Source: a virus
Taxonomy: Duplodnaviria; Heunggongvirae; Uroviricota; Caudoviricetes
IMG/VR virus record: IMGVR_UViG_3300033075_000957
Coordinates: 1 to 64,000 of that record
Length of the DNA: 64,000 bases
Strand: one strand, 5' to 3'
In this document: piece by piece, positions 1 through 64,000 of the stretch
Layout of the letters: each line of letters begins with the position of its first letter
Numbering within the stretch: position 1 is the stretch's first letter
Made by a program: the position numbers and the translations under genes
The notes under the pieces: model-generated
What the model was told of the DNA's origin: nothing
Database searches by the model: none
The model's input: the letters and a program-made list of their open reading frames with translations, nothing else

Positions 1-166
1 CCGAGCCCGGATGGGAACGCCGTGTACGTGTAAGTCCAAAACTTTTGAAACAATTAGGACTGGGAAACAGTACGGAAGAAACGTCGATGTGGCTATCTCG
101 AACGTCCTATAATCAGCACAAGCGTGGATGGGTTTGGTCCGTCCGTTTCTGCTAAAGGTGGCTATT

Positions 167-382
167 ATGAAGAAAACATTTTTGATTATCGGTTCTGACG
201 GTACTACTGGAGGCAGTCATCTTCCGTGGTCGGCTGATAATATCCGATACAAAATCGGACAACTTTATCCGCAAGCGAACGCGAAGATTTATTCTCCCTA
301 CGAATCGCCACCGGATGAAGACGATTTTGACAGGATCGTCCAAGTGTTAGTGGAGAATGTTGCCACTAAGTGCCGATGCTAA
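167..382 (+). CDS. hypothetical small protein
   Basis: ATG at 167 (MKKTFLIIGSDG..) preceded by AAAGGTGG; lies inside the longer alternative-start ORF 128..382. Confidence 0.35.
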   Translation: MKKTFLIIGSDGTTGGSHLPWSADNIRYKIGQLYPQANAKIYSPYESPPDEDDFDRIVQVLVENVATKCRC

Positions 383-398
383 GGAGTGGGTGCTAAGC

Positions 399-626
399 AT
401 GGCCCGCCTTACAACCAATAGGGAATGGTGTAATTTCCTATGGAATAACGTACAACCGGCGGTCAAGGTCGCCAACTTGCACGTAGATTGGCCATGTGTT
501 GATGTGGACGATAATGATACACCATGGGAAGGTCGTATTAATTTTCGACCACCGGGGACGGAGCGTCCGAACAAACCCGGTACCGAGGATCACCAGAAAT
601 GGCGTAAGATGTGGAACGGATGTTGA
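399..626 (+). CDS. hypothetical protein
   Basis: ATG at 399 (MARLTTNREW..) downstream of AAGGAG; in the frame of ORF 357..626. Confidence 0.3.
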   Translation: MARLTTNREWCNFLWNNVQPAVKVANLHVDWPCVDVDDNDTPWEGRINFRPPGTERPNKPGTEDHQKWRKMWNGC

Positions 627-712
627 AAAGGAAAAACAGAGGAATTCCGATGGAATTCGGAGATATCACAATCTGTAAGGATTGACAGTCGTATGCGATC
701 AATGCTGGAGAA

Positions 713-1078
713 ATGCCGATGACTTTGATTGAATTGCTTGAGCATTGCATCTGGATTCTTTCAGACGGAAGGAATCTAGAGGATTGTCGTAAGCATCTTG
801 TTGAGGCCGGAGTGCATCGCGAAGTTATCAACGCGATTATCAACACTCTGAATGAAGATGGTACATATAAACGAACCACTCTTACAGAATCAATTAATAA
901 TGGACCTGATAAGATCGGGTCCGTCATGGTAAGCGATCAAGACGTATACAATCAACAACAAAAACAAAAACAGAAAGAATCAAAAGAAGCACTTATTGTC
1001 TGTTTGGGCCTGTATGGAATGATTGTGATTCTTTTGGTTTTTCATGTTTTTATGGCTTGGTTCGTTATATTCCTTTAG
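713..1078 (+). CDS. hypothetical protein with C-terminal hydrophobic segment
   Basis: ORF 121 aa with GGAGAA RBS; C-terminal LYGMIVILLVFHVFMAWFVIFL looks like a TM helix. Confidence 0.4.
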   Translation: MPMTLIELLEHCIWILSDGRNLEDCRKHLVEAGVHREVINAIINTLNEDGTYKRTTLTESINNGPDKIGSVMVSDQDVYNQQQKQKQKESKEALIVCLGLYGMIVILLVFHVFMAWFVIFL

Positions 1079-1084
1079 AAATGA

Positions 1085-1330
1085 GTGCAAATGAAACTTT
1101 ACCGTCTATCTCGTATTCGTCTTCGCGGCGTTGATGATATCGGCAACTCTGTGAATGTGATAGTCATTGCCGAAGACGAAACAGAAGCTAGGAAAATCGC
1201 TTCGCACAGCGAAGAAAAGATCGAATGCTTACGAGATGATAGGTTTCTTGATCCTGCGGAAACAACCTGCGAAGTCATTGATATGTCTGTTAGTCAACTT
1301 GTACTTGAAGACATTTATTCGTACGCATAA
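1085..1330 (+). CDS. hypothetical protein
   Basis: ORF 81 aa following the upstream gene closely. Confidence 0.4.
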   Translation: MQMKLYRLSRIRLRGVDDIGNSVNVIVIAEDETEARKIASHSEEKIECLRDDRFLDPAETTCEVIDMSVSQLVLEDIYSYA

Positions 1331-1788
1331 TTCTACGTTGAAACTGGTGAAATACGAACACCGTCTTTACAATCCGCTTACGAGGTAGTTAATTCAACGC
1401 TTCCATCATAAGCGTTTTCGATTATCGGGCCTTTGGCCCGAGAAAGCATAGTTAGTGGCAAAAGTGGAAGTATCGGGTTACTCGCCTGATAATAGGGCAA
1501 CCTTTCCGATCCATGTCGGATATAACCAGTTTACCGTTCCGGTAAACAAACAACATGGATAACTATGCAGAGTAGCTTGCAGCCTGCGAAAGCAGGTTGC
1601 TTGCTTTATGTACACTGTTTCATGGCGAAAATCTTTGGAAAGCAATCGATTCCGTACTGTATCAAGGACCGTGTTTGGAATTACCAAATACATTTCGGAA
1701 GAATCGGCTGCTCGACAAACTGAGAAGTTTAAGAAACATTTTCCGAACAATAATTATTATATTACAAAGATTCCAGAGGAAAAGACTT

Positions 1789-2043
1789 ATGCGTAACAAG
1801 CTGCCGACAGAAATCTTTACTCTTGTGGACGAACAGGGAAATCCTGTCTATACCGATTTGGGTATGGATGGGCATTTCGTTAAATGTACCACGCTTGGTG
1901 ACATGCTGACCTTTACCCGAGAAATTGGATGGTCGCAGATGCACCGTCTCGCCGAATGGTCAGAGAAGCACCGTGATAATGATCGGATCGTCGTATATCC
2001 GGCGAGAGTTGTCCTGAAGATTGAAAAGATTTCAGTCGAATAA
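1789..2043 (+). CDS. hypothetical protein
   Basis: Internal ATG (MRNKLPTEIF..) with GAGGAAAAG RBS; the 5' part of ORF 1597..2043 looks non-coding (homopolymeric Ile run, no RBS). Confidence 0.35.
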   Translation: MRNKLPTEIFTLVDEQGNPVYTDLGMDGHFVKCTTLGDMLTFTREIGWSQMHRLAEWSEKHRDNDRIVVYPARVVLKIEKISVE

Positions 2044-2244
2044 AAATTAACGATACGGAAGAGGCAGCACTAATTACCCATACGAAAAATGTTTCGAAGC
2101 ATCCGTTGGGAACGCAAGAGTAGAATCGTGTAAGTATAGCAACGGTAAGTACTTGCCGACACCTTGTAGGTATTATCCTGCCGTGGACTGAATCCTACTG
2201 ATTAGTGCTGTCTTTTCTGTACCGTTACCGGATGGGGTGATCAC

Positions 2245-2412
2245 ATGAGTAAAGCGTTTCAAGAAGGTTACGAAGAAGGCCGTAAATGTGGTAAACCGGG
2301 TGTAATGCGTGATGAATCCGCATTAACACGCGAAGAAAATCCTTATCCAAAGGATTCTAAAGAGCACGCTGAATGGGATCGTGGCTGGAAATGTGCTAAT
2401 GATGGATGGTAG
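2245..2412 (+). CDS. ribosome modulation factor (RMF)-like small protein
   Basis: 55-aa ORF below the ORF-track cutoff: MSKAFQEGYEEGRKCGKPGVMRDESALTREENPYPKDSKEHAEWDRGWKCANDGW. The spacing pattern GY..G..G...C...R..NPYP....W..GW matches the RMF family signature. Confidence 0.45.
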   Translation: MSKAFQEGYEEGRKCGKPGVMRDESALTREENPYPKDSKEHAEWDRGWKCANDGW

Positions 2413-2658
2413 CCCTTCGGCGATTGAGAAAATGGTTCCGGCGTGGCAGACCGGTTTATAAATACAATGCCCATTCGCTACGCGATAGCGAGTGATGCTA
2501 CTATAAGTAAGCCCAAGTTAGTGTCTAACCATCACTCTTGGAGAAAATCGGGCTTTATAACCCCTGATTCTTGGTGAAAGACCAAGTAGTAGCGTTTCCT
2601 TCGGAGATACAATCATTTCAATCAATCAATCAATCCTGATTGCAGTTCGGAGAATAAT

Positions 2659-2946
2659 ATGCTTGGTGTAGTTAGTAAAGAAACGGTTCGTCGTATTATG
2701 ACCGTGCCTAATCTCTGGGCCACGCATCCGAATGATCCGATGTTTAATACCTTGGTTGCAGAAGACACTAAACTAATACAACAAATCCAACCATTTGTTG
2801 GTACGAATAAGATAAGTCAAGACGATTTAACTCTTTTATTTGAATTTTTTGAATACCATAGTCCTACAGGTATAGGACGAAAGCCTTGCACGGATAAAAT
2901 CCGTAAAAAGATGCAGATACTAGCTGCTAGATTATCCAATGGATAG
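2659..2946 (+). CDS. hypothetical protein
   Basis: ORF 95 aa with GGAGAATAAT RBS. Confidence 0.45.
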   Translation: MLGVVSKETVRRIMTVPNLWATHPNDPMFNTLVAEDTKLIQQIQPFVGTNKISQDDLTLLFEFFEYHSPTGIGRKPCTDKIRKKMQILAARLSNG

Positions 2947-3307
2947 AGGTTTTATCATCATAGATCGCGATGAATTGACCCGATCCACGACGTAAGGTTT
3001 GTGATATCGGCGGTGGATACGTAAACATTAGCGATGCTTTGTATCATCGAAGGTTGAATTTGAAATTACTAAGTAAGGGATTGCATCCCTTAAACCCTGC
3101 TGACGATACAGGAGAATGAGTATTCCAGCACTAGCAATCTCATATGATTGGAGGATGTATGGAAACGGCGAAAGGCCAAACTGGAATACAATGCGTCAAT
3201 AAAGACCCATCAGATTGATTATCTGGTACTTTTCGGTAGTGTTAATAACGAGTCCGAATCATTCTTTTTGTATCTTGGCCCACGATTGTAGTTCGCGGAG
3301 ATATCTA

Positions 3308-3481
3308 ATGGCCGCTGCCACACTGTTTGGCTCGATGAGTCGTCCGTATAAAACACAGACGGGTACAAGTTACGACAGAAAGCCACTGTCGAAGCGAGAA
3401 GCAAAATTGCAGGAAAAGAATCGGCTACGCCGAGAAAAAGAAATCGCGAAAGTAAATACTTATGAAAAGAGACGAGATTAA
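3308..3481 (+). CDS. hypothetical small basic protein
   Basis: Internal ATG (MAAATLFGS..) with GGAGAT RBS; Lys/Arg/Glu-rich C-terminus. Confidence 0.25.
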   Translation: MAAATLFGSMSRPYKTQTGTSYDRKPLSKREAKLQEKNRLRREKEIAKVNTYEKRRD

Positions 3482-3704
3482 AACTCTTCTAGCATCTTGG
3501 CCCGTAATTCTTGAAATCGTCTTGTCAAAAGCGGATAGTATTGTCCGAATTGATTGGGAAAGTCCCGAACTTTCTATCTGTTTTAAAGTCAATACGATGT
3601 TTAACTATAAAATGCTTACAGAACTTATTGAAACAAATGAGTTTGTAGGAGTTCTTCATCGACCCGAGTGTGTTGTTCTCATATTTGAATTTCCGGAGGA
3701 ATAA
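3462..3704 (+). CDS. hypothetical protein
   Basis: ORF 80 aa. Confidence 0.4.
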   Translation: MKRDEIKTLLASWPVILEIVLSKADSIVRIDWESPELSICFKVNTMFNYKMLTELIETNEFVGVLHRPECVVLIFEFPEE

Positions 3705-3784
3705 ATGGGCAATTCTTCTTCGACCACATTAATCAGTTTGTTTGCAGCAGTACCCGAAACGGAATATAAGGATTGGTAGTATTT

Positions 3785-4093
3785 ATGAAACATGAATACG
3801 CAGATAAATATGTACAGTGTGTCGGAGATATTCCTCAGCAAGATCACTGGGCTATCTTTGAATCGTCAAGCGTTCATGTTCCGGGCGATCAACGTTCTAT
3901 TGATGCTCCGGGACATGGTTATCCTGCATATGCGGTAAACTTTGTTAATTATGAAGTTTATCTCACAGAAGATAAGTGGCGAAGACAAATTGAATATAAG
4001 ACTAATCCACAGTCTGGTTCACCAAAATCATTTGTAGCCGTTCAAATTAGGCGAGCAAAGATCAAAGCAGAAACACGAATTGAGGTAACTTAA
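3785..4093 (+). CDS. hypothetical protein
   Basis: ATG at 3785 (MKHEYADKY..) with AAGGA 13 nt upstream; ORF track start 3773 is a TTG. Confidence 0.45.
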   Translation: MKHEYADKYVQCVGDIPQQDHWAIFESSSVHVPGDQRSIDAPGHGYPAYAVNFVNYEVYLTEDKWRRQIEYKTNPQSGSPKSFVAVQIRRAKIKAETRIEVT

Positions 4094-4318
4094 ATGAGAT
4101 GTCAACGTTGTGATTCAGATCGTGTTCTAATTACACAGGCTCATGCTAGTGATTGTCAGAATTACGAGCTTAAAGACTTTGTTCGTTATACCAATTATGC
4201 CCCGGATATTTCGGAAATATGTCAAGGCGATGACTTATTTCCTCAGATTTGTCTTGACTGCGGACAAGTTCAAGGAACTTTTCCTAAGCCCACGATTCCA
4301 GAATTAGGAGAAGAATGA
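4094..4318 (+). CDS. zinc-ribbon protein
   Basis: N-terminal CxxC and C-terminal CLDC pairs; GAGGT RBS. Confidence 0.45.
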   Translation: MRCQRCDSDRVLITQAHASDCQNYELKDFVRYTNYAPDISEICQGDDLFPQICLDCGQVQGTFPKPTIPELGEE

Positions 4319-4539
4319 TCCTTCCACAAAAACTTTATAGAAAACCGCCAATAAACGGCGGAAATTTTGGATACGTCACTAAAGCTATTTTGCAACACGA
4401 CGGAATTCATTTTGTAGATCGGCTTACGAACATAGAAAATAAAATACCTTCATACGATTCCATAGAAACAATGAATAAGACCCTGAAAGGTCTGGGATTT
4501 GACGAATTTGAAATCGTTAATAAATGGCCAATAGATTAA
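4315..4539 (+). CDS. hypothetical protein
   Basis: ORF 74 aa, start overlaps upstream stop (ATGA). Confidence 0.45.
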   Translation: MILPQKLYRKPPINGGNFGYVTKAILQHDGIHFVDRLTNIENKIPSYDSIETMNKTLKGLGFDEFEIVNKWPID

Positions 4540-4572
4540 CGGTACGAAAATTTAAATGAAAGGAAAACGTAT

Positions 4573-4800
4573 ATGATGCATTTTCTCGCTAGTAATTGGT
4601 GGTGGTTGATTCCTAGTGGAGTATTGGCAGGTTTTATCGCTCTTGTTATTCAGATGGTTGTTAAATCGGAAAACATTAGGAGTACGATTTTTCTTCTTGG
4701 CCATACCATCTTCGTTCTTTCGCTTGTTGGCTATGCAATTTTTGGATTCTGTGCTGGAATTATTGGTTTGATTTTGGCTTTTATTGATTATGCAAAATAA
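4573..4800 (+). CDS. small membrane protein
   Basis: Two hydrophobic helices; AAAGGAAAA RBS. Confidence 0.5.
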   Translation: MMHFLASNWWWLIPSGVLAGFIALVIQMVVKSENIRSTIFLLGHTIFVLSLVGYAIFGFCAGIIGLILAFIDYAK

Positions 4801-4882
4801 TAAACATCGAGCATCTTTTTTGCGAAAAATATCTCGTCAAGCCGAGTTAAAGCGTAAAGAATAAAATCGCGAGGGCGATGTG

Positions 4883-4955
4883 TCCCTGATAACTCAGTTG
4901 GTAGAGTACCGAACTTTTAATTCGGGAGTCGTCGGTTCGAGCCCGACTCGGGGAA
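4883..4955 (+). tRNA. tRNA-Lys (anticodon TTT)
   Basis: Hand-folded cloverleaf: acceptor TCCCTGA/TCGGGGA, D-arm ACTC-AGTTGGTA-GAGT, anticodon stem CCGAA/TTCGG with loop CTTTTAA, T-arm GTCGG-TTCGAGC-CCGAC; 73 nt. Confidence 0.8.
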
Positions 4956-5081
4956 TTTGTACATGCAAAATTAGAGAACAAAATGTCCTACGTCATAGTA
5001 TCCAAAACTTCTAATCAGATGCTATCTCACTGGGATCAGTGTTTGAAAGTATAATCAATCGAGAAAGCAGTCGTTGTTTAT

Positions 5082-5540
5082 ATGCAAACAATAGAAACGA
5101 CCAATCTGGAATTCATTAATCAAGGAAAGGAATGCCGTGTTTATCGCCTCGACAGCAAGCGGGTTGTTAAATGTTATTTTGACGATCATATTCGATTCAA
5201 TAATCCAGTAGAAAAAGTACGTGAAGCATCAATGATTCTTGCCTCTATGGGTCTTGGACCAAAAGTGGGTCCGATGATTCGCTGGACAGATGGTTACGGC
5301 AACAATGGTTTAGGTTTTATTTGCGATTACGCTATTTCCTTTTCAGGCGAAGAGGCGTATCCAAAAGAAATGCGTAATGTTTGCTGGCAGTTTCAAATGG
5401 CTACTGGCATTAATCTAAGTGATATGTACTATGATAATATCGGGTATTACGACGATCGAGTAGTTATTCTTGACGTAGGAAGAAATGCAACAGAGATAGT
5501 ACAAAGTCATTTAGACGGTACGTGTCTTATGGGAGTATAA
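5082..5540 (+). CDS. hypothetical protein, possible small atypical kinase-like fold
   Basis: CRVYRL..RVVKCY N-lobe-like lysine and a DMYYDNIGYYDDRVVILDVG catalytic-loop/DFG-like segment; weak. Confidence 0.35.
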   Translation: MQTIETTNLEFINQGKECRVYRLDSKRVVKCYFDDHIRFNNPVEKVREASMILASMGLGPKVGPMIRWTDGYGNNGLGFICDYAISFSGEEAYPKEMRNVCWQFQMATGINLSDMYYDNIGYYDDRVVILDVGRNATEIVQSHLDGTCLMGV

Positions 5541-5541
5541 T

Positions 5542-5799
5542 ATGAGAGAACCTTGTATATGTGGAGATACGCACTGTAGCACATGTGGTCCGTTGCAAGG
5601 CAATTTCCGCTGTGAAATTTGCGATCGATGGACAGAAGACGGCGGTTGCGAAAATCCTTCTGTGTGTAACGCAAAGCGAGAGCATAATAATAAAATTCAA
5701 GATGCTCTTGATAATCATATTTCACAATTTGATTATGGTCCCGGAAACTGTGGCGATCATGACTGTCCGAAATGTCTCAAAACGGTAGGAGCGGATTAA
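5542..5799 (+). CDS. Cys-rich (zinc-binding) small protein
   Basis: Multiple CxxC pairs (CICGDTHCSTC, CEICDRW, CGDHDCPKC). Confidence 0.4.
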   Translation: MREPCICGDTHCSTCGPLQGNFRCEICDRWTEDGGCENPSVCNAKREHNNKIQDALDNHISQFDYGPGNCGDHDCPKCLKTVGAD

Positions 5800-5954
5800 T
5801 GTTTGTAATTTTTTCTACTCTTTCCAACGCATATTGGTCTAAAAAATACGGATGGGTAGAGAATATTGAACTTGCAGACACTTATTCTGAATCAGAATGC
5901 AAGTCTCATTGTTTAACTAATTTAATATCTGATGCAGAATTTAGGAGACTTTAG
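5799..5954 (+). CDS. hypothetical small protein
   Basis: ATG at 5799 with GGAGCGGA RBS; hydrophobic N-terminus. Confidence 0.3.
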   Translation: MFVIFSTLSNAYWSKKYGWVENIELADTYSESECKSHCLTNLISDAEFRRL

Positions 5955-6348
5955 ATGAAGTATGACGCCAACACTTAATGTCCATCTATCGTATTGGCAA
6001 GCGTACGCTGTTCACAGCGTTTTGTCTTTTGCCCTGTCGTGGGTAGGAATAGGTTCGATGATGCAGAAGAAGCCCGAGCATCGCAATACCTCCACCGCAC
6101 TCAGTTTTGTGTTTAATTACATAATTACTTATTAATGATGAACCTATCCGCCTTACTACGTATGGCGTGACGGTACGGAATGGGTTACAATAGGTGCCCA
6201 AAGTTCCTTCGGTAAAAGAATAACCGCTGAAAGATTGCGGGTATGTGATTAGTATTTATCCTTTGATAAGCCAAAACGCAGGGAATAAGCCCCGGTCGAA
6301 GGATATGTGAACATCACTTCCGTATCGTTTATTTTTTGAGATATCAAT

Positions 6349-6882
6349 ATGACTAGGACTCAAAGAACTCAAAAAACCAGTCTCCGTCGTATTAATCTTC
6401 GTCAATCTCTTGCCCTTAAACGTGCTAAGGTTGGCATGCTCCTTGATGGTCTACAAGATGTTGGTAATATCGGAAGCATCATGCGTCTTACCAACGCTTT
6501 TGCAACCGAAGGTACGTATTATCTAGAACGTCAACAACTTTTTGGTATGCATAAATCTGCTGTAGGAACTCAGCATTTTGAAACTTTAGAGCGGATCGAT
6601 GCTAGTCAGTTAGAGACATTCTTATCCAAATTTGATAAGATTATCGCTATTGATAATAAAGTTGCCTTTAAAACTAAGCGTTTTGAAGAAATGGTATTCC
6701 ACCGTGATTCGTCATATCTTTTCATTCTAGGTAATGAATCGAATGGGATTTCGCTTCCTCTGCTTCGTCGGGCAGATACTATTTCTACGATTACACAATA
6801 TGGATGTGTCGGCTCGCTTAATGTGGCAGTAGCGGCAGCTATTGTTCTGTATGAATATCGAAAGCAGATTGGGTCGCCATAA
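6349..6882 (+). CDS. SpoU/TrmH-family (SPOUT) RNA 2'-O-methyltransferase
   Basis: Motifs LLDGLQDVGNIGSIMRLTNAF and FILGNESNGIS..SLNVAVAAAIVLYE match the SPOUT knot motifs. Confidence 0.7.
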   Translation: MTRTQRTQKTSLRRINLRQSLALKRAKVGMLLDGLQDVGNIGSIMRLTNAFATEGTYYLERQQLFGMHKSAVGTQHFETLERIDASQLETFLSKFDKIIAIDNKVAFKTKRFEEMVFHRDSSYLFILGNESNGISLPLLRRADTISTITQYGCVGSLNVAVAAAIVLYEYRKQIGSP

Positions 6883-7763
6883 TGCGAATTCGTCTAGACC
6901 GAAACGCTAATTATCGAGCAACGTTCTTGCCTAGCGGTAAAACGCTACGATTTAAGATTGATCCTTCCAAACCGTTCGCGGCTCCGGCAACACCGGAGAT
7001 TGAAGATGTTGCTATTAACGATAAGTGTCTAGCGAATTGCTCTTACTGCTATACTTCGGCCACTAAAGATGGCAAAAATTTCGATAACATTTGTAGAAAG
7101 GCCGAAGTAGTATGGGGTTCTTTATCTCCGCAGGAACGACCGTTTCAAATTGCTATCGGCGGTGCTGGCGAATCAACTCTGCATCCTAACTGGGTTGATT
7201 TCGTTCGTACCGTTAGGGATTTGGGGATACTTCCCAATTATACTACGAACGGAATGCATCTGTCTGATGACATTCTGTCGGCGACAGCCGAATATTGTGG
7301 TGGAGTTGCGTTATCGTGGCATCCTCATATTTCGCGAGTATTCACAGAAGCAGTCAAGAAATTGACATCAATCAAGAGTCGAGTCAACTTCCATATTATT
7401 GTCGGCACTCCCCAATCTCTTGAAGACGCGAAGCGTTTGTATGAACAATATAACGAAGTTGTAGAATACTTTGTGATACTTCCGTATCAAGCTGCTGGTC
7501 GTGGAACATCGATTGAAGTTGAAAGCACTTGGAAAGAATGCTTCGCTTGGATTTCAGGAGTAAACTCTCGAAAGTTTGCGTTTGGAGCGTTGTTTTATGA
7601 TTTTCTCAAGCGGTATCCAACGCAGTTGGATATGGATGTGTATGAGCCCGAAATCTTTTCAGGCTATCGTGTTCTGAACGAAACGTTTAGAACATTAAGA
7701 AAGTCATCTTATGACTTGCGACCTAAATCGCAACAACTTACTGTAAAAGGCTTAAATGTTTAA
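6882..7763 (+). CDS. radical SAM enzyme, family unresolved
   Basis: CLANCSYC (Cx3Cx2C) motif; CSYC resembles QueE/NrdG-type clusters; start overlaps the SpoU stop (ATGA). Confidence 0.6.
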   Translation: MRIRLDRNANYRATFLPSGKTLRFKIDPSKPFAAPATPEIEDVAINDKCLANCSYCYTSATKDGKNFDNICRKAEVVWGSLSPQERPFQIAIGGAGESTLHPNWVDFVRTVRDLGILPNYTTNGMHLSDDILSATAEYCGGVALSWHPHISRVFTEAVKKLTSIKSRVNFHIIVGTPQSLEDAKRLYEQYNEVVEYFVILPYQAAGRGTSIEVESTWKECFAWISGVNSRKFAFGALFYDFLKRYPTQLDMDVYEPEIFSGYRVLNETFRTLRKSSYDLRPKSQQLTVKGLNV

Positions 7764-8103
7764 CAAACCTATTGTCTTAACCATTTTCTCTGATCCTGAC
7801 CGGTGGCTACGTGAAAATCTACCTGATATTAATACGGATGGAATCGCTGCGTGTCAGCCGATTGAATCGATTAATTTAGGAGGAAATACTCGTTATATTG
7901 ATCAAGAAGAGGGTATAGAAAAAATCTGTACTTGGGAAGATCATGTAACTGCGTTGCGATTGCTTTGCGAACAAGTTGGCAAAACTTTGTTTGTAGGAGA
8001 TATTAAAAATCCGGCAGACCTTACAGACGCCGGATGTTGGGATGTTGAAGTAGCTGATGCGTATTTTCAATTGGTCTATCGACAGGAAGTAATTTATGGG
8101 TAA
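7756..8103 (+). CDS. hypothetical protein
   Basis: ORF 115 aa. Confidence 0.45.
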   Translation: MFNKPIVLTIFSDPDRWLRENLPDINTDGIAACQPIESINLGGNTRYIDQEEGIEKICTWEDHVTALRLLCEQVGKTLFVGDIKNPADLTDAGCWDVEVADAYFQLVYRQEVIYG

Positions 8104-8602
8104 ACAAATGATAGTTTTTCAGCCAGATCATGTCATTAATATCATAACCAATTCCTCATCGGAATTGTTTGTGTTTGCAGGTAATACTCGTGAAAATGTT
8201 GTCGATATGATCAAATCTGTTTATCCGAATTTTTTGGACGAATATTATGAACTTAAATGTTCGTCAGAATTGACTGATGATGAGATTCATACTTATCTGA
8301 ATTATCATTATGTTAATGAAGACGAATATCGAAACGGCATGTTCGCATCAGATTATGATCCTTGGCAATATGAAGTAATTCCCGGTTTTGAAAAAGATGA
8401 AATTTCAACTGAAGAGATCATCAATAATAAAAAATTTCGCCGGTTGGATGACAAAAAGATCAGTAAACATCGAGAACGGCTGATTAAACTAATGGACCCT
8501 TATGGGAAGAAACTCTTCCTATTTTCGAAGGATGATAATCCAAATTATGAAATGCAAAAGGCTTTAGAGGATATTGGAGGTGTGCGTTATCATCTAGGTT
8601 AG
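8096..8602 (+). CDS. hypothetical protein
   Basis: ORF 168 aa. Confidence 0.45.
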   Translation: MGKQMIVFQPDHVINIITNSSSELFVFAGNTRENVVDMIKSVYPNFLDEYYELKCSSELTDDEIHTYLNYHYVNEDEYRNGMFASDYDPWQYEVIPGFEKDEISTEEIINNKKFRRLDDKKISKHRERLIKLMDPYGKKLFLFSKDDNPNYEMQKALEDIGGVRYHLG

Positions 8603-8610
8603 GAGTAAAA

Positions 8611-8841
8611 ATGTATAGGCTTCATATTGATATTCCTCTTGCGATTAGTCAAGAGGTAGCGATTGATCGTGCTCAACATGCAGTAGCGATTGTTATCGAC
8701 GCCTTAAGGCGTGAAGATTGGGGTGAGGGTTTAGAGCTAAATTACCGTCTTGGTAATGATGACGATCGTGGTGCAAAAAATTATCTAGATATCAATGGAA
8801 ATGGCCATTGTTCGAACAAGAAAACACGAGTAACAATTTAA
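8611..8841 (+). CDS. hypothetical protein
   Basis: ORF 76 aa with GGAGTAAAA RBS. Confidence 0.4.
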   Translation: MYRLHIDIPLAISQEVAIDRAQHAVAIVIDALRREDWGEGLELNYRLGNDDDRGAKNYLDINGNGHCSNKKTRVTI

Positions 8842-8846
8842 TTACT

Positions 8847-8919
8847 GGGCCGGTATTTCAATTGGCAGAAACTGTGATTTATAATCGTGGATGTGTGGGT
8901 TCAAATCCCACCCGGCCCA
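8847..8919 (+). tRNA. tRNA with anticodon TAT (putative tRNA-Ile reading AUA), G·U-rich anticodon stem
   Basis: Acceptor GGGCCGG/CCGGCCC, D-arm TTTC-AATTGGCA-GAAA, anticodon stem TGTGA/TCGTG (three G·U pairs) with loop TTTATAA, T-arm GTGGG-TTCAAAT-CCCAC; 73 nt. Confidence 0.5.
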
Positions 8920-8932
8920 TTTGAGATGTCAT

Positions 8933-9193
8933 ATGTTTAAAATTATCTGGCCAGAAGAAAAGATTTTAACAGAAAAGCAGATTGTGAGCATATTCCAAGA
9001 TGCTATTGCAAATGACGATATTGATATAAAAACCACTACAGAAAAAGCTGTAAAACTTCATGAGGAAGGTTTGATTACTCTCCATAAAGACTGGAAGCGT
9101 TACGTAAATGGATATTATTGTCCAAAATGCGACATGGTTTATTATAACTGTCTTTGCAAACATAGGGAAACGACATGTACAACTATATTGTAA
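8933..9193 (+). CDS. hypothetical protein
   Basis: ATG at 8933 (MFKIIWPEEK..) is the first start clear of the tRNA; C-terminal CPKCD..CLC. Confidence 0.4.
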   Translation: MFKIIWPEEKILTEKQIVSIFQDAIANDDIDIKTTTEKAVKLHEEGLITLHKDWKRYVNGYYCPKCDMVYYNCLCKHRETTCTTIL

Positions 9194-9381
9194 CTTTCAC
9201 CGCTATTAACGGTGGGATTTCTACAATCTCCAATATCATTATCCAAGACTCGCCCAAAGATGTTAACACAGTTTTTGCAGAAATTGTAAAACAATACAAT
9301 CCAGAATGTATACTGATCATTCGTAATTACGAATTTGTTTTACAATGGTCAAGAGAAAAGGGTATAACGTTTCGGGTTTAG
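9175..9381 (+). CDS. hypothetical protein
   Basis: ORF 68 aa. Confidence 0.4.
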   Translation: MYNYIVTFTAINGGISTISNIIIQDSPKDVNTVFAEIVKQYNPECILIIRNYEFVLQWSREKGITFRV

Positions 9382-9451
9382 CTCGAACGGATAGGTGGTG
9401 GAATTGTAAAACATAAAGAAATTTTACATTTTCTCTTAAATATTCTGCCAT

Positions 9452-9469
9452 ACTAGTGTATACACTAGT
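9452..9469 (+). promoter_or_regulatory. perfect 18-bp palindrome ACTAGTGTATACACTAGT containing the TAGTGTATA promoter-like motif
   Basis: Immediately upstream of the ATG at 9472. Confidence 0.4.
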
Positions 9470-9471
9470 CT

Positions 9472-10089
9472 ATGGCACAAAAGAATGTAAAATCTTGGAC
9501 TGATGAACAATTATTAAAATGCTTTCCAAAAGCAACGAGCTATCATCATTTGGCTACAATGCTGGGATTAAAACGAATAAATCGTTCTGTTCAAAGAAAA
9601 ATTAAAGAATATAATTTGGACGTTTCCAATTTAGAAAAATTGCGTAAACAACATTATCGTATTGATAAAACAAACTATAAAATAGAAGAAGTTAAAAAAT
9701 TATGTGTTGAATCATATTCTTATGCTAGTATTTTACGAAAATTAGGTTTGAGAGATTGTGGTGGTAACTATGGAACATTAAAAAAATATATCAAGCAATT
9801 TAAAATTGATATTTCTCATTTTAAAAGGGAAAGTCATTTAGCTGGAAAAACTGGATTAACTAAAGAAAAATATAAAACTAAAGCAGGTATTAGAAATCAA
9901 CTTTTAGTTAAACGTGGACACAAATGTGAAAGATGTAAAAGAACAGAATGGGAAGGAGAACAAATAAAAATAGAAATGCATCATGTAGATGGAAACAATA
10001 AAAATAATGAAGAAAGTAATTTACAACTATTATGTCCGAATTGTCATTCTTTGACACCTAATTTTCGCGGACGAAATATAGCCAAATAA
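9472..10089 (+). CDS. HNH homing endonuclease
   Basis: CERCKRTEWEG..HHVDGNNKNNEESNLQLLCPNCH is an HNH motif; its own promoter palindrome; sits between two tRNAs. Confidence 0.7.
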   Translation: MAQKNVKSWTDEQLLKCFPKATSYHHLATMLGLKRINRSVQRKIKEYNLDVSNLEKLRKQHYRIDKTNYKIEEVKKLCVESYSYASILRKLGLRDCGGNYGTLKKYIKQFKIDISHFKRESHLAGKTGLTKEKYKTKAGIRNQLLVKRGHKCERCKRTEWEGEQIKIEMHHVDGNNKNNEESNLQLLCPNCHSLTPNFRGRNIAK

Positions 10090-10094
10090 TTATT

Positions 10095-10180
10095 GGGGAT
10101 GTGTCGAAATTGCCAAACGAACTTCACTTAAAATGAAGCGGTTCTTACGAACCTTACGGGTTGAAGTCCCGTCATCCCCA
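10095..10180 (+). tRNA. tRNA-Leu (anticodon TAA), type II
   Basis: Acceptor GGGGATG/CATCCCC, anticodon stem CTTCA/TGAAG with loop CTTAAAA, long variable arm GGTTC-TTAC-GAACC, T-arm ACGGG-TTGAAGT-CCCGT. D-loop has CC where G18G19 normally sit and the T-loop has G at position 56, a compensatory swap; 86 nt. Confidence 0.65.
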
Positions 10181-10194
10181 CTTAGGAAATAAAT

Positions 10195-10329
10195 ATGCAT
10201 AAGCAAACTATTTTTTCTATCAACCTCAATCATACGATTTACTTTCTTCCTACAGAAGAAGAAAAAATCAGTATTTGGAAAGAGATAGTTCATATTGAGA
10301 AAAGATGGGAACTTGGTAGTATTTACTGA
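10195..10329 (+). CDS. hypothetical 44-aa protein
   Basis: ATG 7 nt after AGGAAATAAAT; below ORF-track cutoff; the minus ORF 10090..10350 overlapping it is rejected. Confidence 0.3.
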   Translation: MHKQTIFSINLNHTIYFLPTEEEKISIWKEIVHIEKRWELGSIY

Positions 10330-10436
10330 GGCGTGCAGTTTAGAATCCATGGAGCGGGAAGACCTCTACCCGGAGAAGATGGAAACATTTATCAGTTTGA
10401 ATAACGCTGATTTAACAATTTTATGTATCTATTTAA

Positions 10437-10772
10437 TTGGAACTGAAGATGAATGATCCATTAGATCAGTTGCAATTTTCGGATTTCGGTCCTCATTTTA
10501 TGAAACAATCTTATCTCAACTCCTACGGAGTTGAAATAGTGGGAGATAAACCACACGAATATAGTAATAATGCGTTTACTATGATTTGGAAATATGGTTT
10601 TATGCAATGCACCTCACTATCTTTCGGACGTAAAATTGCAGAGGAATGGGCGTTTTATTTTGTATGGCACTGGCTTCGGGGAGGAGACTGTGCTGATTTA
10701 GATACAAAAGCGTGTAAATTTGTGGAAGCTTCTATACGCAAGCATCCGTATTATCGAAAGTATTGCTTATAA
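10437..10772 (+). CDS. hypothetical protein
   Basis: ORF 111 aa. Confidence 0.45.
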   Translation: MELKMNDPLDQLQFSDFGPHFMKQSYLNSYGVEIVGDKPHEYSNNAFTMIWKYGFMQCTSLSFGRKIAEEWAFYFVWHWLRGGDCADLDTKACKFVEASIRKHPYYRKYCL

Positions 10773-10794
10773 TATCAATCGAGGAAGCAGTCGT

Positions 10795-11427
10795 ATGCGG
10801 ATTAAATCGAACTTCAGAGATTATTACGACGGGCTTCAATCTTTAGATACTGACAAAAATACATTGTGGATTCGTCAGCAAAAAAGAGTTGAGGTTATCT
10901 TAAATAAAAACACTCCGAAGAACATACGTTATTTCTTCGAAGATACTTTTAGGATGGCTAAATGTTATAGAAATGTCGATACTTATACATATTGGTTGAT
11001 AGTAGGTATCGCTGGAAAAATGTACCCAATATGGGTTAAAAATAAACGTTTTATATACGATCAAAGTAAGCAACCCACTGTTAGGGACTATTGTTTTTAT
11101 AATTATCATTATAAGCAAAATCCTTGGTATCAAATCTATATTAATGACGAAATGTTGTTACAACATATGTTTGATACATATGGCCCGGTATGGTCTATTG
11201 GAACAGGCGAGTTGGCAGAGTCGATTAATTTTGTGAACTGTAATCCGCGTTTAGCGGATTATGGTTTTCATAAGTTCATGCCGGTACACGAAATTTACAA
11301 CGAGTTATACAAATTTCTGTGCAATTCTCAAAGGCTGCTCCGTCCGATTCCGGAAATGGATAACGATACGAAAATTCATCAGGCAGGATTTGATCTGAAA
11401 ACTTCTTTTAGAAAGTCTAAAAAATGA
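10795..11427 (+). CDS. hypothetical protein
   Basis: ATG at 10795 (MRIKSNFRDYYDGL..) with GAGGAAG RBS. Confidence 0.45.
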   Translation: MRIKSNFRDYYDGLQSLDTDKNTLWIRQQKRVEVILNKNTPKNIRYFFEDTFRMAKCYRNVDTYTYWLIVGIAGKMYPIWVKNKRFIYDQSKQPTVRDYCFYNYHYKQNPWYQIYINDEMLLQHMFDTYGPVWSIGTGELAESINFVNCNPRLADYGFHKFMPVHEIYNELYKFLCNSQRLLRPIPEMDNDTKIHQAGFDLKTSFRKSKK

Positions 11428-12380
11428 CATGGGATAAAATTGAGGTTAAATGCGACCCGCAAGGGCTAGTGTCTAAGTATATTTTTACGAGCAAAGATGC
11501 CGTATCTGAATCTGTTCTGTACCGTTATCCCACGTACTTAGAGCGTACAGTTATCTGTTGCAGTACCCAAAGCGGATGTCCGGTTGGTTGCCGTTTCTGT
11601 GGAACAGGCGACTTCTTTGTTCGCAATCTTAACCACGACGAGATTGTTTCTCAGCCGGTGCGGTTGTTGCAGGATACCAACATTGATCCGGCCACTATTA
11701 AGCGTTTACAGATTATGTTTATGAGCATGGGCGAGCCTATGCTTAACTGGCGTAATCTTCGTGAAGCACTTCATACTTTGTATCGACTGTATCCATCTGC
11801 ACGCTTACTAATCAGTACGATTGGTCCACGCAGGGATAATGATTTCTTTGATCTTAATTGTCTGTCAATCGATATCCCAACAATCGGGCTTCAATTTTCT
11901 GTACACGAATCATCGAACGCGGCCCGCGATCGTTTGATTCCGTTCAAAGCCAAATATACTCTTGAAGAAATCGCAACAAAGGGTGCTGAATGGCATACCG
12001 CATGTGGACGTAAACCGTTTTTTAATTATTGTGTCCACGATAAGAATAATTTGATCGAAGATGCAGAGCGTTTACGTGATCTGTTTGACCCGCGTATCTG
12101 GAACGCTACCCTATCGGTTATATGTGAACGTACCGAACATGTAACTGCTTCCAATGATTATCAAAGGCAACTTGCAATTGATTTTGGTAACATGATCGGA
12201 GACATGGGATATGATTTTAGAGTTTTTGATCCTGCCGGTGCCGATACAATAGGATCGGGATGTGGCCAATTATGGTTTGTTCAAGATTGGGCTTCGAAGC
12301 ACTCAGATAAAGTTAAACGTAGTTGTGGCAATGGTTTGCCAAAAGTACATACGCCCACATTAAATCAAAAACCGATTTAA
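11424..12380 (+). CDS. RlmN/Cfr-family radical SAM RNA methyltransferase
   Basis: CCSTQSGCPVGCRFCGTGDF matches the RlmN SSQVGCxxxCxFCATG cluster; MSMGEPMLNW matches MGMGEPLLN; C-terminal GADTIGSGCGQLW matches the conserved ACGQL cysteine motif. Confidence 0.7.
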   Translation: MTWDKIEVKCDPQGLVSKYIFTSKDAVSESVLYRYPTYLERTVICCSTQSGCPVGCRFCGTGDFFVRNLNHDEIVSQPVRLLQDTNIDPATIKRLQIMFMSMGEPMLNWRNLREALHTLYRLYPSARLLISTIGPRRDNDFFDLNCLSIDIPTIGLQFSVHESSNAARDRLIPFKAKYTLEEIATKGAEWHTACGRKPFFNYCVHDKNNLIEDAERLRDLFDPRIWNATLSVICERTEHVTASNDYQRQLAIDFGNMIGDMGYDFRVFDPAGADTIGSGCGQLWFVQDWASKHSDKVKRSCGNGLPKVHTPTLNQKPI

Positions 12381-12401
12381 ATAAAAAGTGCGAAATAAAA
12401 T

Positions 12402-12572
12402 ATGCAAAAATGGGAATACCATCTCGTTTCTAGTAACAGTTTTACATATGATCGCGTAAGAATTCTTACCGACGTGGGACGCGAAGGATGGGAATTAGTT
12501 CAGATACTTTGGCGTCCGCGATCGGAAAAGATAACTCTTTTTGTGTTTAAACGTCCAATATCAGATGTGTAA
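12402..12572 (+). CDS. small protein, DUF4177-like
   Basis: 56 aa: MQKWEYHLVSS..GREGWELVQILW pattern; below ORF-track cutoff. Confidence 0.4.
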   Translation: MQKWEYHLVSSNSFTYDRVRILTDVGREGWELVQILWRPRSEKITLFVFKRPISDV

Positions 12573-12573
12573 T

Positions 12574-12855
12574 ATGAAAATTCCAACACCTGCCGAATTC
12601 ATCGCGTTGCAAGATATTAGTAATGAATCAGAGGTAAATGCCATTCAAGATAAAATTCTTTTTGATATGCAAATTAATATGAAGGGAAATACATATACTG
12701 GGACTATAAAAGGACCAGTCTCTGATCATATTATGAATCGTGTAAAATATAAATTTGAACGGGCTGGATGGAAGTTCAAATATGAACTTATTTCTGATTT
12801 GCGTTTTAGTCAAGATTACTTTTATACTATTTCACATAACTTATCTAATAATTAG
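12574..12855 (+). CDS. hypothetical protein
   Basis: ATG at 12574 (MKIPTPAEF..). Confidence 0.4.
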   Translation: MKIPTPAEFIALQDISNESEVNAIQDKILFDMQINMKGNTYTGTIKGPVSDHIMNRVKYKFERAGWKFKYELISDLRFSQDYFYTISHNLSNN

Positions 12856-12866
12856 GGGATCATAAA

Positions 12867-13133
12867 ATGCTAGATATTGGCGAAATACGTAAAATAAGCA
12901 AGATTTTTGATATAGGACGAGCCACTGGCTTATATGAAGAACGACTATATCTTTTTGCAGCTTATGTTTTTCACCGATTTCCCGATTCTGCAAAATCATA
13001 TCACGAAGAATGGGCTTTTCGATTTGCAACTGGACAAGAGTACGAGCGGTCAGATTTACACGGGCAAGCGGTTTTAAAAGAATTAGCACCAATATTTTAT
13101 GGCCACGAAAATTCTTTACAGAATAGTACATAA
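12867..13133 (+). CDS. hypothetical protein
   Basis: AGGGGAT RBS. Confidence 0.4.
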   Translation: MLDIGEIRKISKIFDIGRATGLYEERLYLFAAYVFHRFPDSAKSYHEEWAFRFATGQEYERSDLHGQAVLKELAPIFYGHENSLQNST

Positions 13134-13455
13134 ACAACACGGATTTGGTCCGTGGTATATAAATTCAGATACTTACAGAGCGTATCCTCGCGGGCGATGC
13201 TTCGATTCAAAATATCGGTTTGCTGCTCACAACTACAAGTCTTTAAAGTTTTGGATAGAGATGTTAAGAGATGAGATTGAAAATCCGCCTTCTGATTTTG
13301 AAGTTCGTATATACAGAGTAAAAAAGAAATTCACGAGATCAACAGATAAAGACAGATTATTATCGGAAAAATTGTTTGTTGTAAAACGGTCTAAACTTTT
13401 AGGAAAAATATGTTTGGATAAATTATACGGAAAATTACAAAATGATTGTCAATAA
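13099..13455 (+). CDS. hypothetical protein
   Basis: ORF 118 aa, overlaps the previous gene by 35 nt. Confidence 0.4.
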   Translation: MATKILYRIVHKQHGFGPWYINSDTYRAYPRGRCFDSKYRFAAHNYKSLKFWIEMLRDEIENPPSDFEVRIYRVKKKFTRSTDKDRLLSEKLFVVKRSKLLGKICLDKLYGKLQNDCQ

Positions 13456-13975
13456 AGAAATTTCCAACGCTTTACATTTTGCAATCCAAGCACATAATGG
13501 ACAAAAACGTTCTCACGGAGGACCGTATGTCCTGCATGTTATTCGCGTAGCCGAACGCGTTTCAGCTAATCTTCAAATTGATATGCTGAATAATTGGCAC
13601 GTTGGTAATAACGGATGGTATACCGATACCATTTGTGCCGCTTTATTACATGACACGTTAGAAGATACCACTGTAACGAGCAATGATTTAAAATCACGTT
13701 TTGGAGAACGTGTAGCAACGATGGTAAAAAGTCTAACAACTGACGGTTTAAATAACGAAGAACTTTATTCAAAAGCAAAAACGTGGCATTATTATACTCG
13801 TATTATTAAATTAGCAGATATTTATGATAACGTAAAAGAAGGCCAGTTATCATGGAGTTCTGAAAGAATTAAACGTTATGCGGCCAATAAAGCCGATTTT
13901 ATTCGTAGTTGTTTTAATGTTGCTGATGTCGGTTATAATGAAACACTTCGATTATGTGAGGAATCTCAATTATGA
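13442..13975 (+). CDS. HD-domain phosphohydrolase (RelA/SpoT-type HD)
   Basis: HGGPYVLHVIRVAE .. AALLHDTLEDT is a His..HD motif. Confidence 0.6.
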   Translation: MIVNKEISNALHFAIQAHNGQKRSHGGPYVLHVIRVAERVSANLQIDMLNNWHVGNNGWYTDTICAALLHDTLEDTTVTSNDLKSRFGERVATMVKSLTTDGLNNEELYSKAKTWHYYTRIIKLADIYDNVKEGQLSWSSERIKRYAANKADFIRSCFNVADVGYNETLRLCEESQL

Positions 13976-15144
13976 GCAGTCTAATCGTTCAAATTCGTAC
14001 TATTACCAATATTCGTCCGCATAAAAATCCGGAAAAGACTCGAATAGAGATTGCGGAAATTGATGGATGGCAATCCATTATTCCCAAGGGACAATATGCC
14101 GTTGGCGATAATGTCGTATTTATTCCGCCCGATTCGGTAATGACCAAAGAAATCTCCGATAAGTTAGGAGTTACTAACTATTTAAAGAATGGTCGAGTAA
14201 CGTCAATCAAACTCGGCGGAGAAATGTCTTTTGGTATTATTGTAAAACCTGATCAGAATTGGCCGGTTGGCACCGACGTTGCTGAGCACTATCAGATTAC
14301 AAAATACGAGCCGCCAATAGTAACTCGTAATGGTAATTGTCCTCCCGGTACGGCTCCGCAAAATCCTCGATTCTTCCATAAATTTACAGATATTGAGAAT
14401 ATTCGACACTTTAAGACTGTTTTGGACGGTCACGAAGTAATATGTCTCGAAAAGATTCACGGAGCAAACTGGCGGGCATGTCTTGGATATAATGAGAACG
14501 GTACGAAAGAGTTCGTAGTGGGTTCACGCAATACCGTTCGTAAGGTACCTACTAAAAAGATTTCGGTCTTACCGTGTAATAAACTTCACGCATTATACTT
14601 AAAGTTACGTCGTTTTGTTGGTTTTGAGAAGATGGAAGAGGTGTTTGATATTAATGCGGCACGCAAGGATTGGTATCATCATGTTCTGTGTAATCAGGCA
14701 GAGTTTGGTAATGTCCAAAAAATGATCGAAGATATATCGCGTCATACTGGTGCTATGAATGTAGCGTTATATGGCGAAACGTTTGGCGATGGTATCCAAA
14801 ACATGACGTATGGAAAAACCAATGGCCAGATGGGTTTTGTCGCTTTTGCATTGGCAGTTGATTACAAATACGTTGATTATGATGTATTCATCAATTGGTG
14901 CGTAATGTACGATATACCTACTGCACCACTTGTGTACCGTGGACCGTATCTCTTCGATACTATACGATCATTATCGAGCGGTAAGTCGCTGATTAAAGAT
15001 GCGAATCATATTCGTGAAGGCGTAGTGGTTTTGCCCACAAAAGAAATGCATGGCCCATCTGGTAGAATTATTTTCAAATCAATTAACGATGATTATCTGC
15101 TAAGTAAGGAATCGGGTAAGATTAGTGATAGTACTGATTCGTAA
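13972..15144 (+). CDS. RNA ligase (Rnl2-like nucleotidyltransferase) with N-terminal tRNA-binding OB-fold (Trbp111/CsaA/Myf-like) domain
   Basis: N-terminus VQIRTITNIRPHKNPEKTRIEIAEIDG..YAVGDNVVFIPPDSVM matches the tRNA-binding-domain pattern (V..HP.ADKL..VDVG..IVSGA.N...GD.V.VA); EKIHGANW matches ligase motif I (KxHG, as in T4 Rnl2 KIHGTN). Confidence 0.6.
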   Translation: MSSLIVQIRTITNIRPHKNPEKTRIEIAEIDGWQSIIPKGQYAVGDNVVFIPPDSVMTKEISDKLGVTNYLKNGRVTSIKLGGEMSFGIIVKPDQNWPVGTDVAEHYQITKYEPPIVTRNGNCPPGTAPQNPRFFHKFTDIENIRHFKTVLDGHEVICLEKIHGANWRACLGYNENGTKEFVVGSRNTVRKVPTKKISVLPCNKLHALYLKLRRFVGFEKMEEVFDINAARKDWYHHVLCNQAEFGNVQKMIEDISRHTGAMNVALYGETFGDGIQNMTYGKTNGQMGFVAFALAVDYKYVDYDVFINWCVMYDIPTAPLVYRGPYLFDTIRSLSSGKSLIKDANHIREGVVVLPTKEMHGPSGRIIFKSINDDYLLSKESGKISDSTDS

Positions 15145-15153
15145 TCAAACAAG

Positions 15154-15432
15154 GTGGCAGTTATGAAAGTTAGCATTACAGTTGATGATATCCTGACAGG
15201 AAATAAAAATTGTGTTTATACCAATCCTGTTGTACGATCTATCGATAGGACTTTAAACCGTACGGTTGCAACTGTTACCGAATTCAAGCATCTTTCACCG
15301 GTTTCTGTAGGTTCTGCACAGTTTGCTACAAAAAATCGTATAAGCTATATTCCAAGAGCAATAGTAGATTGGTTATGGAGATTCAACACGCATCAACCAG
15401 TATTTCCAATTGAATTTGAGGTAAATCTATGA
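15154..15432 (+). CDS. hypothetical protein
   Basis: AAGGTGG RBS. Confidence 0.45.
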   Translation: MAVMKVSITVDDILTGNKNCVYTNPVVRSIDRTLNRTVATVTEFKHLSPVSVGSAQFATKNRISYIPRAIVDWLWRFNTHQPVFPIEFEVNL

Positions 15433-15683
15433 TTATGGCGTGTATACTTTTATATTTTATTATTGGACTAATAATTACTTTCTTTTTAGATATTTCAAAA
15501 ATAGATGACTGGCATGACTGGTGGACCGTTCTTTTTGTTGGATTGTTTACAATAACGTTTTGGCCTATTGTTGTGGTTTTATTTATAGTTATTCTTCAAC
15601 GAGAACTTAATGCAGCGAGAAATACTAAAATATCCTCATCAAATATTGAAAACCAAGAGCCAAACGATACAGAAGATCGATGA
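15429..15683 (+). CDS. small membrane protein
   Basis: Two hydrophobic helices. Confidence 0.4.
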   Translation: MIMACILLYFIIGLIITFFLDISKIDDWHDWWTVLFVGLFTITFWPIVVVLFIVILQRELNAARNTKISSSNIENQEPNDTEDR

Positions 15684-16041
15684 GAATATCTTATGTTTAG
15701 CAGTAGATATTACAGATACGATTAATGCTTATCCAAATTGCGTTGGTTTAGCTGCTAACCAAATAGGAGAGCTACATCGAATTATTGGTGTATCGATAAA
15801 AAATCGTGTCAAAATAATGGTTAATCCAGTCGTTATCTCTGGATACAATATATATGCCGATAATGAAGGATGTATGTCTTGTGACGGTGCCTCTATCCCA
15901 ATCAATCGATTTAGATTCATTGATGTAGAATATACGGATTTGTGCAATAAATATCATACAGAAAAATTCATAGAATTTACTGCACGAATTATACAACATG
16001 AAATTGACCATCTAAATGGTGTTTGTATAGTAGATAAATGA
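15610..16041 (+). CDS. def: peptide deformylase
   Basis: All three PDF motifs are present: GLAANQIG (GxGxAAxQ), EGCMSC (EGCLS), QHEIDHLNG (HExxH); overlaps the upstream ORF by 74 nt in another frame. Confidence 0.7.
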   Translation: MQREILKYPHQILKTKSQTIQKIDENILCLAVDITDTINAYPNCVGLAANQIGELHRIIGVSIKNRVKIMVNPVVISGYNIYADNEGCMSCDGASIPINRFRFIDVEYTDLCNKYHTEKFIEFTARIIQHEIDHLNGVCIVDK

Positions 16042-16274
16042 GTATATTATGAGTTGGAAACGTAAAGAATTTGATGCTAAAAAGCAAACGCGTAAAGAGT
16101 TTATAGAGCGTAAAAAAATAAGCGGAAAACATCATCCAAAAAAGGTAAAATATGTTGTGGTTAAAGATACTGATTGGCTTTCCAATATCGAGTTGGCAAA
16201 AATATAAATCTCATTATTGCTAGGAAAAATATGAACTATTCATCACTAGATGAAAAAAATATTAAAGGGTCAGT

Positions 16275-16523
16275 ATGTCGGAAGAACATGATGTTAGGAA
16301 TGATTCGTCGATCGAAAACGATGAAAAACTATCAGAATACAATAGAACAGCCGAATTGCCCGCCAGTGCGATCAAAGCAAGACTTGATAATGCAAAGATT
16401 CAGATCGAAAATCTAATTAAGATTAAAGAATCTACTACTGATAAAAATTTGTTAGAAAAAATTGATAAGCGTATTTCTTACTGGAATTTGGCAATACGTT
16501 CTTATGAAACCTTGTTATCATGA
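16275..16523 (+). CDS. hypothetical protein (coiled-coil like)
   Basis: AAAGGGTCAG RBS. Confidence 0.45.
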   Translation: MSEEHDVRNDSSIENDEKLSEYNRTAELPASAIKARLDNAKIQIENLIKIKESTTDKNLLEKIDKRISYWNLAIRSYETLLS

Positions 16524-16945
16524 CAAAAATACAATTAATATCTAATGATATAAAAACTCTTGAAGAAATTTGTAGCAATCTAAGACAAGAACTAGAAGAT
16601 ATTTATTGGGATAATGAGCAAGTTTTTTGGGACGAATATCTTTGTGGTGCATGTGGAGTTGCTGCATATACATTAACACAGCGTCTAATTCGATTAGGTT
16701 ATGACGCTAAATTTTGTTGGAACAGTTGGGACGGACACTGCTTTACAGAAATAGATGGATATATTTTAGATGTTACCGCAACTCAATATGGTGCGGAACC
16801 AATTTGCATCATTCCCATCGATGAGATTTGTCAATCGTTTTGGGAAAAATATATACATGTCGATATTGATGATATTGATGATATATTTGACGGATGGCCC
16901 TATCATGAGCATCCTAAATTTGCGGAGGATCTGTGTTTGTTATAA
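16520..16945 (+). CDS. hypothetical protein
   Basis: ORF 141 aa. Confidence 0.45.
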   Translation: MTKIQLISNDIKTLEEICSNLRQELEDIYWDNEQVFWDEYLCGACGVAAYTLTQRLIRLGYDAKFCWNSWDGHCFTEIDGYILDVTATQYGAEPICIIPIDEICQSFWEKYIHVDIDDIDDIFDGWPYHEHPKFAEDLCLL

Positions 16946-17154
16946 TTTGTTTAGGAGAAAAAGGTATTTCGGATATTATTGGACCTTTTGATACTGAGCG
17001 AGAGGCTCAGTTATATATACATTCAAAAAATTGTCCGAATGATATTGCTCATGTTTTAATTTCAAAAGTCAAACCTCTTGATTGGTATAAAAAATATGAG
17101 TTTCCACGTTTAGTAAAGGAAGAAATAGATGAAACCGGCAAGACCGCGACCTAG
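16933..17154 (+). CDS. hypothetical protein
   Basis: ORF 73 aa. Confidence 0.4.
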   Translation: MFVIICLGEKGISDIIGPFDTEREAQLYIHSKNCPNDIAHVLISKVKPLDWYKKYEFPRLVKEEIDETGKTAT

Positions 17155-17344
17155 AGTAATTATTGAAGTGACTAAATCGGTAGTTATCCCGACATTACTT
17201 TTATCAGGAGAAGGAGTGCCTATTGTTTATCTGTGGGACTGGGATGCAATTTCCCAAGGAGAAGAACCTCCGGATATTCCTGAATGGGTTTATGAAGAAT
17301 ATTATTTGCGAAATGGAAAGCAATTAATTCATGAAAATTATTAA
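17129..17344 (+). CDS. hypothetical protein
   Basis: ORF 71 aa. Confidence 0.4.
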   Translation: MKPARPRPRVIIEVTKSVVIPTLLLSGEGVPIVYLWDWDAISQGEEPPDIPEWVYEEYYLRNGKQLIHENY

Positions 17345-17564
17345 ACAAAATAGAGACGTTGAATTTCTTACTAAATGTGACGGAAATCGTCCCGGACTTT
17401 ATACCGATGGTGAAAATTATTGGTTAGTAGATGTAACTGGTAAGATGGTAGGTTTTTTTGCAAAGACGGATTCCACCTACTTAACCGAAAAGGTTGCACT
17501 CAAGATCAGCTTGATAGTCATATTAGGCTTTATAAACTTGTATATGATCCTTTGTTATCTTTAA
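17331..17564 (+). CDS. hypothetical protein
   Basis: ORF 77 aa. Confidence 0.4.
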   Translation: MKIIKQNRDVEFLTKCDGNRPGLYTDGENYWLVDVTGKMVGFFAKTDSTYLTEKVALKISLIVILGFINLYMILCYL

Positions 17565-17583
17565 CTATATCAAATTAATTAGG

Positions 17584-17656
17584 GCTCTCGTGGCTCGAAT
17601 GGATAGGCATCCGCCTTCTAAGTGGAATTACGTGGGTTCGAATCCTACCGGGAGCG
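17584..17656 (+). tRNA. tRNA-Arg (anticodon TCT)
   Basis: Acceptor GCTCTCG/CGGGAGC (one G·U), D-loop GAATGGAT, anticodon stem TCCGC/GTGGA with loop CTTCTAA, T-arm GTGGG-TTCGAAT-CCTAC; 73 nt; overlapped by the spurious 5' extension of ORF 17590. Confidence 0.65.
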
Positions 17657-17658
17657 TT

Positions 17659-18114
17659 ATGAAAATATCAGATAAATATCTTCGCGGTGTTTGTAATGAT
17701 TGGCATACCGAGTTGTCATATAACGAAGAGATGAAGTGTAACGTTCATAAACGCACCAAACGATGCCTTAGATTATTAGCCGAATATATAGGAATTCCTT
17801 CAGATAAATACAGAATAAGAAGTAATTTAGCAGGATGTGCCGTCAGTGGTGAAGTAACGTTACATAGTGATCCTGTCGATCCAAACGGATCGGGAATTTA
17901 CATACAAATTGGACAAATGGACCCGTTTTCGTCAGAAACAACGGGATCGATCTTATATCGAAGATGTAAGAATCTGACAGATTATACAGGCGGTGGTAAT
18001 CGGTGGGCACTTCTTGATGATTATTTTCACGACAATAGTTCAGTGAAAGAATTTGCGAATATATGTCAATCTTTAATGGAGAAAAACTATGAATTCTTTG
18101 GCTATTGCCGATAA
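17659..18114 (+). CDS. hypothetical protein
   Basis: ATG at 17659 (MKISDKYLRGV..) with GGGAGCG 6 nt upstream (overlapping the tRNA 3' end). Confidence 0.45.
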   Translation: MKISDKYLRGVCNDWHTELSYNEEMKCNVHKRTKRCLRLLAEYIGIPSDKYRIRSNLAGCAVSGEVTLHSDPVDPNGSGIYIQIGQMDPFSSETTGSILYRRCKNLTDYTGGGNRWALLDDYFHDNSSVKEFANICQSLMEKNYEFFGYCR

Positions 18115-18646
18115 AATTCTTGGGATCATTGCTGATAAAAATAAAGTGGTAGAGCGAGCAAGCATCTTCGATGTACTCGATAACATCAGGGGTGCTAAAA
18201 TCCTGAGTGTAGTCGCGGCAACCGTGCCAGAAGTTACTGGCGGTCAATCTTCTCGATTCTATAATCGTGTGATGAGACTTTCAAATCCAACCATTCAGAT
18301 TAATTATGATTACGAAAATGCCGTCAATAAGCAACTGGATAAGAATGGACAGGAACAGGATTTTGTAGGAGGATCAACGTGGTATACAGTTGATACTGAC
18401 GAAAAAGGAAGACTGACGCCGTGGGCAAGGCACAAGAAAACGAATGAACTATACCTTCGATACCGTCTAATTCAAAATAATAAGTCAATGTATATCGATC
18501 CAATTTCTGGTAAAGAAATTCCGTTCATTGATATTGAACCATATCTGCGTAGTAATAAATCAAAAACTGGTGTAGAGGTTCGGGTAATGAAATTGGAAAA
18601 TGTAAAAGCTATTGCTTTAGATAATAAGATATTTGTAACTGTTTAA
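18089..18646 (+). CDS. hypothetical protein
   Basis: ORF 185 aa with GGAGAAAAA RBS. Confidence 0.45.
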   Translation: MNSLAIADKILGIIADKNKVVERASIFDVLDNIRGAKILSVVAATVPEVTGGQSSRFYNRVMRLSNPTIQINYDYENAVNKQLDKNGQEQDFVGGSTWYTVDTDEKGRLTPWARHKKTNELYLRYRLIQNNKSMYIDPISGKEIPFIDIEPYLRSNKSKTGVEVRVMKLENVKAIALDNKIFVTV

Positions 18647-18656
18647 GGAGACACTG

Positions 18657-19184
18657 ATGTGTAAAGATTTTTCATATATTGCTGATAATTCAAGAAATAT
18701 TTATCGACACTCAAGAAGATTTCGAGGGCATTCTCACACTAGAATATTCGCTTCGTTATTTCCAGATAAATTTCCTCAGTTATGGGGTCTTGAATCTGAA
18801 TATGTTCGATATGAAGATACTTTATATCATGGAATAAAGCTTGATGAAGATATCGTACCTAAATGGTGTAAGACTTCGGCACGAAGAGAGATTGAAAAGT
18901 ATGGCAGAGCGGCACGTAACATTAATTGGAAATTTAAGAATTTCGATAAGACTTTTTTTAAATTTAAATTAATACCAGATGAGCGTCATAACACAATAAA
19001 GATTTGCCGTCCGACGATGAGCCGCCGATGGTTAGATCCTTACACTTTTAAAAATCGCGAAGCATTTCGCAAAGCGTGTGCAGAGCAAAAAATTCCTACC
19101 CGTTTAGCTGATCTTGTGTATTCTACTCCTGCCGATGTAATGTTTGGAAAATTAAATAAAGAACATCTTAAGAAATACTTATAA
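18657..19184 (+). CDS. hypothetical protein
   Basis: AAGGAGACA RBS. Confidence 0.45.
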   Translation: MCKDFSYIADNSRNIYRHSRRFRGHSHTRIFASLFPDKFPQLWGLESEYVRYEDTLYHGIKLDEDIVPKWCKTSARREIEKYGRAARNINWKFKNFDKTFFKFKLIPDERHNTIKICRPTMSRRWLDPYTFKNREAFRKACAEQKIPTRLADLVYSTPADVMFGKLNKEHLKKYL

Positions 19185-19217
19185 AGAAGGCTGTGAATAT
19201 CGGATACAATTATCCGA

Positions 19218-19562
19218 TTGGAAAGCGAATTAAACATGATATCAGAAATTAATTGTCAGATTGAATCACGGCTATTAACCTTTTATGAATTAGAAAAAGG
19301 ATTTTATAAATGTGTTACTGGCAATTTATCTATAAATGGTATTATTATTTATCATGACGGTTGCGGAACACAAAGAGCCGATAATTATAGAACGTTTGCC
19401 ATAAATCCAAACGGTACTGTTTGTAAAATGCATAATGGATGTTTTAGAATATTGATGAATCCTTTGAGAATTTGGCCATTTATCTGGTTTGAAGGTGATC
19501 TTAAAGATTCTTTATGGAAACAAATTAGCGGCAAAATAAGTGTAGAATTGGACATTCCATGA
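19218..19562 (+). CDS. hypothetical protein
   Basis: ORF 114 aa. Confidence 0.4.
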   Translation: MESELNMISEINCQIESRLLTFYELEKGFYKCVTGNLSINGIIIYHDGCGTQRADNYRTFAINPNGTVCKMHNGCFRILMNPLRIWPFIWFEGDLKDSLWKQISGKISVELDIP

Positions 19563-19810
19563 TTATCAACGTAACACAAGAGGATATCGAAAACGGTCAG
19601 CACGGATGCTCGCGTTGTCCAATTGCTTTGGCAGCAAGTCGGGCGTATGGGCGACAGGTATATGTCGGCACGTACAATATTTACGCTGATTATGATGGAC
19701 GAAATGTTTTGGCCAAATTACCTGTAAACGCTGTGCAATTTGTCAGTCAATTTGACACATCTATGTTTGATGTGTTGCGGCCATTTTCGTTTGAAATAAA
19801 GGACAACTAA
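19559..19810 (+). CDS. hypothetical protein
   Basis: Starts on the upstream stop (ATGA). Confidence 0.4.
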   Translation: MIINVTQEDIENGQHGCSRCPIALAASRAYGRQVYVGTYNIYADYDGRNVLAKLPVNAVQFVSQFDTSMFDVLRPFSFEIKDN

Positions 19811-20100
19811 TGCTAACCGCTAAACAAGCACACGAAATATCAACTATGTCATCACAAGAAGATCGAATCGAAATTATTTGGCAGGAACTTTCTAAAGATA
19901 TTGAAAAAGCCTGTCGTGAACGTCTTCTTTGTATAAGCCATCCATACAGAACTTATGCCTATCCAATAGGAGGATTTAAATGGAAATCTTCCGAAAAGAA
20001 AGAAGTTTTCCGTCGTCTAAAAGAATTGAATTACAAAGTAACCAGAACACCCCTGTTTCTTGGGTTATATGATTTTAGGATTAGTTGGTCAAACACTTGA
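19810..20100 (+). CDS. hypothetical protein
   Basis: ORF 96 aa. Confidence 0.4.
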   Translation: MLTAKQAHEISTMSSQEDRIEIIWQELSKDIEKACRERLLCISHPYRTYAYPIGGFKWKSSEKKEVFRRLKELNYKVTRTPLFLGLYDFRISWSNT

Positions 20101-21018
20101 TAATTTCGGTCTTGTTGTTTCTTCCCATTTAACAACTACGTTGTAACCAAGAGATTTGATGTTTTCAAGACGATCGAGAGTTTCTTGATATAAGTCACCA
20201 AATGTTTTATTGGTATGCAAATTAATGTCTTTAGGATTAAAATAGTCCGGATGACCGTGCCAATACATTCCCAAATACTCATAGACCGTATTTGTTTTTG
20301 GGTCGAAGCCATCTACTCTATATTTTGTGTTTGGAATCCAGTATTCTCTTCTAGGAATGTCTAATAAATTAAGCCATTGCGTTGCGGATTTTGAAGAAGT
20401 GTGGTTCGCACATCTTGGACAACCAGAGCCATTTTGAAGATGATTATGGGCTTTGGTTTCAAAAGGACCGTGTTCTTGGCAAACTATCCATATCTTTTTA
20501 TGAGCCCCTTGATAGTCAACTAATTCATACCCATATATATCGCCATGAATCGCTTTTGCTTCGTTGATATATTGTTGAGTAGTTTTTCTTGATTTCTTAC
20601 CACAAAATTCGTTAGTACATTTTCGACATTTATAACCAGATAAATGATTTCCGGGCGTTTGTTCAAACACGCCATGATGCTTACACACAATCTTAATCTT
20701 CTTGTGATTGTTGATATATTTTGATAATGAATAATCGTATTCATTTCCATGTACCAATATTGCTTTTTCTATAAAACTTTTGGTATCTATTTTCTGAATA
20801 GATTTGTTTAGACACGATTGTCTATAACAAAATTTACAACCATGCTTTGCCTTCAGATAACGATGAGCAACTGTTTTGTATTTACCATGTTTCGGACAAA
20901 CAACAAAAATTAAAGAATTTTTTGTAAATACCTGTCCTGCAAACTCATATTCATAAGCGTTTTGAAAACGTTGCTTGGCTGTGTTTTGAAATAAAATAAA
21001 CGTCTCAATAGTACCCAT
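20089..21018 (-). CDS. homing-endonuclease-like protein: triple Zn-ribbon repeat plus Vsr/PD-(D/E)xK-like nuclease domain
   Basis: Three CxxHGxF..H..GxGCxxC modules; C-terminal YEYLGMYWHG...GYNVVVKWE resembles the DUF559/Vsr endonuclease motif; its own motif ATGTGTATAAGG directly upstream on the minus strand. Confidence 0.55.
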   Translation of the reverse strand: MGTIETFILFQNTAKQRFQNAYEYEFAGQVFTKNSLIFVVCPKHGKYKTVAHRYLKAKHGCKFCYRQSCLNKSIQKIDTKSFIEKAILVHGNEYDYSLSKYINNHKKIKIVCKHHGVFEQTPGNHLSGYKCRKCTNEFCGKKSRKTTQQYINEAKAIHGDIYGYELVDYQGAHKKIWIVCQEHGPFETKAHNHLQNGSGCPRCANHTSSKSATQWLNLLDIPRREYWIPNTKYRVDGFDPKTNTVYEYLGMYWHGHPDYFNPKDINLHTNKTFGDLYQETLDRLENIKSLGYNVVVKWEETTRPKLSSV

Positions 21019-21024
21019 AACACC

Positions 21025-21034
21025 TTATACACAT
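21025..21034 (-). promoter_or_regulatory. TGTGTATAA promoter-like motif (minus strand) for 20089..21018
   Basis: Reverse complement reads ATGTGTATAAGG 7 nt before the start codon. Confidence 0.35.
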
Positions 21035-21046
21035 AATCGAGTAAAT

Positions 21047-21856
21047 ATGCCTACTTGTAAAACAAAAATTATGGACCCAATTACGGGTCATAAAGCATCT
21101 CTTTTGACATGGACTTCCGACATGGCTGCTTGGTCGTTCAGTTTGCCAGCAGGTACATATGGTGCTTGTCCTTTAGCTGTATATGAAAATCACAGTGACG
21201 GTAGTCCTTCAATATGTGGTTCGTGCTATGCCCAAATTAACAGATATAATGCCACCAACGTCCTTGACGCCCAATATGCCCGTTTCCGTTACGTCAAGAA
21301 ATGTTTGGAAACTTCGGCAGGGCGGCGTGAATTAGAAAACCTGCTGGTGTCCAACATACAGAGTCATGTTAAGAACAACGGGCACTTCCGTTTCTTTGAC
21401 AGCGGCGACTTCCATCATCCTGCAATGATACGCCTTCTGTACCGTGTTTGTCGGCGACTGCCGACAATCAAATTCTGGTTTCCTACCAGAGTGTGGCATT
21501 CGGCGTCGGCTAGTTGGCAGAATCCTTTGCGGCGATTGGCCGCATTACCTAATGTGTCCGTTAGACCGTCCGCTTTACATTTTGATAAATCGCCTCCGGT
21601 GATTGAAGGATTAGCGGCGGGTACAACTGCGATCTCTGAGAACTCGCCAGTATTTGGGAATCTTTGTCCTAAAACTGAGTTTGGTGGTAACTGCGAAACC
21701 AACAACTGTCGTACCTGTTGGTCAACCAAGACTGAAGTTAGCTACCGTGTTCACGGATGGATGGGCAGGCATAAGCCTGCCAATGCACTTTCTGACAAAA
21801 TCCAAGCCCGTCGTGCGACGTATGCTAACCTGACAGTGAATGGAGCGAGCCTATGA
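21047..21856 (+). CDS. hypothetical protein
   Basis: ORF 269 aa, GC higher than neighbours. Confidence 0.45.
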   Translation: MPTCKTKIMDPITGHKASLLTWTSDMAAWSFSLPAGTYGACPLAVYENHSDGSPSICGSCYAQINRYNATNVLDAQYARFRYVKKCLETSAGRRELENLLVSNIQSHVKNNGHFRFFDSGDFHHPAMIRLLYRVCRRLPTIKFWFPTRVWHSASASWQNPLRRLAALPNVSVRPSALHFDKSPPVIEGLAAGTTAISENSPVFGNLCPKTEFGGNCETNNCRTCWSTKTEVSYRVHGWMGRHKPANALSDKIQARRATYANLTVNGASL

Positions 21857-22059
21857 TCAGAAATGAGTGGGTGTTATCTCTAAAATCGATCGAATCAAGT
21901 TCCGATCTTTTTCAAGAGGTATTTGATTTTCTTGATAGTCGTCATTATGCATATTTCGAACCTACGCACGCATTTGACGAGAATAACGAGATCATATATC
22001 CACAACTATACGGTATGATGTTGGTTGAAAGGTTAGAAAGTTTGTTACTATTATGTTGA
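21853..22059 (+). CDS. hypothetical small protein (paralog of 22847..23056)
   Basis: MIRNEWVLSLKS..DLFQEVFDFLDSR..IIYPQLY..LESLLLLC against MIIRQEWVLSANS..DLYQEIFDFLNDR..VIYPQLL..LESILLLC. Confidence 0.45.
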   Translation: MIRNEWVLSLKSIESSSDLFQEVFDFLDSRHYAYFEPTHAFDENNEIIYPQLYGMMLVERLESLLLLC

Positions 22060-22238
22060 AAAAGATTAAAATCGAAATAGTTATGATCTATGATGATCAA
22101 CTGACACATGATCCCGAAGGGTGGGATTGGTTTGATTTATTAGATTTACATAAGGAAGTGGCGTATATTAGCTTTAATAAGCTAGAAACCATAGAACAAG
22201 ATCAGATCGAATTTGAGAATGCGAATGCAGATTTATGA
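22053..22238 (+). CDS. hypothetical protein
   Basis: ORF 61 aa. Confidence 0.35.
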   Translation: MLKKIKIEIVMIYDDQLTHDPEGWDWFDLLDLHKEVAYISFNKLETIEQDQIEFENANADL

Positions 22239-22447
22239 TTGACATCGAACAAACCACCAAAATCTATTGGAGGGATAGAGAAGATGGCGTACCGGAAGAT
22301 GTTTTATTCGATCTTCACGCTCTGGCCCGAACCAACTGTGAAACAGAATGGTACGAGTGGTTCATTGAAGATGATGCACGTATGTATCCATCCCTCAATG
22401 AGTTTTTATGCGACCACGGTATTTACCATTGTCTGATTAAACTATGA
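22235..22447 (+). CDS. hypothetical protein
   Basis: ORF 70 aa. Confidence 0.4.
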   Translation: MIDIEQTTKIYWRDREDGVPEDVLFDLHALARTNCETEWYEWFIEDDARMYPSLNEFLCDHGIYHCLIKL

Positions 22448-22553
22448 AAGGTAAATTATGGTTAAGTTAAATACGAATGTAGGTATCCAATCGTAAATTA
22501 CTTTTTAAATAAACGAAATATTTGTCACTGTTTAATAAAATTATTAAGGAGTA

Positions 22554-22850
22554 TTGTTTTTGAATAACAAATTCCCGGCTGGGATTGTAACGCTAAATAC
22601 ACGGACAATGATGCCTGATGGTGCAGCCTATATGTATCTTTGGGCCTCTGAATGGATTGTAATTACTAATCAAATGTCTGGTATAGAAGGATTGAGAACA
22701 ACCGACAAATATCATCTTTGTGTTTATAATAATCATGGACAACCTCTTATTATAATTCCGGGTTGCCAAGTTAAGGGCTATTGTGCATCAAATAAAAATC
22801 CCGTTTTAAAGGGTGGATCGCAAATTTATTCGATTGGAACGGAAACATGA
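22554..22850 (+). CDS. hypothetical protein
   Basis: TTG start after a strong TAAGGAG RBS. Confidence 0.4.
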   Translation: MFLNNKFPAGIVTLNTRTMMPDGAAYMYLWASEWIVITNQMSGIEGLRTTDKYHLCVYNNHGQPLIIIPGCQVKGYCASNKNPVLKGGSQIYSIGTET

Positions 22851-23056
22851 TCATTCGACAGGAATGGGTTTTGTCTGCCAATTCACTCGGACCAGCAAGC
22901 GATCTATACCAAGAAATATTTGACTTCTTAAACGATAGACCGTGGGGATGGTTCGAATTACACCATGCAAGCGATGATGAAGACGAAGTTATATATCCAC
23001 AACTGCTATATCAATTAAAATCTAATAATTTGGAGAGTATTTTATTATTATGCTAA
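22847..23056 (+). CDS. hypothetical small protein (paralog of 21853..22059)
   Basis: See 21853..22059. Confidence 0.45.
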   Translation: MIIRQEWVLSANSLGPASDLYQEIFDFLNDRPWGWFELHHASDDEDEVIYPQLLYQLKSNNLESILLLC

Positions 23057-23119
23057 AAACAACGTATTAGAAGTTTTAGAATCCGACAGGATAAAGTTTG
23101 AAAATAACAAGGAGAATCT

Positions 23120-23416
23120 GTGAGTATGAAAAAAGTTACTGTGGCTCAGGAAATTGAAGTTTCTGAAAACGAATTCGGTGTACGTACATATGTTGGTAAT
23201 TATGTATTAGTTTTTACAACCACATATATTTATTATGGTTTTTTAAAGGCATGCAATTGTGATTTTATTCAGATCGATAACCCGTATATCGTGTATGAAA
23301 CAAACACTTTTTCGGAAATTAATTTTAAAGATGCCCAGAAGGTTTCGTCTAATAGTTTGTTATTGAATATTGGACACATCGAAACAATTTTTGTTACGTC
23401 TCAAAAAGTAAAATAA
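23120..23416 (+). CDS. hypothetical protein
   Basis: AAGGAGAAT RBS. Confidence 0.4.
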   Translation: MSMKKVTVAQEIEVSENEFGVRTYVGNYVLVFTTTYIYYGFLKACNCDFIQIDNPYIVYETNTFSEINFKDAQKVSSNSLLLNIGHIETIFVTSQKVK

Positions 23417-23417
23417 A

Positions 23418-23672
23418 ATGAAATGTAATTTATCACAACTAAAATCAGTTAGGTCTTGGTCTAGGTCTGGGTCTTGGTCTAGGTCTTGGTCTGGGTCTTG
23501 GTCTGGGTCTTGGTCTTGGTCTGGGTCTTGGTCTGGGTCTTGGTCTTGGTCTGGGTCTAGGTCTTGGTCTAGGTCTAGGTCTGGGTCTGGGTCTTGGTCT
23601 AGGTCTGGGTCTGGGTCTTGGTCTGGGTCTTGGTCTAGGTCTGGGTCTGGGTCTGGGTCTTGGTCTATTTGA
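23418..23672 (+). CDS. low-complexity (WSGS/WSRS)n repeat protein, doubtful
   Basis: The ORF is open only because the hexamer tract lacks stops; no clear RBS. Confidence 0.2.
   Translation: MKCNLSQLKSVRSWSRSGSWSRSWSGSWSGSWSWSGSWSGSWSWSGSRSWSRSRSGSGSWSRSGSGSWSGSWSRSGSGSGSWSI
23452..23667. repeat. (GGTCTN)x36 tandem hexanucleotide repeat
   Basis: Units GGTCTT/GGTCTA/GGTCTG repeated head-to-tail for 216 nt; stop-free in the plus (WS[GR]S)n frame and in two minus frames ((PR)n). Confidence 0.9.
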
Positions 23673-23680
23673 GATGAGTA

Positions 23681-24007
23681 TTGGGTACAATATCGGGTAA
23701 GAAAAAGAAATATAGCAAAAACACCGGTGCGGCTAGAGATAAAAGGATTGTGCGATTTAGAAAATCAAAGAGATGCCAAGGATGTCTCATTATGAATTAT
23801 CCAACATGGAAAATGCGAGGTAATCCAACTCCAAACGAAACACTTTATTGCTGTGATTCTTGTAAAAAATCCAGATGGTGTCCGTATTCGGAATCTATAC
23901 GATACTGTTATAATTGTCGTGGTAAAAAGGGTGGATACCAACGCCTGCGAAAAGCGACAGCGAAAGAAATCGCTGAAGCAAAAAAAGTTTTAAAGGATAT
24001 TATATGA
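23681..24007 (+). CDS. Cys-rich zinc-ribbon protein
   Basis: CQGC .. CCDSC .. CYNC. Confidence 0.45.
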   Translation: MGTISGKKKKYSKNTGAARDKRIVRFRKSKRCQGCLIMNYPTWKMRGNPTPNETLYCCDSCKKSRWCPYSESIRYCYNCRGKKGGYQRLRKATAKEIAEAKKVLKDII

Positions 24008-24384
24008 CAAATTTAAAACGAGGAGATAAATTCTACCAAGTTGAATGGTTAGATACGATTTTTAAAGAGCCGCCATTTGATGATGGAAAATTACGATGTA
24101 TTAGTTTTTATCGCGAAACTGATAATCCTAATTGCGGAGAATTTATCGATGATCTTGGACGAAACTTTCTATATGCGTATGATGATCTTGGAAAATGGTA
24201 TTATCCATCACAGGCTGAAGCCTATCGAATTTTTATAATAGAATTATCGAAAGGAATTGAACGAAATCAAAAAGAGATCGAAAGAATTTCAAAGTTAAAC
24301 GAAGAATTTGTTAGACAAATAAAAGTGGCGGAAAAGAAATCAATAAAGGAAACGTATGCAAACAGAAACACAGCATCTGTATGA
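24004..24384 (+). CDS. hypothetical protein
   Basis: ORF 126 aa. Confidence 0.45.
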   Translation: MTNLKRGDKFYQVEWLDTIFKEPPFDDGKLRCISFYRETDNPNCGEFIDDLGRNFLYAYDDLGKWYYPSQAEAYRIFIIELSKGIERNQKEIERISKLNEEFVRQIKVAEKKSIKETYANRNTASV

Positions 24385-25579
24385 AGCCAGCCAGCAATGG
24401 AGTTCTCGCTCTCCTGATCAGCGGTTTTGGGATGTTAATGAGTTCGAATCGGTAATGAAAGAACGCGAGTCGCGACGGGCTGAAATCGACGCCCCTGTAG
24501 ACAGTCTTCGATTCATCGCTGATGGCGAACAGAATATTGTTCTAAGTATTAACGCCCCAAGCGGTCCTATTCATGCAGACATGAATAATCTGGCATTTCG
24601 TCAAATTGTATCCCGTCTTGGATACGTTACTTCTGGACTTGATCCAGAACTGATTACGAATCGTCATATTGTAGATATTCTCAACTATCGCGTGAATCAA
24701 AGCGATCCGGAAAGCATCGTCAAGATGCTGCTCGAACAGAATGGTGACACAATTACTGTCCTATCGGCAACAAGCGACTCTTATGCACGCTTAAATAACA
24801 CCGCATGCGTAACGTTTCTTCGTAAGATGGAAGGATATGGATTTAGGCTTCCTCCAGCCCGTCCTGTCGGTTTTGAAAACGAACGAACGCGGGTTGCGAC
24901 TGAGAAAGATGTTTTGCGGAACAATCGTATTGGTGGAGGTGCTAGTATCGCCGTAGGCGATTTAATCGGCCCTGCCGGGCTTTACGCTGGCGATGAAGAC
25001 ATGTTCGCTTTCATGGTGGCTGACAGCGACGAAAATCTTGTAGACGACGGTACCGGCAACTGTTTAATGCAAGGCTACATGATGCGTAATTCCGATGTTG
25101 GCGTCGGGGCTTACAACTTTACAAGTTTTATCATGCAGGGAGTTTGCGGTAACCATATCATTTGGGATGCCAAAAATATCGTAGATATTAAATACCGTCA
25201 TATCGGCGAAGCCGTAACGCGTATTCACGAAGCGATGGGTGCCTTTACACCACAAGGTGCTCGCGAACAGCTTGACAATATGCGACGTATTATGGCATGG
25301 ATGACCGAGCACAAACTTGGATCAAACGTGACAGAGGTGGTAGAGAATGTTCGGACTATGTTGTCTGGAAAAAATCCTGTTCTCACTGAGAAACTGCTAA
25401 TTGCTGCGTATACCAATGCTGCACAATATCGTGACCGCGATGGCGATCCGCACACCTATGCGGGTTTCATGAACGCGATTACTCGCTATTCGCAGACTCT
25501 ACCTTTCCAAAATGTCCGCAAGGAGGTAGATAAGGCCGCTAGCAAACTTATCACAGTAGCCCAAAAACAAATGGGTTGA
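24356..25579 (+). CDS. hypothetical protein (407 aa)
   Basis: Long ORF, GC higher than surroundings; no motif recognised. Confidence 0.5.
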   Translation: MQTETQHLYEASQQWSSRSPDQRFWDVNEFESVMKERESRRAEIDAPVDSLRFIADGEQNIVLSINAPSGPIHADMNNLAFRQIVSRLGYVTSGLDPELITNRHIVDILNYRVNQSDPESIVKMLLEQNGDTITVLSATSDSYARLNNTACVTFLRKMEGYGFRLPPARPVGFENERTRVATEKDVLRNNRIGGGASIAVGDLIGPAGLYAGDEDMFAFMVADSDENLVDDGTGNCLMQGYMMRNSDVGVGAYNFTSFIMQGVCGNHIIWDAKNIVDIKYRHIGEAVTRIHEAMGAFTPQGAREQLDNMRRIMAWMTEHKLGSNVTEVVENVRTMLSGKNPVLTEKLLIAAYTNAAQYRDRDGDPHTYAGFMNAITRYSQTLPFQNVRKEVDKAASKLITVAQKQMG

Positions 25580-25589
25580 ATAGGAAAAT

Positions 25590-25823
25590 ATGCAAAGAGA
25601 AGTATTTAATTCCGATAGTCTACAATCAAACGAGGTCGCAGTCACAACAATATCCAAAAACGATATTTTTGCTTATGGCACCAAACTAATCCATGAAGGA
25701 AGTCTTGGTGATAATCCAAAAAATAAACGAATCGTTAAAGATGGCGTGACATATATCGTAAAGGATTTACGTTATACAGATTCAAGAGGACGCGTGTTCG
25801 ATCTGATGCGGGCGTTCAAGTAA
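25590..25823 (+). CDS. hypothetical protein
   Basis: ORF 77 aa. Confidence 0.45.
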   Translation: MQREVFNSDSLQSNEVAVTTISKNDIFAYGTKLIHEGSLGDNPKNKRIVKDGVTYIVKDLRYTDSRGRVFDLMRAFK

Positions 25824-25828
25824 TAGCA

Positions 25829-25870
25829 CGCAAGATTTGCCTCCCGGTTTGCGGGAATCTTGCGTTTTTT
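25829..25870 (+). terminator. rho-independent terminator
   Basis: CGCAAGATT..AATCTTGCG stem with an inner GC hairpin, followed by TTTTTT. Confidence 0.6.
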
Positions 25871-25969
25871 AGACATTCTGGCAAGTTTTTTTAGAAATTC
25901 GTCTTCTCGATGTCTATGATTGTCTATGAGTAGTACGAAAAAACAACGGTACAGAAAAGAGAGGGTATA

Positions 25970-26509
25970 GTGGAGTATCTTTTACAGAGTAATCCAAGTA
26001 GTCCCGAGGAAACAAGAGAGATAATCGGCAAGGCTAGAGGCGAAATCGAATCCTTCGTCAAGTCTTCTCTTAAAAAGCGTGGATGCGTACTATCAGAAGA
26101 GGATATGGAAGACCTTGTTTCTGCGTGCTGGATTCAGGTATATTCAAAAATTCCTGATTGGTATCGTCCTAATTTATCAAAACTTGAAACCGGTATCTAT
26201 ACTACAGTTCATCGTGTAATCAATAGATATCTGAATAAAATTACTACAAGAAAAAATCTTGTTAACGATTACATGCAAGCAATAAATATCGCAGACTCGT
26301 ACGAGGACGACAATTATTCGTCTTCTTTTCTTGAAGAAGAATTAGAGAAAAATTGCGTCATAGATGGAAGTCTGGTGCAACAGATACTGTATCATCGCGT
26401 TAAGGAAGACAAAACTTGGCAGGATATTAGTGCGATTACCGGAGTATCAGTTCAGTCCGCTATCAATATCGCTGAAACTTGGTGTGAGAACGTACTAGAA
26501 AAAGTTTAA
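25970..26509 (+). CDS. sigma-factor-like protein (region 2/4-like)
   Basis: C-terminal HTH (QDISAITGVSVQSAINIAETW) and N-terminal helical region; weak. Confidence 0.4.
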   Translation: MEYLLQSNPSSPEETREIIGKARGEIESFVKSSLKKRGCVLSEEDMEDLVSACWIQVYSKIPDWYRPNLSKLETGIYTTVHRVINRYLNKITTRKNLVNDYMQAINIADSYEDDNYSSSFLEEELEKNCVIDGSLVQQILYHRVKEDKTWQDISAITGVSVQSAINIAETWCENVLEKV

Positions 26510-26514
26510 AACTT

Positions 26515-26940
26515 ATGAACATCTCGGTACCGTGCGATATCCCCGCCTTAAACGGGGATATTTTACATATCTGTATGCAGATGCTTCGTATAGAAAGCGA
26601 TCTACAAAAAGATAAATGTCATTATACTATCATCACTAATAAAAATCGTATAGTGTCGATAGGTACGAATAAATTGTTTAAAACATCTCCGTTGGCAAAA
26701 CGATATGGATATCGATATGGGGCCTATCATAGTGAGCTAACTGCTTGGCAAAACGCACCACGCGATCTTGATTTTTCCAAATGTCGCTTGTGGAACGTTA
26801 GGCTCAGTAGGCTCAGTAGGAAAATAGGTAGGCCGATCATACGCATGGCTAGGCCGTGCCCGATATGTGCGGCGTGGCTCAAACCTTTAAACTTTAGAGA
26901 AATTATCTATACAACTGATGTGGGGTGGAGTAAATTATGA
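26515..26940 (+). CDS. CDA-fold zinc deaminase-like protein
   Basis: AYHSELTAW (HxE) and ARPCPICAAWL (PCxxC) zinc-binding signature. Confidence 0.45.
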   Translation: MNISVPCDIPALNGDILHICMQMLRIESDLQKDKCHYTIITNKNRIVSIGTNKLFKTSPLAKRYGYRYGAYHSELTAWQNAPRDLDFSKCRLWNVRLSRLSRKIGRPIIRMARPCPICAAWLKPLNFREIIYTTDVGWSKL

Positions 26941-27236
26941 TTAGCGAAGAATCTCAGAAAATTCACGATAGATTAAAATTATGTGGTGTAAAAACTTACA
27001 ATCTACTATTTAAGATGTATCCATCCGAATTACTACTGGAGGCTCTTGCCGCTAGATTTTTAGACGATCGATCTTTTGGAGGATGGGAATCAAAGCATAC
27101 TGTTGGGCAAAACGGTACTGATATTTACAGTATTTCTGGTTCTATTGGATGGACATATTTTGAAGTAAATGCGTCTAGTAGATTAGAGGCATTAACTTTG
27201 GCATGCGAAAAATTTGTAGACGATGAAAGAAATTAA
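26937..27236 (+). CDS. hypothetical protein
   Basis: ORF 99 aa. Confidence 0.4.
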   Translation: MISEESQKIHDRLKLCGVKTYNLLFKMYPSELLLEALAARFLDDRSFGGWESKHTVGQNGTDIYSISGSIGWTYFEVNASSRLEALTLACEKFVDDERN

Positions 27237-27238
27237 TT

Positions 27239-27661
27239 ATGTCAACCAGAGCATTGTATATTTTCTCAAACAACTTTGACGATTTTTCTTGTGAACAATA
27301 TGCTGTTTATAAACATCATGATGGATATCCGAGCGTGGCAAGAGAACATATTCGTAAAGCACAATCTCTTACATGGACGTTTCCTCGATTTGAAGCCGAT
27401 GAATTTGCAGCCGCATTTGTAGCTGCAAATAAAGATACCGAAGGAGGTATACGTTTACAACCTAATGGCAAAGTAACTGGTAAAATTATTAGCGAGTATT
27501 TCGATGTAGCATTTGTTTACTGGATTGATTTTCCTCCAAGAACCGCTCGGTCAAAACGATTTCGTAAATATCCACGAGTGCGATATCAGCAATTACCATA
27601 TAGAAAGATGTCAAATCTTCAAATTCATTGGAAAAATTATGCGAAAGATCAAATCGATTGA
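27239..27661 (+). CDS. hypothetical protein
   Basis: ORF 140 aa. Confidence 0.4.
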   Translation: MSTRALYIFSNNFDDFSCEQYAVYKHHDGYPSVAREHIRKAQSLTWTFPRFEADEFAAAFVAANKDTEGGIRLQPNGKVTGKIISEYFDVAFVYWIDFPPRTARSKRFRKYPRVRYQQLPYRKMSNLQIHWKNYAKDQID

Positions 27662-28070
27662 TCAAATTAATGATATCGATCATCGTATGTTAACTCTTGT
27701 GCAAGAATTACCATTTGATATCGCCAAGGCAACCGAAGTCTATTGGGACGGTACGGAAGCCACGCCACAGGTTCATTTAGAAATTTTGTCAGCATTACGC
27801 ACCCATTTTGATTATGGCGAAGGTATGCGTGGATATCTGTATGAAGGTTCTTTGTTTATTTATGATTGGGACTGGGAAAAAGCGAATTTTGCTAAACGAT
27901 ATAACCGTTTGGAAGATAAAACCGGAGCTTTTCTTCGTACTCACGGACTTATTGTTTTGATTAACGCCGAGGAAATTAAATTAAATAATCTTGCTTCTAG
28001 GAATAATAGTCAGTGTTTGATTTGGCCACCTATTGGAGAGCCGTATTTATATGAAAAAGATTTGGTTTAA
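27639..28070 (+). CDS. hypothetical protein
   Basis: Internal ATG (MRKIKSID..) of ORF 27513..28070, chosen to limit overlap with the upstream gene. Confidence 0.35.
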   Translation: MRKIKSIDQINDIDHRMLTLVQELPFDIAKATEVYWDGTEATPQVHLEILSALRTHFDYGEGMRGYLYEGSLFIYDWDWEKANFAKRYNRLEDKTGAFLRTHGLIVLINAEEIKLNNLASRNNSQCLIWPPIGEPYLYEKDLV

Positions 28071-28293
28071 GCCCGGACTATTTATAGTTCTTTCTACAAT
28101 AGTAGTTAGGCTCATAGAAATAATGTATGATCGAGAGATCGATATTACTCTTGCTACAAGTCAAATGGCTCAGCGAAGTGATATTTATATGGAATCGGCA
28201 AAAATTGCTGATATAATGTTTCCAATTGTGTATATTGGAATTTGTTTAATTACAGGTTATTGGTTTCTTTTGAATTGGAGAAAATCTCGTTGA
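28033..28293 (+). CDS. small membrane protein
   Basis: Two hydrophobic helices. Confidence 0.4.
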   Translation: MESRIYMKKIWFKPGLFIVLSTIVVRLIEIMYDREIDITLATSQMAQRSDIYMESAKIADIMFPIVYIGICLITGYWFLLNWRKSR

Positions 28294-29303
28294 AAAAAAT
28301 TATTAGTTTATTGACTAGTCTATTAGTTGTTAGCAGTATCATTGGTTGTCGTCCCTATGATACCCCCGAATACGTTGAGATAAAGCCAAACGAAACCGCT
28401 TTCGCTATTCCAATGGAAGGGAATACTGACGAGCAGAAAAGTTTTGAATCCGAAAACTTTTTGCGGAAAAATATGGTCGCTGCCAAACGGATTGAAGTTC
28501 CACACAGATGGAATAAAACTGGACGGTTTTACTTTAACGGTGACTACATTGATCTCATTCGCGTAGTAACCGTCGATCGTGCTCCGGTAAATCGATACTG
28601 GACTAATGAAAAGAATGATGCAATCCAAGTAGAGACTAATGATTCCGTTGGAATGAGTGTAGATATTACGTGTACAGCGATGATCGAGCAGCCGAATACA
28701 CCGCTCTTTCTGTACCGTTATTCTTCTGGCTCGCTAGCGACAGTAATGGATAACGAAATTCGTGCCAAAATTCAGACCGAACTTACCGAAGAAGTCGCCA
28801 AGTATCCACTAGAACAGGTGAAGGCAAACAAAGGTAAGATTATGGAAGCGGTTCGACCAGAAGTTGTGGCGTTTTTTGCAGAACGCGATGTTACCATTAC
28901 AACTCTTGGTATAGGTGGCGGTTTAAACTATCTGAATCCAAAGATTCAAGAATCAATCGATAAAACCGTGCAGGATCAACAATTAGCTATTAGTGCCGAA
29001 GCACGGTTTCAGGCACAGTTAAAAGAAAATGAAACTACTAAAATTACCGCATTAGCATTAGCAGAAGCTACTAGATCGAAGGCACAAGGAGAGGCCGATT
29101 CTATTAAGATGTTAGCTGATGCTAAGGCTTACGAAATAGATAAGATGAAGCAAAATCCAGAATCGTATGTGCAGCTTAGAAATTTAGAGAATTTTAATCT
29201 ATTAATTTCTCGATGGAACGGAACGCTTCCGGTCTATAATATGAATATGGGAGGGAATGGGACTTTACCCAATATACTCATGAATATGCCAGTTGAGAAA
29301 TAA
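28290..29303 (+). CDS. SPFH/band-7 (prohibitin-like) lipoprotein
   Basis: TTG start (L)KKIISLLTSLLVVSSIIGC lipobox after GGAGAAAA; C-terminal half has band-7 helical repeats (QAQLKENETTKITALALAEATRSKAQGEAD). Confidence 0.5.
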   Translation: MKKIISLLTSLLVVSSIIGCRPYDTPEYVEIKPNETAFAIPMEGNTDEQKSFESENFLRKNMVAAKRIEVPHRWNKTGRFYFNGDYIDLIRVVTVDRAPVNRYWTNEKNDAIQVETNDSVGMSVDITCTAMIEQPNTPLFLYRYSSGSLATVMDNEIRAKIQTELTEEVAKYPLEQVKANKGKIMEAVRPEVVAFFAERDVTITTLGIGGGLNYLNPKIQESIDKTVQDQQLAISAEARFQAQLKENETTKITALALAEATRSKAQGEADSIKMLADAKAYEIDKMKQNPESYVQLRNLENFNLLISRWNGTLPVYNMNMGGNGTLPNILMNMPVEK

Positions 29304-29327
29304 AATAATTTATACATACGTGAAAGC

Positions 29328-29338
29328 GTGTGTATAAT
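29328..29338 (+). promoter_or_regulatory. GTGTGTATAAT promoter-like motif upstream of the Y-RNA-like array
   Basis: Same motif family as upstream of about 11 other genes. Confidence 0.4.
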
Positions 29339-29404
29339 ATTTGGGGCCGAAGATTTTTGCTTATCTCTTGTAATGAAACAGCAATTATCACTATATGCCC
29401 CGTG

Positions 29405-29530
29405 CGAACGGTAGCCGAGCAGTTAGGCGGCAGCAAAAAAGATATCCTTAGTCGCTTATACCCTATTGGGTCGAAGACATAGGATTAACACTGGGGCTGT
29501 TATACGATGGTGCAATTCCATCCCGTTCGA
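29405..29530 (+). ncRNA. tRNA-like module A (acceptor CGAACGG/CCGTTCG, D hairpin GCCG..CGGC, T-arm GATGG-TGCAATT-CCATC) with a ~75-nt insert replacing the anticodon arm
   Basis: Hand fold; the insert contains a CCTAT[TGGGTCGAAGAC]ATAGG hairpin. Confidence 0.4.
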
Positions 29531-29701
29531 TTTGGGCCGAAGATAATCGGTTATCCAACTCTTTTTAGTGTTTGCCCGCAAGGGCTTCCGAGAGTCACTA
29601 TGCCCATTTACCCGTGCTAGGCAATGGTGCCGATCTTTCTTTCATACCGGTTGTTCGTTAGAAAGAAAAGGTAGTTCGATTCTACCAGACGGGGTTTGAT
29701 G

Positions 29702-29816
29702 GTACGTTCCGCTAGGGCGGGAATGGTTTGTCTAATCATGTCCTTTCATGGGCCGAAAGATAAACCTTATCTTATCTGAAAACAAGATTCGGTGGGTTCG
29801 AATCCCACAACGTATC
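29702..29816 (+). ncRNA. tRNA-like module C (acceptor GTACGTT/AACGTAT, hairpin CCGC-TAGG-GCGG, T-arm GTGGG-TTCGAAT-CCCAC) with an insert containing ATGGGCCGAAAGATA
   Basis: Hand fold. Confidence 0.4.
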
Positions 29817-29922
29817 CTTTGGCGAGATAGCTTAATGGTTAGAGCACTAAATCCCCTGAACGAATTATATCCTTATGGGTCGATAGGATAGAGCCATTGT
29901 CTGGTGGAGATAGAGTTTTGAG

Positions 29923-30630
29923 TTATAGTTCTAACTTCTGGTTTATTAAATTTACAATAATTGTTAAAAAGGGTTTTGCGTTCGATTTTTTAAAATATTT
30001 TAATTGAGAACTATCAATAATTACCAATTCAATTTCTTTTTCCAAACACGCCTGAAACTTTCTAGTATCATTGTTTTGAATAGATTTTAATTTTTCTTCA
30101 CCATAAATAGGCTCGTAATGAAAAATGCCATTAAGTTCAAAAGCTAATTTTAAAGAAGGAATATAAATATCTAATTCAGAATTAATAGTATCTTTACGGT
30201 TAAAATGAAATTCTAGATTTGGATAGTGTGCTATTAATTCTTTTTCTAAATATATTTCTAATTTACTACGTCGATATCCAATAGTTTTATGTGTGTTATT
30301 ATAAGTAGTGGCACAAGAAGACGAGCAAAATCGATTTTTACCAATTTTTGCACTAAAAACTCGTGTAAATAGTTTTAAACAGTATGTACATTCATATTGA
30401 AAACAAGAACCAAAATACAAAGATTTGCATTTTTTAGTACAAAACATCATTCTTTTTTTTCTTCTAGAATCGCGTATGCTAGATTTTAATCGATAAATAA
30501 TTTGTTTACATTGAGGACATTTTAAAGATAATTTATGGAAATGCTCAGACTCAAAATACTGATCTTCGGTAAATAATGGAATCATGTGAAGCATATACAC
30601 TAATAGAAATAAAATTTTCAAAACACACAT
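29923..30630 (-). CDS. homing-endonuclease-like protein (Zn-ribbon CxxC repeats plus PD-(D/E)xK-like domain)
   Basis: CPQCKQ..C..C, CTYC..CSSSC modules; ELDIYIPSLKLAFELNG..H resembles a PD-(D/E)xK core; lies between the Y-RNA-like array and the Ro60 gene. Confidence 0.5.
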   Translation of the reverse strand: MCVLKILFLLVYMLHMIPLFTEDQYFESEHFHKLSLKCPQCKQIIYRLKSSIRDSRRKKRMMFCTKKCKSLYFGSCFQYECTYCLKLFTRVFSAKIGKNRFCSSSCATTYNNTHKTIGYRRSKLEIYLEKELIAHYPNLEFHFNRKDTINSELDIYIPSLKLAFELNGIFHYEPIYGEEKLKSIQNNDTRKFQACLEKEIELVIIDSSQLKYFKKSNAKPFLTIIVNLINQKLEL

Positions 30631-30752
30631 TCACCATTTAAATTATTTCCATGTGTTTTATGAATAGATGCAATTATTGTTATACTGAAATAATTGATGG
30701 TGTTAAATAAAAGGTAACGTTTTAGTCCCATAAGGGCAGAAGGATATCGAAT

Positions 30753-32363
30753 ATGGCAAATTACGGAAACAGTCTCAAAAATCGTAAACGCACTCCGATC
30801 ACCGAAGCGGTGCCCGGTACAGCAATGGTGCCAAATAATGGCGGTGGATATGGTTATGTCGTAGACGACTTCATTCGTTTACAACGATTTCTGATTCTCG
30901 GATCGGACGGCGGTACCTACTATGTCGGCGAACGGGAGTTAACGGTTCAGAATGCTGAATGCATTACTAGATGCCTAAATTCTGATTACAAGCGTGCTAT
31001 TGATATGATCGTTAATATTAGCGATCAAGGTCGTGCTCCAAAGAATAGTCCTGCGGTTTTTGCTTTGGCAATGGCCGCTGCTCACGAAGGCAGCAACGCT
31101 CGCGAATGCCGTAAATATGCACTCGCTAACTTAGCCAAGGTCTGTCGTATCGGTACACATCTCTTTGAGTTTACCGAATACGTTACTAAAATGCGTGGAT
31201 GGGGGCGTTTGCTTAGAGACGGAGTTGCTTCGTGGTATACAGATATGGACGAGGAACGCCTTGCCTATCAGGTAATTAAGTACCCACAACGTACTATTAC
31301 TGAAGGTAACGCTTCTTCCGCATGGTCGCATAAGGACATCTTACGGTTATCCCGCCCATCTGGTAATAAAAACCATCAAACTATCTACAATTACATCCAT
31401 TCCGGAGAATTTAAATCTAGAGCAGAATCGCTCGCGATTATTGCTGGAACTGAAAAGATTAAACTGGCAAAAAATATAGATGAATGTGTAAAACTTATTT
31501 CTAAATATAATCTTCCTCATGAAGTTGTACCTAAGCAGTTTGCGAATTCGAAAGAAGTTTGGGAAACTTTGCTACCTAATCTTCCTGCTACTGCCCTGAT
31601 TCGTTCTCTTGGCCGCATGCAATCCTATGGATTATTTGAAAACGGTTCTGAATCTCTTAGGATTGCTTTAGAGAAAATTAGCGATGTAAATTGGTTGAAA
31701 AAGAGCCGTATGCATCCCCTCAATATTCTTATTGCCCAGCGTACCTATACTACTGCACACGGAACAAAAGGAAATCTTACATGGACGCCAAATCCGCAAA
31801 TTACGGAAGCTCTTGAAAAGGCATTCTATAATGCGTTTGACTATGTAGAGCCTTCTGGCAAAAACTTACTAATTGCTGTAGATATTTCTGGTAGTATGAT
31901 ATCTCGTTTTGGTACTTTTAATATTAGTTCCTGCGAAGTTGCGGCTGTTTTAGCTATGGTTGCTGCCCGAAGAGAACCTAGCTCATATATTGTCGGATTC
32001 GCTTCTCAGATTGTTGATCTAAAAATTACTAAAAATGATACTCTCGAATCTGCGTGCAAGAAATGCCAAGGAAACTGGGGTTCAACAAATTGTGCTGCTG
32101 CGATAGATCACGCAATCCAGCATCGTTTAAACGTGGATGCTTTTCTAATCATCACCGACAATGAGTCTAATACCGGTGTGCATCCTGCACAAGCTATTAA
32201 ACAATATAGAAATCAGGTTAACAAACCGAATGCTAAACTGATAAGTTTAGCGACTACAAGTACTCGTACTACAATTAATGATCCTAACGATTTCGATTGC
32301 CTCGATCTTGTCGGATTCGATACTGCGGTACCAGAACTTATCACGAATTTCATTCGCGAATAA
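30753..32363 (+). CDS. rsr: Ro60 ortholog (TROVE domain plus vWA domain; bacterial Rsr-like)
   Basis: 536 aa; N-terminal TROVE-like region (FIRLQRFLILGSDGGTYY); C-terminal vWA domain with MIDAS motif LLIAVDISGSM and ITDNESNTG; the size and architecture match bacterial Rsr. Confidence 0.7.
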   Translation: MANYGNSLKNRKRTPITEAVPGTAMVPNNGGGYGYVVDDFIRLQRFLILGSDGGTYYVGERELTVQNAECITRCLNSDYKRAIDMIVNISDQGRAPKNSPAVFALAMAAAHEGSNARECRKYALANLAKVCRIGTHLFEFTEYVTKMRGWGRLLRDGVASWYTDMDEERLAYQVIKYPQRTITEGNASSAWSHKDILRLSRPSGNKNHQTIYNYIHSGEFKSRAESLAIIAGTEKIKLAKNIDECVKLISKYNLPHEVVPKQFANSKEVWETLLPNLPATALIRSLGRMQSYGLFENGSESLRIALEKISDVNWLKKSRMHPLNILIAQRTYTTAHGTKGNLTWTPNPQITEALEKAFYNAFDYVEPSGKNLLIAVDISGSMISRFGTFNISSCEVAAVLAMVAARREPSSYIVGFASQIVDLKITKNDTLESACKKCQGNWGSTNCAAAIDHAIQHRLNVDAFLIITDNESNTGVHPAQAIKQYRNQVNKPNAKLISLATTSTRTTINDPNDFDCLDLVGFDTAVPELITNFIRE

Positions 32364-32472
32364 TGATATGAGTGCGATTCCGTAACTGAAAAAAAGGATT
32401 TCCTCACGGAGTGCCGAGAAATCGGCAGACACTTTCGGACGGGCCGTGAGATAGGAAAAACATGCACTTATT

Positions 32473-32544
32473 AGGATACTAGTTCACCGGAAGAACGCTC
32501 GCTTGATAAGCGAGAAGTACTTGGTTCAACTCCAAGGTATCCTA
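32473..32544 (+). tRNA. tRNA-Ile (anticodon GAT)
   Basis: Acceptor AGGATAC/GTATCCT, D-arm GTTC-ACCGGAA-GAAC, anticodon stem CTCGC/GCGAG with loop TTGATAA, T-arm CTTGG-TTCAACT-CCAAG; 72 nt. Confidence 0.7.
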
Positions 32545-32548
32545 TGAA

Positions 32549-32634
32549 TACTAGGTGGCCGAGGTTGGTCGATGGCACAAAACTGTTAATTTTGCGGCGA
32601 AAGCCCGTCGTAGGTTCAAATCCTACCCTAGTAG
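32549..32634 (+). tRNA. type-II (long variable arm) tRNA, identity uncertain; the 7-nt loop CTGTTAA reads as anticodon GTT
   Basis: Acceptor TACTAGG/CCTAGTA perfect, D-stem GCC/GGC with 13-nt loop, anticodon stem CAAAA/TTTTG, variable arm CGGCGAAAGCCCGTC, T-arm GTAGG-TTCAAAT-CCTAC; 86 nt. Confidence 0.5.
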
Positions 32635-32720
32635 TTTAATCAGCAATGTGCTGATAAATTTGCGGCATATGCCGCGTTCACCCTTGTTGCTTATGGCAAC
32701 AATATTGAAAGGATAGTAGT

Positions 32721-33083
32721 ATGATTCGTAGATATGTTCGAGTTCCTGACGGCAATCATCGCGAAGATGGCAGTTTAAGCCGTGGTCGTCCTGTTGGTCT
32801 AGTACTAGGTGAAAATAGAAATGGTATTATACATCTTGGATATTCAAGATGTTCGGATGCTGATCAGTATAATCCGCAATCGGCCGATCAAATTGCTCTC
32901 AGTCGTTTACAATCATCTGAATTCTGGTATGATTCTAATAATGATACTTATTCTGGTGATTTAACTCGTGATCTTTATTCATCATTTTCTGATATGATTG
33001 AGGAGATTGAATGGGTTATTACAGAAACTCTAGATCATCCAGAACGAAATTGTCGAATGCCTAAATATAGTTCAGCAAATTAA
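32721..33083 (+). CDS. hypothetical protein
   Basis: GAAAGGATAGTAGT RBS. Confidence 0.45.
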   Translation: MIRRYVRVPDGNHREDGSLSRGRPVGLVLGENRNGIIHLGYSRCSDADQYNPQSADQIALSRLQSSEFWYDSNNDTYSGDLTRDLYSSFSDMIEEIEWVITETLDHPERNCRMPKYSSAN

Positions 33084-33087
33084 TAAT

Positions 33088-33116
33088 GGTCCCGTGAAAA
33101 CGGGATCATTTATTTT
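33088..33116 (+). terminator. rho-independent terminator
   Basis: GGTCCCG-TGAAAA-CGGGATC stem-loop followed by ATTTATTTT. Confidence 0.55.
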
Positions 33117-33782
33117 ATGATTAAAACTTTACAAGGACCACTTCTTTTAGTTGGTGATATTCATGGTAATTTTGATTATGTAACAAATTTACATGAAGAA
33201 TATTCAGATTCGACTATTATTCAAATCGGTGATTTTGGTATTGGGTTTGGTAATGATGTTCCGAATCAATTTGATAAATATAATCGTTTATATTGGATTG
33301 CAGGAAATCATGATGATAGAAACCAATGCGTTCGACATTCTGGATATTTAGGACATTATGGATGGTTTCAGTGGTATCCACTCGTCGATCATCCTAAATC
33401 ATTTAAAGTCTTTTATATTTCTGGTGCATGGTCAATTGACAGAGCAGTTCGTACGCCGGGAATAGACTGGTGGCATTACGAAGAACTTTCTCGGGATGAA
33501 ATGGTTGCATGTCAAGAAATGTACAATGAAGTTAAGCCAGATATCGTAATTTCTCACGATAGTCCATCTAGTTGCTGGTCAGAATTGATTAAAAGAACTA
33601 AGATGCTTTTTGGTGATCAGCAAAGACTTACACGAACAGGAGAATTCTTAGAGCAACTCAGATTGCTTCATTCGCCCTCGCGATGGTATTTTGGACACTA
33701 TCATCCACCACGCAATCTGTCTTTCATACAAAATGAAATTGAATATAATTGTTTACGAATTAATGGGATATCTTTTTTATAG
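33117..33782 (+). CDS. calcineurin-like metallophosphoesterase
   Basis: GDIHGN .. IQIGDFG .. WIAGNHDD matches the phosphoesterase motifs. Confidence 0.65.
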   Translation: MIKTLQGPLLLVGDIHGNFDYVTNLHEEYSDSTIIQIGDFGIGFGNDVPNQFDKYNRLYWIAGNHDDRNQCVRHSGYLGHYGWFQWYPLVDHPKSFKVFYISGAWSIDRAVRTPGIDWWHYEELSRDEMVACQEMYNEVKPDIVISHDSPSSCWSELIKRTKMLFGDQQRLTRTGEFLEQLRLLHSPSRWYFGHYHPPRNLSFIQNEIEYNCLRINGISFL

Positions 33783-33817
33783 AATTCAAATCCCATTTGT
33801 TCTTTTAAGGAAAAATT

Positions 33818-33952
33818 ATGGAAGGATTTCTATTTCTTGTTGGCATGGCTTTGATTTTATGGGTACTCAATGATTGTCCCGGATTAAACTTATCTTGTAA
33901 TATTTGTAGATGCAATAAATGTGACCGTGGTGTTTCTGTCAAAAAGAAATAA
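33818..33952 (+). CDS. 44-aa membrane/Cys-rich peptide
   Basis: AAGGAAAAATT RBS; MEGFLFLVGMALILWVL.. then CNICRCNKC; below ORF-track cutoff. Confidence 0.3.
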   Translation: MEGFLFLVGMALILWVLNDCPGLNLSCNICRCNKCDRGVSVKKK

Positions 33953-33955
33953 ATT

Positions 33956-34180
33956 ATGGAAAATAAAATCTGGCTAGTATACAGCAGAGAGCATAATGCA
34001 TGGTGGAAAGAAAACGCTTGCGGTTATGCGTCTCGCGTCGAAGATGCTGGTCGATTTACTTTTGACGAAGCCACAAAACACGCTCAAACACGTTCGAAAT
34101 ATATTAGTAAAGATTGGGGCGAACCAGAATTCATAATGCTTGCTCCAGAAAATTATGCAAACATTCTTGCCATATCCTAA
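33956..34180 (+). CDS. hypothetical protein
   Basis: ORF 74 aa. Confidence 0.4.
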   Translation: MENKIWLVYSREHNAWWKENACGYASRVEDAGRFTFDEATKHAQTRSKYISKDWGEPEFIMLAPENYANILAIS

Positions 34181-34628
34181 TTATCATAATTCCGCAGCGT
34201 GTCTTGATAATAAACGATGTTGGAAACAAGTAGTAGAAGCCAAACAAATTTTAAACGCTTTGCGTTTAAAAATAGAAGGTATTAAGTCTGGATGGCAAAA
34301 TCATCCAGCGACACTTATGTGGGAAGGTCACGACACTCAACTGTGTAAATATGGAATTATATTTGCCGAAGAATCTTTACGTCGAGGAATAAAGCACAAA
34401 CAATTACCAATATTAATTGACCTTTGTGTATCGTTGCAGGGGTACGGGGATGCAATCCCCGATTGGATGGGAGATGATAGAATCCATGCTTCACACCGTG
34501 CCAGATTGCTTTACAAAAATCCCGATTGGTACCAGCAGTTTGGTTGGAGTGAAAAACCTCGATCCGAAGCGGAGGGTTATTTCTGGCCGGTACGAACTTC
34601 CGGCAGGGAAATTGTTGGACAAATATAA
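34140..34628 (+). CDS. hypothetical protein
   Basis: ORF 162 aa. Confidence 0.4.
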   Translation: MLQKIMQTFLPYPNYHNSAACLDNKRCWKQVVEAKQILNALRLKIEGIKSGWQNHPATLMWEGHDTQLCKYGIIFAEESLRRGIKHKQLPILIDLCVSLQGYGDAIPDWMGDDRIHASHRARLLYKNPDWYQQFGWSEKPRSEAEGYFWPVRTSGREIVGQI

Positions 34629-35049
34629 TATTGGGCTTCTTTTCAAACCACATCCAACTGTATCTTCTTGGGCATGTTTTGATGTTTGCACTAAACAAAT
34701 TTTTATTAATCTTAAAAAAAACCCATCTTATTTTTTAGAAATTTCTTTTTTACATGAATTATGTCATGCGATAGATATAACCAAATATTATAAATATTAT
34801 TCGTCTTATCGAAGAATATATTTTGATAATATTCCTTATACTATAAATGAATTAGAAGCCCATGTTGGACACGCGATGAAGATTCTTAAAGATCATGTAT
34901 TTTTTCCATTTGGTGCTTATGAACATTCGCAAAGATATGCTAAAAAATGGTGCGAAAATTATGAATCTGAACGTTATAGAAAACGTGGAAAAGAAATTGC
35001 TGACGAAATTATTCCGTATTTAAATCAAACAAAAATAATCTATTTATAA
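34417..35049 (+). CDS. putative zinc metallopeptidase (HExxH), start uncertain
   Basis: FLHELCHAIDI is an HExxH motif. The 5' third overlaps 34140..34628 in another frame and there is no in-frame ATG with an RBS after 34628, so this may be a frameshifted fusion with the upstream ORF or an overlapping gene. Confidence 0.35.
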   Translation: MTFVYRCRGTGMQSPIGWEMIESMLHTVPDCFTKIPIGTSSLVGVKNLDPKRRVISGRYELPAGKLLDKYNIGLLFKPHPTVSSWACFDVCTKQIFINLKKNPSYFLEISFLHELCHAIDITKYYKYYSSYRRIYFDNIPYTINELEAHVGHAMKILKDHVFFPFGAYEHSQRYAKKWCENYESERYRKRGKEIADEIIPYLNQTKIIYL

Positions 35050-35194
35050 AAGGTCAAGCAGTATGCATAAAAGTATTAAGAAAGTATATCTTATAGACTG
35101 GTTAGAAACTCCAGAAAAAGTTAAAAAAGAAATTCAAGAAATTTATGACGATGATCCGTGTGGTAATGTACTTTATCAGAAAGAAAATAGATAA

Positions 35195-36637
35195 ATGAAC
35201 GAATCATTTCTTTGTTTCGATAGCTATAAACTGAGTCATCATGCTATGTACCCTCCGGGTTTAACGAATATGTATTCGTATCTAGAGACACGGAATCCCT
35301 CATCTTATTCAGATAAAACGCTTTTCTTTGGTTTACAAGGAATTCTTAATAAACTTGCAGAACCATTATCAGCATTATATATCGAAGACCTGAGACGTTT
35401 TTGTTCTGTACATTTTGGCTCTACTGAAGTTTTTAATCGGCAATGGAGACGTTTATTCGAAAAACATCATTATTGGCCAGTTCGAATTAAAGCTGTTCCA
35501 GAAGGAACATTAGTACCAATCGGCAATGTTTTACTTACTATTGAAAATACAGACCCCGAATTTCCTTGGGTTACAAATCTTCTTGAAACTTTACTACTCC
35601 AAGTTTGGTATCCAACTACTGTTGCAACATATAGTTACGCAGTAAAAAAGATTTGTAAACAATTTCTCTTTGCAACAACCGATACAAATCGCATCGATGG
35701 TCATTTACAATTCATGCTGCATGACTTTGGTTTTCGTGGTGCCAGCAGTTATGAATCAGCAGGAATTGCAGGTGCGGCACATCTTGTATCTTTTTCTGGC
35801 ACCGATACTATCGCAGCATTTGAGTATATTGTCAGAAATTACTCAAATAGCATTAATTTTGATTGGAAGACGGATTGCGTAGGATTTAGCATTCCCGCTA
35901 CCGAGCATTCGATTATGACTATGCTGGGCGAAGAGGGAGAAGTACAAACGATACAGAATGTGTTAAATGCCTACCCAACAGGGCTCTTGGCGATGGTTAT
36001 TGATTCCTATGACCCTTATCAATTCATTGATAAGTTAGCAGAAAACTTTCGTAAAGAAGTTGAAACTCGTCAAGGAAGAATTGTTCTTCGTCCAGACAGC
36101 GGCGATCCTATTGAAGTTAGTGTTAAAGTGCTGGAACGCATTGGTCAGTATTTCACACCTACGGTAAATAGTAAGGGTTACCGCGTTCTTCCTGACTATA
36201 TTCGTGTTATTTATGGCGATGGAATCAATATCAATTCGATCAAGAATATCCTAACCGCCATGCAACAAGCAGGATGGGCGGCGGAAAATATAGTCTTCGG
36301 ATGCGGTGGCAAGCTGCTACAGTCCCATAATCGAGATAATTTTGGATTCGCGTTAAAAACGTCATCCGTAATTATAAATGGAAAAACAATTGAGGTATTC
36401 AAAAATCCATCAACACAGATAAATAAAATAAGCAAACGAGGAAGACTAGGCTTAGTCCTAAATGGCGATGGATTTACTACTGTTTCTGAAATACGAGCAG
36501 AAAGAGGCGGAAACTATTTAAGAACAGTTCTTGAAAATGGTAAACTGTTTAATATCGAATCATTTGATACTATTAAAAAGCGAACTCAAGAATGGTTTAG
36601 TTCTGAAAATAAATATTGCGACACTTTTGGCTTTTAA
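35195..36637 (+). CDS. nadV: nicotinamide phosphoribosyltransferase
   Basis: N-terminus FLCFDSYKLSHHAMYPPGLTNMYSYLETR matches the NAMPT signature (DSYK..H...YP); 480 aa. Confidence 0.75.
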   Translation: MNESFLCFDSYKLSHHAMYPPGLTNMYSYLETRNPSSYSDKTLFFGLQGILNKLAEPLSALYIEDLRRFCSVHFGSTEVFNRQWRRLFEKHHYWPVRIKAVPEGTLVPIGNVLLTIENTDPEFPWVTNLLETLLLQVWYPTTVATYSYAVKKICKQFLFATTDTNRIDGHLQFMLHDFGFRGASSYESAGIAGAAHLVSFSGTDTIAAFEYIVRNYSNSINFDWKTDCVGFSIPATEHSIMTMLGEEGEVQTIQNVLNAYPTGLLAMVIDSYDPYQFIDKLAENFRKEVETRQGRIVLRPDSGDPIEVSVKVLERIGQYFTPTVNSKGYRVLPDYIRVIYGDGININSIKNILTAMQQAGWAAENIVFGCGGKLLQSHNRDNFGFALKTSSVIINGKTIEVFKNPSTQINKISKRGRLGLVLNGDGFTTVSEIRAERGGNYLRTVLENGKLFNIESFDTIKKRTQEWFSSENKYCDTFGF

Positions 36638-36646
36638 GTGTATAAA
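36637..36646 (+). promoter_or_regulatory. AGTGTATAAA promoter-like motif
   Basis: 6 nt before the ATG at 36652. Confidence 0.35.
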
Positions 36647-36651
36647 GCAAT

Positions 36652-37287
36652 ATGAATCACAGAAAACCCTTTGAAAAATATCAACATATTGATGGTAAGA
36701 TTCCTCATAATCGTAAAGATTTAACAGGAGAAACGTTTACGAACTTAACGGTTGTTGGATTAGGTGGTAAACGCGATAGATTATTGTACTGGGAATGTAA
36801 ATGCAAGTGTGGAAATACCACCTTTGTACAAGCAGCCAAACTAAATGCTGGAAAAATTCGGTCTTGTGGTTGTATACAAAAAAATCAACCATCTCCAAAT
36901 CGCGGTGGTTATAAAGAATTAAGCCAAACCTATTGGAGTAAAATGCAAATGGGTGCTAAGCATCGTAATTTAGAATTTGCTATCACTGCTCAACAAGCAT
37001 ATGAACTTTTAGAAAAGCAACAATTTAAATGTGCTTTAAGCGGTGTTCCAATTAAATTATCAGCCAAATATTATTCCAGTTTTAAAAACGGGCGTCGTAC
37101 AGAACAAACCGCCTCGTTAGATCGAATTGATTCTTCAAAAGGATATACGATTGATAATATACAGTGGCTTCATAAAGAAGTAAATTTTATTAAAACAGAT
37201 TTTTCGCAAAACGAAATTATAGATTGGTGCCACAAAATTTCGGATTATCAAAGATCATTAAAGGAGCACTGTGACATATCTTCTTAA
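36652..37287 (+). CDS. HNH_3-family homing endonuclease
   Basis: WECKCKCGN..CGC Zn module; LDRIDSSKGYTIDNIQWLHKEVN matches HNH_3 (IDHID..NN.I.NLRWVT..EN); inserted between nadV and the NMNAT gene. Confidence 0.6.
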   Translation: MNHRKPFEKYQHIDGKIPHNRKDLTGETFTNLTVVGLGGKRDRLLYWECKCKCGNTTFVQAAKLNAGKIRSCGCIQKNQPSPNRGGYKELSQTYWSKMQMGAKHRNLEFAITAQQAYELLEKQQFKCALSGVPIKLSAKYYSSFKNGRRTEQTASLDRIDSSKGYTIDNIQWLHKEVNFIKTDFSQNEIIDWCHKISDYQRSLKEHCDISS

Positions 37288-37792
37288 AAAGATCTTATCA
37301 GAATCAAAAGAATACTCGGACAGTGGTCGTCCACAGATATTGTCAGTCATTTCTGGTGGCGGAATGTCATGGCTTTATCCTACTCTTTTTACAGGTAGTA
37401 GTGCATACTTGCATTCGGTAATCATACCATATGATCGATCTTCTTGGACTGCATTTGGAATTACTTCTGATTATCCTAAAGTAGATACTAACACAACACA
37501 AATATTATTGAATAAGTTAAAATCTTTTTATTATCCACAAGATGGTTTAACCTATTTAGTAATTAATGCCGCACTTAGAACCAATAGAGAGCGTAAAGGT
37601 CAAGATCGGGCTATCATTGGAATCGAAAAGGACGGATATGTAAATATCGATACTTTTACTTTTCCTAAGTATCCTTTAAAGGACATGGACAGCGACCGAC
37701 GTTTTCAAGACGTTATAATATCTGATTATGTATGGACTAAATTAACAGATCCTTTATATTTGAATGCAACGCAAAGCACAGCTTTATATTGA
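37271..37792 (+). CDS. hypothetical protein
   Basis: ORF 173 aa. Confidence 0.4.
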   Translation: MTYLLKKILSESKEYSDSGRPQILSVISGGGMSWLYPTLFTGSSAYLHSVIIPYDRSSWTAFGITSDYPKVDTNTTQILLNKLKSFYYPQDGLTYLVINAALRTNRERKGQDRAIIGIEKDGYVNIDTFTFPKYPLKDMDSDRRFQDVIISDYVWTKLTDPLYLNATQSTALY

Positions 37793-37798
37793 GGTTAT

Positions 37799-38380
37799 AT
37801 GACCTATCCCTTTCTGTACCGTCAACTCGTAGAACGTAAAGTTCCATTTATCCAGTCTGAAAATGGATATTATTATTCTCTAGATAATTGGTTATATACG
37901 AATGGATGGGGAGGAATCACCATTTTTGGTGGTTCTTTTAATCCATTGCATGATGGACATATAGAAATATTAGATATCCTACGATCCAATTACTCATATG
38001 ATGTTTTTGCCGAAATTTCTATTCACCATGTAAGTAAGCCATCTATCACGGAAAACGACTTATACGATCGACTACTTCCGTTTGTTGGACGCTATCCTGT
38101 TTTAGTGACGGACGAGCCTTTAATAGTAAATAAACTTGGAATTCTGAAAGAACATGGCATCGCTCGGGTTACAATGGCTATGGGGGCAGATGTTGCCCAT
38201 AAGTTTATTGCTATGCACGGAAAACTGTTTGTATCTGCTCTAAATACCTCATTCGAGGTTTTCGGACGTAACGGTACAGAAGAGATCAAGCATCCTCCGC
38301 GAAATATGAATTATCATGACATTCCAAACGCTAAGTATCGCGGAATGTCTTCGACCGCTATAAGAGAGGGCAGTGTTTAA
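37799..38380 (+). CDS. nicotinamide-nucleotide adenylyltransferase (NMNAT)
   Basis: ITIFGGSFNPLHDGHIEIL matches the GxFxPxHxGH cytidylyltransferase-fold motif. Confidence 0.6.
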   Translation: MTYPFLYRQLVERKVPFIQSENGYYYSLDNWLYTNGWGGITIFGGSFNPLHDGHIEILDILRSNYSYDVFAEISIHHVSKPSITENDLYDRLLPFVGRYPVLVTDEPLIVNKLGILKEHGIARVTMAMGADVAHKFIAMHGKLFVSALNTSFEVFGRNGTEEIKHPPRNMNYHDIPNAKYRGMSSTAIREGSV

Positions 38381-38564
38381 GATGATATCGTTAATTTTTA
38401 TATATTTGTTTATGGGTCTTATTTCTTGTATATTATGCTGGAATCATAGAAAGGTATATCGTGCTAAATATCAATTCGTTCTTGATTTAGTCATAAGTAT
38501 TTTGTTAGCACCGATTGCACTTATTTTTTGGAGTATTTTTTGTATTCATACAATTCGGCGTTAA
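38373..38564 (+). CDS. small membrane protein
   Basis: Two TM helices. Confidence 0.4.
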   Translation: MFKMISLIFIYLFMGLISCILCWNHRKVYRAKYQFVLDLVISILLAPIALIFWSIFCIHTIRR

Positions 38565-38899
38565 ATGACCCACAAAGTTGGATTCAGGATCAACATAAAA
38601 TCTTTGATAAACGATTAGAAGAAGCAAGAAAACAATTTGATAAAAAAGAATATAAAGATTACGAAAAAAATTACGTAAATAATATTACTTTATTTGTCTT
38701 AAACGAACTCTTTAAAGAAGGAGAATTTGACAGACATTGTTTTATCATTTCAGATAAAAACGAATCATCTAGCGATCTTGCTGTTAAACAATTAATAAAA
38801 ACCGCACTAGAATACGTTAAAAATAAAGAAAATATACAGAAGTATAAAAAATATTTAGCCAGTGGTGGTTTTATTTTTGAGGATATAGACAATGAATAA
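38528..38899 (+). CDS. hypothetical protein
   Basis: ORF 123 aa. Confidence 0.4.
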   Translation: MEYFLYSYNSALNDPQSWIQDQHKIFDKRLEEARKQFDKKEYKDYEKNYVNNITLFVLNELFKEGEFDRHCFIISDKNESSSDLAVKQLIKTALEYVKNKENIQKYKKYLASGGFIFEDIDNE

Positions 38900-40079
38900 T
38901 GGAATTACCGCATTGGTTCGACCGCAAACGCTTGATGATGTAGTAGGTATGGAGACAAATAAGCGTGTTATTACCTATTACGTTAAAGGAGCACAAGCAA
39001 GAAACGAACCGATTCCTAGTTTTATTTGTGGTGGGCCTCCCGGATGCGGTAAATCTACTATTTCAGATATTATTGGAAAAGAAAGTGGTGGCTCTGTACA
39101 CAAGAAAATGGGTGCCGATCTAAAAGATATAGACGATGTTTTTAAACTAGCTATTGACTGTCGTGACGGAGACTGTATCTTTATCGAAGAATGCGAAGCG
39201 ATTGGTGGCGGCAAAAAGGGACGTATCGTCCAGCATTATCTTTATGAATGGATAGAAAATTTCAACCTCCCCGGAAGCCAAAGCTTCGGAATAAGTATTG
39301 TTCCTAAAGTTTGTTTTGTTTTTGCTACGACCGATCCGGGAAAACTACTTCCAGCTTTACGCAGTAGGTGTAAAAGACTCGACGTATCCTACTATGGCAT
39401 CGAAGATATGTCAAAGATTATTTTGCGTGCTGCGTTAAAACTCGGTCATGATTTTAGTACCGATCAAGATGCACTTATGTTATTGGCACAATCGAGTCGA
39501 GGTATGCCTCGTGTAGCTATTATGCAACGACTCGACGCACTACTAAATGTGATGGCTGTTGATAAGTTGCAGTTTAATATAGAAACCGTAGAACGATTTT
39601 TACAAATAATGGATATCCATCCTTTTGGATTAGAGCCTAATGATATCGCATATTGTCGTGCTCTATATGAAACGATGCAAGAGAATGGCGGAAAGCCAGT
39701 ATCGTTAAAGACGATTCAACAGGTAACCGGTTTTGCTGATAATCTTGTGACCGAAGTAATAGAATCGTATCTCTTACAGTCTAAACTTATTCTTGTTAGT
39801 TCCCGTGGCCGAGTACTTACCGGCAAAGCATATGAAGTACTTAAATGGAAACCTATTAGTAGTTCTTACGCGGAAGATTCGCATTTTCATCAATTAGATA
39901 ATCTTGGAGAAATTCTTCAAGACGAAGGAACGACGGAACTAGGCGTACAAGGACTAATGGGTGTATTCAATCTTAAGTACAGTGACCAAAGAGATAGAGC
40001 CGCGTTTTACGCGGCCCTAGATAAATTAGGCTATGTTGTCAAGCGTGGAAGAAACGGCGGAATTCTTAAGAAAGATTAG
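38892..40079 (+). CDS. AAA+ clamp-loader subunit (RFC-small / gp44-like) with C-terminal winged-helix tail
   Basis: RPQTLDDVVGME..GGPPGCGKST Walker A; SRC motif (LRSRC); C-terminal KRGRNGGIL. Confidence 0.6.
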   Translation: MNNGITALVRPQTLDDVVGMETNKRVITYYVKGAQARNEPIPSFICGGPPGCGKSTISDIIGKESGGSVHKKMGADLKDIDDVFKLAIDCRDGDCIFIEECEAIGGGKKGRIVQHYLYEWIENFNLPGSQSFGISIVPKVCFVFATTDPGKLLPALRSRCKRLDVSYYGIEDMSKIILRAALKLGHDFSTDQDALMLLAQSSRGMPRVAIMQRLDALLNVMAVDKLQFNIETVERFLQIMDIHPFGLEPNDIAYCRALYETMQENGGKPVSLKTIQQVTGFADNLVTEVIESYLLQSKLILVSSRGRVLTGKAYEVLKWKPISSSYAEDSHFHQLDNLGEILQDEGTTELGVQGLMGVFNLKYSDQRDRAAFYAALDKLGYVVKRGRNGGILKKD

Positions 40080-40194
40080 TCTTATCTTTTACCGCACCAA
40101 CAACCTTCTCAACACTCTGTTTGTTCTTACGACCAACAAGAATACCAGCCACGAATCCAACTACTAAACATCCAACAGCTACTAAGAATACCAT
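40066..40194 (-). CDS. 42-aa membrane peptide (convergent with the clamp loader)
   Basis: Minus-strand ATG preceded by AAGGAG and by TAGTGTATAAA (plus 40216..40225); MVFLVAVGCLVVGFVAGILVGRKNKQ.. Confidence 0.35.
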   Translation of the reverse strand: MVFLVAVGCLVVGFVAGILVGRKNKQSVEKVVGAVKDKTNLS

Positions 40195-40315
40195 GTGAAT
40201 CTCCTTGTGTACCGTTTATACACTAAAAAAAACAATTTCTTTGATAGAATCCGAGAGTTCTCCGGACTATAATATATAGACAGAAATAAGTCTGTCAATT
40301 GATAAAAGGATCAAT

Positions 40316-40519
40316 ATGTCCAATAATACCGAAGTACAATTGAATATGACAGAAATCGAGACGCTTATCCGTAATGGAAAATTTAGCGTAAGTGCATATG
40401 CCACTCAGATAGGTGTAAGTCAAACAAAAATTCGTTCTGCAATTGTCGCTCATTTTGGCAACAAAATTGAGTTCAAGAAAGGTCGCAACGGCGGAGTAAG
40501 ATTAACAAATGCTACTTAA
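40316..40519 (+). CDS. small HTH/winged-helix-like DNA-binding protein
   Basis: C-terminal KKGRNGGVRL echoes the clamp-loader tail KRGRNGGIL. Confidence 0.4.
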   Translation: MSNNTEVQLNMTEIETLIRNGKFSVSAYATQIGVSQTKIRSAIVAHFGNKIEFKKGRNGGVRLTNAT

Positions 40520-40719
40520 AATAGTTGAATTACTTAATCACGGTTTAGCGGTAGGCGTTCCTGCTTCTAGTCCTGACATGCGAAATCACTCGATAATCGT
40601 TTCTTGTAACGGTCATATTATTGACGAAAACTTAACATATAGTTTTCGACCACATAATTTTTTCCTTAGAGGCAATTACGTTCGCGGCGTATTAGCTTCC
40701 CCAATTTCTCTGGAGGAAA

Positions 40720-41061
40720 ATGCCAGCAGACGATCAAGTAACTTTACTCATTAAATATTCCGATAATGGAATTGAATTTGATATAGATAAAAATTTATCC
40801 CCCAATCGTATTGGGGGTTTATTATTTTTACTACAATCTAAACATATTTGCGAGGCGTTTAGTAAATATTTAATAGAGTTGTATAAAGACGATTCTCGTC
40901 TTGCAAAAATTGTTGAAACATATAATCAGTGCATGTTTCTTGATCAAATCGAAGAAGAAAATGCGACGGATTGGATAAAGCCATATATATCTAATCATAC
41001 ATTAGAAGAAATCGACACAGAAGATAATTATATAGAAACGGAAGACGAAGAAGATGACTGA
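40720..41061 (+). CDS. hypothetical acidic protein
   Basis: C-terminal ETEDEEDD. Confidence 0.4.
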   Translation: MPADDQVTLLIKYSDNGIEFDIDKNLSPNRIGGLLFLLQSKHICEAFSKYLIELYKDDSRLAKIVETYNQCMFLDQIEEENATDWIKPYISNHTLEEIDTEDNYIETEDEEDD

Positions 41062-41902
41062 AATTAATGCCAAAATTATTGCGGATTCAATTAATCCAGA
41101 CGATAATCGGGTAACTACTTTTTTGTTAGTATATCCAAGATATATACATTCAGAAATTATGACCCATCGGGCATTTAGTCGTAACGCCGCGTCTTCAAGA
41201 GCCATTCCTATTAGCAAGATAATCGATCAGGTATATATGGATCGAGCAATGCCGATTTCTTGGGGTAAGAATCAAAAAGGAATGCAGGCATCTCTTAGTT
41301 ATACAGAACGGGAACAGATTCGTGAATGCGAAGAGGCGTGGATTCATGCCGCTAATTCAGCTATTGAATCGGCAAAACTACTACAAAATATAGGTTTACA
41401 TAAACAGATTGTTAATCGTGTGCTTGAGCCTTTTACATGGATGACGACTCTTGTGACTGCTACAGAATGGGAAAACTTTTATAGTTTACGTTTACATAAA
41501 GATGCCCAGCCCGAATTTCAGCGATTAGCATATGTGATGCTAAAAACATATTTAAGTTCACAACCAGAATATAAAAAATGGGGAGAATGGCATATCCCAT
41601 TTTGTGATAACGATATCGATCTTGAAACCTCTCTCAAGATTGCAACTGCGAGAGCGGCTAGAACATCGTACGTTTCTTTTGATAAGGATCATTCGATTAA
41701 AGATGATATCGAATTGCATGACAAATTAATGGAATCTGGACACTGGTCACCTTTTGAACATGCGTGTCAAGCAGATAAGTATGATTCCTCCGGAAATCTT
41801 TATGGATGGAAACAATATCGACATTTCTTTAAAGATGAAAATAGACGATGCGATCTTAAATTATTATTAAAACAATACGAGGAATATGATGCAAACGCTT
41901 AA
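41054..41902 (+). CDS. ThyX-like flavin-dependent thymidylate synthase (divergent motif)
   Basis: IMTHRAFSRNAASSRAIP resembles the ThyX RHRxxxxxxxSxR signature but has THR in place of RHR. Confidence 0.45.
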   Translation: MTEINAKIIADSINPDDNRVTTFLLVYPRYIHSEIMTHRAFSRNAASSRAIPISKIIDQVYMDRAMPISWGKNQKGMQASLSYTEREQIRECEEAWIHAANSAIESAKLLQNIGLHKQIVNRVLEPFTWMTTLVTATEWENFYSLRLHKDAQPEFQRLAYVMLKTYLSSQPEYKKWGEWHIPFCDNDIDLETSLKIATARAARTSYVSFDKDHSIKDDIELHDKLMESGHWSPFEHACQADKYDSSGNLYGWKQYRHFFKDENRRCDLKLLLKQYEEYDANA

Positions 41903-42224
41903 AATTATTCATCCAAACGGTTTACCATTATGGGTTAAAAAATATGTTCATGATGTTTATGAATTAACTAACACAATAAATTCATATAATATTGCATGCG
42001 TATCGTTATTAAATAATTCAGATCTAACCACTGATGAGCATACTAAAACATTAGTACTAGCATTACCAAATCTTTCCGCGTGTGAAAATTATGGCGAATG
42101 GATAAATGATTGCATGGTGGATTTTGTTAATTTGGGTTGGTTATTAAATTCAGATAAATTTGAAATTTTTACAATAGATAATGATAATAATTTTTCATTC
42201 CTAATACGTTTACAATGGAATTAA
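41886..42224 (+). CDS. hypothetical protein
   Basis: ORF 112 aa. Confidence 0.4.
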   Translation: MMQTLKIIHPNGLPLWVKKYVHDVYELTNTINSYNIACVSLLNNSDLTTDEHTKTLVLALPNLSACENYGEWINDCMVDFVNLGWLLNSDKFEIFTIDNDNNFSFLIRLQWN

Positions 42225-42227
42225 ATT

Positions 42228-42761
42228 ATGAATATATTTTCGGGTGATCCAATACTCAAATGGGAAAAAATGTTATGCACGTTTTGCGGAAATCCTACCG
42301 GATGTAATTCTGGATGCGAAGATGTTCCTGTAAAAGAACGTGTAGCGAATATGATGTCCATCAATGGACAAATAAAAAGACTATACAATGCTAACTGTTA
42401 TTTTAAACAATTAAATACTTGGATAGCGTATACTAACTTTCCAGTATCAAAATCGCTTATTGAAAAACTTGCTAAAATTTCTGGTATTGAATCGATCAAT
42501 CCTTTAAGTGCCTATAGCTTTGAGATAGATATTGCAAAAATTTATGACGAAAATAAGGTAAAACAAAATATTGTCTCTGCATACAAAACTTTTATTAAGG
42601 AAAAACAGGCTTTAATTTCGACTAAAAAACAGTTGCAAAATAATCAGGTTTTAGTTTTCCCTAATGGGGCAAAGTATATCGCTAGAACCTCTGAAGAGAA
42701 GCTATTGGCAGAAGAAATAGATCAAATGTTTGGAAATATTCAAAGAACCGAAGAAAATTAG
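42228..42761 (+). CDS. hypothetical protein
   Basis: ORF 177 aa. Confidence 0.45.
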   Translation: MNIFSGDPILKWEKMLCTFCGNPTGCNSGCEDVPVKERVANMMSINGQIKRLYNANCYFKQLNTWIAYTNFPVSKSLIEKLAKISGIESINPLSAYSFEIDIAKIYDENKVKQNIVSAYKTFIKEKQALISTKKQLQNNQVLVFPNGAKYIARTSEEKLLAEEIDQMFGNIQRTEEN

Positions 42762-42769
42762 TGTATAAG
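42759..42769 (+). promoter_or_regulatory. TAGTGTATAAG promoter-like motif
   Basis: 33 nt upstream of the ATG at 42802. Confidence 0.35.
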
Positions 42770-42801
42770 ATTTCAGTTTCTAATTTTCAAAGGTTTTAAA
42801 A

Positions 42802-43332
42802 ATGCCAAGCATTCTCACTAGCGGCGTAGGTTTAGATGGTGTTCAAATTAATATTGACGGTGCGTTTGCGAAGCTTGGTAGCACTAATGCCGGTTTATGT
42901 ACGGCAGGCACCAATAACAGCAAAATGCAAGAAGCGGTAACCCCTGTAATTTATCAGGGTGCAGACGCTGATCTAGCAGCACTACATTCCGCTACTAGCG
43001 GCACTACCCGTCAGCCCATCTTCCTGAATGCTGGTGGTATTTCTGCTGCCAATGACTTTAGAGTAGGCGTAGAAGTCGCGTTAGGCGATCAGGGTGCTCG
43101 TGAAGACGGCGACCTTCACGCCATAACAAAGCATAGCGAGGTTATCGCTACGGGTTGGTCTATGCTCCGCGATGGGCGATGGATGTCTCCAACCGGTGCT
43201 GTCGTATCTATTCTCCCCGTATCGGTCGGAACAGGCATTAGCCTTGGTTCTGATAATACTACAGGTGTAGTAACCGAATACTGGTTTAATCAGGGCGGAA
43301 CTTCTCTCGGTAATATCTCTCTTACTAGATAA
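42802..43332 (+). CDS. Gly/Ser/Thr-rich protein (paralog of 43346..43927), possibly structural
   Basis: MPSILTSGVGLDGVQINIDGAFAKLGSTNAGLCTAG against MGSILTSGNGLDGFIMPNASAYNKLGTMNIGSCTV. Confidence 0.5.
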   Translation: MPSILTSGVGLDGVQINIDGAFAKLGSTNAGLCTAGTNNSKMQEAVTPVIYQGADADLAALHSATSGTTRQPIFLNAGGISAANDFRVGVEVALGDQGAREDGDLHAITKHSEVIATGWSMLRDGRWMSPTGAVVSILPVSVGTGISLGSDNTTGVVTEYWFNQGGTSLGNISLTR

Positions 43333-43345
43333 AGGTAGCCAATAG

Positions 43346-43927
43346 ATGGGATCAATTCTAACATCTGGTAACGGTCTTGACGGCTTTATTATGCCAAACG
43401 CTAGTGCCTATAATAAATTAGGTACTATGAATATTGGCTCGTGTACCGTCAATTCTTTAAATACTAAAACCGAACAAGTTGTTACAAATACTATTCACCA
43501 ATCATCAGAAGAGAGCCTAGAGGCTCTTGCCTCTGGAGCGGCAATTGCTAATTATGTAAATTATTTGCAAGGCATTCTTATCCATTTTGACGGGGATGCG
43601 AATTCACCAACCAGTCTGACTCCGCCCACTGACTATAGTATAGGTGCCGAAATTAGTCTCGGCGACCATGCCGCTGGCGAACGAGGTGATTTAAATAATA
43701 TTTTACAGGGTTATGTGTCTCCAACAGGATTTATGAGAGTAGATGGTAAAATGCTCGGTGTTACGGGTGCGATTCTTAATCCAGATTCAGTAAGAAACTC
43801 AGCGAGTATTTGGGCAACCTATGGCACATTAACCACTTTTGGTTCCGATAATACTTCAGGCATTGCTGCCAAAATTTATACTAATTTTGGAGGCACATCT
43901 GTTCCAACGATTACAAAATCTAGATAA
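43346..43927 (+). CDS. Gly/Ser/Thr-rich protein (paralog of 42802..43332)
   Basis: Tandem duplicate. Confidence 0.5.
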   Translation: MGSILTSGNGLDGFIMPNASAYNKLGTMNIGSCTVNSLNTKTEQVVTNTIHQSSEESLEALASGAAIANYVNYLQGILIHFDGDANSPTSLTPPTDYSIGAEISLGDHAAGERGDLNNILQGYVSPTGFMRVDGKMLGVTGAILNPDSVRNSASIWATYGTLTTFGSDNTSGIAAKIYTNFGGTSVPTITKSR

Positions 43928-43931
43928 GAAA

Positions 43932-43941
43932 AAGTGTATAG
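43932..43941 (+). promoter_or_regulatory. AAGTGTATAG promoter-like motif
   Basis: 7 nt before the ATG at 43948. Confidence 0.35.
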
Positions 43942-43947
43942 TTTGGC

Positions 43948-44376
43948 ATGGCCAAAATACGTACACAATTAGTATTTCGTCCTGATAAACCAAATTACGA
44001 TAATCTTGAAAAGATAAAGTTTTTAGAAAAATTAACGTTTCCGACCGATCAGCCCTACGAAAGACACAGTGCGTGTTATTGGTGGGGCTTTTTTTCTGGC
44101 AAAGAAATGATAGGATATGCCGGTTTAGATCCTAATAGAACAAGAGGATTTTTGTGTGCTTGCGGAATTCTTCCTAAATATAGGGGATTAGGACTCCAGA
44201 AAAAAGCTATAGTTCTTAGAACTAAATATGCTAAAAAAATAGGACTTAGCTGCGTCCACACCTATACTAGTTCAGATAATTTTCCAAGTATTTGTTCTTT
44301 ATTAAAATGTGGGTATATAATGTTTAAAGCGGAGAAATATGATCCGCGATGGATATCCTTCAAAAAGGAATTTTAG
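43948..44376 (+). CDS. GNAT-family N-acetyltransferase
   Basis: Motif A-like ILPKYRGLGLQKKAI. Confidence 0.5.
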   Translation: MAKIRTQLVFRPDKPNYDNLEKIKFLEKLTFPTDQPYERHSACYWWGFFSGKEMIGYAGLDPNRTRGFLCACGILPKYRGLGLQKKAIVLRTKYAKKIGLSCVHTYTSSDNFPSICSLLKCGYIMFKAEKYDPRWISFKKEF

Positions 44377-45236
44377 TGATAAATGTATTTCTACAGGATA
44401 AATCGTTTCGTCCAGATTTGTCAACTGTTCGCGGACGGGCACCAGCATATTGGCAGTATGTCGATAATATCGGCCATTCTGCTATAACAGTTAAAACTCA
44501 TTTTGAAATCTTTCAAAATTTTCAAACACATCCAAAACAGAATCAGTTCGGGATGGCGTGGGAATCGCCAGCGATTGTTCCGCAACTATACGATGCATTA
44601 ATGATGCATCATAAAGAATTGAAAAAATATTATCAACATATTTTCACATATCATCCGTCTCTACTCGAACGGGATAGTGATCTTTTTAAATACGCTCCAT
44701 CATATGGTCATTGGATCAATACAAATTATGGCGGTTACTATGATGATAAAATAGAAAAAACGGAATGTTGTTCATTAGTCGTTTCAGATAAACAGATGAC
44801 TGGTGGTCATGCTATGCGAGCGTGGCTCGCACAACGGTACACGAAGCAGGGCCTACATGTGTTTGGGGCTGGCGTCAGTAATCCATTCGCTAAATCTACT
44901 GACGTATTAGGTAGGTATAGATTCCATCTAGCTATTGAGAATCACGTATGCAAAAACTATATTACTGAAAAGATTCTTAATTGTTTTGCTACTGAAACGA
45001 TTCCCATTTATTGGGGTTGTCCAAATCTAGGAGATTGGTTCAATCTTAATGGTGTAATTGGATTCGAAGAATTTGTAGAAGGATGTAAGACTGGTAGGAT
45101 AGACAATTATCTTACCGAATCTTTGTACCGTTCAAAACTCTCAGCGATAAAAGAAAATCTTCAACGCGTACAAGCGTGGGGTGTTCCCATTGAAGATTAT
45201 ATTCACGAAACATATTTGAAAGGATATTATGCTTAA
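44349..45236 (+). CDS. glycosyltransferase, GT10 (alpha-1,3-fucosyltransferase)-like
   Basis: RYRFHLAIENHVCKNYITEKILNCFATETIPIYWG matches the GT10 C-terminal motif (FYLAFENS..DYITEKFW...VPVV.G). Confidence 0.5.
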   Translation: MDILQKGILVINVFLQDKSFRPDLSTVRGRAPAYWQYVDNIGHSAITVKTHFEIFQNFQTHPKQNQFGMAWESPAIVPQLYDALMMHHKELKKYYQHIFTYHPSLLERDSDLFKYAPSYGHWINTNYGGYYDDKIEKTECCSLVVSDKQMTGGHAMRAWLAQRYTKQGLHVFGAGVSNPFAKSTDVLGRYRFHLAIENHVCKNYITEKILNCFATETIPIYWGCPNLGDWFNLNGVIGFEEFVEGCKTGRIDNYLTESLYRSKLSAIKENLQRVQAWGVPIEDYIHETYLKGYYA

Positions 45237-45786
45237 GGAAACAGTGTCGTTATCAGAATTTATTCGTCGGTTAGTTAGTATCGGAAACAATGAATCTAAT
45301 CCAAGTTATTCGTACGGAGATACTTTTTCAATTAAATTGGTTGAAGATTATTTATATTCCGATGGAGTTCGTGTAGAAATTCATACTAATACAGCAGAAA
45401 CATTTAGAGAAGCAGTTGCCGCTTCATTTAATAAAAACGCATCTAAGAAAACACAAAAACCTTTAAACATACGAATTGCACCAACATCTAAAGGTATTAA
45501 CATTCCGCTTAAAGCGATTCAGTATTTAGGAAATGGTGATAGAGTTTATCTACGTCCTCTTGAGGGAGAAACCGAAAAGTTTCTAATTAATGCATCAGCC
45601 GGTGAAGGAGTGTGTTATCCAATTTATCGTCGTGGCGATAGATTTATCATTACTCCTACGATTCAGCGAAAAGCATTCGGTCAACGTATTGATGGATATA
45701 ATGACTATCGTTATAGTCACAGTAAAGTATGGTCTGTTTCACAAAATGGACAAAATCACAATAGTCTTTATTTTTCACGTAATTAG
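45229..45786 (+). CDS. hypothetical protein
   Basis: ORF 185 aa. Confidence 0.45.
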   Translation: MLKETVSLSEFIRRLVSIGNNESNPSYSYGDTFSIKLVEDYLYSDGVRVEIHTNTAETFREAVAASFNKNASKKTQKPLNIRIAPTSKGINIPLKAIQYLGNGDRVYLRPLEGETEKFLINASAGEGVCYPIYRRGDRFIITPTIQRKAFGQRIDGYNDYRYSHSKVWSVSQNGQNHNSLYFSRN

Positions 45787-45794
45787 TGTATAAT
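45784..45794 (+). promoter_or_regulatory. TAGTGTATAAT promoter-like motif
   Basis: Upstream of the ATG at 45822. Confidence 0.35.
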
Positions 45795-45821
45795 CTTGCG
45801 TTCCTGACGGAGAACGCACAG

Positions 45822-46016
45822 ATGAAAACAGCCAAATTTATTTCTGCTTTCAATAAGTTTTTATTCAAATGCTGCAAATGTGATAAAGCAATTATTTGCG
45901 ATCGCAAAATCTTTGAAAAGAATCCGTCAACTATTGAATGTTATAAATGTAAATGCGTACACAAAGTAGTTGGTTATAAAGTACGCAAATACGGATTACA
46001 AATTGATATAATTTAA
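45822..46016 (+). CDS. small Cys-rich zinc-ribbon protein
   Basis: ATG with GGAGAA RBS; CCKCD..C .. CYKCKC. Confidence 0.4.
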   Translation: MKTAKFISAFNKFLFKCCKCDKAIICDRKIFEKNPSTIECYKCKCVHKVVGYKVRKYGLQIDII

Positions 46017-47575
46017 GCTAGTCCCACGCGAGAGCGTGCCCAATCATTAAATGCTGCGGCGGTAGCCCAAGCGGCACCGTCGTCTTTTAACGCTTCATCC
46101 ATGAAACGATCATAAGTGCATTCGTTATTCGGTAGACCAACTGATTCGCGTAGATATGTTTCAATACGCACATCAAACAGGTTTGTATAAGCCGTAGCGG
46201 TTTGCGTACTACCGGGATCAAGAATGGGTGCTTTTTCATTACCGATAATCATCGGACTATGATCCCATCCTTCCATACGAATTTGCCAACGTGCATTCGG
46301 AGCCCACCAAGTATTAATCATGCACATTTCAGCTACCTGTTCTGGTAAAACAAACTGGCGATTAAGAGCAGTAACGCTCCACTGAGAACTATTAACGATT
46401 TTTAAGATCGTTTCGTTTTCACGAACTAGATAATAGTTTCCCGTAAACCCGCCTTCGCTTCTCTCGGAAAGAACGAGTGCTGGCGACCAATCACAAATTA
46501 CATTATCGTGTACAATAGGATTACCAGACTTACGTCTGCGAACATTTGCATTGATTAAAGAGGTATATTCAAACGCTTCTTTATTGCCGTAGCACAAAGC
46601 ACCAAACGAACTTGAAGCAGAAGTGCCGTCTTTATGAGAGATTATATTGTTACCAACTTCGGTCCCGTCCTCTGTCATCGCAATTGCGATTCCACAAGAA
46701 ATAGGATTAACGCCTAAATCGCGTCCATATAATACGACGTTATTTACAATCTTACCGCCGCATTCTTTTTTATCAGTTCCGCTTCCCATCGTGATACCAA
46801 ATGCACACTTGGTCACTAAATTATTAATAACATTGAAGCGGCCACCGCGACATTGAATGCCTACGTTACCATCACACTGAATAATATTTTCTTCAATGGT
46901 AGCAGAAATCGAATCGCCGTGTAGATACAATCCTTGATCGAACTGATCATTAACGTTACCTACGTTTTTCATAGCGTTTCTGCGAATAATCAGATTAGCA
47001 AATCCTTGCTGATATCCACCACCCGAATGGGATTGAGTTGACTTCATATCACTAATCTTATTATCTTCGATAATAAAATCGCGAAGATGCCCACCAGCCG
47101 AAGCGTCCGGTGGACGGAATGCCCATGCTGACATTAGTCCTGTAAAAGTGCAATGATGAACGTGAACATTTTGACCAACAGCTTTCCAATCTAAACCGAT
47201 ATTTTGATATTTAATAGGAGTAGCAAATTTTAATCGGGTTATTTCTGTGTAGCTAATACCCGTGCCCGCCTGACCTATTATTCCATAAATTTGCGGTAAA
47301 GGCCCGTCACCATAGCTAGAAATTTTTAGCTTGGCCGATGCTGTTCCTGTGCGATTGATGCTAACGATTTGATCGGTAATCGTACCACGTTTTAAAAGAA
47401 TGTCCACCGGCTGGACTAGAATATATGGAATCGGACTTTTATCTGGATGTACCTCTCCAAAATCAAGAGGTTGCGTAAAGAATCTGCTTAACCGACGCAT
47501 AGGGGTTGAAGCACTTAATCCGTCGTTAAGATCGTTACCATCAATAGGATCGACATAATAGGTAATTTTATCCAT
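46013..47575 (-). CDS. right-handed parallel beta-helix protein (tailspike / polysaccharide depolymerase-like)
   Basis: N-terminus MDKITYYVDPIDGNDLNDGLSASTPMRRLS typical of pectate-lyase-fold proteins; repetitive N/G/I-rich beta-helix rungs; own minus-strand motif AAGTGTATAGTATG abutting the start. Confidence 0.55.
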   Translation of the reverse strand: MDKITYYVDPIDGNDLNDGLSASTPMRRLSRFFTQPLDFGEVHPDKSPIPYILVQPVDILLKRGTITDQIVSINRTGTASAKLKISSYGDGPLPQIYGIIGQAGTGISYTEITRLKFATPIKYQNIGLDWKAVGQNVHVHHCTFTGLMSAWAFRPPDASAGGHLRDFIIEDNKISDMKSTQSHSGGGYQQGFANLIIRRNAMKNVGNVNDQFDQGLYLHGDSISATIEENIIQCDGNVGIQCRGGRFNVINNLVTKCAFGITMGSGTDKKECGGKIVNNVVLYGRDLGVNPISCGIAIAMTEDGTEVGNNIISHKDGTSASSSFGALCYGNKEAFEYTSLINANVRRRKSGNPIVHDNVICDWSPALVLSERSEGGFTGNYYLVRENETILKIVNSSQWSVTALNRQFVLPEQVAEMCMINTWWAPNARWQIRMEGWDHSPMIIGNEKAPILDPGSTQTATAYTNLFDVRIETYLRESVGLPNNECTYDRFMDEALKDDGAAWATAAAFNDWARSRVGLA

Positions 47576-47580
47576 AACAT

Positions 47581-47590
47581 ACTATACACT
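47581..47590 (-). promoter_or_regulatory. AGTGTATAGT promoter-like motif (minus strand) for 46013..47575
   Basis: Reverse complement of plus ACTATACACT, 6 nt from the minus start codon. Confidence 0.35.
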
Positions 47591-47606
47591 TACCGAAAGG
47601 AATAAT

Positions 47607-48044
47607 TTGGAAGAAATCAAGTATTTAGTAAATCATTCGGCGACCGTACCTTCAAAAGCACATGCTACAGATAGCGGGTTTGATCTTATAGCTACTAGCT
47701 GTAGTGTTCACGATAAGAATTCAGACATTTTAGTATACGGAACTGGAATTAGAGTGCAAATTCCAGCAGGTTTCGAATTACAGCTTCGTCCGCGTTCTTC
47801 GATAAGAAATTATGATTTGATTTTAATAAATTCACCCGGAACAATTGACCAAGAATATACCGGTGAAATTATGGTAAGTTTTAGAAAAATACCTCGTTCA
47901 GATGGAACGATACGTACATATTCTGTAGGTGATAAGATTGCACAGGTTGTACTGACACCTGTAGTACAGGCGGTATTTGTACCTGTTTTGTCTTTAGAGA
48001 CAACAGAGCGAGGTTCTAAAGGTTTTGGAAGTAGCGGAGTTTAA
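47607..48044 (+). CDS. dut: dUTP diphosphatase (trimeric dUTPase)
   Basis: TDSGFDL, RPRSS, GTIDQEYTGEI, ERGSKGFGSSG are dUTPase motifs 1-5; TTG start after AAAGGA. Confidence 0.7.
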   Translation: MEEIKYLVNHSATVPSKAHATDSGFDLIATSCSVHDKNSDILVYGTGIRVQIPAGFELQLRPRSSIRNYDLILINSPGTIDQEYTGEIMVSFRKIPRSDGTIRTYSVGDKIAQVVLTPVVQAVFVPVLSLETTERGSKGFGSSGV

Positions 48045-48065
48045 AATTTGAGAATATTTATAATT

Positions 48066-48076
48066 AAGTGTATAAT
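48066..48076 (+). promoter_or_regulatory. AAGTGTATAAT promoter-like motif
   Basis: About 150 nt upstream of the HNH ORF, followed by a structured leader. Confidence 0.35.
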
Positions 48077-48223
48077 GCTATTGACTGCAATAGCAGTTTA
48101 TCAGTGTGTGGGGTAGCAGCCGCCCGCTTGCTTTGGGAGCAAGTATACGCAAGTGCAATTCTTGCCACATTGACTTTGGGCCAGTAACTCAATATGTAGA
48201 GTGCCGATTTTGCAAATCGGAGG

Positions 48224-48833
48224 TTGCGAAGTCGCATTCGCCTGTGTCCATTGATGATCGGTATTAGAATTAAAGAAAACGATTTGTTTGTTGTTGAACA
48301 CGGCGTTAAAAGACGTGCTGAAAAAGTTTTGTGCAAAGTATGTAATAAAAAATTTATTCGCCGGATTGGAAGGAAAACTAGTAGATGTTCTCGATCTTGT
48401 TTTTATAAAACGACACGTCATAAAAAGACTGTTCTTGAATGTTTCAATTGCCATCAAAAATTTGAAAGATTGCCAAATAAACTAAAGGGTGCTAGGCACG
48501 GTATTTATTTTTGTTCAAGAAAATGCAAAGACTTTGCTCAGAGTTTGCGAGGAAATTGTCCAAAAATTAGACCATCGCATTATGGCACTACAGACGAATA
48601 TTTAGTTAAAGATTTTTATAAAGAGCATTTTCATAAAGGATGTTTGTGCGGAGAAAAAGAATTATCTTTTACAAATCCATCATGTAGACGGAAATCATTC
48701 CAACAATCAATCAGAAAATTTAGAAATCGTCTGTGCTAACTGCCATATTAAACGACATCTGGTGTATAAAAACGGAACTTGGACATATTGTATGTCAAAA
48801 TTAACTCCTAGGGATCAGTTAGATAAAGTTTAA
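48224..48833 (+). pseudogene. HNH homing endonuclease interrupted by a frame change near the A-run 48651-48661
   Basis: CxxC Zn modules in the frame of ORF 48224..48739; the HNH core (LQIHHVDGNHSNNQSENLEIVCANCH) continues in the +1 frame 48606..48833; junction is CLCGEKE | KNYLLQIHH. Confidence 0.5.
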
Positions 48834-48907
48834 TGTCTTCGTGTTGTAATCAGAAGCAACCCTGTTTTGTACTCAGGAAGCGGGCGAGCATAGCGTCCCG
48901 GAGGCTT

Positions 48908-48940
48908 TAAAAATATTGTCAGACAAACATAATCGTTTTT
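48908..48940 (+). terminator. weak hairpin terminator candidate
   Basis: GTCAGA..TCTGAC stem with a 16-nt loop followed by ATTTT. Confidence 0.25.
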
Positions 48941-49063
48941 CTGACATTTTGCGGGCAGGACAAAGAGTAAGTCGTAACGCTCATAACGTTAAGAACTAGG
49001 TGCGACTCCTAGGCTCCGCAATTGCGAGTAAAATTGATTATAAATTAAACAAGTTTCATAATC

Positions 49064-49074
49064 TAGTGTATATA
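49064..49074 (+). promoter_or_regulatory. TAGTGTATATA promoter-like motif
   Basis: 6 nt before the ATG at 49080. Confidence 0.35.
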
Positions 49075-49079
49075 CTGTT

Positions 49080-49523
49080 ATGAAAATCTGTAATAAATGT
49101 TTAATTGAAAAAACCGATGGTGAGTTTCAAAAACGAGCATATGAGAAGGGTTTACAACCCTATTGTAAATCTTGTAATAAAATCAGTTTTCGTCGATATT
49201 ACGAAAAAAACAGCGAGTATATTGGTAAAAGAATCAATGGCAAAAAGACTAAAATTAGAAAATGGATTGCTGATTATAAGTTAGACAAACGATGCGAACG
49301 ATGCGAGGAAAACGCTCCGGAATGTCTAGAATTTCATCATCTTAATCCTTCGGAAAAGTCTTTTACAATTGGTCTTGCTGTTACGCAAAATAAAAAACTT
49401 TCTGAGATTCAAGAAGAAATTAAGAAGTGTATTGTGTTGTGTAAAAACTGTCACGCTAAATTACATTTCCAAGAAAAATTAAGTAAATCTGCGGTTGGTC
49501 CAGCGATCAATCAAGACCCATAA
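49080..49523 (+). CDS. HNH homing endonuclease
   Basis: CNKC..CKSC, CERCEEN..EFHHLNP..CKNCH. Confidence 0.65.
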   Translation: MKICNKCLIEKTDGEFQKRAYEKGLQPYCKSCNKISFRRYYEKNSEYIGKRINGKKTKIRKWIADYKLDKRCERCEENAPECLEFHHLNPSEKSFTIGLAVTQNKKLSEIQEEIKKCIVLCKNCHAKLHFQEKLSKSAVGPAINQDP

Positions 49524-49861
49524 TCTTGACAGCAAAGGGCAGCACTTTGGTCCGCAATTTTTCAAGTGTTGAGGACAAGCAACGAAAAGTAGGCAATAAC
49601 TCGAACCATCCATTCGATAGCCGGGAGTAGTTCCAGTTCCAAGCGATAATGCTTCTTTCTGAACACCGGGAGGTAAGTAAGAAAGGATTTTGCAAAATTG
49701 GTGTAATTGGCAGCACGTTAGCCTTCCAAGCTAATAGTATCCGATCGTGGCGGATATTTTGCATTGTCTTAATTTCTAAGGTACTGACTTTAATCGTTTA
49801 CGCCATTAGTCAGAGGCGGTACAAACCAATTAGAATACAGGTTATTCTTTTGGAGTATCGT

Positions 49862-50635
49862 ATGTCTTGGCAACCAACAAAACATGAAGACCGAATTGGC
49901 TATAAATATTATAAATTAACTATTATCGATAAAATAATTGAAAATAATTGGTTTTACTGGATATGTTCTTGCGAATGCGGCAAAACAATTAAATTAAAAC
50001 ACTGTAATCTTTTTGGAAAAAGAAAAGTTAGAAGTTGTGGTTGCTATCATTCTTATCCTAAAATCGATTTATTAAATAAAAAGATAGGAAAACTCACTCC
50101 CTTTAAGTTTATTAAAGAAGGGAAACAAAATTATTGGCAATGTAAATGCGATTGTGGACAGGAAATAATTAAAAAGCATAGTTATTTAGTAAATGCTCAA
50201 TATCCTGCTTGTGAAAAATGTCTTTCAGATAAAAGAAAACAAAACAATAGTAAAGTAGGAAAAAGATCCGATAAAAATCTTTACAAAAATCTGTATAGAC
50301 AGTACAGCAAATCAGCTGAACAAAGAGATTTAAAGTTCGAACTATCATTAGAAGATTGTAAAAAATTTTTTAATAAAAGATGTTTTTATTGCGATACTCT
50401 TCCACAAAATATTATTAAAAATTCTCATTATGAAATTATTTGGAATGGAATAGACAGAATTGATTCATCGGTAGGATATAATAAAGAAAACTGCGTCACT
50501 TGCTGTACCATCTGTAATTTTGCTAAAAGATCATTGTCTATAAACGAATTTAAAGATCATATAGAAAAAATTTATACAAATTTTATAAATTATCAGAAAA
50601 AAGACAGTAAGCAACTAATGTTATTTGACTGTTAA
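49862..50635 (+). CDS. HNH_3-family homing endonuclease
   Basis: ATG (MSWQPTKHED..) with GGAGTA RBS; CSCECG..CGC and CKCDCG Zn modules; GIDRIDSSVGYNKENCVTCCTICNFAK is HNH_3. Confidence 0.55.
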   Translation: MSWQPTKHEDRIGYKYYKLTIIDKIIENNWFYWICSCECGKTIKLKHCNLFGKRKVRSCGCYHSYPKIDLLNKKIGKLTPFKFIKEGKQNYWQCKCDCGQEIIKKHSYLVNAQYPACEKCLSDKRKQNNSKVGKRSDKNLYKNLYRQYSKSAEQRDLKFELSLEDCKKFFNKRCFYCDTLPQNIIKNSHYEIIWNGIDRIDSSVGYNKENCVTCCTICNFAKRSLSINEFKDHIEKIYTNFINYQKKDSKQLMLFDC

Positions 50636-50707
50636 TCAGTCAAGACGACCTACCGGTTTTTCAACGATGATAGGGAATACTGGCGTCCTGTCAGAGAATT
50701 ACCAGCA

Positions 50708-50740
50708 TCTTTGATTTCATTACTGAAATCAAAGATTTTC
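50708..50740 (+). terminator. rho-independent terminator
   Basis: Perfect 11-bp stem TCTTTGATTTC/GAAATCAAAGA with loop ATTACT, then TTTTC. Confidence 0.6.
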
Positions 50741-50825
50741 GACAGAGTAGGCAAGAGGCATAACCCGGTGGTGTACGGCCACCGCCCTTCAATGGTGTCA
50801 ACGGTTCGAATCCGTTTCTCTGTCA
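50741..50825 (+). tRNA. tRNA-like gene, paralog-like to the downstream tRNA-Tyr but with a non-canonical anticodon loop (TGTACGG) and one extra nucleotide before the 3' acceptor strand
   Basis: Acceptor GACAGAG/CTCTGTC perfect, T-arm AACGG-TTCGAAT-CCGTT, D region GGCAAGAGGCATAA aligns with the tRNA-Tyr D region GGCAAGCGGCAAAG, same 16-nt variable-arm length; the hairpin GGTGG-TGTACGG-CCACC puts G at position 33. Confidence 0.4.
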
Positions 50826-51024
50826 TTATAACGATTTGAGTTTGTGGACTTTCAATTCTATACTCATGGAGTTTTCCTTACTTACGATTCCCAAAGGGAT
50901 AGATGGAAGACTAGAAGGTAGGCCAAAATGCATTGGCACGAAAAAACATGGCACGGGTTTCCGATACGAAGGTTTGCATAGGGGTGATCCCTAACCGACT
51001 TCAAAGGCCGCCGTTTACGGCGAA

Positions 51025-51108
51025 GGGAGTGTAGGCAAGCGGCAAAGTTGCCACGCTGTAAACGTGGTGCCCGTAAGGGCTTCGGGGGTTCGAGTCCCTC
51101 TTCTCCCA
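51025..51108 (+). tRNA. tRNA-Tyr (anticodon GTA), type II
   Basis: Anticodon stem CCACG/CGTGG with canonical Tyr loop CTGTAAA; D-loop AGCGGCAAAG like bacterial tRNA-Tyr; variable hairpin GCCC-GTAA-GGGC; T-arm GGGGG-TTCGAGT-CCCTC; acceptor GGGAGTG/TTCTCCC has one mismatch; 84 nt. Confidence 0.6.
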
Positions 51109-51110
51109 TT

Positions 51111-51383
51111 ATGAAAATAAAACAATTAGCATTTATATTTCTTTTATCTACATCTTTAAGCCTTGTCTCATGTGAGGAACCTACTTTTTATACGACTGGA
51201 GAAATTATTAAAATTGAGAATCTTTCTGGTACGGAATTTATGAAAGATTTTGCTCAATATAACTATATTGTTCATTTTAAGTCTGATGACGGGCAGTTGT
51301 ATATGAAGTATTTTATATCGACAGGTTATAAGGTAAATGATAAAATAAAAATAGATATTAATAACGGATGGAGGAGCGAATGA
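51111..51383 (+). CDS. lipoprotein
   Basis: ATG at 51111: MKIKQLAFIFLLSTSLSLVSC with lipobox LVSC; the ORF-track start 51048 runs through the tRNA. Confidence 0.5.
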   Translation: MKIKQLAFIFLLSTSLSLVSCEEPTFYTTGEIIKIENLSGTEFMKDFAQYNYIVHFKSDDGQLYMKYFISTGYKVNDKIKIDINNGWRSE

Positions 51384-51823
51384 GCAGGAAACTGGATGCA
51401 CTGGTGGCGGAGAGGGTCATGGGGTTTACATGGTGGTCGGCGTGCGGAAAGTCTCACCTGATACCGCCGTGGGTGGAAGGTCTTTACGGATTCAGCGACG
51501 GGAGGCATTACCACTTTATCGCGGGCAAGCACTACGAAGCCACGCCCATTGAGTTGTCGTACAGCAACTATCAGAACCTTGCAACGCCGCCGTTCTCCAC
51601 CGACATCTCCGTAGCGTGGAAGGTGGTCGAGAAGATGAAAAATGACAACTGGAGAGGTTCTATCGAGGATTTTGGGAATCGATACCGCATCAACTTTTCT
51701 AAAGGCCCTTTGTGGCAAGCGTTTAATAGCGTGGAACATATTGATGTCCCGTTGGGCATCTGTCTCGCTGCCCTCCGTGTCATTGGCGTAGACGAGGCGA
51801 CCATTCAGGAGGCGATGAAATGA
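51380..51823 (+). CDS. hypothetical protein (GC-rich island gene 1; N-terminus reminiscent of phage ABA-sandwich-domain proteins)
   Basis: ATG at 51380 with GGAGGAGCG RBS; MSRKLDALVAERVMGFTWW; local GC about 55% against about 33% in the flanks. Confidence 0.45.
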   Translation: MSRKLDALVAERVMGFTWWSACGKSHLIPPWVEGLYGFSDGRHYHFIAGKHYEATPIELSYSNYQNLATPPFSTDISVAWKVVEKMKNDNWRGSIEDFGNRYRINFSKGPLWQAFNSVEHIDVPLGICLAALRVIGVDEATIQEAMK

Positions 51824-52050
51824 CCACCGACGAAATGAAGGCGGCGATTGAGAGGCTGAAGCAACTTCAATGCGACTCGCTTGATGAATACGACACGGTT
51901 CTCGCCCTCGCCGAGATCGGGCTGCTGGCGGTGGAGGCTGCTATCGAAGGCAACAAGCCGTCAAACGGTCACGATGATGAGTACAAAGCAATGCTGGACA
52001 GGACCAATGAGGCGGCTAACGCCTTCCTCGCCAAGCACGGATTGGAATAA
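51820..52050 (+). CDS. hypothetical protein (GC-rich island gene 2)
   Basis: ATGA start overlap; GC-rich, Ala/Glu-rich. Confidence 0.45.
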   Translation: MTTDEMKAAIERLKQLQCDSLDEYDTVLALAEIGLLAVEAAIEGNKPSNGHDDEYKAMLDRTNEAANAFLAKHGLE

Positions 52051-52052
52051 AA

Positions 52053-52292
52053 GTGAAGCACAAATGTGATATTTGTAATAAAATGGTCGATAATTTAATG
52101 ATAATGAGATTCTATGATATAGAAGCCCGAGACGGAAAGCTACGAACTTCAAAATTTCCACTTTCTTCCGGAGGAATTTTGAATCAAGTAGTTGGTTGTG
52201 GATCGGTTAAATGCTGGGAAAAAGCTATGTTTCTAAGAAAACAGGAAATCGAAAATGAATTACAAGAAAATAATTCAACTTCTAAAAAATAA
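52053..52292 (+). CDS. hypothetical protein
   Basis: CDICNK Zn-ribbon-like start. Confidence 0.4.
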   Translation: MKHKCDICNKMVDNLMIMRFYDIEARDGKLRTSKFPLSSGGILNQVVGCGSVKCWEKAMFLRKQEIENELQENNSTSKK

Positions 52293-52327
52293 TAAGTTAT
52301 TTATTTTAACTCATCATACTAAATACG

Positions 52328-52951
52328 GTGATTTTTCTTATATTCGATCTTAAAGAAAGAATAGATAATAGATATATAACGTTGCCTAAACCTCCGATCC
52401 AGCCTTCGCTTTCTAGAAATCAAGCGAATTCTTTACCAGAAGGAAAAGTTAAAACGATAGCTTTATCTGAAATCAAAAACTATGAAAAAGAATTTGCAGA
52501 ATATCACGGTGATCTTTTTGGATTAACGAAAAAGGCTATACAATGGCATATCGACGAGGATTTCCGACGCGAGCATCAGGCTCGTGAGCGTGAAATCGAA
52601 TATCTAAAACAACAAAAACTGTTTTTAGATACAAAAACCGCATTACCTCCTATCGATCTGCCGAAAGACGAACACATTAATTTTCTTTCTAGTGTTGAAG
52701 AAATCTTTGACGAAGGAGAGAAAATGCAACATTGCGTTTCTTCTTATGCAAAAATGGCTGTTGATGGTGGATTATATATTTTTCATTGTACTTACAAAAA
52801 TGCCGAAGCAACTATCGCTATCAATCCAGACGGAACGGTGCGGCAGTCCCGTGGTCCGGGAAACGAATCTAATAAAGCTTCTGCGTACGCTGAAAAAATT
52901 CTAAAAAAATGGGGAGAAGGCTTCCCAAAGCCTATAATATCTAGTGAATGA
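52328..52951 (+). CDS. hypothetical protein (PcfJ-like C-terminal region?)
   Basis: MQHCVSSYAKMAVDGGLYIFH..RQSRGPGNE resembles PcfJ-type motifs; weak. Confidence 0.4.
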   Translation: MIFLIFDLKERIDNRYITLPKPPIQPSLSRNQANSLPEGKVKTIALSEIKNYEKEFAEYHGDLFGLTKKAIQWHIDEDFRREHQAREREIEYLKQQKLFLDTKTALPPIDLPKDEHINFLSSVEEIFDEGEKMQHCVSSYAKMAVDGGLYIFHCTYKNAEATIAINPDGTVRQSRGPGNESNKASAYAEKILKKWGEGFPKPIISSE

Positions 52952-53652
52952 TTTTTGCTATCACTGGTGATTCGGCTTCTGGTAAGAGTACGCTTGCTGG
53001 ATTATTAAAAAATAATCTACGAGACGCATTCTTGCTCGAATGTGACCGTTATCATCGGTGGGAGCGGGACGACATACACTGGAAATCTTATACGCATCTT
53101 AATCCAGACGCTAATTTTCTCGATAAAATGCGGCAAGATATAGTTTCGCTTAAAAGTGGCGAAGCTATTAAACAGGTCGAATATGACCATAATAATGGAA
53201 AATTTACAGAACCATTAATAGAAAATTCATCTGAAAATATCATAGTATGCGGACTACACTCATTCTATACAGAAGATCATCTTTATGATTTAAAAATATT
53301 TATGGACCCTGATCCTCAATTACGTATTCAGTGGAAGGTTGATCGGGACACCATTAAACGTAATTATTCTGAAGAAAAGGTACTTAAACAAATTGCTGAG
53401 CGTAAAGAAGATTTTGAAAAATATGTATTGCCTCAGCGAAGTTTGGCCGATCTTATCGTTAATTTTAATTCTTTAGGATTAGCTTTGTTGATTCGTCGTA
53501 AATATGATATTTCGAAATTAAAATTAGAAAATCATATCGTAGGCAGCGTCGATCCCGATTTCTACATTCTTCGTTTTGCTCCTGATAGCCGCGAAATACA
53601 TTATCAACAAATCGTATCTATTATTCTTTCTCTTGTGGAGCCAGCAGTATGA
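52948..53652 (+). CDS. P-loop kinase of the phosphoribulokinase/uridine kinase (PRK/UK) family
   Basis: IFAITGDSASGKSTLA Walker A; LECDRYH, YDHNNGKF, CGLHSF, LRIQWKVDRDTIKR parallel PRK motifs (CLDDYH, YNH.TG, EGLH, KFAWKIQRD). Confidence 0.6.
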   Translation: MIFAITGDSASGKSTLAGLLKNNLRDAFLLECDRYHRWERDDIHWKSYTHLNPDANFLDKMRQDIVSLKSGEAIKQVEYDHNNGKFTEPLIENSSENIIVCGLHSFYTEDHLYDLKIFMDPDPQLRIQWKVDRDTIKRNYSEEKVLKQIAERKEDFEKYVLPQRSLADLIVNFNSLGLALLIRRKYDISKLKLENHIVGSVDPDFYILRFAPDSREIHYQQIVSIILSLVEPAV

Positions 53653-54359
53653 AATGGGTTGTTTATTCACATACCGACTATCTAGATGTGTTGGAAGTTT
53701 TTACTGACTACGCCAAAACAATTACAAATAAGGTATTATTGGTAAATGGGCCAGTGCCAGAAACGATACGGAAAGCATACGATGATATTATCTATTACGA
53801 CGATAAACTCCCCTACGCCAGTCGCCTACTGGAGTTGAAGCAATTACCGGATAAGTATATCTTATTTACTCATGATATCGATATTGTACTATATCGTGAT
53901 GATCCTGCTCTAGAGATTGTTCAAGAGTATATGGAGAAATTTGATTTTGATCGTGTTGATCTTAAGCCTAGCGGTAGCGAAAAACCTAACGGTTCCTTAG
54001 ACCGTATTACCGATCCTCTGGACTATCCATACAATGTTAACCCTTCCATATGGAAGCTTGAAACGTTTATGAAGATCATGTCTGATTGGCAAAATGAGAC
54101 TTATCGGACTATCGAAGGTTTGCCAGTTCAACACGATTGTTTAAAATACGAAATTTATCGACCAGTATCTACCTCGTCTGTATCGTGCGGTTATTTTAAG
54201 TGTTTACCTTGGTATCAGTTTTTGCACATTACACATCACGGTAAATTTATGCCTCCATGCAATGAACACATGGATCAAGAAATCGCAAAAATCTATACTG
54301 ATATTTGCGTGAAATATTTAAATAAATCAAAAAGAGAATTTAGAAAGAGTATGTGGTAA
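53649..54359 (+). CDS. hypothetical protein
   Basis: ORF 236 aa. Confidence 0.45.
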   Translation: MKWVVYSHTDYLDVLEVFTDYAKTITNKVLLVNGPVPETIRKAYDDIIYYDDKLPYASRLLELKQLPDKYILFTHDIDIVLYRDDPALEIVQEYMEKFDFDRVDLKPSGSEKPNGSLDRITDPLDYPYNVNPSIWKLETFMKIMSDWQNETYRTIEGLPVQHDCLKYEIYRPVSTSSVSCGYFKCLPWYQFLHITHHGKFMPPCNEHMDQEIAKIYTDICVKYLNKSKREFRKSMW

Positions 54360-55111
54360 TGACAACATTAATCATGCCAATGGCAGGACGCGGATCAAGA
54401 TTTGGAGAAGCTTACAGCCTTCCCAAGCCTCTCTTGCCAGTTGACGGTGGAATACCGATGGTTGTACGAGCTATTCAGGATTTACCTAATTGTGAACGTA
54501 AGATTTTCATCACTCAATGGGAACATGTTCTAAGATATGAAGCTGACCTTCGTCTTAGAAAATATTTTCCCGAAGCTTTGATTTTAGCACTTGGTTATAT
54601 AACTGATGGTCAAGCGACTACATGTAAATTAGGTATTCAGGAGTTTGACGTATCTGATGACGACCCTATAATGATCTCAGCCTGTGATCATGGTCAACTT
54701 TACGATTATGAGGCTTGGCTGGCGACGGAAGCGGATCAATCAATTGATGTTGCAGTCTGGTCTATCACTGGTCACCCAACAATGATTGCCAAGCCGGAGG
54801 CTTGGGGCTGGTTGCGTGCCGCAAACGGCAAAGTTACTGACGTACATTGCAAGTATCTTCCTTCAGACTTAGAGGCGGCAACTACGCCCGTGATAACGGG
54901 CACTATGTTTTTTAGGAAAGCGAAATATTTCCTAGACGGCTTGCGTCGGAACCGGAAACTAGGGTTCCGAACGAATGGGGAATTTTATGTAGATAACGTG
55001 TTAAATCGATGTATTGAAAACGGTCTTAATGTCTGCACGTTCTCCGTGCAGAAATATATTTGTTGGGGATTACCAGAAGATTATGAACAAAATAGAAACC
55101 AAATTGCGTAA
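54353..55111 (+). CDS. sugar-/polyol-phosphate nucleotidyltransferase (MobA/IspD/TarI-like NTP-transferase fold)
   Basis: N-terminus IMPMAGRGSRFGEAYSLPKPLLPVDGGIPMV matches the NTP_transferase signature (PMAGxGxRxxxxxPKxLLxV). Confidence 0.6.
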   Translation: MVMTTLIMPMAGRGSRFGEAYSLPKPLLPVDGGIPMVVRAIQDLPNCERKIFITQWEHVLRYEADLRLRKYFPEALILALGYITDGQATTCKLGIQEFDVSDDDPIMISACDHGQLYDYEAWLATEADQSIDVAVWSITGHPTMIAKPEAWGWLRAANGKVTDVHCKYLPSDLEAATTPVITGTMFFRKAKYFLDGLRRNRKLGFRTNGEFYVDNVLNRCIENGLNVCTFSVQKYICWGLPEDYEQNRNQIA

Positions 55112-55388
55112 TAAAGGATGGGGTAATACACGAATTGATAAAATATCTTGCCCGTCTTGGCCCGAAAAACATTATCGTGTATCTATGTGGGATTTAAACC
55201 GTCCGGTTATTTTTTCTCTCGACGGAGATGCTATAGGCTTTGAATATGCCGATGGCGATGGTCAAACAATTAGTCAGGCTTTTAAGAACTTAAAAAGAAA
55301 TATTGAAAAAGGTTATAGTCGATATTTTCCGGGATCATATAATAATCCTGTAGAAAAAGATTATAAAGCTTGGAAAAGGTCTAAATAA
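55083..55388 (+). CDS. hypothetical protein
   Basis: Internal ATG (MNKIETKLRN..) of ORF 55014..55388. Confidence 0.35.
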   Translation: MNKIETKLRNKGWGNTRIDKISCPSWPEKHYRVSMWDLNRPVIFSLDGDAIGFEYADGDGQTISQAFKNLKRNIEKGYSRYFPGSYNNPVEKDYKAWKRSK

Positions 55389-55513
55389 AATGAATCGAAA
55401 ACATTCTATCCAAATATTAAAAATCGCATTGCCATCGGTGTAGAAACTTTATTAGATAAAATTATCTGGTTTGGATCAGGTCTTTTACTTGGCTTTATGT
55501 TCTGGAAGGTCTT

Positions 55514-56017
55514 ATGCTATTTATTTCACATCGTGGTAACCTAAACGGTCCTCTCCCTGAAAGGGAGAATTCGCCTGATTACATCGATGAGGCAATAGCC
55601 GCAGGATTTCATGTAGAAATCGATGTTCACGTAGTGAATAAAGAAATTTTTTTAGGACACAAAGATTTGACTTACAAAGTAAGTCAAGAGTGGTTAGAAA
55701 AACGTTCTGACAAATTACTTCTACATCTTAAAAATATAGAAGCTGTTTCTTTGTTTTCCAGAACATACTGTGGATGGCATTATTTTTGTAATGAAAAAGA
55801 CGAATTTTCTCTAACAAGTCGTGGATATATTTTATATTGGTCACATAATGTTAAAAAAGATATAGTGAATAAATATTGTCTTTTACCTTTTATCGAAAAA
55901 GAAACTCTTTGGAAATATTCGCATCTAATATCTTCTGCTGGCGGTGTTATTTCAGATTATGCAAAATCATTAAAGGAACTTCATGATATTTCCTCTCGTT
56001 TTAATATGTCATCGTAA
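55514..56017 (+). CDS. glycerophosphodiester phosphodiesterase (GDPD)-like protein, short form (paralog 1)
   Basis: ISHRGNLNGPLPERENSPDYIDEAIAAGFHVEIDVHVV..LGHKD matches the GDPD N-terminal catalytic motif (HRG..ENT...A...GAD.IE.DV..T.DG..VV.HD). Confidence 0.5.
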   Translation: MLFISHRGNLNGPLPERENSPDYIDEAIAAGFHVEIDVHVVNKEIFLGHKDLTYKVSQEWLEKRSDKLLLHLKNIEAVSLFSRTYCGWHYFCNEKDEFSLTSRGYILYWSHNVKKDIVNKYCLLPFIEKETLWKYSHLISSAGGVISDYAKSLKELHDISSRFNMSS

Positions 56018-56537
56018 TCGTCAAGAATCATACTGGCGGAATGAACTTGATTGGAGCCTTGACTTTCGTTTAAGAATTCATATCGTTTCTGATGAAAAAG
56101 AACTTATTGATTATATTAATGAATTTGAAACATATCATATAAATGAAATAATAAAATTACAAGAGACTTGGACTAATTTGGAAACAGATTTTCCTGGTTA
56201 TTACGCTTTATCACTGACGAATGGATATCAGGATTTTTGTTCTTTTTGTATCGATGATATCGATGATCAAATTTTGGACAAAAATTGTCTATCGGATAAT
56301 CTAAACGAAAATTTAGAAGAATATCAGACAAATTGGTTACCTATCAAAGTTAGAATAAATAAGTTTTTATCTCAATCTAAATCTTTAATAGAACAAAAAG
56401 TAAAAGCCAATATAATTGCTAAAGAACAAAAAAAATTGGTACAACAAAAACAAAATGAAGAAAAACGCGAGCAGGCTGAAAGATTAGAATATCAAAGATT
56501 AAAGGCAAAATATGATTCTGATATCTCATCGCGGTAA
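55983..56537 (+). CDS. hypothetical protein with C-terminal K/E/Q-rich coiled coil
   Basis: Overlaps both GDPD paralogs at its ends. Confidence 0.4.
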   Translation: MIFPLVLICHRNRQESYWRNELDWSLDFRLRIHIVSDEKELIDYINEFETYHINEIIKLQETWTNLETDFPGYYALSLTNGYQDFCSFCIDDIDDQILDKNCLSDNLNENLEEYQTNWLPIKVRINKFLSQSKSLIEQKVKANIIAKEQKKLVQQKQNEEKREQAERLEYQRLKAKYDSDISSR

Positions 56538-56988
56538 TTTGTCGGGTCCAGACCCAACAAAAGAAAATTCTCCCTCCTATATCTTGGCTGCAATAGCAGC
56601 CAATTATGATGTGGAAATTGATCTTAGAATGTTAGATGGCAAACTATATCTAGGACACGATAGAGCAGATTATCAAGTAGTGTTCGATTGGCTTTTATCG
56701 CTACGCGATAAATTATGGATACATTGTAAAAACTACGAGGCTATCAAATTTATGTCTGAATGTCAGATATTCAGATGGTTCTGTCATCAAAATGACATGG
56801 CTGGTATAGTAATGGACGGATATTTCTCGGGCTATTTATGGTATTCCGATCTTTCAAGTCTTCCGCACCCGAAATGTATCATTCCTCTACTGTCCCGAGA
56901 ACAGGTGGATGCTTATCCAAAAGAATTTCTAGCCGCTTGCGGCGGCGTATGTTCTGACTATATAGAAGAATTAAGAAATAATCTATGA
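56512..56988 (+). CDS. GDPD-like protein, short form (paralog 2)
   Basis: ISHRGNLSGPDPTKENSPSYILAAIAANYDVEIDLRMLDGKLYLGHDR. Confidence 0.5.
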   Translation: MILISHRGNLSGPDPTKENSPSYILAAIAANYDVEIDLRMLDGKLYLGHDRADYQVVFDWLLSLRDKLWIHCKNYEAIKFMSECQIFRWFCHQNDMAGIVMDGYFSGYLWYSDLSSLPHPKCIIPLLSREQVDAYPKEFLAACGGVCSDYIEELRNNL

Positions 56989-57791
56989 AATTTGAACATA
57001 AAAATAATAGAGTGAATTCCACAAATCTTCGAAAAATGACTTTAATTGAAGAATATCAGCATATTTCCAATCATTTAGGATTATCTGGATATTTGAACGG
57101 TACAGGAGGCAACTGCTCTGTCAAGTCAAATGACGAAATCATAATATCGGCTTCTGGCGAGGGAATAGGAGGCACTCCCTGTCTCTGTAGATTAGAATCT
57201 CTTGCTGACGTAAAAACTGAGAAAGAATACTTCGCTAAAGGGAAAACTCTCGTCATCGAACCCAATGGTCTACGTCCTTCGATGGAATATGGTTTTCACT
57301 TTTTGCTTCCACAAAAATATGTCGTACATTTACATATACCAGCATTAAATGTTATCTTATGTTCACAAGAATCTTTTCAAATCATTATAGATTTATTCGA
57401 TAATATAACTACTTTTTATTATCAATCCTACATTACTCCGGGTTTTGATTTATTTAGAAATTTTTATAATAAAACTTATATTGATCAACGAAAAATATAT
57501 TTTTTAGAAAATCATGGATTAATAGTTACTAGCAACAATGTTACAGAAATATTTGATAAATTATTTTTGATTAATAGCACAATCACCAGTTGGATGAATA
57601 GACCACTTTATCCTGATGCCGCGATTCTTCCAGAAAAGAATATTGCGGAAAATAAAGAAATTTTAAGAAAAATGATAAATCTCGGATTGACGCCTAATTT
57701 TCTTTCAGAAAATCAGATTCAAGAATTAAAAAATTTAGAGTACGAAAAATATCGCTCAGGCCGCGTGGCCGGGAACGATACGGAAAGGTGA
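56985..57791 (+). CDS. class II aldolase/adducin-fold protein (AraD / fuculose-phosphate aldolase-like)
   Basis: LSGYLNGTGGNCSVKS..IIISASGEG and VVHLHIPALNVILCS resemble the N-terminal and metal-binding His motifs. Confidence 0.4.
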   Translation: MKFEHKNNRVNSTNLRKMTLIEEYQHISNHLGLSGYLNGTGGNCSVKSNDEIIISASGEGIGGTPCLCRLESLADVKTEKEYFAKGKTLVIEPNGLRPSMEYGFHFLLPQKYVVHLHIPALNVILCSQESFQIIIDLFDNITTFYYQSYITPGFDLFRNFYNKTYIDQRKIYFLENHGLIVTSNNVTEIFDKLFLINSTITSWMNRPLYPDAAILPEKNIAENKEILRKMINLGLTPNFLSENQIQELKNLEYEKYRSGRVAGNDTER

Positions 57792-58042
57792 ATATGAAAA
57801 TAGAAATTGATTACAATATGAGAGATGTTGCTAGATGGGCGTTTATATCCTATATAATAATTGCAGCAATTGCTGCGATTTGTTTTATTAGCGATGGATA
57901 TCGCACTGAACGTAAATACGCTTTAGAACACGGTTTAATTCCACAAACTACAGTGATCCATCGACAGCCAATGCTGATGGACGAATACACGAAATCAAAT
58001 ACTATTGGTGATTTTAAACCAAATGATTGGTTAACTAAATAA
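57788..58042 (+). CDS. membrane protein
   Basis: One TM helix. Confidence 0.4.
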   Translation: MNMKIEIDYNMRDVARWAFISYIIIAAIAAICFISDGYRTERKYALEHGLIPQTTVIHRQPMLMDEYTKSNTIGDFKPNDWLTK

Positions 58043-58044
58043 CT

Positions 58045-58368
58045 ATGCAGATAGATGTAAATCGTATATTTTCTAGCTTTTTACTTTTAACGATTCTTTC
58101 AATTTTAATTGAGCGTGCTCTTTCCTTATTTTTTGAACATCAGGCAATTTCTTGTGTTATTCGAGGAAAAGGATTAAAAGAACTTATCGCTTTAGCGGTC
58201 AGTTGGTCTGTTTGTTATTATTGGAAAATTGATACAATTTCTAGTATTTTGAATGACGAATCTCAAAATTTAGGAATCTTTCTGACAGCAGCAACAATAG
58301 CTGGTGGTAGTAAGGCAAGTATCGTGCTATTTCAAGATGTTATTGGAGCGACAAAAAGGAATGTGTAA
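58045..58368 (+). CDS. membrane protein
   Basis: Hydrophobic helices. Confidence 0.4.
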   Translation: MQIDVNRIFSSFLLLTILSILIERALSLFFEHQAISCVIRGKGLKELIALAVSWSVCYYWKIDTISSILNDESQNLGIFLTAATIAGGSKASIVLFQDVIGATKRNV

Positions 58369-58574
58369 TGAGTAAAGAACCTAAAAGCGGTGTAATAATT
58401 TACACTTCACGGAGTGGTCAACAGTATCCGTCATTTTTTGACGAAAAAAATGATTACGATTTGGCCGAATCTCCGTCTGGAGATTTTAGGATTATTGAAA
58501 TAAATAATTATACTACATCGGCATTCTATGCGTGTGATGTTAAAGAAATAGTAAAGGCAATTGTGAATGAGTGA
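58368..58574 (+). CDS. hypothetical protein
   Basis: ORF 68 aa. Confidence 0.4.
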   Translation: MSKEPKSGVIIYTSRSGQQYPSFFDEKNDYDLAESPSGDFRIIEINNYTTSAFYACDVKEIVKAIVNE

Positions 58575-59172
58575 AACAAATATTTTATCTTGGACTAAAT
58601 GCCCTTTTGCAATTATTAAAGGCGTTGAAGTAGAATCCTCGCTACTGGCTGCGTATACGCACGCGAGCGTTCACAGCCCCGATCCGTCTACTCAATTAGG
58701 AGCCGTACTTGCTGCTCGCCGTGGTGATAAAACATTTACTATGGTAGGCAACAATGGTCCAAGTCGCGGTATACAATTGTCTGACGAGTTGCTAAACAAT
58801 AGAAATCTTAAACTCACCGCTTTTGTTCATGCTGAACAAGCCGCGATTTTATCGGCAGCATCAGCGGGATTTCAATGCCGTGGAGCAACACTGTTCGTAC
58901 CGTGGTACGCCTGCATTGATTGTGCAAAAAATATTGTCGGTGCAGGAATTATTCGTGTTGTAGGCCATAAGCAAATGATGGAAAAGACGCCTGAACACTG
59001 GCGAGCGTCCATTAATGCGGGTCTATCAATCCTGACTATAGCTGGCGTTGAATGTTGTTTATTTGATGGTCCCGTTGGACCATCGGGAGATGATGGGGTA
59101 ACTGTTAGATTTAACGGGGAAACATGGAAGCCGGGTGAAATCTTGGAGATTGTTAATGGAAATAACGGGTAG
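58567..59172 (+). CDS. dCMP deaminase (CDA family)
   Basis: HAEQAAILSAA .. VPWYACIDCAKNIVGAGIIRVV is the HAE...PCxxC zinc motif. Confidence 0.65.
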   Translation: MSETNILSWTKCPFAIIKGVEVESSLLAAYTHASVHSPDPSTQLGAVLAARRGDKTFTMVGNNGPSRGIQLSDELLNNRNLKLTAFVHAEQAAILSAASAGFQCRGATLFVPWYACIDCAKNIVGAGIIRVVGHKQMMEKTPEHWRASINAGLSILTIAGVECCLFDGPVGPSGDDGVTVRFNGETWKPGEILEIVNGNNG

Positions 59173-59428
59173 AGAAGCCATAGATATTATCGATCATAAT
59201 CATCAACGATTTGATACTATTCAAAACGAATTGGTGGACGTTGACGACCATGGCGACTCAACACGCGAAATAATTTTTGAAGACGAAAATGGCTTATATT
59301 TTCGTTTCGATTATATTCAGCAAAAAGAATGGGGAATGATGATCGAAAATGACGATGTAATTGAATGCGAACAGGTTAGAAAAGTAATCAAACAAATAAC
59401 AGTCTATGAATCCATCAATACAAAATGA
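59135..59428 (+). CDS. hypothetical protein
   Basis: ORF 97 aa overlapping the deaminase 3' end. Confidence 0.35.
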   Translation: MKSWRLLMEITGREAIDIIDHNHQRFDTIQNELVDVDDHGDSTREIIFEDENGLYFRFDYIQQKEWGMMIENDDVIECEQVRKVIKQITVYESINTK

Positions 59429-59566
59429 TTTACACGAAATTTCTACCGCTGTAAAAATGGCACAGAAATATAATTTAGTTTTAGAAGTATTATTGAGTAG
59501 TATGAAATATTTGCAAGAACATCCTCACGCATCAATCAAAGACGCTACTGATTATGGCATTAATGA

Positions 59567-59983
59567 ATGGTTAAAATAATGAAAATTCTTTTTTTAGATG
59601 ACGAAAAATATCGGCATAATGAGTTTGCTCAAAATGCTATTGGAGCTACGGTTACACATGTCTATTCAGCCGACGAAGCGATACGCGAATTACAGACCAA
59701 TGAGTACAGTTTAGTCTTTCTCGATCATGATTTGGAACCAGCACATTATCGCGAACGCAAACCAGAAGATAAAGATGGTCAATATATAGCCGATAAAATC
59801 GTTGAACTTGATATTGAGTTGCCCTTTATCGTTATTCATTCGCTTAACCCATTAGGGGCTGCCAAAATGTTGGAGAAACTCGGTACTCTATATCGTAGCC
59901 GAGCTATATACGTCCCAATGGGATGGAAATTCTTTGCGGTTACTCAGAACGGGTGGTCTTTTAACTATAATTTTCCTGATTAA
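59567..59983 (+). CDS. stand-alone response-regulator receiver (REC/CheY-like) domain protein
   Basis: KILFLDDE .. SADEAIREL .. YSLVFLDHDL .. matches the receiver-domain pattern (D-D pocket, conserved Asp in LVFLDHDL, Ser/Thr and Lys positions plausible). Confidence 0.5.
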   Translation: MVKIMKILFLDDEKYRHNEFAQNAIGATVTHVYSADEAIRELQTNEYSLVFLDHDLEPAHYRERKPEDKDGQYIADKIVELDIELPFIVIHSLNPLGAAKMLEKLGTLYRSRAIYVPMGWKFFAVTQNGWSFNYNFPD

Positions 59984-60051
59984 AAACGACTACAATGTCA
60001 TAAAACAAATCGTGACTAGGGTATAATGACTCTACCAAAAGAAAGATTGTC

Positions 60052-62985
60052 ATGACTACATTTATCGACCATAACGAAATTTTAAGTCCAGAGTTTTTGC
60101 AGAAATATGTTGGCAAGCACCCAAAATGGGGTTTTAACGGATTAGGATATATAGTATATAAAAGAACTTATGCCAGATGGATTCCAGAACTTAAGCGGAC
60201 TGAAGAATGGTGGGAAACCGTCGCTAGATGCATTCGCGGTGCTCAAAAAATTGGGGCAGGATATACGGTACAGGAAGCAGAGCGTTTATACGATCATGTT
60301 TTTAATCTGCGTTGTAATTTTGCCGGGCGTATGTTATGGCAATTGGGAACAGAAACTGTTGATAAGATAGGACTTCCGAGTCTTTGCAATTGCTGGAATG
60401 TTAACATCAATTCTTTAGAATCATTTTGTTTTATCTTCGAGCATCTTATGCTCGGTGGCGGGGTGGGCTTCAGTGTAAAAAAGGAACATGTCCACGAATT
60501 ACCAAAGGTTAAAGACGGCGTAGTCATCAAACATCTGGCCACTAAAGACGCTGATTTTATAGTCCCTGATTCCCGTGAAGGATGGGTAGAATTACTACGC
60601 AAAATACTTAATGCTTATTTTGTAACCGGAAAAGGCTTTACTTACTCTACGATTTTAATTCGTGGAGCCGGAGAAAAGATTAATGGATTCGGCGGTACGG
60701 CCAGTGGTCCACAAATTTTAATTGATGGACTAAATAATATTTTTGGCGTGATCTCAAAGCGTGTTGGTAAGAAATTAAGAAGTATTGACGCATTAGATAT
60801 CGCTAATATTCTAGGCAGTATCGTAGTTGCCGGAAACGTTAGAAGAAGTGCTCAGTTAGCTCTTGGCGATGCGGATGATAAATTATTTCTTAATGCTAAA
60901 CGCTGGGACTTAGGTAATATTCCTAACTGGCGTGCTATGTCAAATAATACTGTAAGTGCAGATGATTTCACTTATCTTAGCAATGATTTTTGGCGTGGAT
61001 ATGAGGGCGACGGAGAGCCTTATGGTTTAGCAAATATTGATTTATGTCGAAAGTTTGGCCGTTTAATCGACGGGCCTATGTCTAAATGTTCTTTGTATCC
61101 ACAAAGAGAAGATAAGGTAGAAGGTTTAAATCCTTGCCAACCAAAATGGGCGTTTGTTTTAACTAAAAACGGTATTAGACAATTTGGCAAGCTACAGATT
61201 GGAGACGAAATTTGGTCTTCAGAAGGTTGGACGAAAGTTGTAAAGAAATGGTCCACCGGTATTAAAAATGTGTATAAATACACAACTACAGCAGGTATTT
61301 TTTATGGAACAGAAAACCATAGAGTACTTAGTGACAACAAAAAAATCGAAGTACAAGAAGCGGAATCTATCGACATTCTTCGAGGAGGATTATCAACAGA
61401 AGACGATCTGCTACCACAAGACATCATGGATGGACTAGTTATTGGCGATGGTATGGTGCATAAAGCATCCAATAATTTAGTTCTTTTATGTATTGGACAA
61501 GATGATCAGGATTATTTTCAGAGCGAAATTACACCGCTGATACTTATCGATCGCTTTGGTATAAGCGACAATGCTTATGAAATACAAACCACAATTAAAT
61601 CAGAAGAACTTGCTAGAACTTTTGATCGAACAATCCCTGATCGTTTTGTAACTGGATCGGCGAAAACAATTCAAGGATTTTTAAGAGGGCTATATTCTGC
61701 CAACGGTTCGGTTTGCGGCAATCGTATTACATTAAAAGCAACTTCGCTTGCCCTGATCGAACAGGTACAAGTGATGCTTAGTGCTATTGGAATCAAATCT
61801 TATTATACCACAAACAAATCGTCATTGGTAACATTTGAAAACGGCGAATATCTTTGTAAACAAAGTTATGATTTAAACATTACTATTGATCGCCATCAGT
61901 TTGTTAAAAAAATTGGATTTATTCAATCTTATAAGAACGATAAAATTCGGAGTTCCAATCCAGTTCAAAATGAAAAAGTATCCTACGATATTAAATCTGT
62001 TGAACTGGTATCTCGCGAAGAAGTTTTTGATATTACTGTTGACAATCTTTCGCACACCTATTGGACTCATGGATGTAACGTGTCTAATTGTGCCGAAGCC
62101 ACGCTTGAACACGGTGAACCGTGTGATCTAGCTGAACAATATCTTCACAATCTTTCTTCACAGGAAGAATTTAATGATTGTGCAATGTTGCTATATAAAA
62201 CGCAAAAAGCTATCTTACGTTTAGATTCTATCTCCGATTGGACTAACGCAGTAGTGAAGCGAAACATGCGTGTTGGTCTTGGCGTAACTGGTGTTTGTGA
62301 AGATATCAAAAAGATTGTATGGTTAGATGATGGATATCGCTCACTTCGAGCGATAGATAAAGAGTGGTCTAAGAAACGTGGCTGGCCTGAAAGTATAAAG
62401 CTAACGGTTGTCAAGCCGTCAGGCACGTTAAGTTTGCTCGCCGGATGCACTCCCGGATGCCATCCCGCTTACGATAAATACTATATCCGTAGAGTACGGA
62501 TGGCCTCTTCTGATTCATTAGTTAATACTTGTCGTAATTTAGGTTGTAAAATTGAATATCAGATCGGTTTTGATGGAAAAGAACAGCACGACACTGTGGT
62601 TGTAGAATTTCCTTGCAAAGCCTCAGATAACGCAATTATTGCCAAAGATATGACTGCGGTAGAACAATTAGAAATTATGAAGACTTTACAGTCAGTTTGG
62701 GCCGATCAGGCTGTATCGGTAACAGTTTATTATCGTAAAGAAGAATTGCCAGCAATTAAATTATGGCTTGAAGAAAACTATGAAACATCGGTTAAAAGTG
62801 TAAGTTTCTTACTTCATAACGACCACGGATTCCGGCAGGCCCCGTATGAATCTATTACTAAAGAAAAATATGAAGAACTTATTAAGAATATGAAACCTTT
62901 AAATTCGTTGATAACTAATAATGATATTGGTGGCGAATTAGTAGAGGGTGTAGAATGCGTTAATGGAGCATGTCCCATTAGATAA
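60052..62985 (+). CDS. ribonucleotide reductase catalytic subunit (class II-like) carrying an intein
   Basis: 977 aa; MLGGGVGFS glycine-rich motif; active-site NPC|AE split by the intein (GLNP-[intein]-CAEATLE); C-terminal CVNGAC redox pair. Confidence 0.65.
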   Translation: MTTFIDHNEILSPEFLQKYVGKHPKWGFNGLGYIVYKRTYARWIPELKRTEEWWETVARCIRGAQKIGAGYTVQEAERLYDHVFNLRCNFAGRMLWQLGTETVDKIGLPSLCNCWNVNINSLESFCFIFEHLMLGGGVGFSVKKEHVHELPKVKDGVVIKHLATKDADFIVPDSREGWVELLRKILNAYFVTGKGFTYSTILIRGAGEKINGFGGTASGPQILIDGLNNIFGVISKRVGKKLRSIDALDIANILGSIVVAGNVRRSAQLALGDADDKLFLNAKRWDLGNIPNWRAMSNNTVSADDFTYLSNDFWRGYEGDGEPYGLANIDLCRKFGRLIDGPMSKCSLYPQREDKVEGLNPCQPKWAFVLTKNGIRQFGKLQIGDEIWSSEGWTKVVKKWSTGIKNVYKYTTTAGIFYGTENHRVLSDNKKIEVQEAESIDILRGGLSTEDDLLPQDIMDGLVIGDGMVHKASNNLVLLCIGQDDQDYFQSEITPLILIDRFGISDNAYEIQTTIKSEELARTFDRTIPDRFVTGSAKTIQGFLRGLYSANGSVCGNRITLKATSLALIEQVQVMLSAIGIKSYYTTNKSSLVTFENGEYLCKQSYDLNITIDRHQFVKKIGFIQSYKNDKIRSSNPVQNEKVSYDIKSVELVSREEVFDITVDNLSHTYWTHGCNVSNCAEATLEHGEPCDLAEQYLHNLSSQEEFNDCAMLLYKTQKAILRLDSISDWTNAVVKRNMRVGLGVTGVCEDIKKIVWLDDGYRSLRAIDKEWSKKRGWPESIKLTVVKPSGTLSLLAGCTPGCHPAYDKYYIRRVRMASSDSLVNTCRNLGCKIEYQIGFDGKEQHDTVVVEFPCKASDNAIIAKDMTAVEQLEIMKTLQSVWADQAVSVTVYYRKEELPAIKLWLEENYETSVKSVSFLLHNDHGFRQAPYESITKEKYEELIKNMKPLNSLITNNDIGGELVEGVECVNGACPIR
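61135..62088 (+). mobile_element. intein (318 aa) with LAGLIDADG homing-endonuclease domain, inserted before the catalytic Cys of the RNR NPCxE motif
   Basis: Begins CQPKWAFVLTKNG (block A), TENHRVL (block B), LAGLIDADG motifs GLVIGDGMVH and GFLRGLYSANGSV, ends ..CNVSN followed by the extein Cys. Confidence 0.55.
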
Positions 62986-63151
62986 AGGAGATTTTATGAA
63001 AAACATTTATATTGATAACGGTTATGTTTACGAGCAATTGGCAGAAATTCGTGAAGATGGTGTCAGTGCGGTATGTATTGGATGGCTTAAAGATAATCAA
63101 CTAATTCTAGTTAATCCGGACCATAGAATGGTAAATATTACAAATACATAA
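62963..63151 (+). CDS. hypothetical protein
   Basis: ORF 62 aa. Confidence 0.35.
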   Translation: MEHVPLDKGDFMKNIYIDNGYVYEQLAEIREDGVSAVCIGWLKDNQLILVNPDHRMVNITNT

Positions 63152-63160
63152 GGAATCGTT

Positions 63161-63349
63161 ATGTCAGAAGCGAATACTACGGAAGAAGCGTTAATCGCAC
63201 AGCCCAAAGATCCGTGTGCAGCAGCGGTAACCGCCGTGCGTTTAGCACAAGAGTCATTAACAGCCGCCCAAGCCGTTCTTGCCCTTTGTAGGGCAACTAA
63301 TCCACCAAAATCCTCTACACCAGCCGGTTCAAATCAGGCAGAGGCGTAA
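63161..63349 (+). CDS. hypothetical Ala-rich protein
   Basis: AGGAATCGTT RBS. Confidence 0.4.
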   Translation: MSEANTTEEALIAQPKDPCAAAVTAVRLAQESLTAAQAVLALCRATNPPKSSTPAGSNQAEA

Positions 63350-63381
63350 AATTGCTCTTAATTTGAAGAATTTTACAAATT

Positions 63382-63391
63382 TAGTGTATAT
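63382..63391 (+). promoter_or_regulatory. TAGTGTATAT promoter-like motif
   Basis: Upstream of the ATG at 63398. Confidence 0.35.
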
Positions 63392-63397
63392 GGCTAT

Positions 63398-64000
63398 ATG
63401 AAGCGTCTTTTGGCGTTAATACTTATCACTTCCCTTTGTGTACCGTTATCTTCTTGCAAAACACTCGGTTTGGGTGGTCCGATCAAAGATAACGTTCAGG
63501 AAATTTATCAAAATACCACGAAAACTAGAAGTGAAGCAGATGTTGCCGCCAAAGAAGCACCGATTATTGCACCACGCATGCAGGTTATCAAAGAATCGCA
63601 GAATCAAATCGATTCTTTAGCTTCAAACATTGGTAAATCAAGTACAGCTACTGATAAAGAATTATTAGCTATTAAGAAAGAAAATGAATCTCTTAAGAAT
63701 AAAAATTCTCAATTATATAGTAAATGGCTCTATACCATTATTATTGCAGCCGGTCTATTTTGTACAGTCTCGGTTGCTCTTTTTCTACTCGGACATTTCA
63801 AGAGTCTTACTTTTACTGTCCTAAGTGCTAGCGTATTACTTGGAGCAATTGCTCTACAGTTTCTATTACAATATTTAATATGGATCGGTCTTGGCGTGAC
63901 TATAATTGTGGCGGGATGCGTGGTATACGCCGTATGGAAAAACAAAAATGCTCTTAAACAAACTGTACGAACCGTCGAGGAAACCAAGCCTTTAATCGCT
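63398..64000 (+). CDS. lipoprotein with coiled-coil middle and C-terminal TM segments (3' partial; u-spanin-like architecture)
   Basis: MKRLLALILITSLCVPLSSC lipobox; later ..IIIAAGLFCTVSVALFLL.. TM; runs off the window end. Confidence 0.4.
   Translation, partial: MKRLLALILITSLCVPLSSCKTLGLGGPIKDNVQEIYQNTTKTRSEADVAAKEAPIIAPRMQVIKESQNQIDSLASNIGKSSTATDKELLAIKKENESLKNKNSQLYSKWLYTIIIAAGLFCTVSVALFLLGHFKSLTFTVLSASVLLGAIALQFLLQYLIWIGLGVTIIVAGCVVYAVWKNKNALKQTVRTVEETKPLIA

What the first reader, a model, noticed from the sequence alone, without database searches (positions are those of the whole stretch)
29304..32650. Ro60 (TROVE-vWA) gene preceded by an array of Y-RNA/tRNA-like modules carrying a GGGCCGAAG motif that mimics the metazoan Ro-binding sequence
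The 536-aa ORF 30753..32363 has the Ro60/Rsr architecture, a TROVE-like N-terminal region plus a vWA MIDAS motif (DISGSM). The 560-nt non-coding tract upstream (29341..29900) shows the following:
- It is GC-richer than the flanks and starts right after a GTGTGTATAAT promoter-like element.
- It contains five copies of TGGG(C/T)CGA(A)AGA (29342, 29465, 29532, 29750, 29873). Human Y RNAs begin GGCUGGUCCGAAGGU, and that helix is the Ro60 binding site.
- Several copies have a nearby complementary partner (TATGCCCC at about 29393, TATGCCCA at about 29599) that would form the Ro-type helix with a bulged C.
- Interleaved are three or more tRNA-like modules with T-arms (GTGGGTTCGAATCCCAC and others), D-like hairpins and acceptor-like closing stems but no anticodon arm. 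This is the architecture described for bacterial YrlA Y RNAs.
- A homing-endonuclease gene (29923..30630, minus) is wedged between the RNA array and the Ro60 gene, and may have truncated a fourth module (the 5' tRNA half at 29821..29847).
- Two genuine tRNAs follow the Ro60 gene, after another small helical element at 32403..32450.
A multi-copy Y-RNA array next to a phage Ro60 is a rarely characterised arrangement and worth examining.
Basis: partly seen in the sequence, partly recalled or inferred. Interest (0 to 1): 0.85.

Follow-up and report, generated by a model that had tools for sequence, protein, structure and literature searches.

The report
Phage Ro60 with tRNA-shaped Y RNAs
An uncultured phage carries a Ro60 RNA-binding protein gene behind a tightly packed array of six small-RNA modules; four complete ones and one truncated copy carry the Ro60-binding helix, and three of those (two complete, one truncated) are built into a tRNA-shaped scaffold with open tRNA ends, a layout not described for the known bacterial Y RNAs.

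Summary
ORF 30753..32363 is a canonical Ro60 (TROVE plus vWA_Ro60; E about 1e-98 to solved Ro60 structures). The 29339..29902 tract is a promoter-led array of six abutting modules.

- A and C are simple Y RNAs. Both strands of the Ro helix are kept (GGGCCGAAG ... ACUAUGCCC).
- B and E are tRNA-shaped: 7-bp open acceptor stem, D arm and T arm. The Ro helix is closed by a short loop and placed in, or beside, the anticodon arm.
- D is a tRNA-like element with no Ro motif.
- F is a 5' fragment of an E-type module. It stops just before a low-GC homing-endonuclease gene.

Covariance models built without any window sequence find A, C, B, E and F as the only significant hits in the 64 kb. Covariation is strong.

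The motif is the published bacterial Y-RNA motif GNCGAAN0-1G. Phage Ro60 genes with upstream Y-like RNAs are already known.

What looks new is the tRNA-order topology, a circular permutation of YrlA. It recurs next to Ro60 in roughly a quarter to half of 82 phage loci. A Ro-type hairpin also sits beside the Ro60 ribosome-binding site in 16 of 83 sources. Expression, processing and binding are untested.

The parts
29309..29338 (+). Sigma-70-like promoter candidate: -35 TTTATA/TATACA and -10 TATAAT at 29333-29338. It would start transcription at about 29344-29345, the first G of module A.
   Evidence: Consensus scan gives 10 of 12 matches. The related locus L001 has TATAAT at the same distance before its first GGGCCGAAG. 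L048 has a perfect TTGACA-N-TATAAT before its array. Consensus match only; such sites are not enriched over shuffles.
29339..29404 (+). Module A, a simple Y RNA. Lower helix GGGGC/GCCCC, internal loop CGAAG / CACUAUAU, upper stem GAUUUUUGC/GCAAUUAUC, then UUAUC and a loop.
   Evidence: Model R3, built without window or L001 sequences, scores 35.2 bits, E = 1.5e-5. The unconstrained MFE gives this fold, z = -2.18. The family structure covaries: score 0.539 against 0.10-0.14 for slid controls.
29405..29529 (+). Module B, a tRNA-shaped Y RNA. Acceptor CGAACGG/CCGUUCG, D arm, stem GCAGC/GCUGU in the anticodon-stem position, and T arm GAUGG-UGCAAUU-CCAUC. The anticodon-position stem extends into an arm (AUCCU/AGGAU, GUC/GAC) that ends in the Ro helix ACCC-UAUU-GGGU followed by CGAAG.
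   Evidence: Model R2, built from 14 other loci, scores 38 bits, E = 2.5e-7. The MFE equals this fold, z = -2.58. Against its L001 orthologue, 33 pairs are 95.5% paired, with 13 compensatory double changes. The Rfam tRNA model does not hit it.
29530..29610 (+). Module C, a simple Y RNA. GGGC/GCCC, CGAAG / ACUAU, upper stem GAUAAUCGG/CCGAGAGUC, GUUAUC, and a loop holding the hairpin GCCC-GCAA-GGGC.
   Evidence: R3 scores 29 bits, E = 3.4e-4. There is a weak match (16 bits) to Rfam RF01656, a nematode sRNA family whose members I recall to be stem-bulge RNAs, the nematode Y-RNA homologues. MFE z = -1.77.
29611..29695 (+). Module D, a tRNA-like element without a Ro motif. It has a 5-bp acceptor, a small D hairpin GGCA-AUGG-UGCC, a stem of about 8 bp with an inner hairpin in place of the anticodon arm, and T arm GGUAG-UUCGAUU-CUACC. 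Status unclear: pseudo-tRNA or processing spacer.
   Evidence: ARAGORN calls it tRNA-Glu(UUC), 84 nt, but with a mismatched anticodon stem. The Rfam tRNA model gives no hit even at E <= 10. MFE z = -2.40. It is absent from L001.
29702..29816 (+). Module E, a tRNA-shaped Y RNA. Acceptor GUACGUU/AACGUAU, D hairpin CCGC-UAGG-GCGG, and a Y arm inserted after the D arm (GGUUUGUCU/AGAUAAACC; Ro helix GUCC-UUUCAU-GGGC, then CGAAAG). These are followed by UUAUC, a hairpin, and T arm GUGGG-UUCGAAU-CCCAC.
   Evidence: R2 scores 42.7 bits, E = 1.7e-8. The MFE equals this fold, z = -3.18. The L001 orthologue (821-944) passes the Rfam tRNA gathering score at 47.2 bits and scores 81.7 bits with R2.
29821..29902 (+). 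Module F, a truncated E-type module. It has acceptor 5' strand GCGAGAU, a canonical D arm AGCUUAAUGGUUAGAGCA, a linker, and Ro helix AUCC-UUAU-GGGU followed by CGAUAGG. It lacks GUUAUC, the hairpin, the T arm and the acceptor 3' strand.
   Evidence: R2 scores 28 bits, E = 8e-5, with 47 model positions deleted. It does not fold better than shuffles, z = -0.37. No T arm or AUCUCGC lies on the far side of the endonuclease gene.
29923..30630 (-). Free-standing homing-endonuclease-like gene (235 aa) between the array and Ro60, probably a secondary insertion.
   Evidence: PHROG HNH endonuclease 5.1e-10 and homing endonuclease 1.2e-6; no Pfam hit. GC is 0.24-0.27 against 0.46 in the array. L001 has a different HNH gene, on the other strand, at the same place.
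30725..30744 (+). Hairpin in the Ro60 leader: GUCC-CAUAA-GGGC followed by AGAAGGA, which is the Shine-Dalgarno sequence. It resembles the loop-capped Ro helix of module E, but has A where the motif has C. It is a candidate autoregulatory Ro60 site.
   Evidence: Sequence. It is conserved in L001 as GCCCC-ACA-GGGGC|AGAAGGA. Such capped helices with (C/A)GA(A/U) lie within 70 nt of the Ro60 start in 16 of 83 sources, against about 1.2 expected. Function is inferred.
30753..32363 (+). Ro60/Rsr orthologue, 536 aa: a TROVE HEAT-repeat ring plus a vWA domain with MIDAS motif DISGSM.
   Evidence: Pfam TROVE 5.6e-35 and vWA_Ro60 1.7e-45. PDB sequence matches: 9nen 1.7e-98, Xenopus 1yvp 8e-98, D. radiodurans Rsr 2nvo 1.5e-90. 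More than 1000 homologues were found.
32403..32450 (+). Stem-loop after the Ro60 stop codon (CUCACGG ... CCGUGAG enclosing UGCCGA-GAAA-UCGGCA). Role unresolved; it is not a Y module.
   Evidence: The fold of 32364-32471 has z = -2.84. R1 does not hit it. blastn finds no counterpart in any related locus. No U tract follows.
32472..32634 (+). tRNA-Ile(GAU) 32472-32545 and tRNA-Asn(GUU) 32549-32634. The latter is 86 nt with a long variable arm.
   Evidence: ARAGORN; Rfam tRNA 59.7 and 51 bits. The same 86-nt tRNA-Asn follows Ro60 in L001.

Best explanation
This is a phage Ro60-Y RNA locus.

A host-type promoter at about 29309-29338 is proposed to drive one roughly 560-nt non-coding precursor that holds six abutting modules. 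Four complete modules (A, B, C, E) and one truncated module (F) carry the Ro60-binding element. That element is a short G-C helix (GGGY/RCCC) followed on the 5' strand by unpaired CGAA(A)G. It is the published GNCGAAN0-1G motif, to which the phage Ro60 ring is expected to bind.

- A and C are simple Y RNAs whose own 5' and 3' ends form the Ro helix.
- B and E carry the same helix closed by a 4-6-nt loop and built into a tRNA-like body with a 7-bp open acceptor stem, D arm and T arm.
- In B the Y arm replaces the anticodon loop. In E it is inserted between the D arm and a following hairpin.
- This is the gene order of a tRNA, and a circular permutation of the known bacterial YrlA.

The modules abut with 0-6 nt between them. 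I therefore infer that host RNase P and tRNA 3'-end enzymes cut at B, D and E. That would release B and E with tRNA-like ends, able to receive CCA, and would at the same time define the ends of A and C.

The resulting Ro60-Y RNPs would act as in Deinococcus, Salmonella and Thermus phage phiLo. The second, tRNA-like or loop module would tether or gate Ro60 towards a host partner such as PNPase or another tRNA-binding enzyme. This would redirect decay or repair of structured RNA during infection.

Shown: the protein family, the motif, the folds, their covariation, the adjacency and strand, and recurrence in other phages. Inferred: transcription, the cleavage sites, Ro60 binding, the partner and the benefit to the phage.
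For: **Ro60 identity.**

**Motif.** It is clustered far beyond chance. It equals the Rsr-binding motif GNCGAAN0-1G of Chen et al. 2014 (PMC4201824).

**Simple Y structure.** In 32 sequences, 18 pairs give a covariation score of 0.539, against 0.10-0.14 for slid controls. 140 cells carry double changes.

**Independent detection.**
- R3 (no window or L001 seeds) finds only A and C in the 64 kb.
- R2 (14 seeds from other loci) finds only E, B and F. Genuine tRNAs in the window score <= 16.4 bits.

**Unbiased structure prediction.** RNAalifold on the 14 seeds predicts the 7-bp acceptor, the capped 4-bp Ro helix and the T stem, with only one gapped cell in the outermost acceptor pair. Across 64 distinct R2 hits, 97.5% of cells are paired and covariation is 0.835.

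**Module B against its L001 orthologue.** 13 compensatory double changes in 33 pairs.

**Single-sequence folds.** Unconstrained MFE folds of A, B, C and E reproduce the comparative structures, with z from -1.8 to -3.2.

**Strand and recurrence.** All 122 R1 hits and all 68 R2 hits in the Ro60 loci lie on the Ro60 strand.

**tRNA likeness.** Six relatives of E pass the Rfam tRNA gathering score, with the Y arm treated as an insertion.

**Promoter.** A promoter-like site is conserved before the first module.

**Literature precedents.**
- Phage phiLo Ro60 binds two upstream Y-like RNAs and forms ternary complexes with host PNPase (PMC12135203).
- M. smegmatis YrlA is cut by RNase P and receives CCA (10.1101/312249).
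Against: - There are no expression data, so discrete small RNAs, cleavage sites and Ro60 binding are all inferred.
- The window's B and E fail the Rfam tRNA model. Their D arms and B's T loop (UGCAAUU) are non-canonical, so recognition by RNase P is not assured.
- Many related arrays are runs of simple Y RNAs with no tRNA-like module between them (for example L048). tRNA-type punctuation therefore cannot be the general processing route.
- The whole array does not fold better than shuffles (z = -0.86).
- The promoter is only a consensus match, and such matches are not enriched.
- The B-type layout, with the Y arm in place of the anticodon loop, is known from just two loci. A metagenome pattern scan found no more.
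- The alignment used for one search was fitted to the model and so leans towards the structure.
Confidence: 0.78

Rival explanations
1. The tRNA-shaped modules serve mainly as decoys, sensors or repair substrates in a conflict over tRNA. They present a tRNA body to host tRNA-targeting defence nucleases or to tRNA enzymes. The attached Ro helix then recruits phage Ro60, and possibly the phage RNA ligase, to protect or repair RNA. In some relatives the tRNA body includes an anticodon-like loop. This differs from the best explanation in the partner and purpose, not in the anatomy.
For: - In relatives, the hairpin after GUUAUC often has a 7-nt loop of anticodon-loop form: CUGCUAA, CUGUUAA, CUGAUAA, CUCAUAA, CUUUUAA.
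- The window also encodes an RNA ligase (13972-15144), a metallophosphoesterase next to Ro60 (33117-33782) and NAMPT.
- Bacterial Rsr-YrlA sits in an RNA repair operon that responds to damaged tRNA (PMC7790460).
- In coliphage Bas63 a Ro60-like protein counters the Ppl defence system, and the authors suggested that neighbouring tRNA genes might be Y RNAs (PMC11482910).
Against: - The window's own B and E have no anticodon-like 7-nt loop.
- The RNA ligase lies 16 kb away.
- No defence nuclease or target is identified.
- Ppl is thought to act on DNA.
- Everything here is by association.
Confidence: 0.2
2. The tract is not a set of separate small RNAs. It is a long structured leader of the Ro60 mRNA whose repeated Ro-binding sites let Ro60 control its own synthesis or stability.
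For: - No intrinsic terminator is predicted between the array and Ro60.
- In many relatives the last Y module ends within about 50 nt of the Ro60 start.
- A Ro-type capped helix lies at the ribosome-binding site in 16 of 83 sources.
Against: - In the window, a 700-nt endonuclease gene on the opposite strand separates the array from Ro60.
- In some phages the arrays lie downstream of Ro60 (L042, L044).
- tRNA-like bodies with perfect 7-bp acceptor stems and canonical T loops are hallmarks of excised RNAs.
- Characterised bacterial and phiLo Y RNAs are discrete or act as separate molecules (PMC4201824, PMC12135203).
Confidence: 0.1
3. B, D, E and F are decaying phage tRNA genes or pseudogenes that picked up insertions. 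The shared motif is a by-product of tandem duplication and has no function in Ro60 binding.
For: - The window carries 11 tRNA genes, and phage tRNA clusters turn over quickly.
- D lacks the motif, and F is clearly truncated.
- B and E fail the Rfam tRNA model.
Against: - Pseudogenes do not keep helices through compensatory changes. B has 13 double changes in 33 pairs against L001.
- The chimera family keeps 97.5% pairing in 64 distinct copies from about 40 loci.
- The chimeras occur only next to Ro60 and on its strand.
- The motif is the experimentally supported Rsr-binding motif (PMC4201824).
Confidence: 0.04

Closest known systems
Bacterial and phage YrlA Y RNAs (Rfam RF02553; Chen et al. 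2014; structure by Wang et al. 2018)
   Same: - Encoded next to Ro60 on the same strand.
- Carry the GNCGAAN0-1G motif.
- Have a YUAY/GUUAUC element after the Ro stem.
- Have tRNA-like T and D arms and an acceptor-like stem.
- YrlA-type modules do occur in sister phage loci, with sub-threshold RF02553 hits (L062 49.6 bits, L042 41.2 bits).
   Different: - YrlA has its 5' and 3' ends in the Ro stem, the T arm before the D arm, and a closed acceptor hairpin. The literature describes it as resembling a circularly permuted tRNA.
- B and E have tRNA gene order, open acceptor ends and a loop-capped Ro helix.
- RF02553 gives no hit in the window's array even at E <= 10.
- Both strands of the Ro helix are recognisable here. 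Only the 5' strand is recognisable in Salmonella and M. smegmatis YrlA (PMC4201824).
Metazoan Y RNAs and nematode stem-bulge RNAs (RF00019, RF01656)
   Same: - Terminal helix with GG(U/G)CCGAAG on the 5' strand and ACUUG(A/C)CC on the 3' strand, then an upper stem and GUUAUC. Compare human Y1 GGUCCGAAGGUAGUGAGUUAUC ... CACUUGACU (recalled from memory).
- Two sister modules pass the RF01656 gathering score (L044 40.2 bits, L064 38.1 bits).
   Different: - Bacterial-type promoter, no 3' oligo-U/La site, and arranged in tandem arrays.
- The window's A and C have ACUAUGCCC in place of ACUUGCCC.
- RF00019 does not hit.
- The window's C scores only 16 bits on RF01656.
Thermus phage phiLo Ro60 with Yrl1 and Yrl2 (NAR 2025, PMC12135203)
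   Same: - A phage Ro60 gene with more than one Y-like RNA directly upstream, identified through the CGAA motif.
- Shown there to bind the phage Ro60 and to form complexes with host PNPase.
   Different: - phiLo has two simple stem-bulge-stem RNAs, and no tRNA-like module is reported.
- Its Ro60 is only distantly related to this one (E = 2e-5 against 9kop/9l5y, compared with 1e-98 to vertebrate Ro60).
[quoted passage not shown] 2014)
   Same: The end state is a Ro-binding module joined to a tRNA-like body with free acceptor ends.
   Different: In M. smegmatis this state is reached by cutting the closed acceptor loop of a permuted RNA, which leaves two pieces. In B and E it is encoded directly as one chain, because the Ro stem is capped.
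D. radiodurans Yrn1
   Same: - Both strands of the Ro helix are retained.
- It contains a T-arm-like stem-loop.
- It tethers Rsr to PNPase.
   Different: - Its ends lie in the Ro stem.
- It has only partial D-like features and no acceptor stem with free ends.
- It is a single gene, not part of an array of this kind.

Membership tests
Ro60 / Rsr protein | TROVE (HEAT-repeat ring) domain | tested here: met
   PF05731, 5.6e-35, residues 27-329.
Ro60 / Rsr protein | C-terminal vWA domain with MIDAS motif DxSxS | tested here: met
   PF25045, 1.7e-45. DISGSM; D377, S379 and S381 are invariant among 31 homologues.
Ro60 / Rsr protein | Full-length similarity to Ro60 proteins of solved structure | tested here: met
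   9nen 1.7e-98, 1yvp 8e-98, 2nvo 1.5e-90, each over about 510 residues.
Y RNA (Ro60-bound non-coding RNA) | Encoded close to Ro60 on the same strand | tested here: met
   The array lies 850-1400 nt upstream on the + strand. All 122 R1 hits and 68 R2 hits in the Ro60 loci are on the Ro60 strand.
Y RNA (Ro60-bound non-coding RNA) | GNCGAAN0-1G motif (PMC4201824) | tested here: met
   A GCCGAAG, B GUCGAAG, C GCCGAAG, E GCCGAAAG. F deviates (GUCGAUAG). D has none.
Y RNA (Ro60-bound non-coding RNA) | Motif sits at the top of a helix formed with a complementary strand, supported by covariation | tested here: met
   The pair next to CGAAG is C-G in 24 and U-A in 7 of 32 sequences. The capped helix pairs 97.3% of cells in 64 copies.
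Y RNA (Ro60-bound non-coding RNA) | Expressed as a discrete small RNA and bound by Ro60 | not testable with these tools
   Needs RNA-seq or northern blots and a binding assay.
YrlA (RF02553) | Score at or above the Rfam gathering cut-off (69 bits) | tested here: not met
   No RF02553 hit in 29250-29950 even at E <= 10. The only hit in the region is a spurious 16.9-bit match over tRNA-Asn.
YrlA (RF02553) | RNA ends in the Ro stem; order T arm, closed acceptor-like hairpin, D arm | tested here: not met
   B and E have the order acceptor 5' strand, D arm, Y arm, T arm, acceptor 3' strand. Their acceptor ends are open.
YrlA (RF02553) | tRNA-like T arm and D arm | tested here: met
   T arms lie at 29506-29522 and 29792-29808, and D hairpins follow each acceptor 5' strand. 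The D arms in the window are non-canonical. Relatives have canonical GUAGCUCAGUUGGUAGAGC.
tRNA (RF00005) | Score at or above the Rfam gathering cut-off (29 bits) | tested here: not met
   B, D and E give no RF00005 hit. The L001 orthologue of E (47.2 bits) and five other relatives do pass.
tRNA (RF00005) | Seven-base-pair acceptor stem closed by the RNA ends, plus a T arm | tested here: met
   B CGAACGG/CCGUUCG; E GUACGUU/AACGUAU. In the family the acceptor pairs 96.4% of cells, and all seven pairs covary.
tRNA (RF00005) | Anticodon stem with a 7-nt loop | tested here: not met
   In B the loop is replaced by the Y arm. In E the hairpin has a 7-10-nt loop without U33/R37 form. Many relatives do have an anticodon-like loop.
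Nematode sbRNA / metazoan Y RNA (RF01656, RF00019) | Rfam gathering score | tested here: not met
   Window module C scores 16 bits against a cut-off of 38, and RF00019 does not hit. Sister modules L044 (40.2) and L064 (38.1) pass RF01656.
HNH / homing endonuclease (ORF 29923..30630) | Profile match to an endonuclease family | tested here: inconclusive
   PHROG 559 HNH endonuclease 5.1e-10, and PHROGs 3339 and 9084 homing endonuclease at about 1e-6. There is no Pfam match, and catalytic residues were not examined.

The most novel reading that the evidence does not exclude
tRNA-order Y RNAs are an undescribed and widespread class of phage RNA. They are the unpermuted counterpart of YrlA, and plausibly its ancestor. 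The steps would be:
1. A tRNA acquired a loop-capped Ro60-binding arm beside or in place of its anticodon arm.
2. Tandem duplication in arrays like this one, followed by loss of the outer halves, produced the circularly permuted YrlA.

With free acceptor ends, these RNAs would be matured like tRNAs and could receive CCA. That would place Ro60 on a molecule that tRNA enzymes, or tRNA-directed defence nucleases, treat as a tRNA.

In addition, phage Ro60 genes would carry a miniature copy of the same Ro-binding hairpin at their ribosome-binding site, giving translational autoregulation by Y-RNA mimicry.
Probability: 0.4. Interest if true: 0.75.

Novelty: new variant of a known kind. Interest (0 to 1): 0.62.

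Why it matters
How a tRNA-like fold became joined to a Ro60-binding site, and what that fold is for, are open questions for Y RNAs. Chen et al. 2014 and Wang et al. 2018 both raise them.

These phage loci hold three forms side by side: simple Y RNAs, YrlA-type permuted forms, and tRNA-order forms with free acceptor ends. Together they offer a concrete evolutionary series and testable molecules.

- **tRNA biochemistry.** If B and E are matured by RNase P and receive CCA, Ro60 would be physically coupled to tRNA biochemistry in infected cells. That bears on recent hints that phage Ro60 counters host defence.
- **Autoregulation.** The Ro-type hairpin at the Ro60 ribosome-binding site, if functional, would to my knowledge be the first autoregulatory circuit proposed for Ro60.
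- **Annotation.** Two of the three covariance models built here flag more than 180 module hits, nearly all unannotated (122 simple-Y hits and 68 chimera hits, with some overlap). Standard tools miss them or call them odd tRNAs.

Tried and rejected
- **Near-identity search.** 29250-32700 against GenBank phages gave no match. The nearest cultured Ro60 proteins are <= 42% identical and come from actinophages.
- **Related loci from one protein.** The single-protein search of viral contigs found nothing. An alignment-based query was needed.
- **Rfam on the array.** No Y_RNA, YrlA or tRNA hit. The YrlA hit at 32579-32696 is a spurious 16.9-bit match over tRNA-Asn.
- **Folding the whole array.** z = -0.86, uninformative. 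Only module-wise folds are informative.
- **Module C.** My first reading included a hairpin GAUAA-UCGG-UUAUC. I dropped it in favour of the stem GAUAAUCGG/CCGAGAGUC, which is supported by comparison.
- **Module D as a true tRNA-Glu.** Rejected because of the mismatched anticodon stem and the absence of an Rfam hit.
- **More B-type relatives.** The pattern TTGGGYCGAAGN5RGRTTAAC gave 13 metagenome matches, none recognised by R2, and no viral match.
- **The chimera in cultured phages.** Streptomyces Karp, Mycobacterium Farewell and LinStu, and Gordonia Sixama gave only weak R2 cross-hits (<= 32 bits). Simple-Y hits (R1) were found in all four, and sub-threshold YrlA hits in the two that were scanned, Karp and Farewell.
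- **Stem-loop at 32403-32450.** Not a Y module and not conserved anywhere.
- **The missing 3' half of module F.** Not present beyond the endonuclease gene at 30631-30752.
- **tRNA-Asn association.** tRNA-Asn(GUU) next to Ro60 is only mildly over-represented, at 7 of 91 tRNAs. I did not pursue it.

Full report
**What is in the sequence.** The ORF 30753..32363 encodes a 536-aa protein with a TROVE domain (5.6e-35) and the Ro60-type vWA domain (1.7e-45). It aligns over its full length with solved Ro60 structures: 9nen 1.7e-98, Xenopus 1yvp 8e-98 and Deinococcus Rsr 2nvo 1.5e-90. Its MIDAS residues are invariant among 31 homologues. Upstream, GGGYCGA occurs five times on the + strand within 540 nt (29344, 29468, 29534, 29750, 29877). 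Only four other copies occur in the remaining 64 kb on either strand. From the shuffle mean of 6.66 per window I estimate about 0.03 copies expected in such a stretch. The other listed features are all present:
- the complementary strands and three T arms;
- the 5' tRNA half at 29821;
- the minus-strand endonuclease-like ORF;
- the two downstream tRNAs.

GC is 0.46 in the array and 0.24-0.27 in the endonuclease gene.

**Anatomy of the array.** The closest relative is a 14-kb contig whose Ro60 is 74% identical (L001). It has the same order: an SPFH-family gene, a roughly 440-nt non-coding array, a homing-endonuclease gene and Ro60. Its endonuclease is a different one, on the other strand. The two arrays align at 72% identity. 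Reading them together, and folding each module alone, gives six abutting modules.

| Module | Coordinates | Nature |
|---|---|---|
| A | 29339-29404 | Simple stem-bulge-stem RNA; its two ends form the helix GGGGC/GCCCC below unpaired CGAAG, then an upper stem and UUAUC |
| B | 29405-29529 | tRNA-shaped; the stem in the anticodon position continues into an arm tipped by ACCC-UAUU-GGGU followed by CGAAG |
| C | 29530-29610 | Simple stem-bulge-stem RNA; helix GGGC/GCCC below CGAAG, then an upper stem and GUUAUC |
| D | 29611-29695 | tRNA-like, no Ro motif |
| E | 29702-29816 | tRNA-shaped; an arm tipped by GUCC-UUUCAU-GGGC followed by CGAAAG is inserted between the D hairpin and a further hairpin |
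| F | 29821-29902 | Repeats the first half of an E-type module, then stops |

B and E each have a 7-bp acceptor stem formed by the module's ends, a D hairpin and a T arm. ARAGORN calls D tRNA-Glu, but with a mismatched anticodon stem, and Rfam does not call it. Unconstrained minimum-energy folds of A, B, C and E reproduce these structures, with z from -1.8 to -3.2. F does not fold better than shuffles (z = -0.37).

**Independent tests.** I fetched 80 further phage loci that encode Ro60. From them I built three covariance models.
- *Simple Y model.* On 32 sequences, 18 pairs give a covariation score of 0.539, against 0.10-0.14 when partners are slid. The pair next to CGAAG switches between C-G (24) and U-A (7).
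- *Simple Y model rebuilt without window or L001 sequences (R3).* It finds A (35.2 bits, E = 1.5e-5) and C (29 bits, E = 3.4e-4) as the only hits in the window with E <= 1.
- *Chimera model (R2).* I took 14 sequences from other loci. On these, RNAalifold alone predicts the 7-bp acceptor, the 4-bp capped Ro helix and the T stem. Only one gapped cell occurs, in the outermost acceptor pair.

In the window, R2 hits E (42.7 bits, E = 1.7e-8), B (38 bits, 2.5e-7) and F (28 bits, 8e-5). F lacks 47 model positions. Genuine tRNAs score <= 16.4 bits. B and its L001 orthologue share 33 pairs with 13 compensatory double changes.

**How general it is.** The simple Y model gives 122 hits in 56 of 82 loci, often as 2-6 tandem copies. 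The chimera model gives 68 hits in about 40 loci, about 25 of them at >= 60 bits. Every hit lies on the Ro60 strand. Across 64 distinct chimera copies, 97.5% of cells are paired and covariation is 0.835. That alignment was fitted to the model. Six chimeras pass the Rfam tRNA gathering score, with the Y arm treated as an insertion. Two simple modules pass the gathering score of RF01656, a nematode sRNA family that I recall to be stem-bulge RNAs, the nematode Y-RNA homologues. YrlA-type modules also occur in these loci, but below the RF02553 threshold (up to 49.6 bits against 69). Four cultured actinophages gave only weak chimera hits. All four gave simple-Y hits, and the two that were scanned with Rfam gave sub-threshold YrlA hits.

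**Comparison with what is known.** Chen et al. 2014 (PMC4201824) defined GNCGAAN0-1G as the likely Rsr-binding motif. They found YrlA next to Ro60 in 254 bacteria and 22 phages. The window's GCCGAAG, GUCGAAG and GCCGAAAG fit that motif. YrlA has its ends in the Ro stem and a closed acceptor hairpin between the T and D arms. Wang et al. (10.1101/312249) describe it as resembling a circularly permuted tRNA that lacks a free CCA end. They also note that M. smegmatis YrlA is opened by RNase P and receives CCA. B and E are the reverse permutation: tRNA order, free acceptor ends and a capped Ro stem. I found no description of this form in five of my six literature searches. The nearest statement is a preprint's guess that some phage tRNA genes might be Y RNAs (PMC11482910). 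A phage Ro60 with two upstream Y-like RNAs that bind it, and form complexes with host PNPase, has been characterised in Thermus phage phiLo (PMC12135203). The locus type is therefore known, while the topology and the array architecture are variants. Unlike Salmonella and M. smegmatis YrlA, these RNAs keep both strands of the helix. This is what makes them look metazoan.

**Likely mechanism.** A TATAAT box at 29333-29338 is conserved in position in L001. It would start transcription at the first G of A. Modules abut with 0-6 nt between them. Cleavage by RNase P at the 5' ends of B, D and E, together with tRNA 3'-end processing, would therefore release all units and define the ends of A and C. 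Ro60 would bind the GGGY/RCCC helix and the CGAAG strand of A, B, C and E. The remaining module of each RNA would tether or gate Ro60 towards a partner, as in the Deinococcus and phiLo complexes. All of this is inference. Arrays made only of simple Y RNAs, such as L048, show that tRNA punctuation cannot be the only processing route.

**The endonuclease gene and module F.** The ORF 29923..30630 matches phage HNH and homing-endonuclease families. It is far lower in GC than its surroundings. In L001 a different endonuclease gene occupies the same place. F ends 20 nt before this ORF, and its 3' half is not on the other side. This fits an insertion with loss of sequence, but it does not prove the order of events.

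**Context.** The window is a tRNA-rich region with 11 tRNA genes. It also encodes an RNA ligase, NAMPT, ThyX, a RuvB-like ATPase, a ribonucleotide reductase with a LAGLIDADG insert, and a metallophosphoesterase next to Ro60. That is compatible with a role in RNA repair or counter-defence, but it does not establish one.

**Verdict.** It is a new variant of a known kind: a phage Ro60-Y RNA locus in which the Y module is also built into tRNA-order scaffolds.

Noticed in passing
window 30725-30744; also L001 1430-1450, L002 ~4950-4985, L003, L011, L016, L023, L045, L049, L057, L068, L071 just before their Ro60 starts: A loop-capped helix followed by (C/A)GA(A/U), a miniature of the Ro-binding element, lies 0-27 nt before the Ro60 start codon. 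It abuts or overlaps the Shine-Dalgarno sequence. It occurs in 16 of 83 sources, against about 1.2 expected from the rate inside and after the ORF. This suggests that Ro60 represses its own translation by binding a Y-RNA mimic. The window's copy has A in place of the motif's C.
   Followed up: partly
window 32549-32634; L001 3737-3822: The tRNA-Asn(GUU) after Ro60 is 86 nt long. It has a class-II-like long variable arm (GGC-GAAA-GCC) and a long D loop containing UGGUCGAUGG, which is unusual for tRNA-Asn. It is conserved in the 74%-identity relative. Gordonia phage Sixama also has tRNA-Asn(GUU) directly after Ro60. Across the loci the enrichment is only mild, at 7 of 91 tRNAs.
   Followed up: partly
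L023, L024, L027, L028, L032, L034, L042, L045, L048, L059 (hairpin after GUUAUC): In many sister modules the hairpin after GUUAUC has a 3-5-bp stem and a 7-nt loop of anticodon-loop form (CUGCUAA, CUGUUAA, CUGAUAA, CUCAUAA, CUUUUAA, AUGCAAA). Those chimeras are therefore almost complete cloverleaves with an extra arm at the junction of the D and anticodon stems. Whether they decode, or act as decoys, is unknown.
   Followed up: partly
window 48949-49021: A cloverleaf-like element has a CAU anticodon-type loop (AACG-CUCAUAA-CGUU) and a T arm CUAGG-UGCGACU-CCUAG. It lies inside the tRNA cluster but is not called by ARAGORN or by Rfam at the gathering threshold. It is preceded by a long hairpin at 48917-48946. 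It may be a degenerate or unusual tRNA.
   Followed up: partly
window 20295-20344: UUUUUGGGUCGAAG ... AUCCAGUAU gives a weak simple-Y hit (13.6 bits, E = 0.5) on the + strand, inside a minus-strand ORF (20089..21018). This is probably chance.
   Followed up: no
window 29923-30630 (-) and L001 951-1424 (+): Two unrelated homing-endonuclease genes occupy the same slot between the RNA array and Ro60 in the two closest relatives. This points to repeated invasion of this site.
   Followed up: partly
window 60052-62985: The ribonucleotide reductase ORF (977 aa) contains a LAGLIDADG_3 domain at residues 541-589 between reductase domains, which suggests an intein.
   Followed up: no
window 13972-15144, 33117-33782, 35195-36637: An RNA ligase (PF09414 plus the PHA02142 OB fold), a calcineurin-type metallophosphoesterase directly after the Ro60 cluster, and a NAMPT/NAPRTase gene. 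These are possible RNA end-healing and sealing functions and NAD-salvage counter-defence functions. L001 also has NAMPT downstream of Ro60.
   Followed up: no
window 48178-48250: Rfam calls a tRNA here (38.7 bits) that ARAGORN does not list.
   Followed up: no
L042 4780-5500 and L044 4760-5420: In some phages the Y-RNA array lies downstream of Ro60 instead of upstream. It mixes simple, YrlA-type and genuine tRNA units.
   Followed up: partly

What the first reader, a model, noticed from the sequence alone, without database searches (positions are those of the whole stretch)
50708..51108. tRNA-Tyr plus a diverged Tyr-paralog with an aberrant anticodon loop, immediately after a strong terminator
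The element at 50741..50825 aligns arm by arm with the bona fide tRNA-Tyr at 51025..51108. D-region, variable-arm length, T-arm and a perfect acceptor all correspond. However, its anticodon hairpin is GGTGG-TGTACGG-CCACC, with G at position 33 and no GTA in register, and there is an extra T before the 3' acceptor strand. It may be a decaying duplicate, a decoy for a host tRNA-targeting factor, or a tRNA with altered decoding. The 200-nt spacer between the two (50826..51024) is non-coding and GC-richer.
Basis: seen in the sequence. Interest (0 to 1): 0.5.

Follow-up and report, generated by a model that had tools for sequence, protein, structure and literature searches.

The report
Remodelled duplicate of phage tRNA-Tyr
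Next to its normal tyrosine tRNA gene, this uncultured large phage carries a second, heavily altered copy that keeps a tRNA's overall shape but has a rebuilt anticodon arm that probably cannot read a codon, so it is a one-off tRNA-shaped RNA of unknown use, not a sequencing error or a normal tRNA.

Summary
ARAGORN calls 50741-50825 "tRNA-Val(tac)" and 51025-51108 tRNA-Tyr. Rfam's tRNA model accepts the Tyr gene at 44.8 bits but gives the first element no more than 15.7 bits.

The element is 59-64% identical to tRNA-Tyr genes (z about 7) and 38-49% identical to every other tRNA in the window. Three related phage contigs carry a single ordinary tRNA-Tyr. Their 5' leader (CAAAGAT[T]C) matches the leader of the aberrant copy, not that of the window's good Tyr. 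The element is therefore a lineage-specific local duplicate.

It did not drift neutrally. Nine substitutions fell in the acceptor and T stems, and all 12 pairs are still Watson-Crick (neutral simulation P about 2e-6). The tertiary-core bases are intact.

The anticodon arm was rebuilt: four of five pairs are flipped, and the loop is UGUACGG with G33, which can also close to 7 bp plus a 5-nt loop. The D stem has 2 pairs, the variable stem is weak, and an extra U sits between the T stem and the acceptor.

My best reading is a structurally maintained, non-decoding tRNA-like RNA (about 0.45). Rivals are a recently dead pseudogene (about 0.28), a type II tRNA-Val(UAC) (about 0.15) and a decoy. The element is a singleton, with no conservation or expression data. 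Interest is moderate to low.

The parts
49862..50635 (+). HNH homing-endonuclease-like gene immediately upstream. Related phages lack it and have an unrelated 258-aa zinc-ribbon ORF there.
   Evidence: PHROG HNH/endonuclease families, E 1.7e-18 (scored on the slightly longer reading 49859-50635). The gene is called as 257 aa in Logan contigs.
50708..50739 (+). Perfect 12-bp A/U-rich hairpin (50708-50719 paired with 50724-50735, loop TTAC) followed by TTTT. It is terminator-like but weak. Its 3' arm is the conserved tRNA leader.
   Evidence: Fold -13 kcal/mol, z -5.6. The terminator scan does not call it. In L053 the same leader CACCAAAG pairs with CTTTGGTG about 165 nt upstream.
50729..50740 (+). 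5' leader TCAAAGATTTTC, homologous to the leader of the single tRNA-Tyr in related phages (CATCAAAGATC, CACCAAAGATTC).
   Evidence: Alignment A2. Shuffle test p 0.0005-0.0045; the leader of the window's good Tyr gives p >= 0.6 at 12-20 nt. The motif is not a general tRNA leader in the window.
50741..50825 (+). The aberrant tRNA-Tyr paralog (ARAGORN 'tRNA-Val tac'), 85 nt. Acceptor 50741-50747 pairs with 50818-50824. The D region is 50750-50765 and has a 2-bp stem. Discriminator A is at 50825. No CCA is encoded.
   Evidence: The Rfam tRNA model scores at most 15.7 bits.
50767..50783 (+). Rebuilt anticodon arm GGTGG-TGTACGG-CCACC. Four of five pairs are flipped relative to the ancestral CCACG/CGTGG. 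G occupies position 33. With C26-G44 and U32.G38 the arm folds as 7 bp plus the 5-nt loop GUACG.
   Evidence: MFE and centroid structures, ARAGORN drawing, pair table.
50784..50799 (+). Long variable region with only a 3-pair stem (G.U, C-G, C-G). The Tyr genes have a 4-bp GCCC/GGGC stem here.
   Evidence: ARAGORN drawings, alignment A2.
50800..50817 (+). T arm AACGG-TTCGAAT-CCGTT, 5 perfect pairs (three changed from the Tyr T stem, two of them on both strands), then an extra unpaired T at 50817.
50826..51024 (+). 199-nt spacer, 44% GC. There is no coding evidence, no significant fold and no detectable homology to the relatives' spacers. It contains a sigma-70-like site at 50836-50864 (9 of 12 matches).
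   Evidence: The best Rfam match is Clostridiales-2 at 21.5 bits against a gathering score of 58.6.
51025..51108 (+). Bona fide type II tRNA-Tyr(GUA), 92-94% identical to the Tyr of related phages. Its five differences from relatives include four that weaken helices: a U6.U67 mismatch, G7.U66, and G10.U25 and G11.U24.
   Evidence: Rfam 44.8 bits. blastn to L052-L054. Pair table and alignment.
51111..51383 (+). Lipoprotein-like ORF that starts 2 nt after tRNA-Tyr. It served as the anchor for finding related loci.
   Evidence: Homologs P0012 and P0013 at 62-65% identity. Their loci are L052-L054.

Best explanation
The element is a lineage-specific local duplicate of the phage's own type II tRNA-Tyr gene. 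It lies in a tRNA island that HNH endonuclease genes are reshuffling.

After duplication the copy was held to a tRNA-like L-shape. It kept the acceptor helix, T arm, T loop, D-loop GG and the U8/A14/G15/C48 core. Its identity-bearing parts were rewritten: acceptor pairs 2:71 and 3:70, T-stem pairs 49-51, and the whole anticodon arm.

The rebuilt arm has G33 instead of the near-universal U33, and GUA sits one base out of register. The loop can close to five bases. I therefore think the RNA no longer decodes.

The inferred mechanism is as follows. The element is co-transcribed with the upstream genes through the weak hairpin. RNase P cuts at G1. The 3' end is trimmed and CCA is added by host enzymes. 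The product persists as a stable tRNA-shaped RNA of about 88 nt. That RNA would either mark a processing point between the HNH mRNA and the downstream tRNA-Tyr/lipoprotein transcript, or occupy proteins that recognise a tRNA-Tyr-like body.

Shown here: the sequence, the fold, the paralogy, the absence from relatives and the compensatory pattern. Inferred: transcription, processing and any role.
For: Paralogy:
- The element is 59-64% identical to Tyr genes (z 6.6-7.6) and 38-49% identical to all other tRNAs of the window.
- The D-region motif TAGGCAAGNGGCA is shared only with the adjacent Tyr. No tRNA in the genome contigs or JGI metagenome scans has it in that position, and the only other D-region occurrence in IMG/VR is the odd L043/L046 element.
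- The leader matches the relatives' Tyr leader.

Lineage-specific:
- L052, L053 and L054 have one Tyr and no second copy by ARAGORN, Rfam or blastn.
- L050 has neither gene at the syntenic site.

Structural selection:
- Nine substitutions fell in the 24 acceptor and T stem positions, four pairs changed on both sides, and all 12 pairs are Watson-Crick.
- In the neutral simulation the probability is 2e-6 for all Watson-Crick pairs and 1.1e-4 if G.U is allowed.
- The tertiary-core bases are intact.
- The MFE structure is itself a cloverleaf.

Non-decoding:
- G33, a predicted 7-bp stem with a 5-nt loop, a 2-bp D stem and an extra U at the T/acceptor junction.
- The Rfam tRNA score is at most 15.7 bits, against 38.7-65.9 bits for the nine tRNAs of the window that reach Rfam's threshold.

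Not an assembly artefact: a second assembly is identical.
Against: - The element is a singleton. No second genome carries it, so no covariation across species, no conservation and no expression data exist.
- The compensatory pattern shows past constraint, not present function.
- Several departures from the tRNA norm (D stem, variable stem, extra U, G33) are equally what a dying gene would show.
- The hairpin plus TTTT only 5 nt upstream could stop transcription, and no promoter-like site lies between it and the element.
- Relatives do without it.
- The proposed roles (processing mark, protein sink) have no direct support.
- For the T5-family tRNA-Tyr acting against retron-Eco7, changing the anticodon abolished protection (PMC11555353). 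That argues against a simple decoy mode in that system.
Confidence: 0.45

Rival explanations
1. It is a recently dead tRNA pseudogene. The duplicate functioned for a while as a tRNA, which explains the compensated stems. It has since been inactivated by a few lesions (U33 to G or a loop shift, the extra U, the C12.A23 mismatch) and is now inert DNA between genes.
For: There are four separate departures from the tRNA norm. The Rfam score is at most 15.7 bits. The element is absent from all four related loci. It sits between a terminator-like hairpin and a promoter-like site at 50836-50864. A functional Tyr gene lies 200 nt away, so the copy is redundant. Pseudo-tRNAs are commonly reported in phage tRNA clusters (listed papers).
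Against: The 17 pairs of the acceptor, anticodon and T helices have no mismatch, and the roughly 11 tertiary-core bases are untouched, despite about 38% overall divergence. Inactivation would therefore have to be very recent. Four flipped pairs in the anticodon stem look like remodelling rather than decay.
Confidence: 0.28
2. It is a working tRNA with changed identity. A Tyr-derived type II body now carries anticodon UAC, is charged by ValRS, and supplies the phage's frequent GUA codons.
For: ARAGORN reads UAC at positions 34-36. A35, C36 and A73 are the main ValRS identity elements in E. coli (my own knowledge). GTA makes up 35% of Val codons in the window's ORFs (RSCU 1.40), and no other tRNA-Val is present in the window. 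The other phage tRNAs mostly read A- or U-ending codons. The substitutions fall on identity positions 2:71, 3:70 and 49-51. A long-variable-arm tRNA with a non-Leu/Ser/Tyr anticodon has a precedent: tRNA-Asn in this window and in phiKZ.
Against: G33 removes the base on which the U-turn is built. The loop can close through U32.G38. Positions 37 and 38 are G and G, not the A usual after C36. The extra U disturbs T/acceptor stacking, and the D stem has 2 pairs. A long variable arm is unknown in tRNA-Val and could attract other synthetases. The element is not conserved in relatives.
Confidence: 0.15
3. It is a decoy for a host tRNA-Tyr-directed defence nuclease or other tRNA-Tyr-binding protein. 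It presents a Tyr-like body and the UGUA tetranucleotide in a loop that is cleavage-resistant or non-productive.
For: It keeps the Tyr-like D loop, a long variable region, A73 and UGUA in the loop. The phage invests in RNA repair and surveillance, with an RNA ligase and Ro60. Host systems that deplete tRNA-Tyr, and phage tRNA countermeasures, are documented (PMC11555353, PMC10264068).
Against: No defence system or host is known for this phage. In the documented tRNA-Tyr case, rescue required an intact anticodon, which points to supplementation rather than titration. The element is a singleton. The one other Tyr-like element with an abnormal anticodon arm that I found (L043/L046) shares only the D loop.
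Confidence: 0.08

Closest known systems
Pseudo-tRNAs and tRNA-like RNAs in phage tRNA clusters (for example T4 rnaC/rnaD stable RNAs; candidate tRNA-like structures in IMG/VR, PMC10690425)
   Same: It is a tRNA-derived, tRNA-shaped sequence inside a phage tRNA island interspersed with homing-endonuclease genes, and its function is unknown. T4's tRNA region likewise holds a homing endonuclease, SegB (PMC2330249, listed).
   Different: Here the parent gene (the adjacent tRNA-Tyr) and the ancestral state (the relatives' single Tyr) are identifiable, and divergence was compensatory. What I say about T4 rnaC/rnaD rests on my own knowledge and was not tested here.
Phage tRNAs with anticodon-loop mutations proposed to escape host anticodon nucleases (van den Berg et al. 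2023, PMC10264068)
   Same: It is a phage tRNA copy whose anticodon loop differs from the standard one.
   Different: The tRNAs in that paper keep U33 and the anticodon register and remain decoders. This element has G33, a shifted register and a rebuilt stem.
T5-family tRNA-Tyr that counteracts retron-Eco7 (Azam et al. 2024, PMC11555353)
   Same: It is a phage-encoded tRNA-Tyr lineage in a tRNA-rich region. This gives a possible reason to duplicate the Tyr gene.
   Different: That tRNA works by supplying functional tRNA-Tyr, and changing its anticodon abolished rescue. That role fits the good copy at 51025-51108, not the aberrant one.
Bacterial and phage Y RNAs of the YrlA type (Chen et al. 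2014, PMC4201824)
   Same: They are non-decoding RNAs that mimic the tRNA D arm, T arm and acceptor. This phage encodes Ro60.
   Different: YrlA is permuted: its ends lie in a Ro-binding helix that carries GNCGAAN0-1G. This element has normal tRNA topology, no such helix, and lies 18 kb from the Ro60 gene. The Y-RNA-like motifs of this phage are at 29340-29830.
tRNA gene remolding (alloacceptor shift after duplication), known mainly from organelles
   Same: It combines duplication, a change of anticodon and changes at identity positions.
   Different: No canonical new anticodon loop resulted here. The comparison rests on my own knowledge.

Membership tests
Canonical elongator tRNA (Rfam RF00005) | Covariance-model score at or above the gathering score of 29 bits | tested here: not met
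   There is no tRNA row for this element. The best match in the clan is tRNA-Sec at 15.7 bits, E 4.3, so the tRNA model scores lower. Of the window's 12 called tRNA or tRNA-like genes, the nine that reach Rfam's threshold score 38.7-65.9 bits; the ARAGORN calls at 10095 and 29611 also fail it.
Canonical elongator tRNA (Rfam RF00005) | Seven-base anticodon loop with U33 | tested here: not met
   The loop is UGUACGG with G33. The predicted fold closes it to 5 nt.
Canonical elongator tRNA (Rfam RF00005) | 7-bp acceptor stacked directly on a 5-bp T stem; T loop TTCRANY; D-loop GG; U8, A14 and C48 | tested here: inconclusive
   The helices, the T loop and the core bases are all present. However, an extra U at 50817 separates the T stem from the acceptor, and the D stem has only 2 pairs.
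Bacterial-type tRNA-Tyr (type II, GUA, A73) | Sequence descent from tRNA-Tyr | tested here: met
   It is 62-64% identical to orthologous Tyr genes (z about 7.5). The D-loop motif and the leader are shared.
Bacterial-type tRNA-Tyr (type II, GUA, A73) | GUA at positions 34-36 | tested here: not met
   GUA occupies positions 33-35 of the 7-nt loop.
Bacterial-type tRNA-Tyr (type II, GUA, A73) | Long variable arm and discriminator A73 | tested here: met
   The variable region is 16 nt with a weak 3-pair stem. A is at 50825.
tRNA-Val(UAC) | UAC at 34-36 in a standard loop, a short (type I) variable region, and charging by ValRS | tested here: not met
   ARAGORN reads UAC at 34-36, but position 33 is G and the variable region is long. 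Charging cannot be tested with these tools.
tRNA-Sec (RF01852) | Score of at least 47 bits, UCA anticodon, 8/5 acceptor/T geometry | tested here: not met
   The score is 15.7 bits and there is no UCA.
Y RNA / YrlA | Ends paired in a Ro-binding helix carrying GNCGAAN0-1G, encoded next to the Ro60 gene | tested here: not met
   No helix extends beyond the 7-bp acceptor. The only motif hit nearby (51019) lies in the Tyr leader. Ro60 is 18 kb away.
Intrinsic (Rho-independent) terminator, for the hairpin 50708-50739 | G+C-rich stem followed by a run of at least 5-6 U | tested here: not met
   The stem is a perfect 12 bp, but only 3 pairs are G-C and only 4 T follow. The scan does not call it.
Neutrally decaying tRNA pseudogene | Substitutions fall without regard to base pairing | tested here: not met
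   Nine stem substitutions left 12 of 12 Watson-Crick pairs; simulation P = 2e-6.

The most novel reading that the evidence does not exclude
The phage has converted a spare copy of its tRNA-Tyr gene into a dedicated non-decoding tRNA mimic. The RNA would have an L-shape and a Tyr-like body and be processed and CCA-tailed. It would act on the host, for instance by soaking up a tRNA-Tyr-directed defence nuclease or a synthetase. Alternatively the copy has become a long-variable-arm tRNA-Val that works without U33. Either way it would be a caught-in-the-act example of a phage tRNA gaining a new function.
Probability: 0.15. Interest if true: 0.7.

Novelty: new variant of a known kind. Interest (0 to 1): 0.35.

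Why it matters
Phage tRNA genes are now seen as weapons against host tRNA-cleaving defences, not only as codon supplements. In this case the parent gene, the ancestral single-copy state and the derived copy can all be read side by side. The derived copy kept its shape while its anticodon arm and identity positions were rewritten. If the RNA is expressed, it would show how phages make tRNA mimics or new tRNA identities from duplicates. If it is not expressed, it is a well-documented pseudo-tRNA and a warning that ARAGORN's 'tRNA-Val' call should not enter an annotation.

Tried and rejected
Searches that found no relative:
- DNA similarity to 50,697 phage records, near and distant modes: no match for the locus. 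For the 85-nt element alone, only two short chance matches at E 0.7.
- Exact and degenerate pattern scans:
  - The anticodon hairpin in IMG/VR gave one chance hit inside a helicase gene.
  - The T arm plus acceptor in IMG/VR gave none.
  - The D-loop + TGTA + T-loop pattern gave none in IMG/VR and 24 chance hits in JGI metagenomes.
  - The D-loop + T-loop pattern gave 4 hits in IMG/VR and 3 chance hits in the genome collection.
  - The conserved Tyr 43-mer in IMG/VR gave none.

Anchors and look-ups:
- Homologs of the ABA-sandwich and PRK proteins turned out not to be syntenic.
- Exact-protein look-ups for strain variants returned only the same Logan contig.

Readings of the spacer that I rejected:
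- Structured RNA: z -0.47 on the + strand and 0.04 on the - strand.
- Known RNA family: the best match is 21.5 bits against a threshold of 58.6.
- Protein-coding: no PHROG match.
- Homology to the relatives' flanking spacers: not above shuffles.
- Repeat elsewhere in the window: none.

Readings of the element that I rejected:
- tRNA-Sec, Y RNA, sequencing or assembly error, and chimera with a foreign 3' half. The last fails because the 5' acceptor changes at positions 2 and 3 are matched on the 3' strand.
- A promoter shared between the trailer of the element and the relatives' Tyr trailer: the scan of L053 does not support it.

Full report
**What is there.** The window is part of a large uncultured phage.
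- It carries NAMPT, an RNA ligase, a clamp loader, an intein-bearing class II ribonucleotide reductase, Ro60, several HNH genes and a dozen tRNA genes.
- Identical proteins are recorded on a 156-kb JGI contig.
- A Logan assembly of SRR32380200 is 100% identical to window 48380-54623.
- ARAGORN calls 50741-50825 'tRNA-Val(tac)' and 51025-51108 tRNA-Tyr(gta).
- Rfam's tRNA model accepts the Tyr gene at 44.8 bits. For the first element it reports only a tRNA-Sec match of 15.7 bits (E 4.3), so the tRNA model scores no higher.

**Anatomy of the element**.
- The acceptor GACAGAG/CTCTGTC has seven perfect pairs, and the discriminator is A.
- U8 and A9 are present. The D region GGC-AAGAGGCATA-ACC forms only two pairs plus a C.A mismatch.
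- The anticodon hairpin is GGTGG-TGTACGG-CCACC. G occupies position 33, and GTA lies one base 5' of the anticodon register.
- The variable region is 16 nt with a three-pair stem.
- The T arm AACGG-TTCGAAT-CCGTT is perfect. An extra T at 50817 precedes the 3' acceptor strand.
- The minimum-energy fold is a cloverleaf. In it the anticodon arm extends to seven pairs (C26-G44 and U32.G38) around a five-base loop.
- ARAGORN makes 0 calls in 2.56 Mb of shuffled window and 3 calls in 2.56 Mb of random 55% GC sequence. The cloverleaf is therefore not chance.

**The upstream hairpin and the spacer.**
- The hairpin at 50708-50735 is a perfect 12-bp stem (z -5.6). Only three of its pairs are G-C and only four T follow, so the terminator scan does not list it.
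- The 199-nt spacer is 44% GC, against 26-28% in the flanking genes.
- The spacer shows no significant fold, no Rfam family and no coding signal.

**It is a copy of tRNA-Tyr.**
- The element is 59% identical to the window's Tyr and 62-64% identical to the Tyr genes of related phages (z 6.6-7.6). It is 38-49% identical to every other tRNA of the window (z <= 2.1).
- Both copies carry TAGGCAAGNGGCA in the D region.
- With a T loop downstream, that motif occurs in the D region of no tRNA among one genome for each of 185,579 species or in the JGI metagenome scan. In IMG/VR it occurs there only in one odd tRNA-like element.

**Related phages.** Close relatives were hard to find, and DNA searches and several protein anchors failed. 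Two anchors worked.
- The 520-aa protein led to L050. That locus is syntenic from dUTPase to PRK but has only tRNA-Ile and tRNA-Asn in the interval.
- The lipoprotein just downstream of tRNA-Tyr led to L052, L053 and L054.
- In L053 the order is tRNA-Gly(tcc), a 258-aa zinc-ribbon ORF, about 190 nt, one tRNA-Tyr, about 176 nt, then the lipoprotein.
- tRNA-Gly is 98.8% identical to the window's and tRNA-Tyr 92-94%, while the coding DNA is 64-78% identical.
- None of these loci has a second Tyr-like element by ARAGORN, Rfam or blastn.
- The HNH gene, the hairpin, the aberrant copy and the spacer are thus specific to the window's lineage.

**Which copy sits at the ancestral place.**
- The 12 nt before the aberrant copy (TCAAAGATTTTC) match the leaders of the relatives' Tyr, CATCAAAGATC and CACCAAAGATTC (p 0.0005-0.0045).
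- The leader of the window's good Tyr does not match at 12-20 nt. At best it holds a vestige, TTCAAAGG, at about -22.
- The motif is not a general tRNA leader.
- In L053 this leader pairs with CTTTGGTG about 165 nt upstream and closes a roughly 173-nt element that contains a T-arm-like hairpin. That hairpin covaries between L052 (GCGGG/CCCGC) and L053 (GAGGG/CCCTC).
- In the window the same leader pairs with a complement only 4 nt away, which is the 'terminator'. I infer that the hairpin is the collapsed closing helix of that element rather than a purpose-built terminator.
- The trailers and spacers show no similarity above shuffles.
- The aberrant copy keeps ancestral bases (A6, C24, C25, C66) that the window's good Tyr has lost. 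This explains why it is closer to the relatives' Tyr than to its neighbour.

**How it diverged.** Compared with the ancestral Tyr:
- Acceptor pair 2:71 went from G-C to A-U, and pair 3:70 from G-C to C-G.
- T-stem pair 49:65 went from G-C to A-U, pair 50:64 from G.U to A-U, and pair 51:63 from G-C to C-G.
- Four of the five anticodon-stem pairs are flipped.
- That makes nine substitutions in the 24 acceptor and T stem positions, with all 12 pairs still Watson-Crick.
- One million neutral replicates with nine random substitutions gave this outcome at a frequency of 2e-6, or 1.1e-4 if G.U is allowed.
- The bases that build the tRNA elbow and core (U8, A14, G15, the D-loop GG, C48, T54-T55-C56, A58) are unchanged.
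- The copy was therefore held to a tRNA-like shape while the parts that carry identity were rewritten. Simple neutral decay is excluded. A very recent death after a functional period is not excluded.

**What it does now.** This is unknown, and the following is my weighting.
- *Non-decoding tRNA-shaped RNA, about 0.45.* It has G33, a loop that can close, a 2-bp D stem, an extra junction base and a very low model score. Against that, three helices are flawless. Processing by RNase P and CCA addition are inferred from the intact acceptor/T minihelix and A73. No CCA is encoded, and the same is true of every tRNA in the window.
- *Recently dead pseudogene, about 0.28.*
- *Type II tRNA-Val(UAC), about 0.15.* In its favour are A35, C36 and A73, the 35% share of GTA among Val codons and a precedent: this window and phiKZ both have a tRNA-Asn(GUU) with a long variable arm.
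- *Decoy for a tRNA-Tyr-directed host factor, about 0.08.* This is conceivable given the current literature. However, in the one studied tRNA-Tyr case, rescue needed the anticodon.

**Comparison with known things.**
- It is not a member of RF00005, tRNA-Sec or YrlA by the tests listed in the membership table.
- It is closest to the loosely defined class of phage pseudo-tRNAs and tRNA-like RNAs in tRNA islands.
- What is unusual here is that the parent gene and the ancestral state are both visible.
- I rate it a new variant of a known kind, of moderate to low interest. It is a singleton with no expression or conservation evidence.

**Limits.**
- tRNAscan-SE was not available.
- No reads could be examined.
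- Only three related Tyr loci, two of them nearly identical, and one further syntenic locus could be compared.
- Synthetase identity rules, the T4 stable RNAs and tRNA remolding are cited from my own knowledge.

Noticed in passing
window 29340-29830 (+), upstream of the Ro60 gene at 30753-32363: The window holds a Ro60 ortholog (TROVE + vWA). About 1 kb upstream lie four copies of the bacterial Y-RNA Ro-binding motif GNCGAAN0-1G, in the extended form UGGGNCGAAGAU. GGGNCGAAGA occurs at 29344, 29468 and 29534; these are its only three occurrences in the window, against 0.22 expected. GGGCCGAAAGA occurs at 29750. Three T-arm-like hairpins are interleaved at 29505-29521, 29670-29686 and 29793-29809. 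There is no Rfam Y RNA or YrlA match even at E <= 10. This looks like an array of divergent phage Y RNAs and may be more interesting than the assigned finding.
   Followed up: partly
window 29611-29694 (+): ARAGORN calls this 'tRNA-Glu(ttc)', but Rfam does not call it a tRNA. It has a 4-nt D loop, an 'anticodon' arm of about 10 bp with a 17-nt top, a good T arm and a 5-7-bp acceptor. It sits inside the candidate Y-RNA array and is probably a tRNA-like module rather than a tRNA.
   Followed up: partly
window 32549-32634 (+): This is a tRNA-Asn(GUU) with a long variable arm (GGCGAAAGCCC), a D arm that resembles tRNA-Ser by my recollection (not tested), and discriminator G. Rfam scores it at 51 bits. 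phiKZ-like phages carry an annotated tRNA-Asn with the same variable arm, 82% column identity. A related phage (L050) has an ordinary short-arm tRNA-Asn next to the same tRNA-Ile.
   Followed up: partly
L053 1625-1797 (also L054 about 94-266; 3' part in L052 1-62): An element of about 173 nt lies directly upstream of tRNA-Tyr in related phages. An 8-bp helix (CTTTGGTG/CACCAAAG) closes it and abuts a T-arm-like hairpin that covaries between L052 and L053. It has no Rfam match. It may be a large tRNA-like or Y-like RNA. The window keeps only its closing helix, as the hairpin at 50708-50735.
   Followed up: partly
L043 9567-9642 (-) and L046 2159-2234 (-), IMG/VR contigs: This is a 94-nt cloverleaf-like element with a 7-bp acceptor, the D loop TAGGCAAGTGGCAAG, a good T arm and an 11-bp bulged 'anticodon' arm whose loop centre reads GGUA. 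ARAGORN does not call it at default settings. It may be another Tyr-like tRNA mimic in unrelated phages.
   Followed up: partly
window 51025-51108 (+): The 'good' tRNA-Tyr differs from its orthologs at five positions. Four of these weaken helices: A6U gives a U.U mismatch, C66U gives G.U, and C24U and C25U give two G.U pairs in the D stem. These changes could reflect relaxed selection, or immunity to the neighbouring HNH endonuclease.
   Followed up: no
window 48178-48250 (+) and 10095-10181 (+): The two tRNA finders disagree here. Rfam finds a tRNA at 48178-48250 (38.7 bits; the loop TTTGCAA suggests Ala-UGC) that ARAGORN misses. ARAGORN calls tRNA-Leu(taa) at 10095-10181, which Rfam does not report. 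That Leu gene has T loop TTGAAGT and a D loop without GG, which may be a swapped 19:56 pair.
   Followed up: no
window 48224-50635 (+), 20089-21018 (-) and 60052-62985 (+): At least one HNH endonuclease gene (49862-50635) and two Cys-rich, HNH-like ORFs with no family match (48224-48739, 49080-49523) are interleaved with tRNA-Pro, tRNA-Ala, tRNA-Gly and tRNA-Tyr. Another HNH gene lies at 20089-21018. The ribonucleotide reductase carries a LAGLIDADG intein-like insert. Mobile endonucleases appear to be reshaping this genome, and the syntenic interval in relatives is much shorter.
   Followed up: no
window 13972-15144 (+): This is an RNA ligase (PHROG 968, E 8e-39). Together with Ro60 it suggests that the phage repairs or surveys RNA, which fits a conflict over host tRNA cleavage.
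   Followed up: no
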